Assembly (NCBI GenBank): GCA_031393885.1
Contig: JANMWG010000286.1
Location: 1-54,979, forward strand
Length of the DNA: 54,979 nt
Origin: Betaproteobacteria bacterium
Lineage (GTDB): Bacteria; Pseudomonadota; Gammaproteobacteria; Burkholderiales; Ga0077523
Direction of reading: 5' to 3'
The position numbers and the translations under genes were made by a program. Below, piece by piece: positions 1 through 54,979 of this stretch; within the stretch, counting starts at the first letter, position 1, and every line of letters begins with the position of its first letter. Under the pieces are notes generated by a model, which worked only from the letters and a program-made list of their open reading frames with translations, did no database searches and had not been told where the DNA came from.

Positions 1-264
1 CGCTGCGGCAACCGGCGATACGGTCCGCGCCCAGTACGCCAGCTGCGCCGCATCGAGCAAATGCACGATCACCGGATGATCCGCCGGGCGACCCTTGGCG
101 GCGAAGATCCGGCGCACGGCATCGGGATTCATGGCGTCGGCACCCAGCCCGTAAACGGTTTCGGTCGGAAATGCGACCAGCTCGCCGACACGCAATGCCG
201 CGACCGCCCGGCGAATCGCCGCGTCGGATGCCGTCGTCGGCATTGGAACTGCCGCGCGGCTCAT
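1..264 (-). CDS. tsaC: L-threonylcarbamoyladenylate synthase (Sua5/YrdC/TsaC family), N-terminal fragment; the gene continues past the window start
   Basis: Not in the ORF track because it is open at the window edge. My reverse-strand translation from ATG at 264 reads MSRAAVPMPTTASDAAIRRAVAALRVGELVAFPTETVYGLGADAMNPDAVRRIFAAKGRPADHPVIVH, which carries the YrdC-domain signature (PTETVYGLG, KGRP..HP). Confidence 0.8.
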   Translation of the reverse strand, partial: MSRAAVPMPTTASDAAIRRAVAALRVGELVAFPTETVYGLGADAMNPDAVRRIFAAKGRPADHPVIVHLLDAAQLAYWARTVSPVAAA

Positions 265-339
265 GGCGTCGACCGTTGCATCGCCAGCCGCCCGTACCCG
301 GGTGTGGACTTCCATTGCCGGTTCATCCGACGCTGGCGC

Positions 340-1224
340 TCAACGGGTGAGCATGCGCAAGGCTTCCTGATACTTCGCCGAGGTCTGGGTTACCACGTCG
401 TCCGGCAGAGCGGGCGCCGGTGGTTGCTTGTTCCAGTGCTGCGCCTCCAGCCAGTCGCGCACGAACTGCTTGTCGAACGATGGCGGGCTGATGCCGGTGC
501 GGTAGCGATCGGCGGGCCAGAAGCGCGAGGAATCCGGGGTGAGGGCCTCGTCGATCAGGAACAACTGGCCGGTGGCGTCGGTACCGAACTCGAACTTGGT
601 ATCGGCAATGATGATGCCGCGGGTCGCGGCGAACGCGGCGGCTTCGGTGTAAAGGCGGATTGCGACGCCTTGCACCTGCGCAGCACGATCGGCGCCGAGC
701 AGCACCTCGGCTTCCGCGAAGCCGATGTTCTCGTCGTGTGAGCCCTTGGGCGCCTTGGTCGAGGGCGTGAAGATCGGCGAGGGCAAGCGCGCGGCTTCGT
801 CCAGGCCGGGCGGCAACGCGATGCCGCAGATGGCACCGGTGCGACGATAGTCTTTCCACCCCGAGCCGGCGACATAACCGCGGACGATGGCCTCGACCGG
901 CAAGGGTTGCAGCTTGCGCACGACGAAAGCCCGTCCGGCAACCTGGTCCCGCTCGTCCGGCGCCACCACGGTCTCGGGGTCGATGCCGGTGAGATGATTG
1001 GGGATGACATGCCCGAGCCGGGCGAACCAGAAGTTAGACAGCTCGGTGAGCACCCGGCCCTTGCCCGGAACCGGCGTTGGCAGGATCACGTCGAACGCGG
1101 ACAGGCGGTCGGTCTGTACCACCAGCAGCCGATCGTCACCGGCGTCGTACAGATCGCGGACCTTGCCTCGATGCAGCAGCGGCAGCGAGCGCAGATGCGA
1201 TTCGAGCAGGGGCTGATCGCTCAT
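340..1224 (-). CDS. purC: phosphoribosylaminoimidazole-succinocarboxamide (SAICAR) synthase
   Basis: This is the last 294 aa of ORF 340..1869, starting [45 protein letters not shown], a typical long-form PurC. The ATG at 1224 overlaps the purK stop (ATGA). Confidence 0.93.
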
Positions 1225-2396
1225 CGTGCCCCTTCCACGGCCAGCGTCGACGGCGCCGGCAACCGGGTGCCTTCCTCGAGCGCGGACCGGATCTGCGCGG
1301 CGGCCCGCAATGCGCCCGCGACCTCCGCATCGAGCAGCGTGTAGTGACCCATCTTGCGGCCGGGCCGGGCCTCGGTCTTGCCGTACAGATGCAGCTTGGC
1401 GCGCGGATGCGTCAGCACGTGACGCCATGCCGGTTCGCCGCCCGACCACAGATCCCCGAGCAGATTCACCATGACCGCCGGGCAGTGCAGCGCGGTATCG
1501 CCGAGCGGCAGGCCACACATGACGCGCACCTGCTGCTCGAACTGCGACGTGAAACACGCATCGATCGAATAGTGGCCGCTGTTGTGGGGCCGCGGTGCGA
1601 TCTCGTTCGCCAGCAGTTTGCCGCCAACGACGAAATATTCGACACAGAGCACGCCGCGATAGTCGAGCGCCTCGGCTACGCGCACCGTGGCATCGCGCGC
1701 CGCCTGCGCCAGTGGCGGCGGGATGCGCGCGGGCACCACACTGACATCGAGCACACCATCCACATGCCGATTCTCGGCCACCGGGTAGGTGCGGACTTCC
1801 CCGTCGAACCCGCGCGCCACCACGACGGAAAGCTCGATCTCCAGTTGCAGATGCCGCTCCAGCACGCACAGGGCGCCATCCATCGCGCGCAAAGCGACCT
1901 TCGCCTCCGCAACCGTTGCGACCCGTGCCTGACCCTTGCCGTCATAGCCGAATCGGGCACGCTTCAGGATGCCGGGAAGCAACGACGGATCGACACGCTC
2001 GAGATCGGTTTCCGAGGCGATGACGGCGAACGGCGCGGTGTCGAGGCCGATGCCGGCCAGAAAACGCTTCTCACAGGCACGATCCTGGGCAACGCCGACG
2101 CTGTCGGCGGATGGGCTCACCACGCAATGGCTGGCGAGCCGTCGCAACGCTTCGGCGGGTACGTTCTCGAACTCGGTGGTGACCGCCGCGCAGCGATGCG
2201 CCAGTTCGTCGAGTGTCGCGATGTCGAAGTAATCGGAACGGATATGGTGGTCGGCGACCGATCCGGCCGGACTGTGCTCGCCCGGGTCGACCACGATCAC
2301 GCGGTATCCCATGCTCTGCGCCGCCATGGTGAACATCCGGCCGAGCTGACCCCCGCCGAGCAGGCCCAGCCAGGCACCGGGCGCTACGGGTTTCAT
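1221..2396 (-). CDS. purK: N5-carboxyaminoimidazole ribonucleotide synthase
   Basis: 391-aa ORF with an ATP-grasp fold. Motifs include [12 protein letters not shown] at the N-terminus and HNSGHYS. It sits between purE and purC. Confidence 0.93.
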
Positions 2397-2899
2397 GGCA
2401 GTGGCGGCAGTTCAACCGCCGTGACGGCGGCTTCCTGCTCGCGGCGCAGGTCGGTGAGACGAAGCGACAACGCGGGGTCGGTCAGGGCCAGCACCTGCGC
2501 GGCGAACAATGCCGCATTGACCGCTCCGGCCTCGCCGATGGCGAAGGTCGCGACCGGGACGCCGCGCGGCATCTGCACGATCGACAGCAGGGAATCGAGC
2601 CCCTGCAGAGCCTTGCCGGGCACCGGCACCCCGAGCACCGGCAGCGTGGTCTTCGCGGCGGTCATGCCAGGCAGATGGGCCGCCCCCCCGGCACCGGCGA
2701 TGATGCAGCGCAGCCCGCGGGCGGCAGCGGTCGCGGCGTACGCGAACATCGCGTCGGGCGTGCGATGCGCGGACACCACCTTCGCTTCCCACACGACGCC
2801 CAGGCGCTCGAGGGTCTGGGCCGCATTGCGCATGACATCCCAATCGCTGTTCGAACCCATGATGATGCCGACCCTCGGCGTTGCGTCGGTCACGGGCAT
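2393..2899 (-). CDS. purE: N5-carboxyaminoimidazole ribonucleotide mutase
   Basis: 168 aa with [20 protein letters not shown] and [10 protein letters not shown] motifs. It has a 4-nt overlap with the purK start. Confidence 0.95.
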
Positions 2900-4329
2900 C
2901 AGACCCTGCTTTCACCGACCTTGACGATCTTCAGGGTGTTGGTACCGCCGGATTTTCCGATCGGCTCGCCGTACGTCAGTACGATGATGTCTCCGTCCAC
3001 CACTGCACCATGGCTCTTGAGCCGATCCTCTGCTTCGAGCAGCAGCGCCTCGCGGTCGGTGCCTTGGTACTGGATCATCAGCGGATAGACATCGCGAAAC
3101 AATGACAGCCGATAGCGGGTCCCGACCTCGGGCGTCAGTGCGTAGATCGGGACGCCGCAATTCAGGCGCGAGATCCAGAGCGCCGTCGAACCCGACTGGG
3201 TGAGGGCAGCGATGCACTTCACCTTGAGGTGGAAGGTGGTGAACAGCGCCCCCATGGCGATCGACTGGTCGACCCGGGTGAACACGCGGTTGAGGAATTC
3301 ACGGTCGAGCGTGAGGTCGGCGGATTTCTCGGCCTCGATGCACACGCGACTCATCGCTTCGACCGTCTGCACCGGATACTTTCCCGCCGCCGTCTCGGCG
3401 GACAACATCACGGCGTCGGTGCCGTCCAGCACCGCGTTGGCGACATCCGAGACTTCGGCCCGCGTCGGGACCGGACTCTCGATCATCGATTCCATCATCT
3501 GCGTGGCGGTGATGGTCAGCTTGTTCTTCTCGCGCGCGAGCCGGATCATCCGCTTCTGTAGCGCCGGCACGGTGGCATCGCCGACTTCCACGGCGAGATC
3601 GCCGCGCGCCACCATGATGCCGTCGGAGGCGTCGAGAATCCCCTCGAGCGCGCCGATGGCCTCGGCCCGCTCGATCTTCGCGATCAGCAACGAGCGCCCA
3701 CCCGATGCCCGCATGAGTTCGCGCGCCATGTACATGTCGGCGCCGCTCTTGGGAAAGGACACCGCGAGAAAATCGGCCTTCATGCGCGCGGCGGTGCGGA
3801 TGTCTTCCATATCCTTGGCGGTGAGCGCCGGCGCCGTCAGCCCGCCACCCTCGCGATTGATACCCTTGTTGTTCGACAGCACGCCGCCGTCGCGCACCAC
3901 GGTATGGATTTCGGTTCCGATCACGCGCTCGACCGCGATCTTGATACGGCCGTCATCGAGCAACAGGATGTCGCCAGCGCGGACGTCCTGAGGGAGATCC
4001 GGGTAATCGAGCCCGACCCGCTCCTGGTTGCCCAGCGTGCAGGTGGCATCGAGAACGAACCGGTCGCCCGTGGCCAGGGTGATCCTGCCCTCCGCGAACT
4101 TGCCGACCCGAATCTTGGGCCCTTGCAGGTCGCACATGATGCCGACGGTGAGTTCAGCTTCGCGCGCCACTTCCCGCACCAGTTCGGCCCGGGCGAGGTG
4201 GTCCTCCGCCGTGCCATGGGAGAAGTTCATGCGCACGACATTGACGCCGGCCAGAACCATCTTGCGCAGTACCTCGCGCTCGGAACAGGCGGGGCCGAGG
4301 GTGGCAACGATCTTGGTGCTGCGTTGCAT
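2899..4329 (-). CDS. pyk: pyruvate kinase
   Basis: ORF 2899..4368. The conserved start is [15 protein letters not shown] (ATG at 4329), followed by NFSHG and [10 protein letters not shown] motifs. The stop shares 1 nt with the purE ATG. Confidence 0.93.
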
Positions 4330-4380
4330 TTTGGGAAGGACCGGAGGCGAATGAAAGGGGAAAGGCATCGGGCGTCGGCA

Positions 4381-5559
4381 TCAGCCGCCAGCGCGCGCTT
4401 CGAGAATCTCGATCGCGGGCAGCTTGCGCCCTTCGAGGAATTCGAGAAAGGCCCCGCCGGCAGTCGATATGTAGGAGACGCGATCGGCGATACCGAACTT
4501 GGCGATCGCTGCGATGGTATCGCCACCACCGGCCAGCGAGAACCCGTGTGAACCGGCGATCGCCTGGGCAAGGGCACGGGTACCGCCGGCGAAAGCGTCG
4601 AACTCGAACACGCCGACCGGCCCGTTCCACACGATCGTGCCGGCGGCGGCGAGCATGGCGCTGAATCGCACGGCGGTCTCGGGGCCTATGTCGAGAATGA
4701 GGTCGTCCCCGGCAACGTCGGCCACCGCCTTCACCGTCGCTTCGGCGGTTGCGGAGAAGGCCTTGGCGACAACGACATCCGTCGGCACGGCAACGGCGGC
4801 ACCGCGCGCCGTTGCCGCCGCCATGATACGAGCAGCTTCCGGTACCAGCTCGGCCTCTGCCAGCGATTTTCCGATCGGCAGTCCGGCCGCGAGCATGAAC
4901 GTGTTGGCGATCCCGCCACCGACGATCAACTGGTCCACTTTCTCGGCCAGGGCGCCGAGTATGGTGAGCTTGGTCGACACCTTGGACCCGCCGACGATCG
5001 CGATCATCGGCCGCGCGGGCCGGCTCAGCGCACGGGTCAGCGCATCTATCTCGGCGGCCATCAGCGGCCCGGCGCAAGCCACCGGCGCGAATCTGGCGAC
5101 GCCGTGGGTCGTTGCCTCGGCACGATGGGCGGTCGCGAAGGCGTCGTTGACGTACACGTCGCACAACGACGCGATGCGACGCGCGAGCGCCTCGTCGTTC
5201 TTTTTCTCGCCGATATTGAAACGACAGTTTTCCAGCAGCACCACGCTACCCGGGGCGACGTCGACGCCATCGAGCCAGTCGCGTACCAACGGGACCGGCT
5301 GCGCCAGCAACGCCGAGAGCCGTGCCGCGACCGGTGCCAGCGACTCCGCCGGATCGAACCTGCCTTCGGTCGGACGCCCGAGGTGCGACACCAGCAGGAC
5401 GGCGGCGCCATGTCCGAGCGCGTAACGAATGCCCGGCAGCACTGCCCGGATGCGGGTGTCGTCGCCGATCGCGCCCTCATGCAACGGTACATTCAGGTCG
5501 ACCCGGATCAGCACCCGCTGGCCGGCAATCGGGACATCGGAGAGCTTGCGTACGGTCAT
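4381..5559 (-). CDS. pgk: phosphoglycerate kinase
   Basis: ORF 4381..5625. The conserved start is [26 protein letters not shown] (ATG at 5559), giving 392 aa. The GGGD and FSLAGGGDT region is present. Confidence 0.94.
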
Positions 5560-5682
5560 GTCGGGGATGTCGGCAGTCGAGCAACGGCCAGGATCATGGA
5601 GCCCCACGGACAACGCGCGGTACACCGGCCGACCGCCGCCAGCGCAAACCCGCCGGTTGTGGTTGTGCGGGCCACGCGGTCG

Positions 5683-6693
5683 CTACTTGGCATTCATGAA
5701 AGCAACCGCGGTGTCGAGCATGCGGTTGCTGAATCCCCACTCGTTGTCGTACCACGAACACACCTTGACCAGCGTGCCCTCGGACACCTTGGTGAGGGTG
5801 CCGTCGAAGATCGACGAACGCGGATCGTGGTTGTAGTCGATCGACACCAGCGGCTCGGTGGTGTAGCCGAGGATGCCCTTGAGCTCACCCAGAGACGCTG
5901 CTTCGATGATGCTGTTGACCTCGGCCACCGTAGTGGCTCGCTTGGCGGTGAACGACAGGTCGACGAGCGACACGTTGATGGTCGGCACGCGCATCGCGAA
6001 GCCGTCGAGCTTGCCGTCGAGTTCGGGCAGGACCAGTCCGACCGCGGCCGCGGCGCCGGTCTTGGTCGGGATCATCGACATGGTGGCCGAGCGGGCGCGC
6101 CGCAGGTCCTCGTGATAGACGTCGGTCAGCACCTGGTCATTGGTATAGGCGTGGATGGTGGTCATGAGTCCGGCGACCAGGCCGATCTTCTCGTGCAGCG
6201 GCTTGACCATCGGCGCCAGGCAGTTGGTGGTGCACGACGCATTGGAGATGACAGTATGGGTCGACTTGAGCGTGTGGTGATTGACGCCGTAGACGATGGT
6301 CGCGTCGACGTTCTTGCCGGGTGCCGAGATGATGACCTTCTTCGCGCCGCCCGCCAGATGCAGGGCCGCCTTGTCCTTGGAGGTGAAGATGCCGGTCGAT
6401 TCCATCACCACGTCGACGTCGAGCGAACCCCAGGGCAGCTTCGCCGGATCGCGTTCCGCGAACACCCGGATGCGGTCGCCATTGACCACCATCGAGTCGC
6501 CATCGACCGCGACCGTGCCCTTGAATCGGCCGTGCGCCGTGTCGAAGCGCGTGAGGTGTGCATTGGTTTCCGGGCTGCCCAGGTCGTTGATGGCAACGAT
6601 CTGGATCTCGCCGTTGCGGCCCGATTCGTAGAGCGCGCGGAGGATGTTCCGGCCGATACGGCCGAAGCCGTTGATGGCTACGCGGATGGGCAT
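5683..6693 (-). CDS. gap: glyceraldehyde-3-phosphate dehydrogenase
   Basis: 336 aa with [10 protein letters not shown] and the active site [12 protein letters not shown]. Confidence 0.96.
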
Positions 6694-6748
6694 TCGAGGC
6701 TCCTGTCAGCAGAAGACGGCATCTTACCTCGGTCGCAAGGGGGGTCAG

Positions 6749-7705
6749 TCAGGGCCGGGGGAATGCTCGGGCGGCGCCACGCAGAGCCGGGTTGCGCGCG
6801 GTGATCACACGGGTGGGTACCGCACGCACGTAATCGCGGAAACGACCCTTGTGCTCGAACCGCGCGCGAAAGCCGGAACGATCGAACCATTCGCCCAGCG
6901 CCGGCACGATGCCACCACCGATGAAGACGCCGCCGCGGGCACCGAGCGTCACGCACAGGTTTGCGGCGACAGTACCGAGCAACTCGCAAAACTGGTCGAG
7001 GGTCGCGGCGCAGCGGCGGTCGCCGCCGAGCGCGGCGGCAGCGATTTTCTCGGAGGTATCGGGACCTGGATCTTCACCGTCCATCGTCGCCAGCGTCCGA
7101 TGCAACAACACGATGCCGGGGCCGCTGACCAGACGCTCCGCCGACATATGGGCGTATTGGTGCCACAGGACGCGCAACACCTCCGATTCTCGCGGGTTCA
7201 TCGGTGCCAGCGCCACATGTCCGCCTTCGCCCTGGATCGGAATCCATCCGCTGGCGGACGGCAGCAGGCCGGATACCCCCAGCCCGGTGCCGGCACCGAG
7301 CAGCGCCCTCGGCGCATCTGCGATCGCAACCCCGCCGCCGACCTGGCGGGTCTCGGCTGCGCCGAGGTGCGGCAGCGCCAGCGCCAGCGCGGTGAAATCG
7401 TTGATCAGCCGCAGCACCTCGAGCCCCCGGTCCCGACGCGTCTGCTCGATCGAGAATGACCAGTGATTGTTGGTGAAGCTGACCTGGTCACCGGTCAGCG
7501 GCGTAGCGACGGCGATCACTGCCTGCGTGACCGGACCGACCTGAACGTCGGACAGGTATCGGCGGATGGCGGCGGACAGGTCTTCGAACGCCGCACAGGG
7601 AAGGGTGAGTTCATGGCTTGGCTCGTGGCCGTCCACGGCGACCAGGGCAAAGCGTGCATTGGTGCCACCGATGTCGGCGACCAGTCGATAGGCGGTGACA
7701 GTCAT
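6749..7705 (-). CDS. glk: glucokinase
   Basis: ORF 6749..7834. The conserved start is MTVTAYRLVADIGGTNARFAL (ATG at 7705), giving 318 aa. The upstream ORF extension runs through intergenic repeats. Confidence 0.88.
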   Translation of the reverse strand: MTVTAYRLVADIGGTNARFALVAVDGHEPSHELTLPCAAFEDLSAAIRRYLSDVQVGPVTQAVIAVATPLTGDQVSFTNNHWSFSIEQTRRDRGLEVLRLINDFTALALALPHLGAAETRQVGGGVAIADAPRALLGAGTGLGVSGLLPSASGWIPIQGEGGHVALAPMNPRESEVLRVLWHQYAHMSAERLVSGPGIVLLHRTLATMDGEDPGPDTSEKIAAAALGGDRRCAATLDQFCELLGTVAANLCVTLGARGGVFIGGGIVPALGEWFDRSGFRARFEHKGRFRDYVRAVPTRVITARNPALRGAARAFPRP

Positions 7706-7735
7706 CGTAGATTGTCCGCCGGGCCGCTCCAAAGC

Positions 7736-7935
7736 GCGCTGTGCCCCCTCGGGGGGAAGGCGCAGCGCAGCGCAGATTGGTGAACGAAGGGGCAGTTCGC
7801 GCCGGGCCGCCAGTGGCCGGCGTCCGCTGTCCAACGGCCGGCACAGACAGTCCGCAGGGACTGTCTGTGTCCGGCCTCAGCTCGCCAAGCGAACTGCGCC
7901 CCCTCGGGGGGAAGGCGGAGCGCAGCGCAGACTGG
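7736..7935. repeat. Composite REP-like palindromic element: two direct 45-nt copies flanking a 41-nt hairpin
   Basis: Copies at 7736-7780 and 7891-7935 are identical at 40 of 45 positions (core TGCGCCCCCTCGGGGGGAAGGCG.AGCGCAGCGCAGA.TGG). The hairpin GGCCGGCACAGACAGTCC-GCAG-GGACTGTCTGTGTCCGGCC lies at 7836-7876. An inverted flank pair also occurs, GGGGCAGTTCGC (about 7789-7800) against GCGAACTGCGCCCC (about 7889-7902). Confidence 0.8.
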
Positions 7936-7950
7936 GGGGGTCCTCAACTG

Positions 7951-9216
7951 TCAGCTCTCCGGTTTGCGTGGCAGGGTGATGCCGAGCTGCTTGAGTTTTC
8001 GATAGAGATGCGTGCGCTCGAGTCCGACGCGGTCAGCAACCCGGCTCATGTTGCCGCCCTCGATCGCAATATGGTGGGCGAAATAGGCCCGCTCGAATGC
8101 GTCGCGGGCGGTACGCAGCTCGGTGTCGAGAGCCAGACCGCCGAGCGATGCGGTCGGGGCGTCAGGCATGCGATTGAGCGTGACCGAGACATCGGCGGGT
8201 CCGATTTCGGCGCCATCGCTCACCAGTGCCGCCGATCTCACCACCGACTCTAGCTGGGCGAGATTGCCGGGCCAGCGATAGAGCCGCAGCTGATTGAGCG
8301 CAGCGGTTCCGAAACTGCGGGCGGGCACCGCACGGGATTCCGACAACCGCTCGAGTACCAGCTTGGCGATCTCCGGCACGTCCTCGGGATGTTCCGCCAG
8401 TGCCGGCACACGCAGGCTGATGGCGGCCAATGCCGCGTACAACCGGGAGTCGAAGGTGCCATCGGCAACGCGTTGCGGCAGATCCGGCGGTGCAGTGGAC
8501 ACGACCCGGGTATTGGCCTGCTCCAACGCGGGCAACGCACGGGTCAGGGCCTCCTGGTCGGCCAGCGCCAGTCGATCCACCCGGCGGAGGAACAAGGTGC
8601 CATCGCCGGCAGCCCCGAGATCTCTGCGCTCGGGGTCGTGCAGGAACTCCGCGTCAGCGGGTGCAACCCACGCCGTGTTTGCACGATGCAGGTAGCGTGC
8701 GCACAACCCCTTGCCACAACCGGGATCACCGGTGAGGAGCACCGCATTGCGCAGATCGCGCACGCGTTCGAGACGTTCGCGCAGGTCCGACACGATCGGC
8801 GCCCGGCCCAGAAACGCGAGCGAATGCGCCGGTTGCGCAGCCGCTGCCGTCGCCTGCTGTGCCAACGCCTTGCCAACCGTGACCAGCAGCTTCTGCATCG
8901 CCACCGGTTTCTCGAGAAAGGCATAGGCGCCGATGCGCGTTGCCTCCACCGCGGTCTCGATCGTTCCGTGGCCTGACATCATCACCACCGGCATCGTGAG
9001 CTGGCCGGTCGAGGCCCATTCGCGCAACAGCGTGATGCCGTCGGTGTCCGGCATCCAGATGTCGAGCAGCACCAGATCGGGCCGGGTGCGGCTGCGAACC
9101 TGTCGTGCCTCCGCCGCGTTCTGCGCGAGCCGTACCTGATGTCCTTCATCGGACAGGATTTCGGACAGCAATTCGCGAATGCCGATCTCGTCGTCGACCA
9201 CCAGGATCTGGCTCAC
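7951..9216 (-). CDS. ntrX: NtrX-type response regulator (REC, degenerate AAA+ and Fis-type HTH domains)
   Basis: GTG start. The sequence reads MSQILVVDDEIGIRELL...LLDIWMPDTDG (REC), GDPGCGKG (Walker A), and a C-terminal GGNMSRVADRVGLERTHLYRKLKQLGI HTH. It lies downstream of ntrY. Confidence 0.85.
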   Translation of the reverse strand: MSQILVVDDEIGIRELLSEILSDEGHQVRLAQNAAEARQVRSRTRPDLVLLDIWMPDTDGITLLREWASTGQLTMPVVMMSGHGTIETAVEATRIGAYAFLEKPVAMQKLLVTVGKALAQQATAAAAQPAHSLAFLGRAPIVSDLRERLERVRDLRNAVLLTGDPGCGKGLCARYLHRANTAWVAPADAEFLHDPERRDLGAAGDGTLFLRRVDRLALADQEALTRALPALEQANTRVVSTAPPDLPQRVADGTFDSRLYAALAAISLRVPALAEHPEDVPEIAKLVLERLSESRAVPARSFGTAALNQLRLYRWPGNLAQLESVVRSAALVSDGAEIGPADVSVTLNRMPDAPTASLGGLALDTELRTARDAFERAYFAHHIAIEGGNMSRVADRVGLERTHLYRKLKQLGITLPRKPES

Positions 9217-9324
9217 GACACCGCTCCCGATCCGTCTCGCGTTTCAGCCTCGGGAAAGAACACCGGGGTACACCGGCTCGAGGCATGACCTTCCGACCGA
9301 CATCCACGAGCACATGCAGCATCG

Positions 9325-11562
9325 TCATCCATGGGCGGCTGAACCCGTGTTGGCGCCGATGCGCGCCGTCGCTGCGGTCGCCGGCAGCACCACGGTCACC
9401 TTCGCGCCATGCGGTTCGATGTTCTCGAGGAGGATGGTGCCGTGGTGCTCCTCGACGATCTTGTGAACGATCGCGAGCCCAAGCCCGGTGCCCTTCGGCT
9501 TGGTGGTGACATACGGTTCGAACGCCGACCCCATCAGCTCCGGCGGAAAGCCGTTGCCATTGTCGGTCACGCTCAACGCGACACCGCCCTCGAATCGCCC
9601 GAGTCGGACCGAGATTCGCGGCAATGAGCTGGCACCGACGGCGTCCTCGGCGTTGCGGAGCAGGTTGTGCAACACCTGCCGCAGCTTGGTCGCGTCGCCG
9701 AGCACCTGGGGCAATCGGGGTTCGACCGACAATGCCATCGCCCAACCCATCGATTCGTAAAGTCCGAGCACCTCCCGGGTCAAGATACCGAGATCGACCG
9801 GGCTGAGTTCCGCTTCGGGCGAGCGGGCATATTGGCTGAATGCGTCCACCATGCTGTTCAGGGCAGAGACCTGGTTGACGATCGTCTGCGTGAGGCGGGA
9901 AAGCATGTCGCCGTCCATGGCGTCGAGCTTGCCATGCAGCCGGTGTTGCAGGCGTTCCGCCGACAACTGGATCGGCGTGAGCGGATTCTTGATCTCGTGC
10001 GCCAGACGGCGCGCCACTTCGCCCCACGCCGCCTGGCGCTGCGCGCGCAGCAGTCGAGTGACGTCATCGAACACGACGACGTATACGCCGGGTCCGGTCT
10101 GGGCGATCTGCGATGCCCGCGTCAGCAACGTGAGTTCGCCCTGCGCCGCGGGGTAGGCAATCTGGCCCTGCCAGTCGCGCTCGAGCAGGGTCGGCAATGC
10201 CGCACTGAGCGGCTCCGCAACCGCCGCAAGGCGTTCATCGGCGGCCCGCCATTCCTCGACGCCGTGACCGACCAGGCGCTCGAGATTCACGCCCAGGATC
10301 CGGCTCGCGCTCGGGTTCGCGGATCTCAGCCGTCGATCCGCATCCAGTGAAATCACGCCTGCCGACAGGTTTCCGAGAATGCTCTCCAGTGCGGTCTTGG
10401 CTTCCTCGAGTTGCGCCTGGTAGCGCTCGGTCTGTCCCTGCGAGACGGCAAGGTCGCGCATCATGGCGTTGAACGATTGCGTCAACAGCCCGAGTTCGTC
10501 GTAGCTGCGAACCGCCGTACGCTGGCTGAAGTCGCCCTGGGCGACGGCGCGAGTCCCCTCCGCCAGAATCCCGAGTGGCGCCGACAGCCTCTGACTGAAG
10601 AAGATTGCCAGCAGGAGCGCCGAAAGCAGGGCGAGCAACAAGGCCAGGGTGAGCGTAAGACCGAACAGCCGCTTCAGGCCGAGACGGGACAACGACAGTT
10701 CCTGGTACTCGGCGGAAGCGGACCGCACCGCCTCGGCATTGCTCGCCACCTGGTCGGTCACGCGCTGGACCAGCGCCAGTGCCAGTACCTCACCTTCGGG
10801 GGTGTTGAGCGGGACCACGACCCGCAGGAGCAAGCCGCCCTCGGGCCGGGCGATGATGGCGCTGTACGACTTCTGCAGGCGGATGTCGCGCATGGCCGCC
10901 GACGATGGCATCTCCGGCACCAGGCCGGTGGTCTCGTCACCCGAGAACGCCAGCACCTGGCCCGACCCGCTGATGACCGCCGCCTCCTGGACTGCGGCCT
11001 GCTCGCGCAGCGCGTTGAGGGCATTGATGCGGTCGCGTGGCGCGCGGTCCGACAGCGAAACGGCCATGGTCACCGCCTTGCCGCGCAGATCCCTGAGCAT
11101 GCTGTCGAGCACATTGCGCCCGAGTGAAAGGCCGCCTTCCAGGGCCTTCTCGACCCTGACGTCGAACCAGCCGTCGATCGAACGCGCGAGGAACTGCACC
11201 GATACCGCGTAGACAAGCGCGCCCGGCAGCACCGCAACCAGCGAGAACAGCAACACCAGCCGCATCGTGAGCTTCGAGCCGAACACCCGCTGCTTGAGGC
11301 GCCGCCTCAGGATCAGCAACTGATACCCGGTGAACACGAGCAATACCAGGACCGCACACACACCGCCCAGCAACAGTTGCGGCAGGGATGAGGCGAACAT
11401 CGGCGTGTTGCTGCTCGCCGTGGACAGCAGGAACAGCAGTGCAACGCCGAGGGCGATCACCAGTACCGCCAGCACCTTGCCACCCCGCGAAGCCATCGCG
11501 ACCCGCATCCGGCGCAGGCGCGAGGTCACGGCTTCGGCCTCCGAACCATTGCCCGAGAGCAT
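9325..11562 (-). CDS. ntrY: NtrY-type sensor histidine kinase (TM, HAMP, PAS, HisKA and HATPase domains)
   Basis: 745 aa with hydrophobic N-terminal helices. It has the H-box LAHEIKNPLTPIQLSAERL and the ATPase motifs DNGNGF and GTGLGLAIV. The start could be an internal Met (aa 19 or 23). Confidence 0.88.
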   Translation of the reverse strand: MLSGNGSEAEAVTSRLRRMRVAMASRGGKVLAVLVIALGVALLFLLSTASSNTPMFASSLPQLLLGGVCAVLVLLVFTGYQLLILRRRLKQRVFGSKLTMRLVLLFSLVAVLPGALVYAVSVQFLARSIDGWFDVRVEKALEGGLSLGRNVLDSMLRDLRGKAVTMAVSLSDRAPRDRINALNALREQAAVQEAAVISGSGQVLAFSGDETTGLVPEMPSSAAMRDIRLQKSYSAIIARPEGGLLLRVVVPLNTPEGEVLALALVQRVTDQVASNAEAVRSASAEYQELSLSRLGLKRLFGLTLTLALLLALLSALLLAIFFSQRLSAPLGILAEGTRAVAQGDFSQRTAVRSYDELGLLTQSFNAMMRDLAVSQGQTERYQAQLEEAKTALESILGNLSAGVISLDADRRLRSANPSASRILGVNLERLVGHGVEEWRAADERLAAVAEPLSAALPTLLERDWQGQIAYPAAQGELTLLTRASQIAQTGPGVYVVVFDDVTRLLRAQRQAAWGEVARRLAHEIKNPLTPIQLSAERLQHRLHGKLDAMDGDMLSRLTQTIVNQVSALNSMVDAFSQYARSPEAELSPVDLGILTREVLGLYESMGWAMALSVEPRLPQVLGDATKLRQVLHNLLRNAEDAVGASSLPRISVRLGRFEGGVALSVTDNGNGFPPELMGSAFEPYVTTKPKGTGLGLAIVHKIVEEHHGTILLENIEPHGAKVTVVLPATAATARIGANTGSAAHG

Positions 11563-11641
11563 GCAGCCTCGTGTCGGCCTCCGATGCCGCTCGACCGAGT
11601 GCCGATCCCCTCGCTGCGCGCGGGGCCCCGCGTCACGTGTC

Positions 11642-12241
11642 TCACGGCTTCACCGTCCAGCGATACCAGTCGGAGGCGAGGTTCCAGCCACGGGAACCGA
11701 TGGCATTGATCTGGAACGGCTTCGGCAACTGGGAGGTGTCCAGCCGCATGCGGATCTGCGCACTGTAGGCGGTGCCGGCTTCGAGATCATCGCGAGCCGC
11801 GACGAAGCGGCCGCGTATGTGACCCATCACCGCTAGCGCCTCTTGCAGGGTGTCCACGTTCTGGGCCAGGGCGCCGGCAGCGACCCGATACTGACGGGTG
11901 AGAGCATTGTAGGTGAGACGAAAACGCTGTTCGAACCCCGACACGGTCCGATTCCAGAGGCTGAGCAAGTACCAGCGTTCGTAGACCATCTCGAATTCGG
12001 TGACGAAATTGAGCGCCACGCCTTTCGCCAGGGCATCCTCGAGGGTGTGCCCGAGTTCGATCTGGAATACGGCGTCGAGATCGTAGCCGTCGCTCCCGAG
12101 CCCGATCTCGGCGGAGCGCACGTCGATCGACGGGTCGGCGGCACCGAAGGCGAACCCCGGCGGGGCGCCCACGCAAAGCGACAGCAGCAACAGCAGCAGG
12201 CTAGCGCGGAGTCTTCTGCAGTAGCGCGTAATAGAAACCAT
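11642..12241 (-). CDS. DUF4390-family secreted protein (conserved partner of the rsmB/ntrYX locus)
   Basis: This is the C-terminal 199 aa of ORF 11642..12643. The ATG at 12241 gives MVSITRYCRRLRASLLLLLLSLCVGAPPGFAFG, which looks like a signal peptide. The family assignment rests on its position between rsmB and ntrY and on my recollection of PF14334. It overlaps the rsmB 3' end by 41 nt. Confidence 0.7.
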   Translation of the reverse strand: MVSITRYCRRLRASLLLLLLSLCVGAPPGFAFGAADPSIDVRSAEIGLGSDGYDLDAVFQIELGHTLEDALAKGVALNFVTEFEMVYERWYLLSLWNRTVSGFEQRFRLTYNALTRQYRVAAGALAQNVDTLQEALAVMGHIRGRFVAARDDLEAGTAYSAQIRMRLDTSQLPKPFQINAIGSRGWNLASDWYRWTVKP

Positions 12242-13472
12242 CGTTATCGCGGCTCGGCAGCAGCTGGCCGGCGGTGGCGGGAAGCCCCGGCATGGCGATT
12301 GCGGCGGCGTCGGCATGCGCAGCCACAAACGCGGCGAGCGTGTCCCGGTTTTCCTCCGCGAATACCGAGCAGGTGGCATAAAGCAATTTACCACCCGGCA
12401 CCAGCACCTGCCACAACGCAGCCAGTAGTTGTCGCTGCGTCTGCGCGAACGAAGCGATGTCGGATTCACGGCGCAACCACTTGGCGTCCGGATGGCGGCG
12501 GACGATGCCCGAAGCCGTACATGGTGCGTCCAGTAGCACCCGATCGAAAGCGACGCCATCCCACCATGTCGACGTGTCGGAAGCGTCGGCCACGGCGGTA
12601 GCCGCCGCCAGGCCCAGACGTTCGAGATTGCGGCGGGCATCACCCAGACGAGCCCCGTCCCGATCCAGCGCCAACAGCGAAACGTCCGCCAGCTCTAGCA
12701 TGTGGGCCGTCTTGCCACCGGGCGCCGCGCAGGCGTCCAGCACTTTTTGGCCATCCCGCAGGTCCAGCAGTTGCGCGGCATATTGCGCCCCGGCGTCCTG
12801 AATCGACGCCAGTCCGGTCGCGAATCCCGGCAATGCTGCGGATGGAACCGGTTTCAGGAGCGTGATCGCGCCGTGCGGCTGGATACGCGCTTCCATGCCC
12901 GCCTCCGCAAGGAGCTGTTGGTAGGTCATCGAATCGATACGACGGCGATTCACCCGCACGCTCATCGGTGGCCGGTCCAGTCCTTGTCCGAGAATCTCGT
13001 CGGCCTCGACCGGATATTGTCGTCGCAGCCGCTCGATCCACCAGTCCGGGTGCGACCAGCGCCCCATCGGAGAACGCGCGGCAGCCGTCAGCAAAGCCGG
13101 TCGCTCACGCTGAAAGCGGCGCAACGTGGCGTTGACGAAACCCGCAGCCTGGCGCGCGCCGCCCGCTCTTACCGCTGCCACCGCATGATTCACGATCGCG
13201 TGCGGTGCTGCCCGGGTGTGAATCAACTGATACAACGCGACCAGAATCAGGGACTCGACGCCACGATCGCTCACCCCGCGCTCGGCCAGCAACCCCAGAA
13301 TCTTGCGCAGGGAGCCGAGGTGACGCAGCGTGCCCTGGGTCAAATCGCGCAGCGCGCCTTGCTGGGAGGGCGTGAACGAATGGAGGTCGATCCCGCCCGC
13401 GATATGCGCCAGGCTGTGACCGCCGAGAACGGTGGCGACATTGATCGCGGCGGCACGCTGGACCTCGATCAC
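12201..13472 (-). CDS. rsmB: 16S rRNA (cytosine967-C5)-methyltransferase
   Basis: 423 aa with a GTG start. It has a NusB-like N-terminal domain, the SAM motif DACAAPGGKT, and DAPCTASG plus YATCS catalytic Cys motifs. Confidence 0.92.
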   Translation of the reverse strand: MIEVQRAAAINVATVLGGHSLAHIAGGIDLHSFTPSQQGALRDLTQGTLRHLGSLRKILGLLAERGVSDRGVESLILVALYQLIHTRAAPHAIVNHAVAAVRAGGARQAAGFVNATLRRFQRERPALLTAAARSPMGRWSHPDWWIERLRRQYPVEADEILGQGLDRPPMSVRVNRRRIDSMTYQQLLAEAGMEARIQPHGAITLLKPVPSAALPGFATGLASIQDAGAQYAAQLLDLRDGQKVLDACAAPGGKTAHMLELADVSLLALDRDGARLGDARRNLERLGLAAATAVADASDTSTWWDGVAFDRVLLDAPCTASGIVRRHPDAKWLRRESDIASFAQTQRQLLAALWQVLVPGGKLLYATCSVFAEENRDTLAAFVAAHADAAAIAMPGLPATAGQLLPSRDNDGFYYALLQKTPR

Positions 13473-13487
13473 GGCGGCCGGCTCATT

Positions 13488-14435
13488 TCACCTGCCGTCG
13501 CCGAACTGGTCGCCTGCCATCAGCGGGTGCCCGCGCAGGAACGCGGGAACCGGGAGCCGCCGCCCGCCCTCGCGTTGAAGTTCCTGGATGATCAGCACCG
13601 AACCCTGCCCGCAGGCCACATGCAAGCCGGCATCGCTGATCCGGACGATCCGGCCAGGATCGGTGGTTTCGTCGGTGATGTCTGGTTCGATCACTGCCCG
13701 CCATACCTTGACCCTGTCGTCACCCAGTTGCGCGTGGGCGCCAGGTACCGGATCGAATGCCCGGATCACCCGGTCGAGATGAATCGCCGGCTCGGCCCAG
13801 CGCACTACCGCGTCTTCTCTACGCACCTTGGCCGCATACGAGACGGCGATGGTGTCCTGCGCAATCGCCTGCATCGACCCGCCAGCCAGGTTCTCCAGTA
13901 CCGTCACCAGCGCAACGGTACCGACCTGGGCAAGGCGGTCGTGGAGCGTGCCCGCGGTTTCACGAGCCGCGATCGGAATCGCTTCGCGACAAAAAACCGG
14001 ACCGGTATCCAGTCCCGCCTCCATGCGCATGATGCAGACGCCGGACTCCGCATCGCCGGCCAATAGCGCCCGCTGTATGGGCGCCGCGCCCCGCCATCGC
14101 GGCAGCAGCGACGCATGGACGTTCAAGCAACCGAGCGGGAACAGGTCGAGCACCGCTTGTGGCAGCAGCAACCCGTAGGCCACCACGACCATGACCACCG
14201 CCTCGGTGGACCTGAGCGCTTCGAGGATATCGGGCGATTTGAGGGTTATGGGCTGAGCAACCGCAAGCCCTCGACGCGCGGCGATCTGTTTCACTTCGCT
14301 GGCCAAAGGCTTCAGACCGCGCCCTGCCGCACGGTCGGGTTGCGTCAACACCAACGCCACATCGTGGCCTGCCCTTAGCAGGCCATCCAGTGACACGGCG
14401 GCAAACCGTGGAGTCCCTGCGAAAACGAGGCGCAA
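13488..14435 (-). CDS. fmt: methionyl-tRNA formyltransferase
   Basis: 315 aa with a TTG start. The sequence reads MRLVFAGTPRFA...LVLTQPDRAAGRG...NVHASLLPRWRGAAPIQ. Confidence 0.95.
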   Translation of the reverse strand: MRLVFAGTPRFAAVSLDGLLRAGHDVALVLTQPDRAAGRGLKPLASEVKQIAARRGLAVAQPITLKSPDILEALRSTEAVVMVVVAYGLLLPQAVLDLFPLGCLNVHASLLPRWRGAAPIQRALLAGDAESGVCIMRMEAGLDTGPVFCREAIPIAARETAGTLHDRLAQVGTVALVTVLENLAGGSMQAIAQDTIAVSYAAKVRREDAVVRWAEPAIHLDRVIRAFDPVPGAHAQLGDDRVKVWRAVIEPDITDETTDPGRIVRISDAGLHVACGQGSVLIIQELQREGGRRLPVPAFLRGHPLMAGDQFGDGR

Positions 14436-14444
14436 GACGGATCG

Positions 14445-14948
14445 CTACCGGGGTCGCCGCGACTGTTTGCCAAGTTTGGCGGCGATGCGCATTTGCTTGA
14501 GTCGCGACAAGTACTCCACGAACACCCGTCCTTCCAGATGGTCCATCTCGTGCTGGAGGCAAACCGACAGGAGGCCACCGGCGGCGATATCCCGGCTGTC
14601 ACCGTTTGCGTCCTGCGCACGGATCACCACCTGATCGAATCGACTCACCCGTTCGTAGATTCCGGGCACGGAAAGGCACCCTTCATCGAGTTCGGATTCA
14701 CCAACGCCCTCGACCAGGACAGGGTTCACGATCACCATGAGCTGGTCGCGGGACTCGGAAACATCCACCACCAGAACGCGTCTGTGCGCGTCGACCTGGG
14801 TCGCCGCGAGGCCGATGCCCGACGCGTCGTACATGGTCTGGGCGAGGTCGCGGACCAGCGAGTGGAGTTCCCCATCGAAGCGGGTAACGGCACGGGCGAC
14901 GGTATGAAGCCTGGAATCAGGGTACTTCAGGATCGGCAGGACAGGCAT
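14445..14948 (-). CDS. def: peptide deformylase
   Basis: 167 aa with GIGLAATQV, EGCLSVPG and HEMDHL motifs. Confidence 0.96.
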   Translation of the reverse strand: MPVLPILKYPDSRLHTVARAVTRFDGELHSLVRDLAQTMYDASGIGLAATQVDAHRRVLVVDVSESRDQLMVIVNPVLVEGVGESELDEGCLSVPGIYERVSRFDQVVIRAQDANGDSRDIAAGGLLSVCLQHEMDHLEGRVFVEYLSRLKQMRIAAKLGKQSRRPR

Positions 14949-15055
14949 AAAAGCTTGCTAAGTGAGTCGATTACGATCAAAATCTAAAGCAGAATATAGT
15001 AAAGATGCGCAAACTCGGAGACTCTCGCATCAACTTCCGTGGCCCAGAGGTGGGG

Positions 15056-16213
15056 ATGCACATGCACCATTCAATCATATCGGCAGTCGTGGGATTCTCG
15101 TTGGTTCTCGCTTCGGTGGCGAGCGTCCTGGCTGAAGAGCAACCACTCGATATGGTGGATAACCCGCCGGGTCGCTATGTGGTCGTCAAGGGCGATACGC
15201 TGTGGGGTATCTCCAAGCGTTTCCTCAAGAGTCCGTGGCGCTGGCCGGATCTGTGGGGCATGAACAAGGACGAAATCCGTAATCCGCACCTGATCTATCC
15301 GGGCAATGTTCTGATCCTCGATACCAGCGGGGGTATCCCGCGCCTCCGACTGGAAGGTGACGGCGTCGCTGGCGGCAATCAGGGCGGTGCCGTCGGCAGT
15401 ACCGTCAAACTGTCACCGAAGATTCGCTCCGACCTGCTCTCCGCCACGCCGGTGCCGAGCATCTCGTCGAGCATCATCGGACCGTTCCTGAACCGGCCCT
15501 TGATCGTCGCGCAGGATCAGTTCGAGAAAGCCCCTCGAATCGTCGCGACTCAGGAAAACCGTGTCGTGTTGGGCATCGGCGATTCCGCATTCGTCAAAGG
15601 CCTGCCGGCCGACAGCGCGTTGATCTGGCAAGTCTACCGTCCGGGAAAACCGCTGCGCGACCCGATCTCGGGCGAATTGCTTGGCAATGAAGTGATCTAC
15701 CTCGGCGACGTCCGGGTGCGTGAGTTCGGCGAGATTTCCTCGGTGAGCGTGGTGTCGGCGCGACAGGAGATCGGGACCGGCGACAGGCTGGTGCAGGCCC
15801 CGGCGTCCGATGTGCGGTCTTACATGCCGCGACCGGCCAAAGCGGGGATGAACGGTATCGTGATGTCCGCCGCCGACAACGTGATCTCCGAAATCGGGCA
15901 ACAGCAGGTCGTCGTGATCAACCGCGGGGCCCGCGAAGGGATCGAGGTCGGAAGCGTGTTTGCTCTCTATCGCACCGGCCGCGCGGTGGTGCCGCGCAGC
16001 CTGCCCCGCAGCATGACGAACGATGAGGCGCGCAAGTCGGTGAGTTCGGTCTACAGCGAAAACAAGAAAGCCGACAACGCCGGTCCGGTGGTGCTTCCCG
16101 ACCAGCGATACGGGCTAGTGTTCGTGTTTCGGGTATTCGAGAAAGTCTCCTACGCGCTTATCATGAACACGTCCCGACCGGTGAACCTGCTCGACATCGT
16201 TCAGGCGCCCTGA
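15056..16213 (+). CDS. LysM peptidoglycan-binding domain protein (secreted)
   Basis: ORF 15005..16213. Met at 15056 gives MHMHHSIISAVVGFSLVLASVASVLA (signal peptide), followed by the LysM motif YVVVKGDTLWGISKRFL...YPGNVLIL. Confidence 0.82.
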   Translation: MHMHHSIISAVVGFSLVLASVASVLAEEQPLDMVDNPPGRYVVVKGDTLWGISKRFLKSPWRWPDLWGMNKDEIRNPHLIYPGNVLILDTSGGIPRLRLEGDGVAGGNQGGAVGSTVKLSPKIRSDLLSATPVPSISSSIIGPFLNRPLIVAQDQFEKAPRIVATQENRVVLGIGDSAFVKGLPADSALIWQVYRPGKPLRDPISGELLGNEVIYLGDVRVREFGEISSVSVVSARQEIGTGDRLVQAPASDVRSYMPRPAKAGMNGIVMSAADNVISEIGQQQVVVINRGAREGIEVGSVFALYRTGRAVVPRSLPRSMTNDEARKSVSSVYSENKKADNAGPVVLPDQRYGLVFVFRVFEKVSYALIMNTSRPVNLLDIVQAP

Positions 16214-16249
16214 CCGCTTAGGGATGCGGCCGCGAGCGGCGCGGCGGGC

Positions 16250-17329
16250 ATGACCATGAGTGCCGAACTAGTCGATTGGTTGCGCCTGACTCTCACCCCG
16301 GGAGTCGGTCCTGCGGCGGCGCGTACGCTGCTTGCTGCTTTCGGTTCACCGGAAGCAGTCCTGAACGCGGGTGCCCCTCTCCTGCGACAACGTGTTGCGC
16401 GCGAGATCGCCGATGCCGTCGTGGCCGGGCCGCCGAAAGATGTGGTCGAGATCGCTTGCCGCTGGGCCGAGACGCCGGGCAATCACATCCTTACCCTGGG
16501 AGATACCGCCTACCCGCGACCGCTCCTGGAGACAGCGGACCCGCCGGTGCTGCTGTATGCAAAGGGACGCCTCGAATTGCTCGATAACAACGCCATCGCC
16601 GTGGTGGGCAGCCGTAACGCCACACCTCAAGGTATGGCGACGGCCCGGAACTTCTCCCGGTCCCTGGGTGACGCCGGACTGACGATCGTGAGCGGCCTGG
16701 CGCTCGGTATCGATACCGCCGCACACGAAGGTGGGCTGCTGTCACGCAGCTCGACAATTGCCGTGGCCGGTACCGGGCTCGATACCGTCTACCCCTCCCG
16801 CAACCGCGAGCTTGCGCATCGGATCGTCGCGGACGGCTTGCTGCTATCCGAGTTCCCGCTCGGTACCGGCGTCGCAGCCTGGAACTTCCCGCGCCGAAAC
16901 CGGCTGATCAGCGGGCTCGCACGCGGCGTACTGGTGGTTGAAGCGGCGGTGCGAAGCGGCTCGTTGACAACCGCGCGTCTGGCCGCCGAACAGGGGCGGG
17001 AAGTGTTCGCGATCCCCGGATCGATCCACTCGCCGGTATCGCGGGGATGCCATGCCCTCATCAGGCAAGGGGCGAAACTGGCCGAGAGCGCCGAAGACGT
17101 GCTCGAGGAGTTGCGTATGCAATGGACCCCGGTCATGCCTGCGCCGATAGACAAGCCCGCCGCCGACGACCCGATCCTGCACCAACTCGGGCACGATCCG
17201 TGTACCCTCGACCAATTGGCGCTTCGAACCGGGTTGCCTGCCGAAGTGCTGAGCGCAAGACTGCTCGAACTCGAGCTGGCCGGCGCCGTCGCGACGTTGC
17301 CTGGAAATCGCGTGCAGCGAATGCCCTGA
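16250..17329 (+). CDS. dprA: DNA-processing protein DprA (Smf)
   Basis: 359 aa with a Rossmann-like core containing VVGSRNATPQG, GLALGIDTAAHEG and VEAAVRSGSLTTA. Confidence 0.92.
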   Translation: MTMSAELVDWLRLTLTPGVGPAAARTLLAAFGSPEAVLNAGAPLLRQRVAREIADAVVAGPPKDVVEIACRWAETPGNHILTLGDTAYPRPLLETADPPVLLYAKGRLELLDNNAIAVVGSRNATPQGMATARNFSRSLGDAGLTIVSGLALGIDTAAHEGGLLSRSSTIAVAGTGLDTVYPSRNRELAHRIVADGLLLSEFPLGTGVAAWNFPRRNRLISGLARGVLVVEAAVRSGSLTTARLAAEQGREVFAIPGSIHSPVSRGCHALIRQGAKLAESAEDVLEELRMQWTPVMPAPIDKPAADDPILHQLGHDPCTLDQLALRTGLPAEVLSARLLELELAGAVATLPGNRVQRMP

Positions 17330-17423
17330 AACAACCGGCGCGACGATCCCGGCTTGCACCTGCCGATTTCGTGCGTTTATCATTCGGCGCCTTTGCCGGA
17401 CATCCCCGCGCCCGGCCAGTCTC

Positions 17424-20108
17424 ATGAAGGCCCTTCCCTTACCCATGCCCACCGCCCGCAAGCGAACCACCACCGCCGCGGTAACCTCGTCGCGCGACCC
17501 AGTGCCGAAGTCCGCACGCGAGACCGAGGCACCTAAAATCCCCGCGGGCGGCGGCAAGAAGCTCATCGTCGCCGAGAAGCCTTCTGTGGCCACCGACATC
17601 TCGCGCGCGCTGGGTGGCTTCACCAAGCAGGGCGACTACTTCGAGAGCGACGAATTCGTGCTGTCGTCGGCAATCGGGCATCTGCTCGAAATTGCGGCGC
17701 CCGAGGAGTACGAGGTCAAGCGCGGCAAATGGTCGTTTGCAAACCTGCCGGTGATCCCGCCGCACTTCGACCTCAGGCCGATCGAGAAGACAGCCGACCG
17801 GCTCAAGCTCCTCACCCGTCTGCTCAAACGCAAGGACGTCGTCGGTGTCATCAACGCCTGCGACGCGGGGCGCGAAGGCGAACTGATATTCCGTTACATC
17901 GTGCAGCATGCAGGCTCGGGCAAGCCGGTCGAGAGGCTTTGGCTGCAATCGATGACGCCAAGTGCCATCCGGGACGGCTTCTCGCAATTGCGTAGCGGCG
18001 AATCGATGCAACCACTCGCCGACGCGGCGATGTGCCGGAGCGAGTCGGACTGGCTCGTGGGCATCAATGGCACACGTGCGATGACGGCTTTCAATTCCAA
18101 GGACGGCGGCTTCTACAAGACTACCGTGGGTCGGGTTCAGACGCCCACTCTGGCGGTCCTGGTAGAACGCGAACGGCGGATCAAGGCTTTCGTGTCGCGC
18201 AACTACTGGGAAGTGCACGCGACGTTCGGCGCCGATGCCGGTGACTATGCCGGCCGCTGGTTCGATGAAGCGTTCGACAAGGCGAAGAAGGCGGACGACG
18301 CCGATAGCCGCCCCGAACGCATCTGGGACGAAGCTCACGCCATGGCACTTGCCGGCCGGTGCGAGGGAAAACGTGGGGTCGTCACCGAAGACGCCAAGCC
18401 GAGCACCCAGGCCCCACCGCTGCTGTTCGATCTCACCAGCTTGCAACGCGAGGCCAACGGGCGCTTCGGGTTCTCCGCCAAGACCACGTTGTCGATCGCT
18501 CAAGCGCTGTACGAGAAGCACAAGGTCCTGACCTATCCACGTACCGACGCTCGGGCGCTGCCGGAGGACTATCTGCCGACGGTGCGCCAGACGCTCGAAA
18601 TGTTGCGCACCGACGCACCGGCGGTGCTCGGTTATGGGGGCTTGGCCGGCCGGGTCCTGCGCGAGAACTGGGTCAAACCGAACAAGCGCATCTTCAACAA
18701 CGAGAAGATATCGGATCACTTCGCCATCATTCCGACGCTGGAGGCACCCAGGAGTCTTTCCGAGATCGAACTCAAGCTCTACGACTTCGTGGTTCGCCGT
18801 TTCCTGTCGGTGTTCTTTCCGTCGGCGGAGTACATGATCACCACCCGCATCACGCGCATCGGCGATGATCCGTTCCGCACCGAAGGCAAGGTGATGGTCA
18901 ACGCCGGTTGGCTCGAGGTCTACGGCAAGGAAGCGCAGGATGCCGATGCCACCCTTGCTGCGGTCAGCGGTGGCGAGGTCGATACGCTGTCTGTGATAGC
19001 ACAGCCGCTCGCGACCAGGCCGCCGGCTCGCTTCAACGAAGCTACGCTGCTGTCGGCCATGGAAGGCGCCGGCAAGCTCGTAGAAGACGAAGACCTGCGT
19101 GCCGCCATGAGCGCGAAGGGATTGGGAACACCCGCGACGCGCGCGGCAGTCATCGAGGGTCTGATCTTCGAGGAATATCTGATCCGCGAAGGCCGTGATC
19201 TGTTGCCGACCGCCAAGGCCTTCGACCTTTTTTATGCGCTCGACAAGTTCGGCATCGACGAACTCCGCTCCCCTGAACTGACCGGCACCTGGGAGTTCAA
19301 GCTCAAGCAGATGGAACAGGGGCTCCTGGGAAGACCAGAGTTCATGCGGCACATCACCGACACGACCCAGGAACTGGTCGACCGTATCAAGCGGGGAACG
19401 CTGAGCGACGAACCGATTGCGACGCTCGCGGCGCCATGCCCGAAATGTGGGCATACGGTGGTGGAGAATTACCGCAAATTCGTTTGCACCAATTGCGACT
19501 TCTCACTCTGGAAAGTGGTTGCCGGTCGTCGTATGGAGGCGAACGAGATCGAGACCCTGCTGACTACCCGCACCATCGGTCCGTTGCAGGGCTTTCGCAG
19601 CCGGATGGGCAGACCATTCGCCGCCATCATCCGCCTCAAGGACGACTTCACACCTGAATTCGACTTCGGCAATCCCACCGGTGACGGGAATGGTGACGCC
19701 ACGCCGGTGGATTTCAGCGGGCAGGAGTCCCTCGGGCCATGCCCGAAGTGCGGCTCCAACGTGTACGAACACGGATTGTCCTACGTGTGTGATAAGGCAG
19801 TCGGAGGCGAGCGCACCTGTGACTTCCGCAGCGGTAGGATCATCCTGCAACGGCCGATAGAATCCGAACAGATGCGCAAACTCCTCGCCACCGGCCGTAC
19901 CGACCTGCTGTCGAAATTCGTATCCAAGAAAGGGCGTCCGTTCGCGGCGTTCCTGGTGCGCGGCGAAGACGGCAAGGTCGGCTTCGAGTTTGCACCGCGC
20001 GAGGTGAAGGCGGGAAAGCATCCCACCAAGGCAGTTGCAAAGCCGAGCACCGCACCACCTGCTTCACCCCGGGCGGCAAAGCCAAAAAAAAGTAGTGCGG
20101 GAGGCTGA
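17424..20108 (+). CDS. topB: type IA DNA topoisomerase, Topo III-like, with C-terminal Zn-ribbons and a basic tail
   Basis: 894 aa. The Toprim region is KKLIVAEKPSVATDISRAL...AIGHLLE...NACDAGREGELIF. Two CxxC...CxxC ribbons are each followed by a GRPFAA repeat. The tail reads KAVAKPSTAPPASPRAAKPKKSS. Confidence 0.8.
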   Translation: MKALPLPMPTARKRTTTAAVTSSRDPVPKSARETEAPKIPAGGGKKLIVAEKPSVATDISRALGGFTKQGDYFESDEFVLSSAIGHLLEIAAPEEYEVKRGKWSFANLPVIPPHFDLRPIEKTADRLKLLTRLLKRKDVVGVINACDAGREGELIFRYIVQHAGSGKPVERLWLQSMTPSAIRDGFSQLRSGESMQPLADAAMCRSESDWLVGINGTRAMTAFNSKDGGFYKTTVGRVQTPTLAVLVERERRIKAFVSRNYWEVHATFGADAGDYAGRWFDEAFDKAKKADDADSRPERIWDEAHAMALAGRCEGKRGVVTEDAKPSTQAPPLLFDLTSLQREANGRFGFSAKTTLSIAQALYEKHKVLTYPRTDARALPEDYLPTVRQTLEMLRTDAPAVLGYGGLAGRVLRENWVKPNKRIFNNEKISDHFAIIPTLEAPRSLSEIELKLYDFVVRRFLSVFFPSAEYMITTRITRIGDDPFRTEGKVMVNAGWLEVYGKEAQDADATLAAVSGGEVDTLSVIAQPLATRPPARFNEATLLSAMEGAGKLVEDEDLRAAMSAKGLGTPATRAAVIEGLIFEEYLIREGRDLLPTAKAFDLFYALDKFGIDELRSPELTGTWEFKLKQMEQGLLGRPEFMRHITDTTQELVDRIKRGTLSDEPIATLAAPCPKCGHTVVENYRKFVCTNCDFSLWKVVAGRRMEANEIETLLTTRTIGPLQGFRSRMGRPFAAIIRLKDDFTPEFDFGNPTGDGNGDATPVDFSGQESLGPCPKCGSNVYEHGLSYVCDKAVGGERTCDFRSGRIILQRPIESEQMRKLLATGRTDLLSKFVSKKGRPFAAFLVRGEDGKVGFEFAPREVKAGKHPTKAVAKPSTAPPASPRAAKPKKSSAGG

Positions 20109-20147
20109 CCCGGTCTCATTCAGGCTGGCCGCCGGTGGACCGCTGCT

Positions 20148-23692
<3,545 letters not shown>

Positions 23693-23895
23693 TTCACTTT
23701 CTAACTAATAGAAATTAATAAGGAATGGCCGCGATTGTGGGAGACGGCCGGAGATCCAGGATCGGCGCGGTGGTCGAGGGTGCGGGAAGTGCGGTAGCAG
23801 CCGTGTATGGTTTGTGGATCGATTCTGGATGAATTCCCGGTTCCTCGCTCGGTCCACGAATGGTCACAAAGCACACAGGAGTTATCCCCCATGGC
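23693..23895. promoter_or_regulatory. dnaA-dnaN intergenic region: AT-rich tract plus degenerate DnaA-box cluster (dnaN promoter and/or oriC component)
   Basis: Positions 23693-23730 (tttcactttctaactaatagaaattaataaggaatgg) have roughly 25-30% GC in a ~65% GC window. Three 7-of-9 matches to TTATCCACA/TGTGGATAA occur: TGTGGATCG (23813-23821), TCTGGATGA (23823-23831) and TTATCCCCC (23882-23890). Confidence 0.5.
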
Positions 23896-25242
23896 TCAGC
23901 CCCGTAGGACCATGATGAGAGCATCGTAGTCACGCTGGATGTCGGGCATGGTGGAGCGAAGGGCCGCAACCCTTCGACAGGCATGGAGAACGGTCGTGTG
24001 GTCTCTGCCACCGAAGGCATCACCGATGTCGGGAAGACTGAGTTGCGTCAATTCCTTTGCCAGCGCCATCGCGACCTGACGGGGTCGTGCGACCACCCTG
24101 GACTTTTTCTTGGAATACATCTCCGAAACCTTGATCTTGTAATACTCAGCCACCGTCTTTTGGATGTTTTCGAGGGAAATCTGGCGCGTTTGCACGGCGA
24201 GAAGATCCTTCAATGCGGCTCGGGTCGAATCGACAGTGATCGCGACGTCGGCGAAACGGGTGTAGGCGACGATTCTCTTCAGGGCGCCTTCGAGTTCGCG
24301 GACGTTGGATTGGATATGGGTTGCGATGAAAAACGCCACATCCTCAGACACCGCGACCCGTTCCGCCTCTGCCTTCTTAAGGAGGATGGCTACACGCATC
24401 TCGAGCTCGGGGGGTTCGATCGCCACGGTCAGGCCCCACGCGAATCGTGAGATCAGTCTGTCTTCCATGCCGGCGATCTCTTTTGGGTATGTGTCGCAGG
24501 TGATGATGATCTGCTTGTCGGCATCGACCAGTGCGTTGAAGGCGTAGAAGAATTCTTCCTGGGTCCGGTTTTTGCCGCTGAAAAACTGGATGTCGTCGAT
24601 CAGCAGCAAGTCGAGCGAGTGATAAGATTTCTTGAAACTGTCGAAGGACTTGTGCTGATAGGCACGAACGACATCCGATACGTATTGCTCGGCGTGGATG
24701 TACCGGATTCGCGCTTGCGGATTCTTGGCATGGACGAGATTGCCGATGGCTTGGACAAGGTGGGTCTTGCCGAGCCCGACCCCGCCGTAGATGAAGAGCG
24801 GGTTGTAGGCCGTACCGGGGTGTTCCGCGATCTGTATTGCCGCGGCCCGGGCCAGCTGGTTGGCCTTGCCGGCAACAAATCCGTCGAATGTAAAACCCGG
24901 ATTCAGTCGGCCGCGCTCTCGCGGCGTTGGCGGGGCCGGGAATACGGCAGGGGCCATCAGTGGCGGTGCGGAAGCCAGTGAAGGTTCGGCACGATTTCGT
25001 TCTGTATCGGTGGCCAACTGTAGTTCGACCAGGACTTCGCCACCGGACAGGGTCGCAGTGAGTTGTTCGATTACCCTCAAAAATCGTTCTCGTACCCATT
25101 CGAGCACGAAGCGGTTGGGGGCCGACAGCAGCAGCAAGCGGTCACGGCGAATCGCTTCGAGTGGCTTGATCCAGGTCCTGAACTGCTGTTCAGACAAGGA
25201 GTCGCGGAGTTCGGCCTGACAACGTGCCCACAGGTCTGGCAT
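23896..25242 (-). CDS. dnaA: chromosomal replication initiator protein DnaA
   Basis: ORF 23896..25587. The conserved start is [28 protein letters not shown] (ATG at 25242), giving 448 aa. It has the AAA+ motif [10 protein letters not shown] and the C-terminal DNA-binding region [12 protein letters not shown]. Confidence 0.94.
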
Positions 25243-25348
25243 GAATTCTGGTGCTGTGGTCACGAATGAGGTGGGCAGGCGGGAGGTGGGTGAAGGGGCA
25301 TGTTGTTCGTGATGCGCGGTCCATGATGTTAGCAGGACCGGCCTCAGG

Positions 25349-25357
25349 TTATCCACA
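25349..25357 (+). promoter_or_regulatory. Perfect consensus DnaA box (TTATCCACA) upstream of dnaA
   Basis: An exact 9-mer lies in the 204-bp dnaA/rpmH divergent intergenic region. Confidence 0.8.
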
Positions 25358-25383
25358 GGCTGGCGGGTCAATGCCATCGCGAA

Positions 25384-25413
25384 TTGACAATACCGGGCGA
25401 CCGCGTGTGTAAT
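25384..25413 (+). promoter_or_regulatory. Candidate sigma70 promoter of rpmH-rnpA-yidD-yidC-mnmE
   Basis: TTGACA (25384-25389), an 18-nt spacer, then TGTAAT (25408-25413). It lies about 35 nt upstream of the rpmH ATG, with a GGGGGA Shine-Dalgarno at 25436-25441. Confidence 0.5.
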
Positions 25414-25446
25414 ACACGGCTTTGCACAAGCTATGCGGGGGATGTG

Positions 25447-25581
25447 ATGAAACGTACTTATCAGCCGTCGGTAACCCGGCGCAAACGTACCCACGGGTTC
25501 AGGGTCAGGATGAAGACGAAGAGCGGCCGCGCCGTGATCAACGCGCGTCGAGCAAAGGGTCGCGCCAGGTTGGCGGTCTGA
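25447..25581 (+). CDS. rpmH: 50S ribosomal protein L34
   Basis: [44 protein letters not shown] (44 aa), found inside ORF 25384..25581. Confidence 0.97.
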
Positions 25582-25925
25582 CTTCACGGACTGGCGGCAG
25601 CGCCCAGGCGTTCGGTCGAGAACTCCGGGTCGTCGTCGGGGCCGATTTCAAGCGGGCGTTCGAATCGGGGGTCCGCAGAAGCGGCGAGTATTTCTCGGTG
25701 CATCGTGTCGCCAACGGCTTGTCCCGTCCGAGGCTGGGCATGGTGGTCGCCGTGCGGACTGCGGGATCCAGTGTTTCCAGGAACCGGATCAAGCGCTTGA
25801 TCCGAGAATCTTTCCGATTGCGACAACGGGACTTGGCGGGATGGGACTGGATAATCCGGGCACGACGAGGGGTTCCAGAGGCGGCGGTGAATGCGGCAAG
25901 GGCCGATTTAGCGCGCTTGTTGTAG
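25578..25925 (+). CDS. rnpA: ribonuclease P protein component
   Basis: It uses the frame of ORF 25422..25925. [17 protein letters not shown]...RPRLGMVVA...[17 protein letters not shown] aligns with the RnpA pattern (FPRELRLL...RNRIKRLTRESFRL in E. coli). The start is uncertain because only a CTG at 25578 lies between rpmH and the conserved region. Confidence 0.8.
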
Positions 25926-26146
25926 TTGAGCAAGTCGTCGCGCGCGTGCTCATCGGTACGATTCGTGGATATCGGCTACTCGTGAGTCCCTTGTTAGCGG
26001 CGTCGTGCCGGTTCCACCCATCTTGTTCAACCTACGCTATCGATGCGGTCCAGCGGTACGGGGCCGCAAAGGGCTCGCGGCTGGCCCTTCAGCGTATTTG
26101 CCGTTGTCACCCGTGGAATGCGGGCGGCCATGATCCGGTTCCTTGA
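25841..26146 (+). CDS. yidD: membrane protein insertion efficiency factor YidD
   Basis: RVLIGTIRGYRLLVSPLLAASCRFHPSCSTYAIDAVQRYGAAKGSRLALQRICRCHPWNAGGHDPVP. The conserved part begins near 25940. GTG at 25946 is an alternative start, while the ATG at 25841 overlaps rnpA. Confidence 0.82.
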   Translation: MGLDNPGTTRGSRGGGECGKGRFSALVVVEQVVARVLIGTIRGYRLLVSPLLAASCRFHPSCSTYAIDAVQRYGAAKGSRLALQRICRCHPWNAGGHDPVP

Positions 26147-26151
26147 ATCAA

Positions 26152-27831
26152 ATGAAATTTTCCGAAGCGCCACGCCTGATTCTGCTGATGATCTTCGCCG
26201 TGTCTTTGTTCATGCTCGGGGAAAATTGGTACAAGCAATACTGGCCTAAGCAAGAATCGATCGCCGTTGTCGGTAAACCCGGTGGCTTGATCGGCGATCC
26301 GTCACCAATCCCGGAATCCGCGAGCACGAACGTGCCCGCCACCGTTCAGCCCCGAGCCTCGAGCGATGCGTCCGATCCAGTTACCCCAGTCCCGAGCGCG
26401 ATATTTGTTGTGCAAACCGATGTCATTAGAGCTGAAATCGCAGCGATCGGTGGTGATCTTCGTCGAATTGAACTCCTGAAGCATCGTGACACCATCAACG
26501 CCGAACAGAATTTCTTGTTGATGGATTTGTCCGCTGAGCACACTCTGGTCGCGCAGACGGGATTGATCGGGTCTTCCTTGCCGAATCACAAGTCGGTGTT
26601 CGCGGCCTCCGTGTCACAGGTAGTGATGAAGGATGGTGAAAACGAGGTGAAGTTGGTGCTTACCTCGACCGACGCCGGCAAGCCGCGCCTGACCAAGGTT
26701 TACACGTTCGCCCGGGGTCAGTACCGCATCGACGTTTCCCAGACCATCGAGAACACCGGCGCCAGCGCCCTGACACCGTTTGCGTACTTCCAGCTCGTAC
26801 GCGACGACAAGGCGCCTGCGGGAGATTCCCGGTGGGTACCGACGTTCAACGGCGTCGCGCAGTTCACCGAACAGGACAAGTACCAGAAGATGTCCTTTGG
26901 TGACATTGCCAAAGGCAAGGCTGTACCCGTCAAGACCAGCCAGGATGGATGGATCGGGATGGTGCAGCACTACTTCGTGTCCGCATGGTTGCCGCCGCCC
27001 GGAGCACCCAAAGAGTTTTTTGTTCGGTCGCTGGGTGGCGGTTTCTTCGCCGCGGGGGTAATTGTGCCTGTCGGGCGGGTCGAGGCGGGCAAGAGCGCGA
27101 CGTGGTCGGTGCCGCTATATGCCGGGCCGCAGGAACAGAAGAAGCTCGCCAGTCTTGCACCCGGACTGGATCTCACGGTCGATTACGGGTGGCTGACGAT
27201 CATTGCGGCGCCGCTGTTCTGGCTCTTGTCGACGATTCATGGCGTAGTCCGCAATTGGGGCGTGGCGATCATCATCGTCACGGTTCTGATAAAACTCTTG
27301 TTCTTTCCCCTTTCCGCGGCGTCCTACAAGTCAATGGCCAAGATGCGGCTGATGGCACCGAAGCTGCAGAAGCTCAAGGAGCTTCACGGGGACGACAAGG
27401 CCAAGCTGCATCAGGCAATGATGCAGCTCTACAAGACAGAGAAGATCAATCCTCTCGGTGGATGTCTCCCTATCGTTGTTCAGATCCCGGTGTTCATCTC
27501 GCTTTACTGGGTCTTGCTCGGTACTGTCGAGATGCGCCATGCGCCTTTCATGCTCTGGGTTCAGGACCTGTCCCGTCCCGACCCCTTCTACGTACTCCCC
27601 ATTCTCATGGGCTTGAGCATGATCATCCAGTCGCGGCTGAATCCGGAACCGCCGGATCCCATCCAGGCCAAGGTGATGAAGATCATGCCGATCGCCTTCA
27701 GCGTGTTCTTCTTCTTCTTCCCGGCAGGTCTGGTGCTGTACTGGGTAATCAATAATGTGCTGTCGATTGCCCAGCAGTGGACCATTACGCGTCAGTTGGA
27801 ACGGGTGGGGCTTGGAGCAGGGAAGCGGTGA
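26152..27831 (+). CDS. yidC: membrane protein insertase YidC
   Basis: ORF 26143..27831, where the track start is a TTG. ATG at 26152 gives MKFSEAPRLILLMIFAVSLFMLG. The C-terminal 60-kDa IMP core contains NWGVAIIIVTVLIKLLFFPL and PAGLVLYWVINN. Confidence 0.94.
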   Translation: MKFSEAPRLILLMIFAVSLFMLGENWYKQYWPKQESIAVVGKPGGLIGDPSPIPESASTNVPATVQPRASSDASDPVTPVPSAIFVVQTDVIRAEIAAIGGDLRRIELLKHRDTINAEQNFLLMDLSAEHTLVAQTGLIGSSLPNHKSVFAASVSQVVMKDGENEVKLVLTSTDAGKPRLTKVYTFARGQYRIDVSQTIENTGASALTPFAYFQLVRDDKAPAGDSRWVPTFNGVAQFTEQDKYQKMSFGDIAKGKAVPVKTSQDGWIGMVQHYFVSAWLPPPGAPKEFFVRSLGGGFFAAGVIVPVGRVEAGKSATWSVPLYAGPQEQKKLASLAPGLDLTVDYGWLTIIAAPLFWLLSTIHGVVRNWGVAIIIVTVLIKLLFFPLSAASYKSMAKMRLMAPKLQKLKELHGDDKAKLHQAMMQLYKTEKINPLGGCLPIVVQIPVFISLYWVLLGTVEMRHAPFMLWVQDLSRPDPFYVLPILMGLSMIIQSRLNPEPPDPIQAKVMKIMPIAFSVFFFFFPAGLVLYWVINNVLSIAQQWTITRQLERVGLGAGKR

Positions 27832-29167
27832 CACCATCGCGGCGGTCGCCACGGCAACAGGCCGTGGGGCCGTGGGCATCGTCCGTGTCAGTGGGCCCGC
27901 TGCCGCTGCCATCGCCGCTGCGGTCTTGGGCCGCCTCCCAGTTGCTCGGGTAGCGACTCGCGCGGCCTTCGTCGACGCCGGCGGCGGTTGTCTCGACGAT
28001 GGTCTCGCACTCTACTTTCCGCGACCCCACTCCTATACGGGAGACGACATGGTCGAGTTCCAGGGTCATGGTAGTCCGGTGATCCTGGCATCCATGCTCG
28101 ATCGATGTGTTCAGCTTGGCGCTCGCCTCGCCGAACCTGGGGAGTTCACCAAGCGCGCCTTCCTCAATGGAAAGCTGGCGCTATCCGAGGCGGAGGCGGT
28201 TGCCGACATCATCGAAGCTTCTTCGATGGAGGCGGCCAGGGCGGCAGTACGAGCATTGCGTGGCGAGTTGAATCTCCAGGCTAAGCACATCGATCGAAGG
28301 CTGCTGGATCTTCGCGCTTTGCTGGAAACGTCGCTGGATTTTCCCGACGACTATCCGGATGTTGCGGTCGGTGAGCGGCTGCGGCGCGAAATCGGCGACC
28401 TGACAGGTGAAGTGCGACGGGTATTGGGAGGGGCGCAGCGGGGAAGGTTGCTGCGCGATGGCGTGTCGGTGGTGCTCGTGGGCGCGGCCAATGTAGGTAA
28501 ATCGAGCTTGTTCAATCGCTTGGTCGGTGGCGAGATCGCAATCGTCACGGATGCCCCGGGCACCACGCGCGACATCTTGCGCGCAGAGTTCTGTATCGAA
28601 GGGGTTCTGTTCCGACTGTTGGATACGGCAGGCATGCGCGAGGCATCTGATCGTGTGGAACAGATCGGCATTCAACGCGCTCGAGCAGCGGCTTCCGGCG
28701 CCGATGTCGTGGTGCTGGTACGTGACGATCAGTGTGGACCTGGTGATCTGGAACTTCACGATCCATCCGGGAACGCCATGTATGCGACGATCGTGCGAGT
28801 GCGAAACAAGTGTGACCTCCGCCCTGTGGAAGTGGGTGGCGAGGATGATGGCGATGGGGACGAGGTGGTTGTCTCTGCGCTCACGGGGTACGGGATCGGC
28901 AATCTGCGAACGCGGTTGCTCGAGGCGGCCGGGTGGGGTTTCGGTGATGGGGGCGAAGTGGTGTTCGCCGCACAGGCAAGGCATGTCGTCAGTCTCGCGC
29001 GCGCGTTGGTGTGTCTGGTAGCGGCGTCAGGCGCCGATTACGGCTCCCCCGAGCTGATGGCAGATGAGTTGCGACAAGCCCACGACGCTTTGGGCGAAAT
29101 CCTGGGGCGCACATTGCCAGAGGACCTGCTTGGTGAGATTTTCTCGCGGTTCTGTATCGGTAAATAG
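27812..29167 (+). CDS. mnmE: tRNA modification GTPase MnmE
   Basis: ORF 27755..29167. TTG at 27812 gives M-EQGSGDTIAAVATATGRGAVGIVRVSG. The G-domain has GAANVGKSSL and DTAGMRE, and the C-terminus has the FCIGK motif. ATG at 27755 is an alternative start. Confidence 0.92.
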   Translation: MEQGSGDTIAAVATATGRGAVGIVRVSGPAAAAIAAAVLGRLPVARVATRAAFVDAGGGCLDDGLALYFPRPHSYTGDDMVEFQGHGSPVILASMLDRCVQLGARLAEPGEFTKRAFLNGKLALSEAEAVADIIEASSMEAARAAVRALRGELNLQAKHIDRRLLDLRALLETSLDFPDDYPDVAVGERLRREIGDLTGEVRRVLGGAQRGRLLRDGVSVVLVGAANVGKSSLFNRLVGGEIAIVTDAPGTTRDILRAEFCIEGVLFRLLDTAGMREASDRVEQIGIQRARAAASGADVVVLVRDDQCGPGDLELHDPSGNAMYATIVRVRNKCDLRPVEVGGEDDGDGDEVVVSALTGYGIGNLRTRLLEAAGWGFGDGGEVVFAAQARHVVSLARALVCLVAASGADYGSPELMADELRQAHDALGEILGRTLPEDLLGEIFSRFCIGK

Positions 29168-29194
29168 GCACGCATTTCTGGTTCATCGGGGCGT

Positions 29195-29210
29195 GGTTTC
29201 ACGTGAAACC
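29195..29210. promoter_or_regulatory. parS centromere-like site (copy 1)
   Basis: GGTTTCACGTGAAACC is a perfect 16-bp palindrome. Its central 14 bp are identical to the chromosomal parS consensus tGTTTCACGTGAAACa. Confidence 0.85.
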
Positions 29211-29224
29211 GACCTTGAGCGGTA

Positions 29225-29240
29225 GGTTTCACGTGAAACC
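29225..29240. promoter_or_regulatory. parS centromere-like site (copy 2)
   Basis: The identical 16-mer GGTTTCACGTGAAACC lies 30 bp (centre to centre) from copy 1, in the mnmE-mnmG spacer and about 2.6 kb upstream of parAB. Confidence 0.85.
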
Positions 29241-29309
29241 ATCTGTTGCCACGATCTCCGGGTCCGCCATCTCCGGTATCATCCCCCGACTTGCATCATG
29301 GGATACATC

Positions 29310-31241
29310 ATGTTGTTTCCAAAACGATTTGGCCTCATCGTCATCGGAGGGGGACATGCGGGTACTGAGGCCGCTCTGGCCGCAGCGCGCATGGGCTGCG
29401 AAACGCTGCTTCTTACCCATAGCCTCGAGACGCTTGGTCAGATGTCATGCAATCCGTCCATCGGCGGGATCGGAAAAGGCCATCTGGTCAAGGAGATCGA
29501 CGCACTTGGCGGCGCGATGGCTGCGGCGACCGACGAGGCAGGTATCCAGTTTCGAATCCTCAATGCCAGCAAGGGTCCGGCAGTGCGTGCCACCCGCGCC
29601 CAGGCCGACCGGGTTCTGTATCGACGGGCAATTCGTCGTCGGCTCGAGAATCAACCCAACCTGACACTTTTTCAGCAACCAGTCGATGATCTGCTTCTCG
29701 ACGGCGACAAGGTCGCCGGCGTCCAAACCCAGATGGGTTTGCGGTTCGAGGCGACTACCGTGGTGTTGACGGCAGGTACGTTTCTTGCCGGTTTGACTCA
29801 TGTGGGTCTGTCACATCATCCCGCTGGACGGGCTGGTGATCCGCCGTCAACGTCCTTGGCGCACCGGCTGCGCGAACTCGCCCTGCCGGCAGGGCGACTG
29901 AAAACCGGGACTCCTCCCCGGATCGACGGCCGGTCCGTGGACTTTTCGGTGATGGCCGAGCAGCCTGGTGATTGCCCGGTCCCGGTGTTTTCCTTTCTTG
30001 GCACGGCCACGCAGCATCCGGCGCAGCTTCCCTGCTGGGTCACACATACCAACGAACGCACCCACGACCTGATCCGTGGTGGCCTCGATCGCTCGCCGCT
30101 TTTTACCGGCATCATCGAAGGTGTCGGCCCGCGATATTGCCCGTCGGTCGAGGACAAGGTCGTGCGCTTTCCCGATCGGGGCTCGCACCAGGTCTTCCTC
30201 GAACCCGAGGGCCTCGATACCCATGAAATCTACCCGAACGGTATCTCCACGAGCCTGCCTTTCGACGTGCAACTGGCGCTGGTTCGATCGATCCGGGGCC
30301 TCGAGCGAGCGCACATCCTGCGTCCCGGCTACGCGATCGAGTACGACTACTTCGATCCTCGGGCGCTCAAGGCCTCTCTTGAATCGAAAGCCATTCGTGG
30401 CTTGTTCCTCGCGGGCCAGATCAATGGCACCACAGGATATGAAGAGGCGGCCGCCCAGGGATTGCTAGCCGGTGCCAATGCGGCGCTCCAGGCGCGGGGT
30501 CTGGCACCGTGGTGCCCGGGTCGGGGCGACGCTTATCTTGGTGTCATGGTCGATGATCTTGTCACCCGGGGCGTGACCGAGCCGTACCGTATGTTCACCA
30601 GCCGTGCCGAGTACCGACTGAGCCTTCGCGAAGACAACGCCGATCTTCGCCTGACGGAACCGGGCCGCCACCTCGGTCTCGTCGACGACGTCCGGTGGGC
30701 GCATTTCGAGCGGAAACGAGAGTTGATTGCGACTGAGCGCCAGAGGCTCAGGACGACATGGTTGAATCCGAGACTGCTGGACGCCGCCGTGTCCCGCCAA
30801 ATTTTTGGCGAGGGAGCGGAGCGCGATTGCACTCTTGAAGAATTGTTGCGTCGCCCCGAGATCGCATACCGGACTCTTGGTCGTTTGCCCGGCGCCGAGC
30901 TGCTGATCAACGACCCCGCTGCCGCGGACCAGGTCGAAACCCAGATCAAATACCAGGGCTACATCGAACGCCAGCAGGTAGAGATCACGAAATTGGCCCG
31001 CGTGGAACACCAGTTGTTGCCAGCAGCGCTCGACTATGGCGCGGTCCGGGGCCTGTCGAATGAAGTCCGCCAGCGATTGACCGAGCATCGCCCCGAGACG
31101 CTGGGGCAGGCATCCAGGATATCCGGGATAACACCCGCAGCGATATCGCTGCTTCTCGTTCATTTGCGGCGCATGACGGCAGGCCGCCATGCGGCTGATT
31201 CCGACAATGCTTTGCCCCCGGTCGTGGCCAGCGCTTCATGA
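29310..31241 (+). CDS. mnmG: tRNA uridine 5-carboxymethylaminomethyl modification enzyme MnmG (GidA)
   Basis: ORF 29298..31241. [29 protein letters not shown] (ATG at 29310) aligns with E. coli [25 protein letters not shown] at 29298 is an alternative start. Confidence 0.95.
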
Positions 31242-31882
31242 AGTCCATGGCGCAAGCCCTGGCTGACGGGGCCGGCGAGCTCGGACTGGATCTGAGCGAC
31301 GACACGGTCGATCGTCTGCTTGCCTATCTTGCCTTGCTGCAGAAATGGAATCGGGTTTACAACCTCACCGCAATCCGGGAGAGTTCACGCATGGTCAGTC
31401 ACCATGTGCTCGACAGCCTGGCCGTACTCCCGCACCTTCGGGCGCAGCGCGTCGTCGACGTCGGGACCGGGGCCGGTCTGCCGGGGATTCCGTTGGCGTT
31501 GGCCAACAAGCAATGGTCGGTCACCCTGGCTGACTCCAACCACAAGAAGCTCGCGTTCGTGACCCAGGTGATCGGAGAACTGAAGATCGAGAACGCTGCG
31601 ATTCAGCGGGATCGTGTGGAGGCATGGCACCCTGCCGCCGGCTTCGATATCGTGATTTCACGAGCTTTCGCGGAGCTGCAGGATTTCGTGAGGCTGGCCG
31701 GCCATCTGGCGGCGCCGGGAGGGAAGCTGGTGGCAATGAAAGGGCTGGAGCCGTTCGAAGAGATCGCGCAGATACCATCCGCATTTCGCGTGCTCGATGT
31801 GATCCGGCTCAACGTGCCGGGCGTCGAGGGTGAGCGACACCTGGTGGTCATGGAAAGATCGCCGGTCCAGCCTGATGCGTAA
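31238..31882 (+). CDS. rsmG: 16S rRNA (guanine527-N7)-methyltransferase RsmG (GidB)
   Basis: 214 aa with [15 protein letters not shown] and [16 protein letters not shown] motifs. ATGA overlap with mnmG. Confidence 0.93.
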
Positions 31883-31888
31883 GCACAC

Positions 31889-32656
31889 ATGGTAAAGACG
31901 CTCGCTGTCACCAACCAGAAAGGCGGGGTCGGCAAGACCACCACGACGGTGAATCTCGCGGCGAGCCTCGCTTTGGCCGGGAGGCGGGTGTTGCTCGTCG
32001 ATCTCGATCCTCAGGGCAATGCAACCATGGGAAGCGGCATCGACAAGCGCTTACTGGCAGCAACGGTCTACCAGGTGCTGCTCGGCAAAATGGCACCGCG
32101 AGATGTGCTACACCGGTCGCCAACCGGAAATTTCGACATCCTGCCCGCCAACCGGGAATTGGCGGGTGCGGAAGTCGAAATGGTCGATCTGGACCGACGC
32201 GAAACCCGCTTGCAAGGAGCGCTTTCGGAGCTGGCCGCAGACTACGACTTCACTCTGATCGATTGCCCACCCGCATTAAACCTGCTGACAGTCAATGCGC
32301 TGGTGGCTGCCGACGCCGTGATGATTCCCATGCAGTGCGAGTACTACGCACTAGAGGGGCTCTCCGATCTTGTGAATACAATAAAGCGAGTACGTACTAA
32401 CTTGAATCCGAAGCTGGAAATAGAAGGGCTGCTCAGAACCATGTATGACCCTCGCAATACGCTGGGCCAACAAGTGTCGGATCAGCTTCAGCAGCATTTC
32501 GGCGACAAGGTCTATCGTACGGTGATTCCCCGGAACATCCGTCTTGCGGAAGCACCCAGTTTCGGGATGCCGGTGCTCAGCCATGATCGACAATCGAAAG
32601 GTGCGCTCGCCTATTTGGCCCTCGCCGGCGAAATTCTCGGCAAGCAGGTCGCCTGA
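31889..32656 (+). CDS. parA: chromosome partitioning ATPase ParA (Soj)
   Basis: 255 aa with the deviant Walker A sequence LAVTNQKGGVGKTTTTVNLA. Confidence 0.95.
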   Translation: MVKTLAVTNQKGGVGKTTTTVNLAASLALAGRRVLLVDLDPQGNATMGSGIDKRLLAATVYQVLLGKMAPRDVLHRSPTGNFDILPANRELAGAEVEMVDLDRRETRLQGALSELAADYDFTLIDCPPALNLLTVNALVAADAVMIPMQCEYYALEGLSDLVNTIKRVRTNLNPKLEIEGLLRTMYDPRNTLGQQVSDQLQQHFGDKVYRTVIPRNIRLAEAPSFGMPVLSHDRQSKGALAYLALAGEILGKQVA

Positions 32657-32658
32657 TC

Positions 32659-33516
32659 ATGGCCCGGAACAAGGGGCTGGGGCGCGGACTGGATGCATTG
32701 CTTTCCGGCGAAGGCCCAACCACCGTCGGCGACGCACTCATCGAGCTGCCGCCATCCGCACTGCGGCCCGGACGCTACCAACCGCGCACGCAGATGAACG
32801 CAGAGGCGATCACCGAATTGGCCGCTTCGATCAAGGCCCAGGGAATGATCCAGCCGATTCTCGCGCGTCCGGTTGGCGAACGGCAGTACGAGATCATTGC
32901 CGGAGAACGCCGGTGGCGAGCCGCGCAGCAGGCGGGGCTGCTGCAAGTTCCGGTGCTGGTGCGTGAGGTGCCAGACGAAGCAGCTTTGTCCATGGCGCTC
33001 ATCGAGAATATCCAGCGTGAAGACCTGAATGCCATCGAAGAGGCGGCTGGGCTGCAACGCCTCATCGATGAATTCGGCATGACGCATCACGCTGCCGGTG
33101 AGGCGGTCGGGCGCTCCCGCGCTGCGGTCAGCAACCTGCTGCGGCTGCTTCAACTGCCGCGCAGCGTGCAGCAGATGATGCTGAGAGGGCAAATCGAGAT
33201 GGGCCATGGCCGCGCTCTGCTCGGACTGCCGCCTACGCGGCAACTCGAACTGGCCGAAACCATCGGCGCCAAGGGCCTCTCGGTGCGCGAAACCGAACGT
33301 CTGGCGGCTCGTAGCGTAGGCCGAACCACCCAGGTACCAAGACAATCCCAGGCTGACAGTGACTTGCGCGCACTCGAAGAATCGCTGTCGGAAGCATTGG
33401 GTACCGGCGTTCGTCTGGAGCCAGGACGAAAGGGTCATGGCCGCCTGGTGGTCGCCTATCATTCTCTCGACCATCTCGACACCTTGATCGAAAAGTTGCT
33501 TGGCCGACCCCGATGA
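32659..33516 (+). CDS. parB: chromosome partitioning protein ParB (Spo0J)
   Basis: 285 aa containing MARNKGLGRGLDALL, the ParB box IIAGERRWRAAQQAG, and the HTH segment HAAGEAVGRSRAAVSNLLRLL. Confidence 0.95.
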   Translation: MARNKGLGRGLDALLSGEGPTTVGDALIELPPSALRPGRYQPRTQMNAEAITELAASIKAQGMIQPILARPVGERQYEIIAGERRWRAAQQAGLLQVPVLVREVPDEAALSMALIENIQREDLNAIEEAAGLQRLIDEFGMTHHAAGEAVGRSRAAVSNLLRLLQLPRSVQQMMLRGQIEMGHGRALLGLPPTRQLELAETIGAKGLSVRETERLAARSVGRTTQVPRQSQADSDLRALEESLSEALGTGVRLEPGRKGHGRLVVAYHSLDHLDTLIEKLLGRPR

Positions 33517-33636
33517 CCCCGGTCCCGCTCGGGCGACCGTCCCGGAACGGTCTCGAATTCATGCGATCCATGGGCTTTCCGGCACGGCTACCGTTGACGC
33601 TGAGGCCTGGGGATCAGTAAACTCGTGAGGTTTGCA

Positions 33637-34026
33637 GTGCAGCAACCTTGGTCGATATTGCGGATTCGAAGCCGGGCCTATCGAAATGTCATGGGCTGGC
33701 AGTTGGTCGCAACCGTGCTTTCCGCAACCGGGTTCTGGTTTCTGCTCGGTGCATCTGCTGCCGTTTCCGTATTGCTCGGTGGTCTGATCGGACTCGTTGC
33801 CGGTCTCGGGTTCGTATTGGTGGCACAGACCTCGAACAGTGCTACCAACGCGGGTACAACTCTCAGGGTTGCTGTGCGTGCCGAAAGCGTGAAAGTCGGT
33901 TTGAGCGTGTTGCTGCTCTGGCTGGTGTTCGCGATCTACAAGGATGTTGTGGCAGTGGCGTTCATCGGGGCATTTTCCCTGGCGATCCTGATTTTTTCCC
34001 TGGCAATCTTCGTGCGAGAGGCATGA
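33637..34026 (+). CDS. atpI: ATP synthase protein I (AtpI)
   Basis: ORF 33625..34026 encodes a small hydrophobic protein directly upstream of atpB. The start is uncertain. GTG at 33637 has a GAGG Shine-Dalgarno 6 nt upstream, and the alternatives are GTG at 33625 and ATG at 33691. Confidence 0.75.
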   Translation: MQQPWSILRIRSRAYRNVMGWQLVATVLSATGFWFLLGASAAVSVLLGGLIGLVAGLGFVLVAQTSNSATNAGTTLRVAVRAESVKVGLSVLLLWLVFAIYKDVVAVAFIGAFSLAILIFSLAIFVREA

Positions 34027-34045
34027 CGCACCACGTGAATGACCG

Positions 34046-35171
<1,126 letters not shown>

Positions 35172-35210
35172 TCCGGCGTCCTGTCGCACACCAATCGGTA
35201 GGAAACTGGC

Positions 35211-35681
35211 ATGAACATCAACCTCACCTTGATCGCGCAAGCCGTATCGTTCGCGATCTTCATCTGGTTCACGGTGAAGTTCGTCTGGCCACCGCTGGTC
35301 AAGGCCATCGAACAGCGCCAAGCGCAGATCGCCGGTGGTCTCGCCGCCGCTGAAGAGGGACGTCAGTCGCTTCAGACGTCAGCGAAGCAGGCCAAACAGG
35401 CCATCGCCGAGGCGCGCCACCGCGCCCAGGAGATCATCGCCCAGGCCGAAAAGCGCGGCGCACAGATGATCGATGAGGCGAAGACTGCCGCCCGCGAGGA
35501 GAGCAGTCGCGAAAAGGCCGCGGCTAACGCCGAGATCGAGCAGGAGGTCTCCCGGGCGCGGGAGGCTCTTCGCGATCAGGTGGCTGCCCTCGCCGTGGCG
35601 GGCGCCGAAAAGATTCTGCGACGTGAGATCAACCCCGCGGTGCACGCGGAACTGCTGGCCCAGCTCCAGAAGGACATGTAA
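35211..35681 (+). CDS. atpF: F0F1 ATP synthase subunit b
   Basis: 156 aa with a single N-terminal TM segment ([28 protein letters not shown]) followed by a long charged coiled coil. Confidence 0.93.
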
Positions 35682-35684
35682 CGC

Positions 35685-36221
35685 ATGGCCGAGATCAGCA
35701 CCATCGCCCGCCCATATGCCGAAGCTGCATTCGCGGTCGCGGAGAAGTCGGGCGATCTGTCCCGTTGGTCCGTGATGCTGGGTAATCTGGCAACCACTGC
35801 CGACCGTCCCGAAGTCCGCGAGCTGGTTGGCAATCCATTGGTGTCCAATGCCGATCTGGTGGGCATCTTCGCGGCGGCTTCGGGCGATACCTCGCCGGAG
35901 ACGCGCAACTTCCTCGGTATGCTGGTCGACAACGATCGTCTTGCCGCGCTGGAGTCGGTCCGCGACCAGTTCGATCTCCTCAAGCAGGAGCGCGAAGGCA
36001 TTGTGGACGCCGACATCGAATCGGCATTCCCGCTCGCGGGCGCCGAACTCGCCGATCTGGTTGCCAATCTGGAGCGCAAGTTCAGCCGCCGTATCAGGCC
36101 GACGGTCACCGTCGTCGCCGACCTCATCGGCGGTGTCACGATCGCCGTCGGTGATCAGGTCATCGACAGTTCGGTGCGCGGGCAACTCGCCGCGATGGCC
36201 ACCCGCCTCGCTTCAGCGTAG
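35685..36221 (+). CDS. atpH: F0F1 ATP synthase subunit delta
   Basis: 178 aa starting [19 protein letters not shown], located between atpF and atpA. Confidence 0.92.
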
Positions 36222-36267
36222 GCGCGCCACCCCGTACCCACCCAACACCACTCGAATCGGAATCGTC

Positions 36268-37812
<1,545 letters not shown>

Positions 37813-37886
37813 TCCGACGCTCGACCGGTCGCCATCGTCGATGGTGGCCGGTCACTTCGGCACGACATCCAGCCAGGAACCGACCC

Positions 37887-40215
<2,329 letters not shown>

Positions 40216-40264
40216 TGCATATCGCGTGGCGGCCACTCCAGTTGCCGCGCCGACAAGGACTCAA

Positions 40265-40684
40265 ATGGCAAATACTCTCCAGGTAGAAGTCGTCAGCGCC
40301 GAGCGGGCGATCTATTCGGGTGCGGCCGAGTTCGTCGTGTTGCCCGGGGAGGCCGGCGAACTCGGCATCTATCCTCAGCACACGCCCCTGATCACTCGCA
40401 TCCGGCCTGGCGCCGTACGGATCAAGCCGGCTGGCGGCGGCGACGAAGAGCTGATCTTCGTCGCCGGCGGTTATCTCGAAGTGCAGCCCAAGGTGGTCAC
40501 GGTACTCGCCGACGCCGCCATCCGCGGCGCCGATCTCGATGAAACCAAAGCGCTGGAAGCCAAGCGCCTGGCGGAAGAGGCCCTTCGCTCCGCCAAGGAC
40601 CACGCCGAGATCGCAACGGTCGAAGCGGAACTGTCGTCACTGGCGGCGCAACTCGCCGCTATTCGCAGGCTGCGCAAGCGCTGA
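40265..40684 (+). CDS. atpC: F0F1 ATP synthase subunit epsilon
   Basis: It lies inside ORF 40139..40684. ATG at 40265 gives [19 protein letters not shown], for 139 aa. Confidence 0.93.
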
Positions 40685-40698
40685 GGTGACACCCACCC

Positions 40699-40733
40699 CC
40701 AGGCTGCGCTGCGCCTTCCCCTTGGGGCGCAGC
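40699..40733. repeat. Third, inverted and shortened copy of the REP-like element seen at 7736-7935
   Basis: CCAGGCTGCGCTGCGCCTTCCCCTTGGGGCGCAGC aligns with the reverse complement of copy B (CCAGTCTGCGCTGCGCTCCGCCTTCCCCCCGAGGGGGCGCAG) and can fold as GCTGCGCC/GGCGCAGC. It sits just after the atpC stop. Confidence 0.7.
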
Positions 40734-40877
40734 ATTCCTCGGAGGACCCTTTGGATGCCGCCCCTTCGCTTCTGAGTTCCCTTCGCTCTGGCCCGGAGAG
40801 AATCCCCGGGTTTCATGATTGGCAGGGCGGCGTGTCGGCCGGAATGCCGGGACGGGTCGTGTTCCGGGCGAGGATTG

Positions 40878-42050
40878 ATGCGACACTCCCGCCAACATCA
40901 ACGTGCGTCGCCCATCGCCATGCCTGAAGCCGCCGAAGTCATCGCCCTGACGCAGCGCCTGCTGCGGTTCGACACCATCAATCCTCCCGGGCAGGAAGAA
41001 GCCTGTGCCCGGCATATCGGTACGTTGCTCGAAGCGGCCGGCTATCGGGTGCGCTATCACCCGTGCGGCGAAGGCCGGGCCAACCTGATTGCCACCATCG
41101 GTGGCCAGCACGAACGGGCGCCGATCTGTTTCACCGGCCACATCGACATCGTTCCGCTCGGCGCCGCCGCGTGGTCGAAGGATCCTTTTGCCGGCGATAC
41201 CGACCAGGGCCGCCTCTACGGCCGCGGCTCCAGCGACATGAAAAGTGGTGTCGGCGCGTTTGTGACGGCGGCGATCGCGCTCGCGCCGCACCTCGAACGC
41301 ACCGCTGGTGTCTCGCTGGTCATCACCGCGGGTGAGGAGACCGGGTGCATGGGCGCGTTCGAACTGCTCAAGACCCCCGGTGCCATCGGCCGTGCCGGCG
41401 CCATCGTCGTTGCTGAACCCACGGCAAACTACCCGTATGTCGGGCATCGCGGCGCCTATTGGCTCAACGCCACGACAACCGGTGTCACCGCCCACGGCTC
41501 GATGCCAGAGCGGGGAATCAACGCCGTCTACCAGGGCGCCCACGCCGTGACCAGGCTGGAACAGTTCCGGTTCTCGACGCCACCCCACGCGATGATGGGT
41601 CAGGGCACGCTCAATGTCGGCACGTTCCATGGCGGGCTCAACATCAACTCGGTGCCCGATCAGGCGCGGATCGGTATCGATATCCGTACCGTGCCAACGC
41701 AGAAACATGCCCACATCCGCGATGAACTTTGCGCGGTGCTTGGTCCGGACGTGCACCTCGAGACGCTGCTCGACGTCGAATCGGTCTACTCCGACCCCGA
41801 TGACGAATGGGTGCAGAGCGTCTTCGATGTCATGCAACCCTATCTTGGTACCCGCCCGGAAGCCCGGACCGCGACCTACTTCACCGATGCGGCTGCGCTC
41901 AAGCCGGCTTACGGCAACCCGCCCACCCTGATCCTCGGGCCCGGCGAACCGCAGATGGCTCATCAGACCGACGAATACTGCGAGCTCGAGCGAGTCGTTC
42001 AATCGACCGACGCGTTCATCGAGATCATGCGGCATTGGTGCAAAGCCTGA
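40878..42050 (+). CDS. M20-family metallopeptidase / deacylase (ArgE/DapE-like)
   Basis: ORF 40815..42050 with FTGHIDIVP, GRGSSDMKSG and AGEETG metal-binding motifs. ATG at 40878 is preceded by GAGGA, and ATG at 40920 is an alternative start. Confidence 0.85.
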   Translation: MRHSRQHQRASPIAMPEAAEVIALTQRLLRFDTINPPGQEEACARHIGTLLEAAGYRVRYHPCGEGRANLIATIGGQHERAPICFTGHIDIVPLGAAAWSKDPFAGDTDQGRLYGRGSSDMKSGVGAFVTAAIALAPHLERTAGVSLVITAGEETGCMGAFELLKTPGAIGRAGAIVVAEPTANYPYVGHRGAYWLNATTTGVTAHGSMPERGINAVYQGAHAVTRLEQFRFSTPPHAMMGQGTLNVGTFHGGLNINSVPDQARIGIDIRTVPTQKHAHIRDELCAVLGPDVHLETLLDVESVYSDPDDEWVQSVFDVMQPYLGTRPEARTATYFTDAAALKPAYGNPPTLILGPGEPQMAHQTDEYCELERVVQSTDAFIEIMRHWCKA

Positions 42051-42058
42051 CCCGGGCT

Positions 42059-43294
42059 GTGCCACATTTTCTCGATCTCCCGGCATCGGCCCGAATCGGC
42101 TTCCTGCTCGATCCGGACACTGTTCGATGGTGTGACCAGGCAGACGACACCTCGGTAATCGTAGCCAGCGGGATGCTCGACCGGCGACCCGTCATCATTG
42201 CCGCCACCGACCCAAGCCATGCGGCAGGGTCGATCGGTTCGGCCGATGCCTTCAGGCTCATCTCCGCACTGGCGCGTGCCAAGACCCAGCGCTCGACGCT
42301 CGTGCTCTTGCTCGACTCCGCAGGTGCGAGGCTCACGGACGGTGTTGCAGTACTCGGTGCCTTCCGTCGTCTGCAGCGCGTCATGCTCGAAACCGAGGAC
42401 GCGGGAGTCCGGGTGCTCGCCGTGCTTGGCCATCACTGTTTCGGCGGCGCCAGCCTGGTTGCGTTCGGCGCGCTCGCCCGCCTCTACATCGCCGGTGGCC
42501 AGTTCGGTCTGTCCGGTCCCAAGGCTGTCCTCGCACTGGATCCCGCAGCCAGGCCAGCAGACGTGTTGGCGCTGTACGCCAACGAGCGTCGGGTGCTCAC
42601 CGACAGGTCCGGCACGCTGTCGGTGGATGACGCCGCCACCGTCCGCACGGCGCTCGCCCGTTGCCTCGACCAACCGGTTCCGAAATGTCCACCGAAAGCG
42701 GTCGATGCGGCCAGGTTCGACCTGCAGGGCGAGCGAGTCGACGCCTGCACATTCGCCAGGTGGTTCCCGAAAGGGTGCGAGTTGCGCGCGTCCGGGCACA
42801 TGGTGGAAGGCACGGCGCCGGTCACCGACACGATGCATCGTGTCGCCGGGCTGGTCGATGGCGTGCCTGTCACCCCGGCGGCCTGCAAACGGATGACATC
42901 GTTGCTCGCCGCCATAGCACTCGAACCGGGTGTCGTGCCCGTGATCCTGTTGCTCGATTCGCCGGGGCAATCCGCGGCGTCGAGCGATGAGGCAGAACCG
43001 TTCTCGATGCTGCTCGCACAATTGGGAGCCATGCTCTTTCGCCTGCGCGCCAGTGGGCGCCGTGTCCAACTGTGGATCACGGGGCAAGCGGGCGGAGCGG
43101 TCTATGTTGTGCTCGCTGGCGCGGCCGACACCGTTGTCGCATGGCCCGGTGCGAGCATCGGCACATTGCCGCGGGCGGCGATTGTCGGCGTACTGGGCGG
43201 GCGCGGCGTCGCGGCGCACCCGGACCTCATCGCCGCAGGCGTCATCGACGGTCGGGCCGGCCCCCCCGGTGTTGGCCTGAAGGGCAACGCATGA
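42059..43294 (+). CDS. Fused MdcD-like/MdcE-like (malonate decarboxylase beta+gamma type) carboxyltransferase
   Basis: It uses the frame of ORF 41807..43294, with GTG at 42059 lying 8 nt after the M20 stop. The N-terminal half (HFLDLPASARIGFLLD...GSIGSADAFRL...LVLLLDSAGARL...CFGGASL...GLSGPKAV) follows the MdcD pattern. The C-terminal half (VILLLDSPGQSAASSDEAEPF...GRRVQLWITGQAGGAVYVVL) follows the MdcE pattern. Both assignments come from memory-based alignment, not a search. Confidence 0.65.
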   Translation: MPHFLDLPASARIGFLLDPDTVRWCDQADDTSVIVASGMLDRRPVIIAATDPSHAAGSIGSADAFRLISALARAKTQRSTLVLLLDSAGARLTDGVAVLGAFRRLQRVMLETEDAGVRVLAVLGHHCFGGASLVAFGALARLYIAGGQFGLSGPKAVLALDPAARPADVLALYANERRVLTDRSGTLSVDDAATVRTALARCLDQPVPKCPPKAVDAARFDLQGERVDACTFARWFPKGCELRASGHMVEGTAPVTDTMHRVAGLVDGVPVTPAACKRMTSLLAAIALEPGVVPVILLLDSPGQSAASSDEAEPFSMLLAQLGAMLFRLRASGRRVQLWITGQAGGAVYVVLAGAADTVVAWPGASIGTLPRAAIVGVLGGRGVAAHPDLIAAGVIDGRAGPPGVGLKGNA

Positions 43295-44808
43295 ACGCGA
43301 ACCTGTTCGTGCATTTCTTCGTCCGAAGTCTGCACGATCACGCCCGCCCCTTGCTGGAAACCGACACCGGCGATATCTGGAGCAACGGCGATCTCGCCGA
43401 TCTGTCGGCCCGTTTCGCGCAGGCACTGGTGGGCGCCGGGGCGCGTCGTGGCGATCGCATCGCCGTTCAGGTGGACAAGTCGGCGGAGGCGTTGGCGCTG
43501 TATCTCGCCTGCCTGCGAGCCGGCCTGGTGTATCTGCCTCTGAACACGGCTTACACGCCCGCCGAAGTCACTTACTTCCTTCAGGACGCCTCGCCGGCCC
43601 TGTTCGTCTGCCGCACCGGCGACGAGAACGTCCTCGGTGACATCGCTGCGGCCGCTGGCGTCAGGGCCGTCCTGACGCTCGACGCCGACGGCGGTGGCAG
43701 CCTGATGACCGAAGCGCGGCAGCACGTCGCTCGATTCGATCCGGTCGATGCCGCTGCTGGCGATCTTGCCGTGATCATCTACACCTCGGGCACCACCGGT
43801 CGTTCCAAGGGCGCGATGCTCACCCATGGCAACCTGTTGTCGAACGGCGAAACGCTGGTCCGGGCGTGGGGCTTCACCGGCGCCGATGTGCTGATCCACG
43901 CGCTGCCGCTGTTCCACGTCCACGGCCTGTTCGTGGCAACGCATTGCGTGCTGCTGGCGGGTGCCCGGATGCTGTTCCACCGCCGGTTCGAGATCTCGCT
44001 GGTGATGCGCGATCTGCCTCGCACCACGGTTCTGATGGGCGTGCCCACTTTCTACACGAGGCTCCTGTCCGAGCCCCGGTTCACTCGCGCCGTTGCCGCC
44101 AAGGTGCGGCTGTTCGTGTCCGGATCGGCACCGCTGCTGGTCGATACGTTCAGCAACTTCGAGGCACGCATCGGCCAACGCATCCTCGAGCGCTACGGCA
44201 TGAGCGAGTCGGGCATGATCACCTCGAATCCGCTCGCGGGAGAACGCAAGGGCGGCACCGTCGGACCTGCCCTCACCGGCGTGGACGTTCGGATTGCCGA
44301 CAGCGAAGACCGCGCGCTCGCGCAAGGCGGGATCGGCGCCATACAGATACGCGGCCCCAACGTGTTTGCCGGCTACTGGAACCTGCCGCAGAAGACGGCC
44401 GAGGAGTTCACCGCCGATGGCTGGTTCCGTACCGGCGATGTCGGCATCTTCGACGCCACGGGCTATCTCTCGATCGTCGGCCGCGCCAAGGACCTCATCA
44501 TCACCGGCGGATACAACGTCTACCCGAAGGAGATCGAACTGGTCCTCGATGATGCCGAGGGTGTCCTCGAGTCCGCCGTGATCGGTGTTCCGCATCCGGA
44601 TTTCGGCGAAGCGGTCACCGCTGTCGTCGTGGCCCGGCCCGGTGCGACGCTGGACGAGGCTCTTCTGTTAGCGCATCTCAAGACGCGACTGGCCAACTAC
44701 AAGGTGCCCAAGCGCGTGCACGTGGTCGACGATCTGCCGCGAACTGCCATGGGAAAAGTGCAGAAGGCGCGTTTGCGGGAGCAGTTCGCGGCCAGACCCA
44801 AGCGCTGA
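43291..44808 (+). CDS. matB: malonyl-CoA synthetase (AMP-forming, MatB type)
   Basis: It lies inside ORF 43072..44808. ATG at 43291 (ATGA overlap with the previous gene) gives MNANLF..., for 505 aa. RIAVQVDKSAEALALYLACLRAGLVYLPLNTAYTPAE closely matches the Rhizobium MatB block VAVQVEKSAEALILYLACLRSGAVYLPLNTAYT. The AMP-binding motif is IIYTSGTTGRSKGA. Confidence 0.85.
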   Translation: MNANLFVHFFVRSLHDHARPLLETDTGDIWSNGDLADLSARFAQALVGAGARRGDRIAVQVDKSAEALALYLACLRAGLVYLPLNTAYTPAEVTYFLQDASPALFVCRTGDENVLGDIAAAAGVRAVLTLDADGGGSLMTEARQHVARFDPVDAAAGDLAVIIYTSGTTGRSKGAMLTHGNLLSNGETLVRAWGFTGADVLIHALPLFHVHGLFVATHCVLLAGARMLFHRRFEISLVMRDLPRTTVLMGVPTFYTRLLSEPRFTRAVAAKVRLFVSGSAPLLVDTFSNFEARIGQRILERYGMSESGMITSNPLAGERKGGTVGPALTGVDVRIADSEDRALAQGGIGAIQIRGPNVFAGYWNLPQKTAEEFTADGWFRTGDVGIFDATGYLSIVGRAKDLIITGGYNVYPKEIELVLDDAEGVLESAVIGVPHPDFGEAVTAVVVARPGATLDEALLLAHLKTRLANYKVPKRVHVVDDLPRTAMGKVQKARLREQFAARPKR

Positions 44809-44929
44809 CGCGGAACCTGTCCCGGTCGCGATGGCTCGCAGCGATGCGGGCATGATTCGTTCGATGAGCGTGTGGAGCGCCAATCACCGGCGCGGGTGAT
44901 AGCATGCTCTCGACATCCGGAGAATCATC

Positions 44930-45781
44930 ATGGATTGGGAAGACGGCAGGCGCAGCGGCAACGTCGAAGATCGTCGCGGCATGCGCATTCCTGGCGGTCT
45001 GGCCGGTGGCGGCGGCATCGGGGTGGTTGTCATCGCCCTGATCGCCATGTTCTTCGGGGTCGACCCGCGTCTTATTCTCCAGGGCGCCGGGCAGGTCGGT
45101 AGCGGGGTCCAGCAACCGGCCGCGCCCCCGAATCCGGCGCAGGACAAGCTCGAGGATTTCGTGTCGGTCGTTCTGGCCGACACCGAAGACACCTGGGGTG
45201 ACCTGTTCGCCAAGAGCGGCAGCCACTATGAGCAACCGAAGCTCGTGTTGTTCACCGGGGCGGTGCACTCGGCTTGCGGAACGGCGCAGTCGGCCGTGGG
45301 CCCGTTCTATTGCCCCGGCGACCGCCGGGTCTACATCGATCTGGATTTCTATCGCCTGCTCGCCGATCGCTTCGGGGCGCCGGGCGACTTCGCGCAGGCC
45401 TATGTCATCGCTCACGAGGTCGGCCATCACGTCCAGAACCTCCTCGGCATATCCGAGAAGGTGCAGGCCGCCAGTCAGCGCTCACCCGGGCGCGCCAATC
45501 AGCTGTCGGTTCGCCAGGAACTCCAGGCCGATTGCCTGGCGGGCATCTGGGGACACTTTGCCAATCGTTCGCGGCGGGTACTTCAGGCCGGCGATATCGA
45601 GCAAGGTCTGGCAGCGGCGGCGGCGATCGGCGATGACCGGTTGCAGCAGCAGGCGCAGGGACATGTATCGCCGGAAACCTTCACACATGGCAGTTCCGAA
45701 CAACGGGTGCGCTGGTTCAAGCGCGGCCTCGATTCGGGAGATATCGGGGCGTGCGACACGTTCAAGGCTCAACCACCATAA
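44930..45781 (+). CDS. ypfJ: YpfJ-like putative neutral zinc metallopeptidase
   Basis: 283 aa starting MDWEDGRRSGNVEDRRG, with one TM segment and the HExxH motif AHEVGHHVQ. Confidence 0.85.
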   Translation: MDWEDGRRSGNVEDRRGMRIPGGLAGGGGIGVVVIALIAMFFGVDPRLILQGAGQVGSGVQQPAAPPNPAQDKLEDFVSVVLADTEDTWGDLFAKSGSHYEQPKLVLFTGAVHSACGTAQSAVGPFYCPGDRRVYIDLDFYRLLADRFGAPGDFAQAYVIAHEVGHHVQNLLGISEKVQAASQRSPGRANQLSVRQELQADCLAGIWGHFANRSRRVLQAGDIEQGLAAAAAIGDDRLQQQAQGHVSPETFTHGSSEQRVRWFKRGLDSGDIGACDTFKAQPP

Positions 45782-45908
45782 ACTGGCGCGAGGTTTGCGT
45801 AGTCTGCGCACCCGAGTTAAAAATCGATCAAAACGATAGCATTTGATTGCCAGTGATGCTCGAGTACGGTTAGGCTACAAGTAGTTTCGATACGGGGGTA
45901 TTCGGGGA

Positions 45909-47504
45909 GTGAAGACACGTCTGGCATGGGTGGCGCTCGCACTGGCATTGGGTCCGCTGTCGAGTCACGCCCAATCGACCGCCGTCCCGGAAGGGCCGCG
46001 TTTCGACATCGCTCGCTATGTCGTGGACGGCAATACCCTGCTGCCGGCCGCGCGCATCGACCGAGCACTCGCGCCGTTCACCGGCCAGAAGAAAGCTTTC
46101 GCTACCATCCAGCAGGCCCTCGCCGCCCTGACCAAGGTCTATGCCGACGCCGGCTATACCGCCGTTCAGGTCACCATTCCGGAGCAGGAGATACGTGGCG
46201 GCGACGTGCGTTTCCAGGTCCGGGAACTCAAGGTCGGCCAGGTCATAGTGGAAGGCAATACCCACTTCGGCGCTGACAACATCCGGCGGTCGCTGCCCGC
46301 GTTGGTGCCGGGCACCAGCCCGAACGTTGACCAGGTCGCGCGAAATCTTCTCACCGCCAACGAGAACGCTTCCAAGCAGACGCAGGTCCTGCTGCGGGCA
46401 GGTGACGCCGATGGAACGGTCGACGCCGTCGCCAAGGTGCGCGATCAGAGTCCGCTGCGATTCGGTTTCGGCGTCGACACCACCGGAACCTCCGCCACCG
46501 GCATCCTGCGCGCGAACGTGGCCGTGCAGCACTCCAATCTGTTCGACCGCGATCAGGCGCTCTCGGCGCAATACATCACGTCGCCCGCCTATCCCAATCG
46601 CGTGTCCATCATCGGTCTGGGTTACCGCATTCCGTTGTACCAGTTGGGCGACTCGGTCGAGTTCGCCTATGTGTATTCGGACGTCGACTCAGGCACGGTC
46701 AACACGTCTGCCGGCCGGTTCGGTATCAGTGGCAGCGGCAATTTCTACACGGCCCGCTACAACTTCAACCTGCCGCGCACCGCCGAATTCGACCAGCGCA
46801 TCATCTTCGGCGCCGATTGGCGCGAGTACCGCAACGACGTACGGTTCGCCGGCTCCAGCGGAAGCCTCGTCCCCGACCTCACGTTGCACCCGGTGAGCGT
46901 CGCCTGGTCCGGCCGATGGCATCAACAGGATCAGGACTTGTCCGGATTTCTCAGCGCCTATCACAACATCGCCGGCGGCAGCGATGGCGACCAGGCGGCC
47001 TTCAACCGACCGGGTGCCCGGCGCGGCGCCGCGACCAACTACACGTTGTATCGCCTGTCGGCCAGCTACACCCGGCAGTTGCCCCGGGACTTCCAGTTGC
47101 GCGCCGCGGCCAACGCCCAATTGACCAACGACATGCTGGTGGCGGGAGAACAGTTCGGCCTCGGTGGCATGGATTCCGTGCGTGGCTTCACGGAGCGCGA
47201 GATCGCCAACGATCGCGGCCTGCGCACCAGCCTCGAAGGCTATTCGCCCGATTTCGGTGCCCGTCTTCATGCCGGCGTCAGCGCGCGCGCGCTGATCTTC
47301 TTCGACTACGGGCAGCTCAAGCGCAACGGCGCGCTGCCCAGCGAGAAACCGGGCGAAGCGGTCAGTAGCGCGGGTGTCGGACTGCGGCTGTTCTACGGCA
47401 ACAACATCAGCCTGCGCCTCGACTACGGCACGGTCATGCAGCCCGGCGGCTTGCAGGGCCGTGGTGACCAGCGCCTGCAAGGCGCATTTGCGTGGTTGTT
47501 CTGA
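45909..47504 (+). CDS. Two-partner secretion outer-membrane transporter (TpsB; ShlB/FhaC/HecB family)
   Basis: 531 aa with a GTG start and the signal peptide MKTRLAWVALALALGPLSSHAQS. It has the POTRA-like region FDIARYVVDGNTLL...VRELKVGQVIVEGN, a beta-barrel with a terminal aromatic residue (...GAFAWLF), and the conserved GGMDSVRGF motif. Confidence 0.9.
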   Translation: MKTRLAWVALALALGPLSSHAQSTAVPEGPRFDIARYVVDGNTLLPAARIDRALAPFTGQKKAFATIQQALAALTKVYADAGYTAVQVTIPEQEIRGGDVRFQVRELKVGQVIVEGNTHFGADNIRRSLPALVPGTSPNVDQVARNLLTANENASKQTQVLLRAGDADGTVDAVAKVRDQSPLRFGFGVDTTGTSATGILRANVAVQHSNLFDRDQALSAQYITSPAYPNRVSIIGLGYRIPLYQLGDSVEFAYVYSDVDSGTVNTSAGRFGISGSGNFYTARYNFNLPRTAEFDQRIIFGADWREYRNDVRFAGSSGSLVPDLTLHPVSVAWSGRWHQQDQDLSGFLSAYHNIAGGSDGDQAAFNRPGARRGAATNYTLYRLSASYTRQLPRDFQLRAAANAQLTNDMLVAGEQFGLGGMDSVRGFTEREIANDRGLRTSLEGYSPDFGARLHAGVSARALIFFDYGQLKRNGALPSEKPGEAVSSAGVGLRLFYGNNISLRLDYGTVMQPGGLQGRGDQRLQGAFAWLF

Positions 47505-47526
47505 ACTGAACCAACGGGAGCCGATC

Positions 47527-50500
47527 ATGGCGCGACCTACCCCCCGAATCCTGCTGCGGCGCAAGCTGCTTTGCATGGCCATCGCTGCCGGTTTTCCAAT
47601 GGCGGTGAACGCCAATCCAACCGGTGCGCACGTGACGTCGGGCAGCGCCGGCTTCACCACCACCGGTGGCATGCTGACCATCAGCAACTCACCGGGTGCG
47701 ATCATCGAGTATGCGTCGTTCTCGATCGGGCTTGGCGAGCACACCCACTTCCAGCAACTGTCGGCCGAAAGCCAGGTGCTCAATCGCGTCGTCGGCGGCA
47801 ATCCCAGTCTGATCCTCGGCGCGCTCACCTCGAATGGTCGGGTGTTCCTGATCAACCCCAACGGTATCGCCTTCGGCCCGGGATCGACGGTCGACGTCGC
47901 CGGGCTCGTCGCATCCACGCTCAACCTGTCCAACGCCGATTTCCTGGCAGGCCGGTTGTCGTTCTCGGGCCAGCCCGGCGCCGGTTCCATCCGCAACGAT
48001 GGCACGCTCCAGGCCGCCTCCGGTGGCCGCATCTATCTGGTGGCACCGACCATCGAGAACCATGGCGTCATCGCCGCGCCCGATGGTTCCGTGGTGCTCG
48101 CCGCCGGCCACAGCGTCACCCTGATCGACAGCAAGCGTCCCGACGTGCAGGTCCAGTTGACCGCCGGCGCCGATCAGGCGGTCAATGTCGGCCGCATCGT
48201 GGGCGGCCATGTCGGCATCTACGCCGCTACCATCCGCCAGGGTGGTTCGATCAGCGCGACCATGGCGGTCGCGGGCGAGAACGGGTCGGTCATCCTGAAG
48301 GCGACAAGCAGTGTAATCACCGACCCCGGCAGCAGCATCGTCGCCGGCGGTGCCGGCGGTGGCAGCGTCGAGATCTCCGCCGACTTCTTCTCGCACGCCG
48401 GGTCCATCAACACCGACGGCGGCATCATCCGCATTGCCGCTGGCAGTGTCTTTCAAAGCGGTGCGATCCGGGCAGACGGTGCCTTCGGCGGCGAGATCAC
48501 CGTGCGCTCGTCCGGCAATGTCTGGCAGACCGAGTCATCGATCCTGTCGGCAAATGGTGTTAGTCGCGGCGGCGACATCCGCGTCGATGCCGGGGCCGGG
48601 CAGCTTTACAGTTCCGGTCGGTTCGAAGCCATGGCGTCGGCCGGAAACGGTGGCCGCATCACCTTGACCGGCGACCGGATCGCGCTGGTCGCGGCAAGCG
48701 CCGACTCTAGCGGTACGACCGGCGGGGGCGCGATCCGCATCGGCGGCGATTTTCATGGTGCCGACGCGGGCGCCCCGAATTCGCAGTCGGTCTACGTCAG
48801 CGACGCGGTGTCATTGCGCAGCGATGCCACCGTGCGTGGTGATGGCGGCACCGTCGTCGCGTGGTCCGATGGGTCGACGCGATTCGCGGGCTCGATCTCG
48901 GTTCGCGGCGGCGCCAATGGCGGCAATGGCGGAATGGCCGAAGTCTCGGGTGCGGGCGACCTTCGCTACTCAGGCAATACCGACGCCACTGCCGCGCGGG
49001 GAGCAACGGGCTCGCTGCTGCTCGACCCCAAGAACATCATCATCGACGACTCGGCGCCGAGCGGAGGCAGTGGCTACATCGTCGGCGATTTCATCGACCC
49101 CAATCCCACGGCGGGTGGCAACTTCGGGTCCTCGTTCAACACCAGTCTGCTGTTCAGCGGCAACCTGCTGGTGCGGGTACCCGACGCAACCGTCGGCAGT
49201 TTCGCCAACGCCGGCGCGACCTATCTGTTCAACGGCACCACGCGTGCACTGATCGGCGCGCTGACCGGCAGCAAGGCGAACGACCGGGTCGGCGCGAACG
49301 GCACTTTCTTCCTGAACAACGGCAACTACGTCATCCGCAGCGAAGACTGGAACGATGGTCGTGGTGCACTCACGTTCGGCACGCCAGGCTCGCTGGTTTC
49401 GGGTGTGGTCGGCGCCGGCAACAGCCTGGTCGGCGGTACAGCGGGCGACCACATCGGCAGCGGCGGCATCGGCCTGGTCGGCGGCAACACGATCTGGATC
49501 GGCAGTCAGCAGTGGACCAATCCGGAAACCACGGCTGCCAATGCCGGTGCCTTCACGATTCGCAATACCGACGCCGGCCTGACCGGTGTGGTGTCGGCGC
49601 TCAACAGCCTGGTCGGCACGCATGCCGGCGATCGGGTCGGCGATGCGCCGATCGTGGTTCTGTCCAACAGCACCAGTGCCGGCCGGGTCCTCATCAGCCC
49701 CAAGTGGAATGCCGAGCGCGGCGCAGTCACCTTTATCAACGTCGACAGTCCGGTCGTCGGGGCCGTCGACGCCACCAACAGTCTGATCGGTTCGACCGCA
49801 GGCGATGGCGTCAACATGCGCGTGGAAATTCTCCAGGGCGATGGCTATGCGGTGGTCTGGCCGAAGTGGAGCAACCCGGCCAGGGACGCGACCGGCGCCG
49901 GCGCCATCACCTTCAATTTCAGCAACACCGGACACAGCGGCGTGGTCGGCGCCGACAACAGCCTGATCGGCAACGCGCCCGGCAGCATGAACGAGGCGCG
50001 CATCGTCACGCTCACCGGCGGCTTCGTCGACAACTACCTGGTGGCCAATCCCGGCTGGAGCGATGTCGGCGCGGGGCAGACCGCCAATGGTGCGGTGACC
50101 TTCGTCTCCAGAAACACCGGAATCGCCGGTGAGGTCACTGCCGCCAACAGCCTGATCGGGGGCAGCGGCAATCAGCGTATCGGCGACGATGTTCGGGTGC
50201 GCGATGACGGCAACTACCTCGTGGTGGCCCCGAACTGGACCAACGAGGTCAACGGCGTCGCCAACGCCGGCGCTGTCACTTTCGGCAACGGCGTGACCGG
50301 TGTGGTCGGCGTGGTCACTGCCGCCAACAGTTTCGTCGGCATATCCGCCGGCGACCGGATCGGCAGCGGTGGCATCTATAACGTCGCCGCCGGAAACTTC
50401 GTGATCGCCAGCCCGGAAGTGTCCAGTGGCAGAGGTTTGGTCGTCTGGGCAAATGGTGCTACCGGCGTCACCGGTACGCCGGATTCCATTGTTCCCGGCC

Positions 50501-53500
50501 TGCGGGGATCGACCCCGGGTGACCGCGTCGGCAGTTTCGTCACGGTACTTTCCAACGGCAACTACGTCGTGCACTCGAGCGAATGGAGTTTCGACGACGG
50601 GAATGGAACAGTACTCGGCCAGGTCGGTGCGATGACCTGGGTGGCCGGTGTCACCGGCTTCATCGCGGGTACGTCGAACAACATCGGCGTCGTCAGCCGC
50701 GCCAACAGCCTCACGGGCGCCGCCAGCGGCGCTCGCTTCGGTTCCGGCGGCGTGCAGCAGTTGTCCAGCGGCAACTATCTCGTCCTGAGTCCCGACTGGA
50801 CCGACGACGCGTCGAATCCGGAGAAAGGCGCCGTCACCTACCTGCTGGGCGATAGTGGCAATGTTCCCGCGGGAGGCGCCGCGGGAATCGCCTCCGCAAG
50901 CAACAGCCTGGTCGGAAAGTTCGCCAACGACCGCATCGGCGCCGATATCGCGGGCGGGCTCGCCGTGAGTCAAACGTTCGGCGTGACCAATCCCGGCATC
51001 GTCGTGCGCAGTCCACGCTGGAACTCGGAAACAGGCGCCGTTACCTGGATGAGCGCCCTGGACGGAAGCCTCCCTGGACAGACAACGATTGGTGGTGTCG
51101 TCGATGTCGGCAACAGCATTGTCGGCACGGCGGCCGGTGATCGGGTCGGCGAGGAGTTTCGCGATCTCTTCAACGGCTCTTACCTGATCGGCAGCCCGCA
51201 CTGGAGCGATGCCGCACGTGACATCCAGCGCGTGGGTGCCGTGACCCTATTCCGTTCGGGAACGGGCGAGCGCGTTGCCGACAATGCCACCTTCGGCACG
51301 CTTTCCAGCGTCAACAGCTTCGTCGGCAATGCGACCGACGAAGCTATCGGCCATGTGCAGAACGACATTCACCAGGTCTTCGTGGGTGGCGGTTCGCGCT
51401 TCCTGCTGTACTCCCCCGATTTCAATGGCGGCAACAGCGCGCTGACCTGGCTCGGCAACGGCACCACGGCGGTGACCGGCATCATCGGCGCCACCAATAG
51501 TCTGGTCGGTGCCGGCGTCGGCAACAACATCAATACGGTCAACGACACCATCGTGGTGTCCAGCCCGGGCTGGAATGGCGGCCGCGGCGCAGTCACCTTC
51601 ATCGCGGCCGACGGCGCCATCTTCGGCACCGGCGGCAACACCTTCGGCACCATCGGCGCCACCAACAGCATCGTCGGGTCGTCGCCCGGCGACGGGGAGT
51701 TGTCGCCCGTTGACAGCATTGCCTACCAGGGCAGTTTCTTCGCCAACCCGGGCGGCAATGTCGCCGTGGTCGGGTCCACCAGTTGGAACGGCAATCGCGG
51801 CGCGATCAGGTTCGTCGACGCGGGCGGCGGTTCGGGTGTGATCGGTCCGACCGACAGCCTCGTAGGCGCCAATGCCGGCGATCGCGTCGGATCCGGCGGC
51901 TTCACCGCCTATGGCGCGGGCAGCAACCAGCAGCGCGTGGTGTTGAGTCCTGACTGGAACGGCGCCCGTGGCGCCATGACCTACTACACCAAGGGCACCC
52001 TCGATGCCGCGTTCGCTGCGGCGCACGGCCTGGTCGGTAGCACCGCGAACGATCGCGTCGGCAGCAACGGCATCGAAGGCGTCGGCAGCAACGGCGCGTC
52101 GGTATTGAAGAGTCCCAACTGGAAAGGTAGCGCGGGTGCCGTCAGCTATCTGGGCAATGGCAGCACCACCGTCACGGGGGTGGTGTCGGCCGCCAACAGC
52201 ATCGTCGGCGGCTCGGCAAACCAGCAGGTCGGCAGAAACGGCGTGCTCACGCTGAGCGCGAACGCCTACCTGGTCCTCAGTTCGCACTGGACCGACAACG
52301 CCTCGGCCGATCTCGGCGCCATCACCTGGGTCGACGCGACGACCGGTCGGCCCCTCGACGGCAATGGCGTCGTCAGCCGGGCGAACAGCCTGGTCGGCCC
52401 GGTCGCCGGCGCCCGGTATGGGGAGCGATCCTCGGAGATCGGCACCGACGTGCACGCGCTCTTCAACGGCAACCAGTTCTACCTATACGCACCAACGGTT
52501 CCGTCGGCATCGGCGGCGGTCAGCGGCGGCCGCCTGATGCTGGTGGATGTGTCGACCACCGGCGGCACAGCGATCGGCCGACTTTCCTTCACCAATCAAC
52601 CCGGTGGCGACGTCACGATCCGCGGCATCGATGTCGCGACCGCGCTCGCCACGGCCAACCTGGTGCTCGAAGCCAACAACGACATCACGCTGGTCACCGG
52701 TACCAACATCACCGTCGGTGGTACCCGCGCGCACGCGTTGACTCTGCGAGCCGGCCGCGGGGTGCTACTCAACGGCAACATCACCACCGCCAACGGCGAC
52801 CTCACCGTCATCGCCAACGAGCAGATCAACACCGGTAGTGCCGCGACCGGCGTGGTGGCGGCGAATCGTGACCAGGGCCGGGGCGATATCCAGATGGCGG
52901 CAGGCACGGTCATCGATGCCGGCACCGGCGATGTGCGCCTGGAGATTCACGATGGGCGTCGCGCCGCCAACGCGAGCGCGGGTTTCAACCCCGGTGGCGA
53001 CATCGCGGCGCGCGATATCCGCGGCGCCAACATCGCGCTGCTCAACCGCAGCCGTCTCCAGGACAGTATCGGTATCGGTATCGGCTCGGTGTTCCTCGAT
53101 CCGGCCACCGCCATCACCACCACCGGAGCCGGTGGGTTGCTGTCGATCAGTGCGCCGTCGCGGATCACGGCAAATGGACTGGTGCGGGCACCGGGCGGAC
53201 GCATCGAGCTGCGCGCCGGCGTGCTCGAGTTCGGACCGTCGTTCTCCACCGGCGGCATCGCCTACGACGCGAAGGACATCCTGATCGCTCCCGAGGGGAC
53301 GACCGGCACGGTCCTGCAAGTCGGTGGTGTCCTCAATGATCCTCCGCAAGGCATGCTCTACGTGAGTCAGGCCGCGCTCGGGCACTTCGCCACCACCGGC
53401 TCGCTGGTGCTGGGCGATGTCGCCACGACCGCGGTGGGTTTGGGCAATACCGGTGGCGGCGTCGCGCTCGGCACCGGTTCCCACGGTGCCGAAGGCATCG

Positions 53501-54393
53501 GCGGGCGAGTGATCGTCACCGGCGCCACCGGCAGCGTCATCACGGTTGCTGGGCCGGTGCAATCGACCGCAGCGAGTCTGGTCATGACGGCCGGCCGGCT
53601 CGTGGTGGAGGTGGATGGGTCGATCCTCAGCGGCGGCAGCTTGTCGCTGGTCGCCCGGAACGGTATCGACATCCACGGCAATGTCGCCGCCGAGCGCAAC
53701 CTCGAGATCGCTACGCCGGGTGCCCTGAGCGTCCGCGACGCCCGCGTCACGTCCAGCTTCGGCAGCATCGCCATCAACGTCGGATCGTTGGACATCCTCG
53801 CGTCCCGTGCCGGCGAACAAGGTACGGAAATCGTCGCCAGCGGCGGGCGTGTCGTCGCCAATGTCGCTGGCGACGTGAACATCGTCGCCGGAAGCCGATC
53901 CAACTCGTTCGCCCGGATCGGCAGCCGGTCGGCCGAATGTGTGATGAACATCGGCGGCGATCTGGTTCTCGAGGGAGGAACGGGCAGCGACACCTTTGCC
54001 AGCGTCTTCGGCCATCCGGACGTGGGCACTGCGGCCAGTCCCATGAGCGTCGGCGGCAACATCGTCCTCACCGCCGGTGCCGGCGAGCGCGCTTTCGCGC
54101 GGATCGAAGCGGCCCAGCCCGACACGATCCACCTTGCTTTCCCGACGCGCAGCAGCGGTGGCTATACCGTCAACGGAAAGGCGGTGGTGGCCGACGGCGA
54201 CAGCGGCTTCTTTGCTGGAGGACAGGTGGCGGTGCTCGACCGCAATCTGCTCATCACTTACGGTCAGGGGAGCGCCCCTCCCTTCGACCCGACCGGCGCG
54301 AACGTGATCGCGGCCGAGCGTGGGGCACAGTTCCCGTTCCGGCGAGGGCCGCGTCCCGGGGAAGACGACCCCTCCTTGCCGAGCTGCCGCTGA
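47527..54393 (+). CDS. Large TPS-secreted exoprotein (TpsA) with an atypical repeat-rich passenger
   Basis: ORF 47374..54393. ATG at 47527 is preceded by GGGAG, giving 2288 aa. The signal peptide is MARPTPRILLRRKLLCMAIAAGFPMAVNA. The TPS/haemagglutination-activity domain shows VLNRVVGGNPSLILG and GRVFLINPNGIAFGPG. Next comes a Gly-rich module, GGDFHG...GDGGTVVAWSD...GGNGGMAEVSG...GSLLLDPKNIII. This is followed by the repeat array and a C-terminal beta-helix-like region. Confidence 0.9.
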   Translation: MARPTPRILLRRKLLCMAIAAGFPMAVNANPTGAHVTSGSAGFTTTGGMLTISNSPGAIIEYASFSIGLGEHTHFQQLSAESQVLNRVVGGNPSLILGALTSNGRVFLINPNGIAFGPGSTVDVAGLVASTLNLSNADFLAGRLSFSGQPGAGSIRNDGTLQAASGGRIYLVAPTIENHGVIAAPDGSVVLAAGHSVTLIDSKRPDVQVQLTAGADQAVNVGRIVGGHVGIYAATIRQGGSISATMAVAGENGSVILKATSSVITDPGSSIVAGGAGGGSVEISADFFSHAGSINTDGGIIRIAAGSVFQSGAIRADGAFGGEITVRSSGNVWQTESSILSANGVSRGGDIRVDAGAGQLYSSGRFEAMASAGNGGRITLTGDRIALVAASADSSGTTGGGAIRIGGDFHGADAGAPNSQSVYVSDAVSLRSDATVRGDGGTVVAWSDGSTRFAGSISVRGGANGGNGGMAEVSGAGDLRYSGNTDATAARGATGSLLLDPKNIIIDDSAPSGGSGYIVGDFIDPNPTAGGNFGSSFNTSLLFSGNLLVRVPDATVGSFANAGATYLFNGTTRALIGALTGSKANDRVGANGTFFLNNGNYVIRSEDWNDGRGALTFGTPGSLVSGVVGAGNSLVGGTAGDHIGSGGIGLVGGNTIWIGSQQWTNPETTAANAGAFTIRNTDAGLTGVVSALNSLVGTHAGDRVGDAPIVVLSNSTSAGRVLISPKWNAERGAVTFINVDSPVVGAVDATNSLIGSTAGDGVNMRVEILQGDGYAVVWPKWSNPARDATGAGAITFNFSNTGHSGVVGADNSLIGNAPGSMNEARIVTLTGGFVDNYLVANPGWSDVGAGQTANGAVTFVSRNTGIAGEVTAANSLIGGSGNQRIGDDVRVRDDGNYLVVAPNWTNEVNGVANAGAVTFGNGVTGVVGVVTAANSFVGISAGDRIGSGGIYNVAAGNFVIASPEVSSGRGLVVWANGATGVTGTPDSIVPGLRGSTPGDRVGSFVTVLSNGNYVVHSSEWSFDDGNGTVLGQVGAMTWVAGVTGFIAGTSNNIGVVSRANSLTGAASGARFGSGGVQQLSSGNYLVLSPDWTDDASNPEKGAVTYLLGDSGNVPAGGAAGIASASNSLVGKFANDRIGADIAGGLAVSQTFGVTNPGIVVRSPRWNSETGAVTWMSALDGSLPGQTTIGGVVDVGNSIVGTAAGDRVGEEFRDLFNGSYLIGSPHWSDAARDIQRVGAVTLFRSGTGERVADNATFGTLSSVNSFVGNATDEAIGHVQNDIHQVFVGGGSRFLLYSPDFNGGNSALTWLGNGTTAVTGIIGATNSLVGAGVGNNINTVNDTIVVSSPGWNGGRGAVTFIAADGAIFGTGGNTFGTIGATNSIVGSSPGDGELSPVDSIAYQGSFFANPGGNVAVVGSTSWNGNRGAIRFVDAGGGSGVIGPTDSLVGANAGDRVGSGGFTAYGAGSNQQRVVLSPDWNGARGAMTYYTKGTLDAAFAAAHGLVGSTANDRVGSNGIEGVGSNGASVLKSPNWKGSAGAVSYLGNGSTTVTGVVSAANSIVGGSANQQVGRNGVLTLSANAYLVLSSHWTDNASADLGAITWVDATTGRPLDGNGVVSRANSLVGPVAGARYGERSSEIGTDVHALFNGNQFYLYAPTVPSASAAVSGGRLMLVDVSTTGGTAIGRLSFTNQPGGDVTIRGIDVATALATANLVLEANNDITLVTGTNITVGGTRAHALTLRAGRGVLLNGNITTANGDLTVIANEQINTGSAATGVVAANRDQGRGDIQMAAGTVIDAGTGDVRLEIHDGRRAANASAGFNPGGDIAARDIRGANIALLNRSRLQDSIGIGIGSVFLDPATAITTTGAGGLLSISAPSRITANGLVRAPGGRIELRAGVLEFGPSFSTGGIAYDAKDILIAPEGTTGTVLQVGGVLNDPPQGMLYVSQAALGHFATTGSLVLGDVATTAVGLGNTGGGVALGTGSHGAEGIGGRVIVTGATGSVITVAGPVQSTAASLVMTAGRLVVEVDGSILSGGSLSLVARNGIDIHGNVAAERNLEIATPGALSVRDARVTSSFGSIAINVGSLDILASRAGEQGTEIVASGGRVVANVAGDVNIVAGSRSNSFARIGSRSAECVMNIGGDLVLEGGTGSDTFASVFGHPDVGTAASPMSVGGNIVLTAGAGERAFARIEAAQPDTIHLAFPTRSSGGYTVNGKAVVADGDSGFFAGGQVAVLDRNLLITYGQGSAPPFDPTGANVIAAERGAQFPFRRGPRPGEDDPSLPSCR
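49201..52552 (+). repeat. About 18 tandem degenerate ~62-aa coding repeats inside tpsA
   Basis: The recurrent unit is GAVTF-x(5-15)-G(V/I)V-x3-NS(L/I/F)(V/I)G-x4-(G)DR(V/I)G-x(2-6)-(L)-x-NGNY(V/L)V-xSP-xW. I placed 17 NSLVG-type anchors near 49420, 49603, 49777, 49957, 50146, 50326, 50480, 50704, 50902, 51112, 51313, 51495, 51664, 51853, 52025, 52194 and 52384. Their spacing is 154-224 nt. Confidence 0.85.
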
Positions 54394-54979
54394 TGCGCGC
54401 GCCTGCCCACATCGTCGCCGCAATCGCGCTCCTGCTGGCCGCGGTGCCGGGCTTCGCGCAGCAGGCCGGCAAGGCCGTTACCGTGACCGGCGTGGTCTCG
54501 ATCGAACGTCCGGATGGGGTCGTGCGCCTGGCCGCACCAGGCGCCGCGCTGGCGGCGGGCGAGACGGTGCGCACCGAAGCGGCGAGCCAGGCGCGACTCG
54601 ATCTCGCCGATGGCACGCAGATCGCGATCCGGCCGTCGAGCGCGTTCAAGCTCGAACGCTACCGGTTCGCGGTCGATCGCCCGGCCGAAGACAACGTCGC
54701 GCTGCGTCTGCTCAAGGGCGGACTGCGCACACTGACCGGCCTGATCGGCAAGCGCAAGCCGACGGCGTTCGAGTTCAGCACCACCACCGCCACCATCGGC
54801 GTGCGCGGCACCGACTTTGTCGCGCGGCTGTGTGGCGACGATTGTGCGGTCGAGAACAAGCGCGTCGCCGGCGCCCCTGTGCCGCCGGCACCGAACTACG
54901 CCGGCAAGGTGTTTTCGCTCAACGGAACCTTGCGGGCGGCGCGCACCGGCGGTGTGGTCGCGCTCAAGGCTGGCGACAC
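54393..54979 (+). CDS. Secreted FecR-domain protein, 5' part; the gene continues past the window end
   Basis: Not in the ORF track because it has no stop before the window end. The ATG at 54393 shares its A with the tpsA TGA (TGATG). My translation reads MRAPAHIVAAIALLLAAVPGFAQQAGKAVTVTGVVSIERPDGVVRLAAPGAALAAGETVRTEAASQARLDLADGTQIAIRPSSAFKLERYRF...VALRLLKGGLRTLTG...TTATIGVRGTDFVARL... and has no stop for 195 codons. This follows the FecR (PF04773) pattern. Confidence 0.75.
   Translation, partial: MRAPAHIVAAIALLLAAVPGFAQQAGKAVTVTGVVSIERPDGVVRLAAPGAALAAGETVRTEAASQARLDLADGTQIAIRPSSAFKLERYRFAVDRPAEDNVALRLLKGGLRTLTGLIGKRKPTAFEFSTTTATIGVRGTDFVARLCGDDCAVENKRVAGAPVPPAPNYAGKVFSLNGTLRAARTGGVVALKAGD

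What the first reader, a model, noticed from the sequence alone, without database searches (positions are those of the whole stretch)
45782..54979. Two-partner secretion pair translationally coupled to a secreted FecR-domain protein: candidate uncharacterised surface/periplasmic signalling module
Seen in sequence: a ShlB/FhaC-type TpsB (45909-47504) is followed 22 nt later by a 2288-aa TpsA (47527-54393). The TpsA TGA overlaps (TGATG) the ATG of a third ORF, which the six-frame track misses because it runs off the window. That ORF encodes a signal peptide followed by a clear FecR-type domain, and a second similar stretch (GKVFSLNGTLRAARTGGVVALKAGD) begins just before the window ends. The ~125 bp upstream of tpsB (45815-45890) have about 40% GC, which stands out locally and suggests a regulated promoter. 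Established knowledge: TPS pairs usually stand alone or sit with CDI toxin/immunity genes or activation genes, whereas FecR domains are periplasmic signal-sensing modules. Inference: the exoprotein and a periplasmic sensor are co-expressed as one unit, possibly feeding a downstream transducer beyond the window. From memory, TpsA proteins carrying the GGDFHG...GNGG.(A/V)EVSG...LLLDP module occur next to FecR and CHASE2-sensor genes in other genomes with no experimentally assigned function. I cannot verify that here.
Basis: partly seen in the sequence, partly recalled or inferred. Interest (0 to 1): 0.75.

Follow-up and report, generated by a model that had tools for sequence, protein, structure and literature searches.

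The report
Two-partner adhesin with FecR-like periplasmic anchor
A three-gene unit found in hundreds of betaproteobacterial species encodes an outer-membrane pore, a giant surface filament and a periplasmic FecR-like protein, and conserved cysteines at the extreme ends of the last two suggest that a disulfide-linked plug holds the filament on the cell, an anchoring mode I found no description of.

Summary
tpsB (45909-47504), tpsA (47527-54393, 2288 aa) and a third ORF starting in a TGATG overlap at 54393 are all present. The third ORF has a signal peptide and a Pfam FecR domain. Its full-length product (P0121) is 451 aa, with two tandem FecR domains and a C-terminal domain.

The trio is strongly conserved. 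About 70 of 74 informative loci from different species keep TpsA and/or TpsB next to this FecR subfamily, in three different gene orders. A CHASE2 cyclase is adjacent in only 8 of 79 loci. In the two orthologous loci the downstream genes are unrelated to each other.

Nearly every FecR-linked TpsA ends in a lone cysteine 1-5 residues from its C-terminus, after a disordered linker of at least 37 residues. Nearly every partner FecR protein also ends in a cysteine, on a disordered tail. Ten TpsAs without a FecR neighbour lack a lone terminal Cys. A Cys-less FecR subfamily is not TPS-linked.

The FecR domain matches the LapA/MpIBP retention module (PDB 5ix9).

Best reading, which is inferred and not shown: the FecR-like protein is a periplasmic stopper, joined by a disulfide to the TpsA tail threaded through TpsB. 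This would be a trans version of the HMW1/CdrA cysteine hook. A signalling role through CHASE2 remains possible.

The parts
45782..45908 (.). Intergenic region upstream of tpsB, with an AT-rich core at 45815-45890. It is a candidate promoter or regulatory region.
   Evidence: GC is 49.6% overall and 39.5% in the core, against a window mean of 63.8% (lowest 0.13% of 76-bp windows). No sigma-70 consensus or terminator match was found.
45909..47504 (+). tpsB, an Omp85-family TpsB transporter of 531 aa with no cysteine.
   Evidence: Pfam POTRA_2 (59 bits) and ShlB (84 bits). It has a signal peptide, and the L6-loop motif VRGF is at residue 424. It is 96% identical to the L008 orthologue.
47527..54393 (+). 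tpsA, a 2288-aa exoprotein. The coordinates include the stop codon.
   Evidence: ATG preceded by GGGAG. Translation. Pfam TPS plus DUF5650 x17. 92% identical to L008.
47611..48300 (+). TPS secretion domain (residues 29-258), with NPSL at residue 92 and NPNGI at residue 110.
   Evidence: Pfam PF05860 at 97.8 bits and NCBIfam TIGR01901. Motif positions.
48742..49029 (+).
   Evidence: Positions. A looser form of its core is common in this TpsA class and is not specific to FecR-linked proteins: 36 of 42 linked and 4 of 8 unlinked TpsAs have it.
49324..52626 (+). Approximate extent of the DUF5650 repeat array (period about 60 aa, with the motif NS[LF][VI]G).
   Evidence: Pfam PF18888 at 460 bits in 17 stretches. 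Motif spacing of 56-70 aa.
53701..54261 (+). Conserved C-terminal beta-helix domain of TpsA (G.PDV…SGGY.VNG…SGFFAGG…ITYG), which has no Pfam model.
   Evidence: 135 representative relatives found, with the match at their C-terminal ends. Conserved columns. The AF2 model is confident over most of this stretch.
54262..54390 (+). Disordered C-terminal tail of TpsA ending …DDPSLPSCR. The terminal Cys2287 codon is at 54385-54387.
   Evidence: AF2 pLDDT is 38-52 over the last ~40 residues. A Cys lies within the last 5 residues in 64 of 73 FecR-linked TpsA ORFs and in 68 of 68 aligned representatives. The linker is at least 37 aa in 71 relatives.
54393..54979 (+). 5' part (195 of 451 codons) of the tandem-FecR gene. 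It comprises the signal peptide (54393-54458), FecR domain 1, and the start of FecR domain 2 from about 54897.
   Evidence: Pfam FecR. The full-length P0121 is identical over the 195 aa and has two FecR stretches at 78 bits. AF2 gives pLDDT 91.8.
54804..54812 (+). Invariant R138-G139-T140 in FecR domain 1. It has the same sequence context as the G/T self-cleavage site of FecR and FoxR.
   Evidence: Invariant columns. The cleavage site of E. coli FecR is G181/T182 according to PMC12036975. Cleavage was not tested here.
54831..54845 (+). The C147-x3-C151 pair of FecR domain 1, a probable intradomain disulfide.
   Evidence: Both are invariant in 118 tandem-FecR proteins. Codons were read directly.

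Best explanation
The three genes encode one cell-surface display machine.

TpsB is the outer-membrane pore and TpsA is a long beta-helical/DUF5650 filament. TpsA is secreted N-terminus first. Its last ~40 residues are a disordered tail ending in a single cysteine (…LPSCR).

The third protein is exported to the periplasm by a Sec signal peptide. It folds into two FecR-type beta-domains plus a C-terminal domain, and it ends in its own flexible, cysteine-bearing tail (…LSCGLR).

I propose that the two terminal cysteines form an intermolecular disulfide in the periplasm. The folded ~45-kDa FecR-like protein cannot pass through TpsB, so it would act as a covalently attached stopper. The TpsA tail would stay threaded through the pore and the filament would stay on the cell.

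This would be a trans version of two known anchors. One is the cis 'cysteine hook' of HMW1, HxuA and CdrA. The other is the cis retention module of LapA/MpIBP, which is homologous to part of the FecR domain.

Shown here: gene content, conservation of the trio, the conserved terminal cysteines and disordered tails, and the fold and sequence similarity. Inferred: the periplasmic location of the TpsA C-terminus, the disulfide itself, and retention as its consequence. Release by reduction or proteolysis, and signalling to CHASE2 proteins, are speculation.
For: 1. Linkage. 69 of 79 species-level loci found through the FecR protein alone have TpsB and/or a TpsA-like giant ORF beside it on the same strand. 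Three gene orders occur (B-A-F, A-B-F and A-F-B). The loci are mostly betaproteobacterial (Rhodocyclales, Gallionellaceae/Nitrosomonadales, Burkholderiales, Chitinimonas), plus MAGs labelled Gammaproteobacteria and one Gemmatimonadales MAG. L054 adds one more, and most of the remaining loci are cut by contig ends.

2. TpsA terminal Cys.
- 64 of 73 FecR-linked TpsA ORFs with a complete 3' end have a Cys within the last 5 residues. The exceptions are mostly 5' fragments of split genes.
- 59 of those 64 have no other Cys in the last 60 aa.
- Four full-length TpsAs have it as their only Cys.
- In 68 aligned representatives of the TpsA C-terminal domain the terminal Cys is present in 68 of 68, and 53 of 67 relatives have a single Cys in the last 230 aa.

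3. FecR terminal Cys. 111 of 120 single-domain relatives end in a Cys within 6 residues of the C-terminus, and in 23 it is the only Cys. In 118 tandem relatives C448 is invariant, and the other four Cys form two C-x3-C pairs, so the count is odd. Both partners carry the terminal Cys in 58 loci.

4. Controls.
- The Cys-less FecR subfamily (P0113) is not next to TPS genes.
- None of 10 plasmid TpsAs lacking a FecR neighbour has a lone terminal Cys. Two of them have a close Cys pair, which is hook-like.
- The one sampled plasmid TpsA with a lone terminal Cys (Variovorax) does have a FecR neighbour.
- Fisher P = 8e-8 to 8e-10.

5. Structure.
- The AF2 model of P0121 has pLDDT 91.8, with the last ~12 residues including C448 at low confidence.
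- In the AF2 model of the TpsA C-terminus, a confident beta-helix is followed by a ~40-residue low-confidence tail.
- The linker is never shorter than 37 aa.

6. Similarity to a known plug. The A2 profile matches PDB 5ix9, the MpIBP 'cell surface anchoring domain', at E = 2.7e-7. Foldseek gives probability 1.0, TM 0.77 and rmsd 0.9 A. There is a weak NCBIfam retention_LapA hit. 5ix9 was the template used to model the LapA retention module (bioRxiv 10.1101/198937).

7. Precedent. HMW1 and HxuA are anchored by a C-terminal periplasmic disulfide-containing domain (PMC5422565; PMC8151025). CdrA is held in CdrB by a cysteine hook (PMC7616799).
Against: - No experiment or complex model shows the disulfide. 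AF2 was run on single chains only.
- In this subclade TpsA has a second conserved Cys (C2138) 149 residues upstream. An intramolecular loop is therefore possible here, although that position is Cys in only 10 of 68 relatives. With 5 Cys in FecR2 and 2 in mature TpsA, one Cys stays unpaired under either model.
- L033, L058 and L078 have a FecR with a terminal Cys but no TPS gene nearby.
- L103 has a TpsA with a terminal Cys and no FecR or TpsB within 4 kb downstream. Its upstream side is cut.
- In L064, one FecR copy that follows a TpsA lacks the terminal Cys.
- In Variovorax the Cys tail sits on a separate 108-aa secreted protein, and the FecR-domain protein there has no Cys. The FecR domains proper may therefore do something else.
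- The counts are not corrected for phylogeny. They rest on my own ORF calls and home-made HMMs, and only 10 negative-control TpsAs were examined.
Confidence: 0.5

Rival explanations
1. The FecR-like protein is a periplasmic signal sensor or relay. It would couple the state of the TPS system, or an external ligand, to an inner-membrane transducer such as a CHASE2 cyclase or kinase, encoded next door or elsewhere. This is compatible with the anchor model and could be layered on top of it.
For: - A CHASE2-adenylate/guanylate cyclase is adjacent in 8 of 79 loci. In four Limnobacter loci it lies directly after the FecR gene on the same strand.
- Secreted FecR-domain proteins are recurrent genomic partners of CHASE2 sensors elsewhere. 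Examples are Burkholderia BiofilmReg (RR, LysM/FecR protein, CHASE2 kinase; PMC5192318) and S. meliloti smc02177 beside cyaD1 (PMC5498481).
- In canonical FecR and PupR the same fold relays a signal from an outer-membrane protein (Foldseek hits 6ovk and 4m0h; PMC12036975).
Against: - 71 of 79 loci lack a CHASE2 gene within the fetched flanks (up to 10 kb each side; many contigs are shorter).
- The two orthologous loci have unrelated genes downstream: DAO oxidoreductase in one, M48 and Wadjet in the other. Upstream in the window is housekeeping.
- There is no ECF sigma factor, no anti-sigma domain and no transmembrane helix.
- On its own this model does not explain the matched terminal cysteines.
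Confidence: 0.2
2. The FecR-like protein is a dedicated periplasmic chaperone or gatekeeper. It would bind the TpsA C-terminal domain or the TpsB POTRA domains non-covalently, or through a transient mixed disulfide. Its role would be to control folding, timing or completion of secretion rather than to anchor the product permanently.
For: - There is tight genetic coupling with stop/start overlaps.
- The protein is predicted to be periplasmic.
- Other TPS loci carry third genes needed for function, such as BcpO and HMW1C (PMC5422565; PMC8151025).
- The TpsA C-terminal domain is conserved.
Against: - A chaperone role does not predict an invariant Cys at the extreme end of a disordered tail on both partners.
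- It does not predict a minimum linker length.
- It does not predict similarity to a retention plug.
Confidence: 0.15
3. An ordinary cis cysteine hook. In this lineage TpsA C2138 and C2287 would form an intramolecular disulfide that anchors TpsA as in HMW1 and CdrA. The FecR-like protein would use its terminal Cys for homodimerisation or something unrelated.
For: - C2138 is conserved in the seven closest TpsAs.
- Cys-pair hooks occur in TpsAs without FecR, namely Aquabacterium …CPPNDPDCAR and Methylomagnum …CTTEEVRRGKEGCGG.
Against: - The C2138 position is Cys in only 10 of 68 family members and is otherwise hydrophobic, as expected for a beta-helix core position.
- It lies within the confidently modelled stretch, 149 residues from the tail.
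- Many family members have a single Cys in the whole TpsA or in the whole FecR protein.
- This model does not explain why the FecR terminal Cys tracks TPS linkage.
Confidence: 0.1
4. The adjacency is incidental synteny, and the FecR gene has no functional link to the TPS pair.
For: Some neighbours, such as thioredoxin-2, BKACE and methylmalonyl-CoA mutase, are conserved only within lineages. This shows that local synteny exists in these genomes.
Against: - The linkage survives three different gene orders and several orders of bacteria, while all other neighbours change.
- There are stop/start overlaps.
- The terminal cysteines are matched on the two partners.
Confidence: 0.02

Closest known systems
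Surface-anchored TpsA proteins with a C-terminal cysteine hook (H. influenzae HMW1/HMW1B and HxuA/HxuB; P. aeruginosa CdrA/CdrB)
   Same: These are type Vb secretion systems in which the TpsA C-terminus stays on the periplasmic side. A disulfide-dependent bulky element there stops it from leaving the TpsB pore, so the adhesin stays on the cell (PMC5422565, PMC8151025, PMC7616799).
   Different: In those systems the stopper is in cis: two nearby cysteines in the same TpsA form a small loop. Here the family-wide feature is one lone terminal Cys in TpsA plus a separate secreted FecR-like protein with its own terminal Cys. That makes it a proposed stopper in trans, encoded by a third gene. No LapG/LapD genes were seen nearby.
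Retention module of LapA-type RTX adhesins (P. fluorescens LapA, M. primoryensis MpIBP region I; PDB 5ix9)
   Same: This is a small beta-domain that folds on the periplasmic side and plugs the outer-membrane channel so a giant adhesin remains surface-bound. It is detectably homologous to the N-terminal half of the FecR domains here (E = 2.7e-7, TM 0.77).
   Different: The retention module is at the N-terminus of the adhesin itself. It works with a type I system and a TolC-like pore, and it is removed by the LapG protease. Here the related domains are on a separate protein in a type Vb system.
FecR/PupR/FoxR-type anti-sigma regulators of cell-surface signalling (Pfam PF04773)
   Same: The same Pfam domain and fold (Foldseek 6ovk PupR CCSSD, 4m0h). 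The domain is periplasmic and works with an outer-membrane beta-barrel protein. The conserved G-T lies in the same motif as the self-cleavage site.
   Different: Here there is no cytoplasmic anti-sigma domain, no transmembrane segment and no adjacent ECF sigma factor or TonB-dependent transducer. The protein has a cleavable Sec signal peptide, tandem domains and a C-terminal Cys tail.
Secreted FecR-domain proteins paired with CHASE2 sensors (Burkholderia BiofilmReg LysM-FecR with a CHASE2 kinase; S. meliloti SMc02177 beside CyaD1)
   Same: These are stand-alone exported FecR-domain proteins of unknown mechanism encoded next to envelope signalling genes. A subset of the TPS-FecR loci (8 of 79) also carries a CHASE2 cyclase.
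   Different: Those systems have no TPS genes. This window and its orthologues have no CHASE2 gene nearby. I could not check whether those proteins carry a terminal Cys.
Three-gene TPS loci with accessory proteins (BcpAIOB BcpO lipoprotein; HMW1C/EtpC glycosyltransferases)
   Same: A third, co-transcribed gene is needed for or modifies TpsA function (PMC5422565; PMC8151025).
   Different: The protein families and cellular locations are unrelated. None of them is a FecR-fold periplasmic protein.

Membership tests
Two-partner secretion (type Vb) system | TpsB: an Omp85-type barrel with ShlB-type POTRA domains and the conserved L6 VRG[FY] motif | tested here: met
   Pfam POTRA_2 at 59.3 bits and ShlB at 83.9 bits. 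VRGF at residue 424.
Two-partner secretion (type Vb) system | TpsA: a signal peptide plus an N-terminal TPS domain with NPNL-like and NPNGI motifs | tested here: met
   PF05860 at 97.8 bits and TIGR01901 at 71.6 bits. NPSL at residue 92 and NPNGI at residue 110.
Two-partner secretion (type Vb) system | TpsB-dependent export of TpsA | not testable with these tools
   This needs secretion assays.
FecR family (Pfam PF04773) | Domain match above the curated threshold, and the FecR/PupR periplasmic fold | tested here: met
   44.8 bits for the fragment and 78.1 bits in two stretches for P0121, against a cutoff of 24. Foldseek hits to 4m0h, 4m0n and 6ovk at probability 1.0.
FecR-type anti-sigma factor (cell-surface signalling) | N-terminal cytoplasmic anti-sigma domain and transmembrane helix, with a cognate ECF sigma factor and TonB-dependent transducer | tested here: not met
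   The protein starts with a cleavable signal peptide followed directly by the FecR domain. No sigma or TBDT genes flank it in the window, L008 or L009.
FecR-type anti-sigma factor (cell-surface signalling) | Self-cleavage at a conserved Gly-Thr | tested here: inconclusive
   R-G-T is invariant in both domains and resembles the FecR G181/T182 context. I made no residue-level alignment to FecR, and cleavage cannot be tested here.
LapA/MpIBP retention module | Sequence and fold of the plug domain | tested here: met
   5ix9 matches at E = 2.7e-7 by profile search. Foldseek gives probability 1.0, TMt 0.77 and rmsd 0.9 A over 62 columns. The NCBIfam retention_LapA hit is 25 bits, below its cutoff of 50.
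LapA/MpIBP retention module | Located at the N-terminus of a type I-secreted RTX adhesin, followed by a LapG cleavage site | tested here: not met
   The domain is on a separate 451-aa protein in a type Vb locus. No LapG/LapD or T1SS genes were seen nearby.
Cysteine-hook anchored TpsA (HMW1/HxuA/CdrA type) | Two closely spaced C-terminal cysteines forming an intramolecular loop | tested here: not met
   59 of 64 linked TpsAs have only one Cys in the last 60 aa, and 53 of 67 relatives have only one in the last 230 aa. In this TpsA the only other mature Cys (C2138) is 149 residues away, at a position that is not conserved across the family.
Cysteine-hook anchored TpsA (HMW1/HxuA/CdrA type) | C-terminus retained in the periplasm and adhesin retained on the cell | not testable with these tools
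   This is inferred from the disordered tail of at least 37 aa and the terminal Cys.
FecR-CHASE2 signalling pair | A CHASE2-domain sensor gene adjacent to the FecR-domain gene | tested here: not met
   The CHASE2 HMM found nothing in the window, L008 or L009. It found hits in 8 of 79 related loci.

The most novel reading that the evidence does not exclude
The TpsA filament, its tail threaded through TpsB, and the disulfide-tethered FecR-like protein together form a transmembrane tether that reports on events at the cell surface. Pulling on or cleaving the filament, or a change in periplasmic redox state that reduces the disulfide, would move or free the FecR-like module. The module would then act on periplasmic CHASE2 domains of cyclases or kinases, in the way FecR's homologous domain relays signals from FecA. 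That would make this a type Vb-based outside-in contact, force or redox sensor, and a long-sought input for CHASE2 receptors.
Probability: 0.15. Interest if true: 0.85.

Novelty: new variant of a known kind. Interest (0 to 1): 0.66.

Why it matters
How TpsA adhesins are kept on the cell or released is known for only a few pathogens (HMW1, HxuA, CdrA, FhaB).

Here a third, conserved gene offers a simple and testable mechanism for a large, unstudied class of TPS systems. The scan of species-representative genomes found at least 593 matches to this FecR subfamily, and the protein search found more than 2000 protein clusters. Most come from environmental Betaproteobacteria, including iron oxidisers and denitrifiers.

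The finding also links three ideas that have been studied separately: the cysteine hook of type Vb adhesins, the retention module of type I adhesins, and the FecR fold of cell-surface signalling. It suggests that stand-alone secreted FecR-domain proteins, including those next to CHASE2 sensors, may act as plugs or tethers on outer-membrane pores.

A disulfide tether would also make adhesin display sensitive to redox state, which matters for organisms living at oxic-anoxic interfaces.

Tried and rejected
- Looking up the window's own contig by the exact TpsB protein gave only a 2.2-kb Logan contig. Downstream context therefore had to come from orthologues L008 and L009.
- The word-indexed search with the TpsA C-terminal 300 aa returned one fragment only. 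The exhaustive representative search was needed instead.
- tblastn of the FecR fragment against plasmids found nothing at E <= 1e-6. The Variovorax FecR neighbour was seen only through the record's annotation.
- A search for further conserved partners such as proteases, Dsb proteins or LapG/LapD found only lineage-specific housekeeping neighbours.
- No sigma-70 promoter or terminator consensus was found upstream of tpsB or downstream of the FecR gene in L008.
- There were no Rfam or tRNA hits in the window.
- Garnerone 2018 on NsrA (PMC5952392) is not held in the library. I could not check whether the NsrA outer-membrane partner of CHASE2 cyclases is related.
- L103 and L104, TpsAs chosen by their C-terminal domain, were uninformative because the contigs are cut.
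- The intramolecular C2138-C2287 hook was considered and downgraded.

Full report
**1. What is in the window**

- tpsB runs from 45909 to 47504. It starts with GTG and encodes 531 aa with a signal peptide and Pfam POTRA_2 plus ShlB. The L6 motif VRGF is at residue 424.
- After 22 nt containing GGGAG, tpsA starts at ATG 47527 and ends at 54393.
- TpsA is 2288 aa. It has a TPS domain (PF05860, 97.8 bits; NPSL at residue 92, NPNGI at residue 110) and 17 DUF5650 repeats.
- The tpsA stop codon TGA shares its A with an ATG at 54393.
- The ORF that starts there encodes a Sec signal peptide (…AVPGFA/QQ, no lipobox Cys) and a FecR domain (PF04773, 44.8 bits against a cutoff of 24). It runs off the window after 195 codons.
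- The stretch 45815-45890 upstream of tpsB is 39.5% GC in a 63.8% GC window. No sigma-70 consensus was found there.

The surrounding genes are housekeeping. They include a YpfJ-type Zn peptidase, an AMP-binding enzyme, an M20 peptidase and ATP synthase. Further upstream lie mnmG, mnmE, yidC, dnaA, dnaN and gyrB, which is the chromosomal origin neighbourhood.

**2. The complete third gene and what lies beyond the window**

A scan of species-representative genomes with an alignment of FecR relatives returned two orthologous MAG contigs.
- L008 is collinear with the window at 93% nucleotide identity over 9.4 kb. Protein identities are TpsB 96%, TpsA 92% and FecR 93%.
- L009 is 92% identical over the FecR fragment.

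In both contigs the third gene encodes 450 aa. The TGATG overlap is conserved in L008. A database protein, P0121 (451 aa), is identical to the window's 195 residues and is listed with no source, which is how the tool marks the window's own product.

These are followed by a ~140-aa beta-rich C-terminal domain, and the protein ends …LSCGLR.

The downstream genes differ between the two orthologous contigs. L008 has a DAO-type FAD oxidoreductase. L009 has an M48 fragment followed by convergent Wadjet jetD and jetC. The unit therefore ends with the FecR gene. No transducer follows it in this lineage.

**3. Conservation of the trio**

79 loci from different species were kept. I called ORFs in all of them and scanned them with HMMs built from the window's TpsB, TPS domain and FecR domain and from a CHASE2 cyclase found in L005. 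Giant ORFs cut by locus ends were identified by BLAST to the TpsAs.

Results:
- 69 of 79 loci carry TpsB and/or a TpsA-like ORF next to the FecR gene on the same strand.
- L054 adds one more, because the cut ORF upstream of its FecR gene ends …VGMCGRPA.
- Five loci (L011, L013, L048, L065, L070) are uninformative because the contig ends within about 0.6 kb upstream of the FecR gene.
- Three loci (L033, L058, L078) are true exceptions.

Three gene orders occur:
- B-A-F, found in Rhodocyclales, Chitinimonas and this window.
- A-B-F with a tandem FecR, found in Gallionellaceae and Nitrosomonadales.
- A-F-B.

Independent look-ups of four further FecR relatives gave the same picture (L002, L006, L089, L090). 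All other neighbours are lineage-specific housekeeping genes.

A CHASE2-adenylate/guanylate cyclase gene is adjacent in 8 of 79 loci. In four Limnobacter loci it directly follows the FecR gene. In L030 it is divergent, and in Hylemonella it is convergent.

**4. The new observation: matched terminal cysteines**

*TpsA.*
- Listing the C-termini of the FecR-linked TpsAs showed that almost all end with a Cys 1-5 residues from the end. Examples are …LPSCR in this window, …LPVCR, …VAQCT, …ELTCK and …AVCK. The Cys is preceded by a low-complexity tail rich in D, E, K, P, G and T.
- 64 of 73 TpsA-like ORFs with complete 3' ends have it. Of the nine exceptions, five are 5' fragments of split genes, two have the Cys at position -6, one is a second TpsA outside the module, and one is probably frameshifted.
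- 59 of the 64 have no other Cys in the last 60 residues. Four full-length TpsAs have no other Cys at all.

*FecR partner.* It shows the mirror image.
- 111 of 120 single-domain relatives end C-x(1-5), typically C-x-V-[QR]. 80 of them have three Cys (a C-x3-C pair plus the terminal one), and 23 have the terminal Cys only.
- In 118 tandem relatives C147, C151 and C448 are invariant and C290 and C294 nearly so. That gives two C-x3-C pairs plus one odd terminal Cys.
- Both partners carry the terminal Cys in 58 loci.

*TpsA C-terminal domain.*
- An exhaustive search of 1.84 billion representative proteins with the TpsA C-terminal 300 aa found 135 relatives. The match lies at their C-terminal ends.
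- In the 68 aligned sequences (the window plus 67 relatives) the terminal Cys is present in 68 of 68.
- 53 of the 67 relatives have one Cys in the last 230 residues.
- The position of this TpsA's only other mature Cys (C2138) is Cys in just 10 of 68 and is otherwise hydrophobic.
- The distance from the end of the conserved beta-helix domain (…ITYG) to the terminal Cys is never below 37 residues, with a median of 56. It is 41 residues here.

**5. Controls**

- A FecR subfamily with no cysteine at all (P0096, P0099, P0113) is not next to TPS genes. P0113 lies between a methyltransferase gene and a sigma-54 two-component pair.
- I sampled TpsAs on plasmids down the whole similarity ranking. Ten with no FecR gene in the locus, by annotation and by my HMM, have no lone terminal Cys.
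  - Caballeronia (two), Pannonibacter, Ralstonia, E. coli, Afipia and Burkholderia THE68 have none.
  - Nitratireductor has an internal pair.
  - Aquabacterium (…CPPNDPDCAR) and Methylomagnum (…CTTEEVRRGKEGCGG) have a close terminal pair, the classical hook pattern.
- The one sampled plasmid TpsA that does end in a lone Cys (Variovorax, …KKMYCN) is followed by a FecR gene.
- Fisher tests give P = 8e-8 for any terminal Cys and 8e-10 for a lone terminal Cys. These are not corrected for phylogeny, and the control set is small.

**6. Structure and relatives with known function**

- AF2 on P0121 with the 118-sequence alignment gives pLDDT 91.8 and pTM 0.86. It is an all-beta three-domain protein, and only the last ~12 residues, which carry C448, are of low confidence.
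- AF2 on the TpsA C-terminal 300 aa gives a confident beta-helix followed by a ~40-residue low-confidence tail.
- Foldseek against the PDB returns FecR-type anti-sigma periplasmic domains (4m0h and 4m0n; 6ovk, the PupR CCSSD). It also returns 5ix9, the 'cell surface anchoring domain' of the Marinomonas ice-binding adhesin, at probability 1.0, TM 0.77 and rmsd 0.9 A.
- A profile search of PDB sequences finds 5ix9 at E = 2.7e-7. NCBIfam gives a sub-threshold retention_LapA hit.
- 5ix9 is the template used to model the LapA retention module. That module is the N-terminal plug that stalls a type I adhesin in its TolC-like pore (bioRxiv 10.1101/198937).
- For type Vb systems, reviews describe a C-terminal periplasmic, disulfide-containing anchor in HMW1 and HxuA (PMC5422565; PMC8151025) and a cysteine hook that holds CdrA in CdrB (PMC7616799).
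- None of the papers found links FecR domains to TPS systems.

**7. Most likely mechanism**

*Shown:*
- A conserved tpsB-tpsA-fecR unit.
- A periplasm-directed FecR-fold protein related to a known periplasmic plug.
- Lone, conserved cysteines on disordered termini of both TpsA and the FecR-like protein, which track each other across families.

*Inferred:*
- After N-to-C secretion, the TpsA tail remains in the TpsB pore with its last residues in the periplasm, as in HMW1 and CdrA.
- There the terminal Cys forms an intermolecular disulfide with the terminal Cys of the folded FecR-like protein.
- That protein cannot traverse TpsB, so it retains the filament on the cell.

I put about 0.5 on this specific mechanism and about 0.9 on the weaker claim that the FecR-like protein is a dedicated partner of the TPS pair.

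*Caveats:*
- In this subclade a C2138-C2287 loop cannot be excluded.
- Cysteine parity leaves one Cys unpaired under either model.
- In Variovorax the Cys tail and its C-terminal module are on a separate small secreted protein, while the FecR-domain protein has no Cys. The FecR domains may therefore have a further role.
- A few loci break the pattern (L033, L058, L078, one gene in L064, L103).

**8. Rival readings**

FecR-domain proteins pair with CHASE2 sensors in Burkholderia BiofilmReg (PMC5192318) and in S. meliloti (PMC5498481). CHASE2 cyclases in S. meliloti depend on an outer-membrane protein, NsrA (PMC13001267 and PMC7529298). Eight TPS-FecR loci include a CHASE2 cyclase. However, most loci lack one, including the orthologues of this window.
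- A chaperone or gatekeeper role, an ordinary cis hook and plain synteny are less well supported. The details are in the rival explanations.

**9. Novelty and verdict**

All the parts belong to known families: type Vb secretion, the FecR fold and the DUF5650 repeat. Disulfide-dependent anchoring of TpsAs and retention plugs are both established ideas. What appears new is their combination: a third gene that supplies a FecR-like retention module in trans, marked by matched terminal cysteines, in a large and uncharacterised class of mostly betaproteobacterial TPS systems. I rate it a new variant of a known kind. It has moderately high interest because the hypothesis is sharp and cheap to test, and because it may explain what stand-alone secreted FecR-domain proteins do.

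Noticed in passing
window 20148-31241 and 35827-40215: The window carries the chromosomal origin neighbourhood: gyrB, dnaN and dnaA on the minus strand, then yidC, mnmE and mnmG, then ATP synthase genes. AT-rich pockets at about 23636-23760 and 24091-24190 flank dnaA and could hold oriC/DnaA-box elements.
   Followed up: no
window 54804-54812; P0121 residues 138-140 and 282-284: Both FecR domains keep an invariant R-G-T in the motif where E. coli FecR (G181/T182) and FoxR self-cleave. If the domains self-cleave, the tether would be held together non-covalently and could come apart under force.
   Followed up: partly
L091 (Variovorax sp. PBL-E5 plasmid 3) 14284-19438: The family is split here. 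The order is ShlB, TpsA (…KKMYCN*), a 156-aa FecR-only protein with no Cys, and a separate 108-aa secreted protein. That last protein carries the family's C-terminal module and the …DCEVR* tail. The Cys-tail module is therefore separable from the FecR domain.
   Followed up: partly
window 53701-54261; P0242-P0375: The last ~190 structured residues of TpsA (G.PDV…SGGY.VNG…SGFFAGG…ITYG) form a conserved domain with no Pfam model. It has 135 relatives among 1.84 billion representative proteins.
   Followed up: partly
L015 and L011: The MAGs that hold the orthologous loci L008 and L009 each carry a second, paralogous tpsA/tandem-fecR locus. Its FecR protein is about 50% identical to the window's FecR fragment, and in L015 the TpsA ends …ALPGECR.
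   Followed up: no
L017-L081 (Gallionellaceae/Nitrosomonadales loci), e.g. L081 11442-11909: A thioredoxin-2 gene (Zn-ribbon Trx) lies convergent just downstream of the tandem FecR gene in 12 loci. It is probably cytoplasmic and merely syntenic, but a redox protein next to a proposed disulfide tether is worth a look.
   Followed up: no
L009 4163-7254: Wadjet anti-plasmid genes (jetD, and a jetC-like gene with an SbcC Walker B motif) lie convergent downstream of the orthologous module in one MAG but not in the other.
   Followed up: no
L033, L058, L078; L103: Some loci break the pattern. Three FecR genes with a terminal Cys have no TPS gene nearby, and in Sulfurisoma (L033) one sits beside a second, 610-aa FecR-domain protein. 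One TpsA with the C-terminal domain and terminal Cys has no FecR or TpsB in the 4 kb downstream.
   Followed up: partly
L087/L088 (P0113): A Cys-free branch of the same FecR family sits between a PCMT-type methyltransferase gene and a convergent sigma-54 response regulator/PAS kinase pair, with no TPS genes. Its role is unknown.
   Followed up: no
L093 and L097 (Aquabacterium, Methylomagnum plasmids): These TpsAs have no FecR neighbour and end in a close Cys pair (…CPPNDPDCAR*, …CTTEEVRRGKEGCGG*). They are candidate new examples of the HMW1/CdrA-type cysteine hook.
   Followed up: no
window 15005-16213: A 402-aa ORF with an N-terminal LysM domain and no other Pfam match at E <= 1e-5.
   Followed up: no
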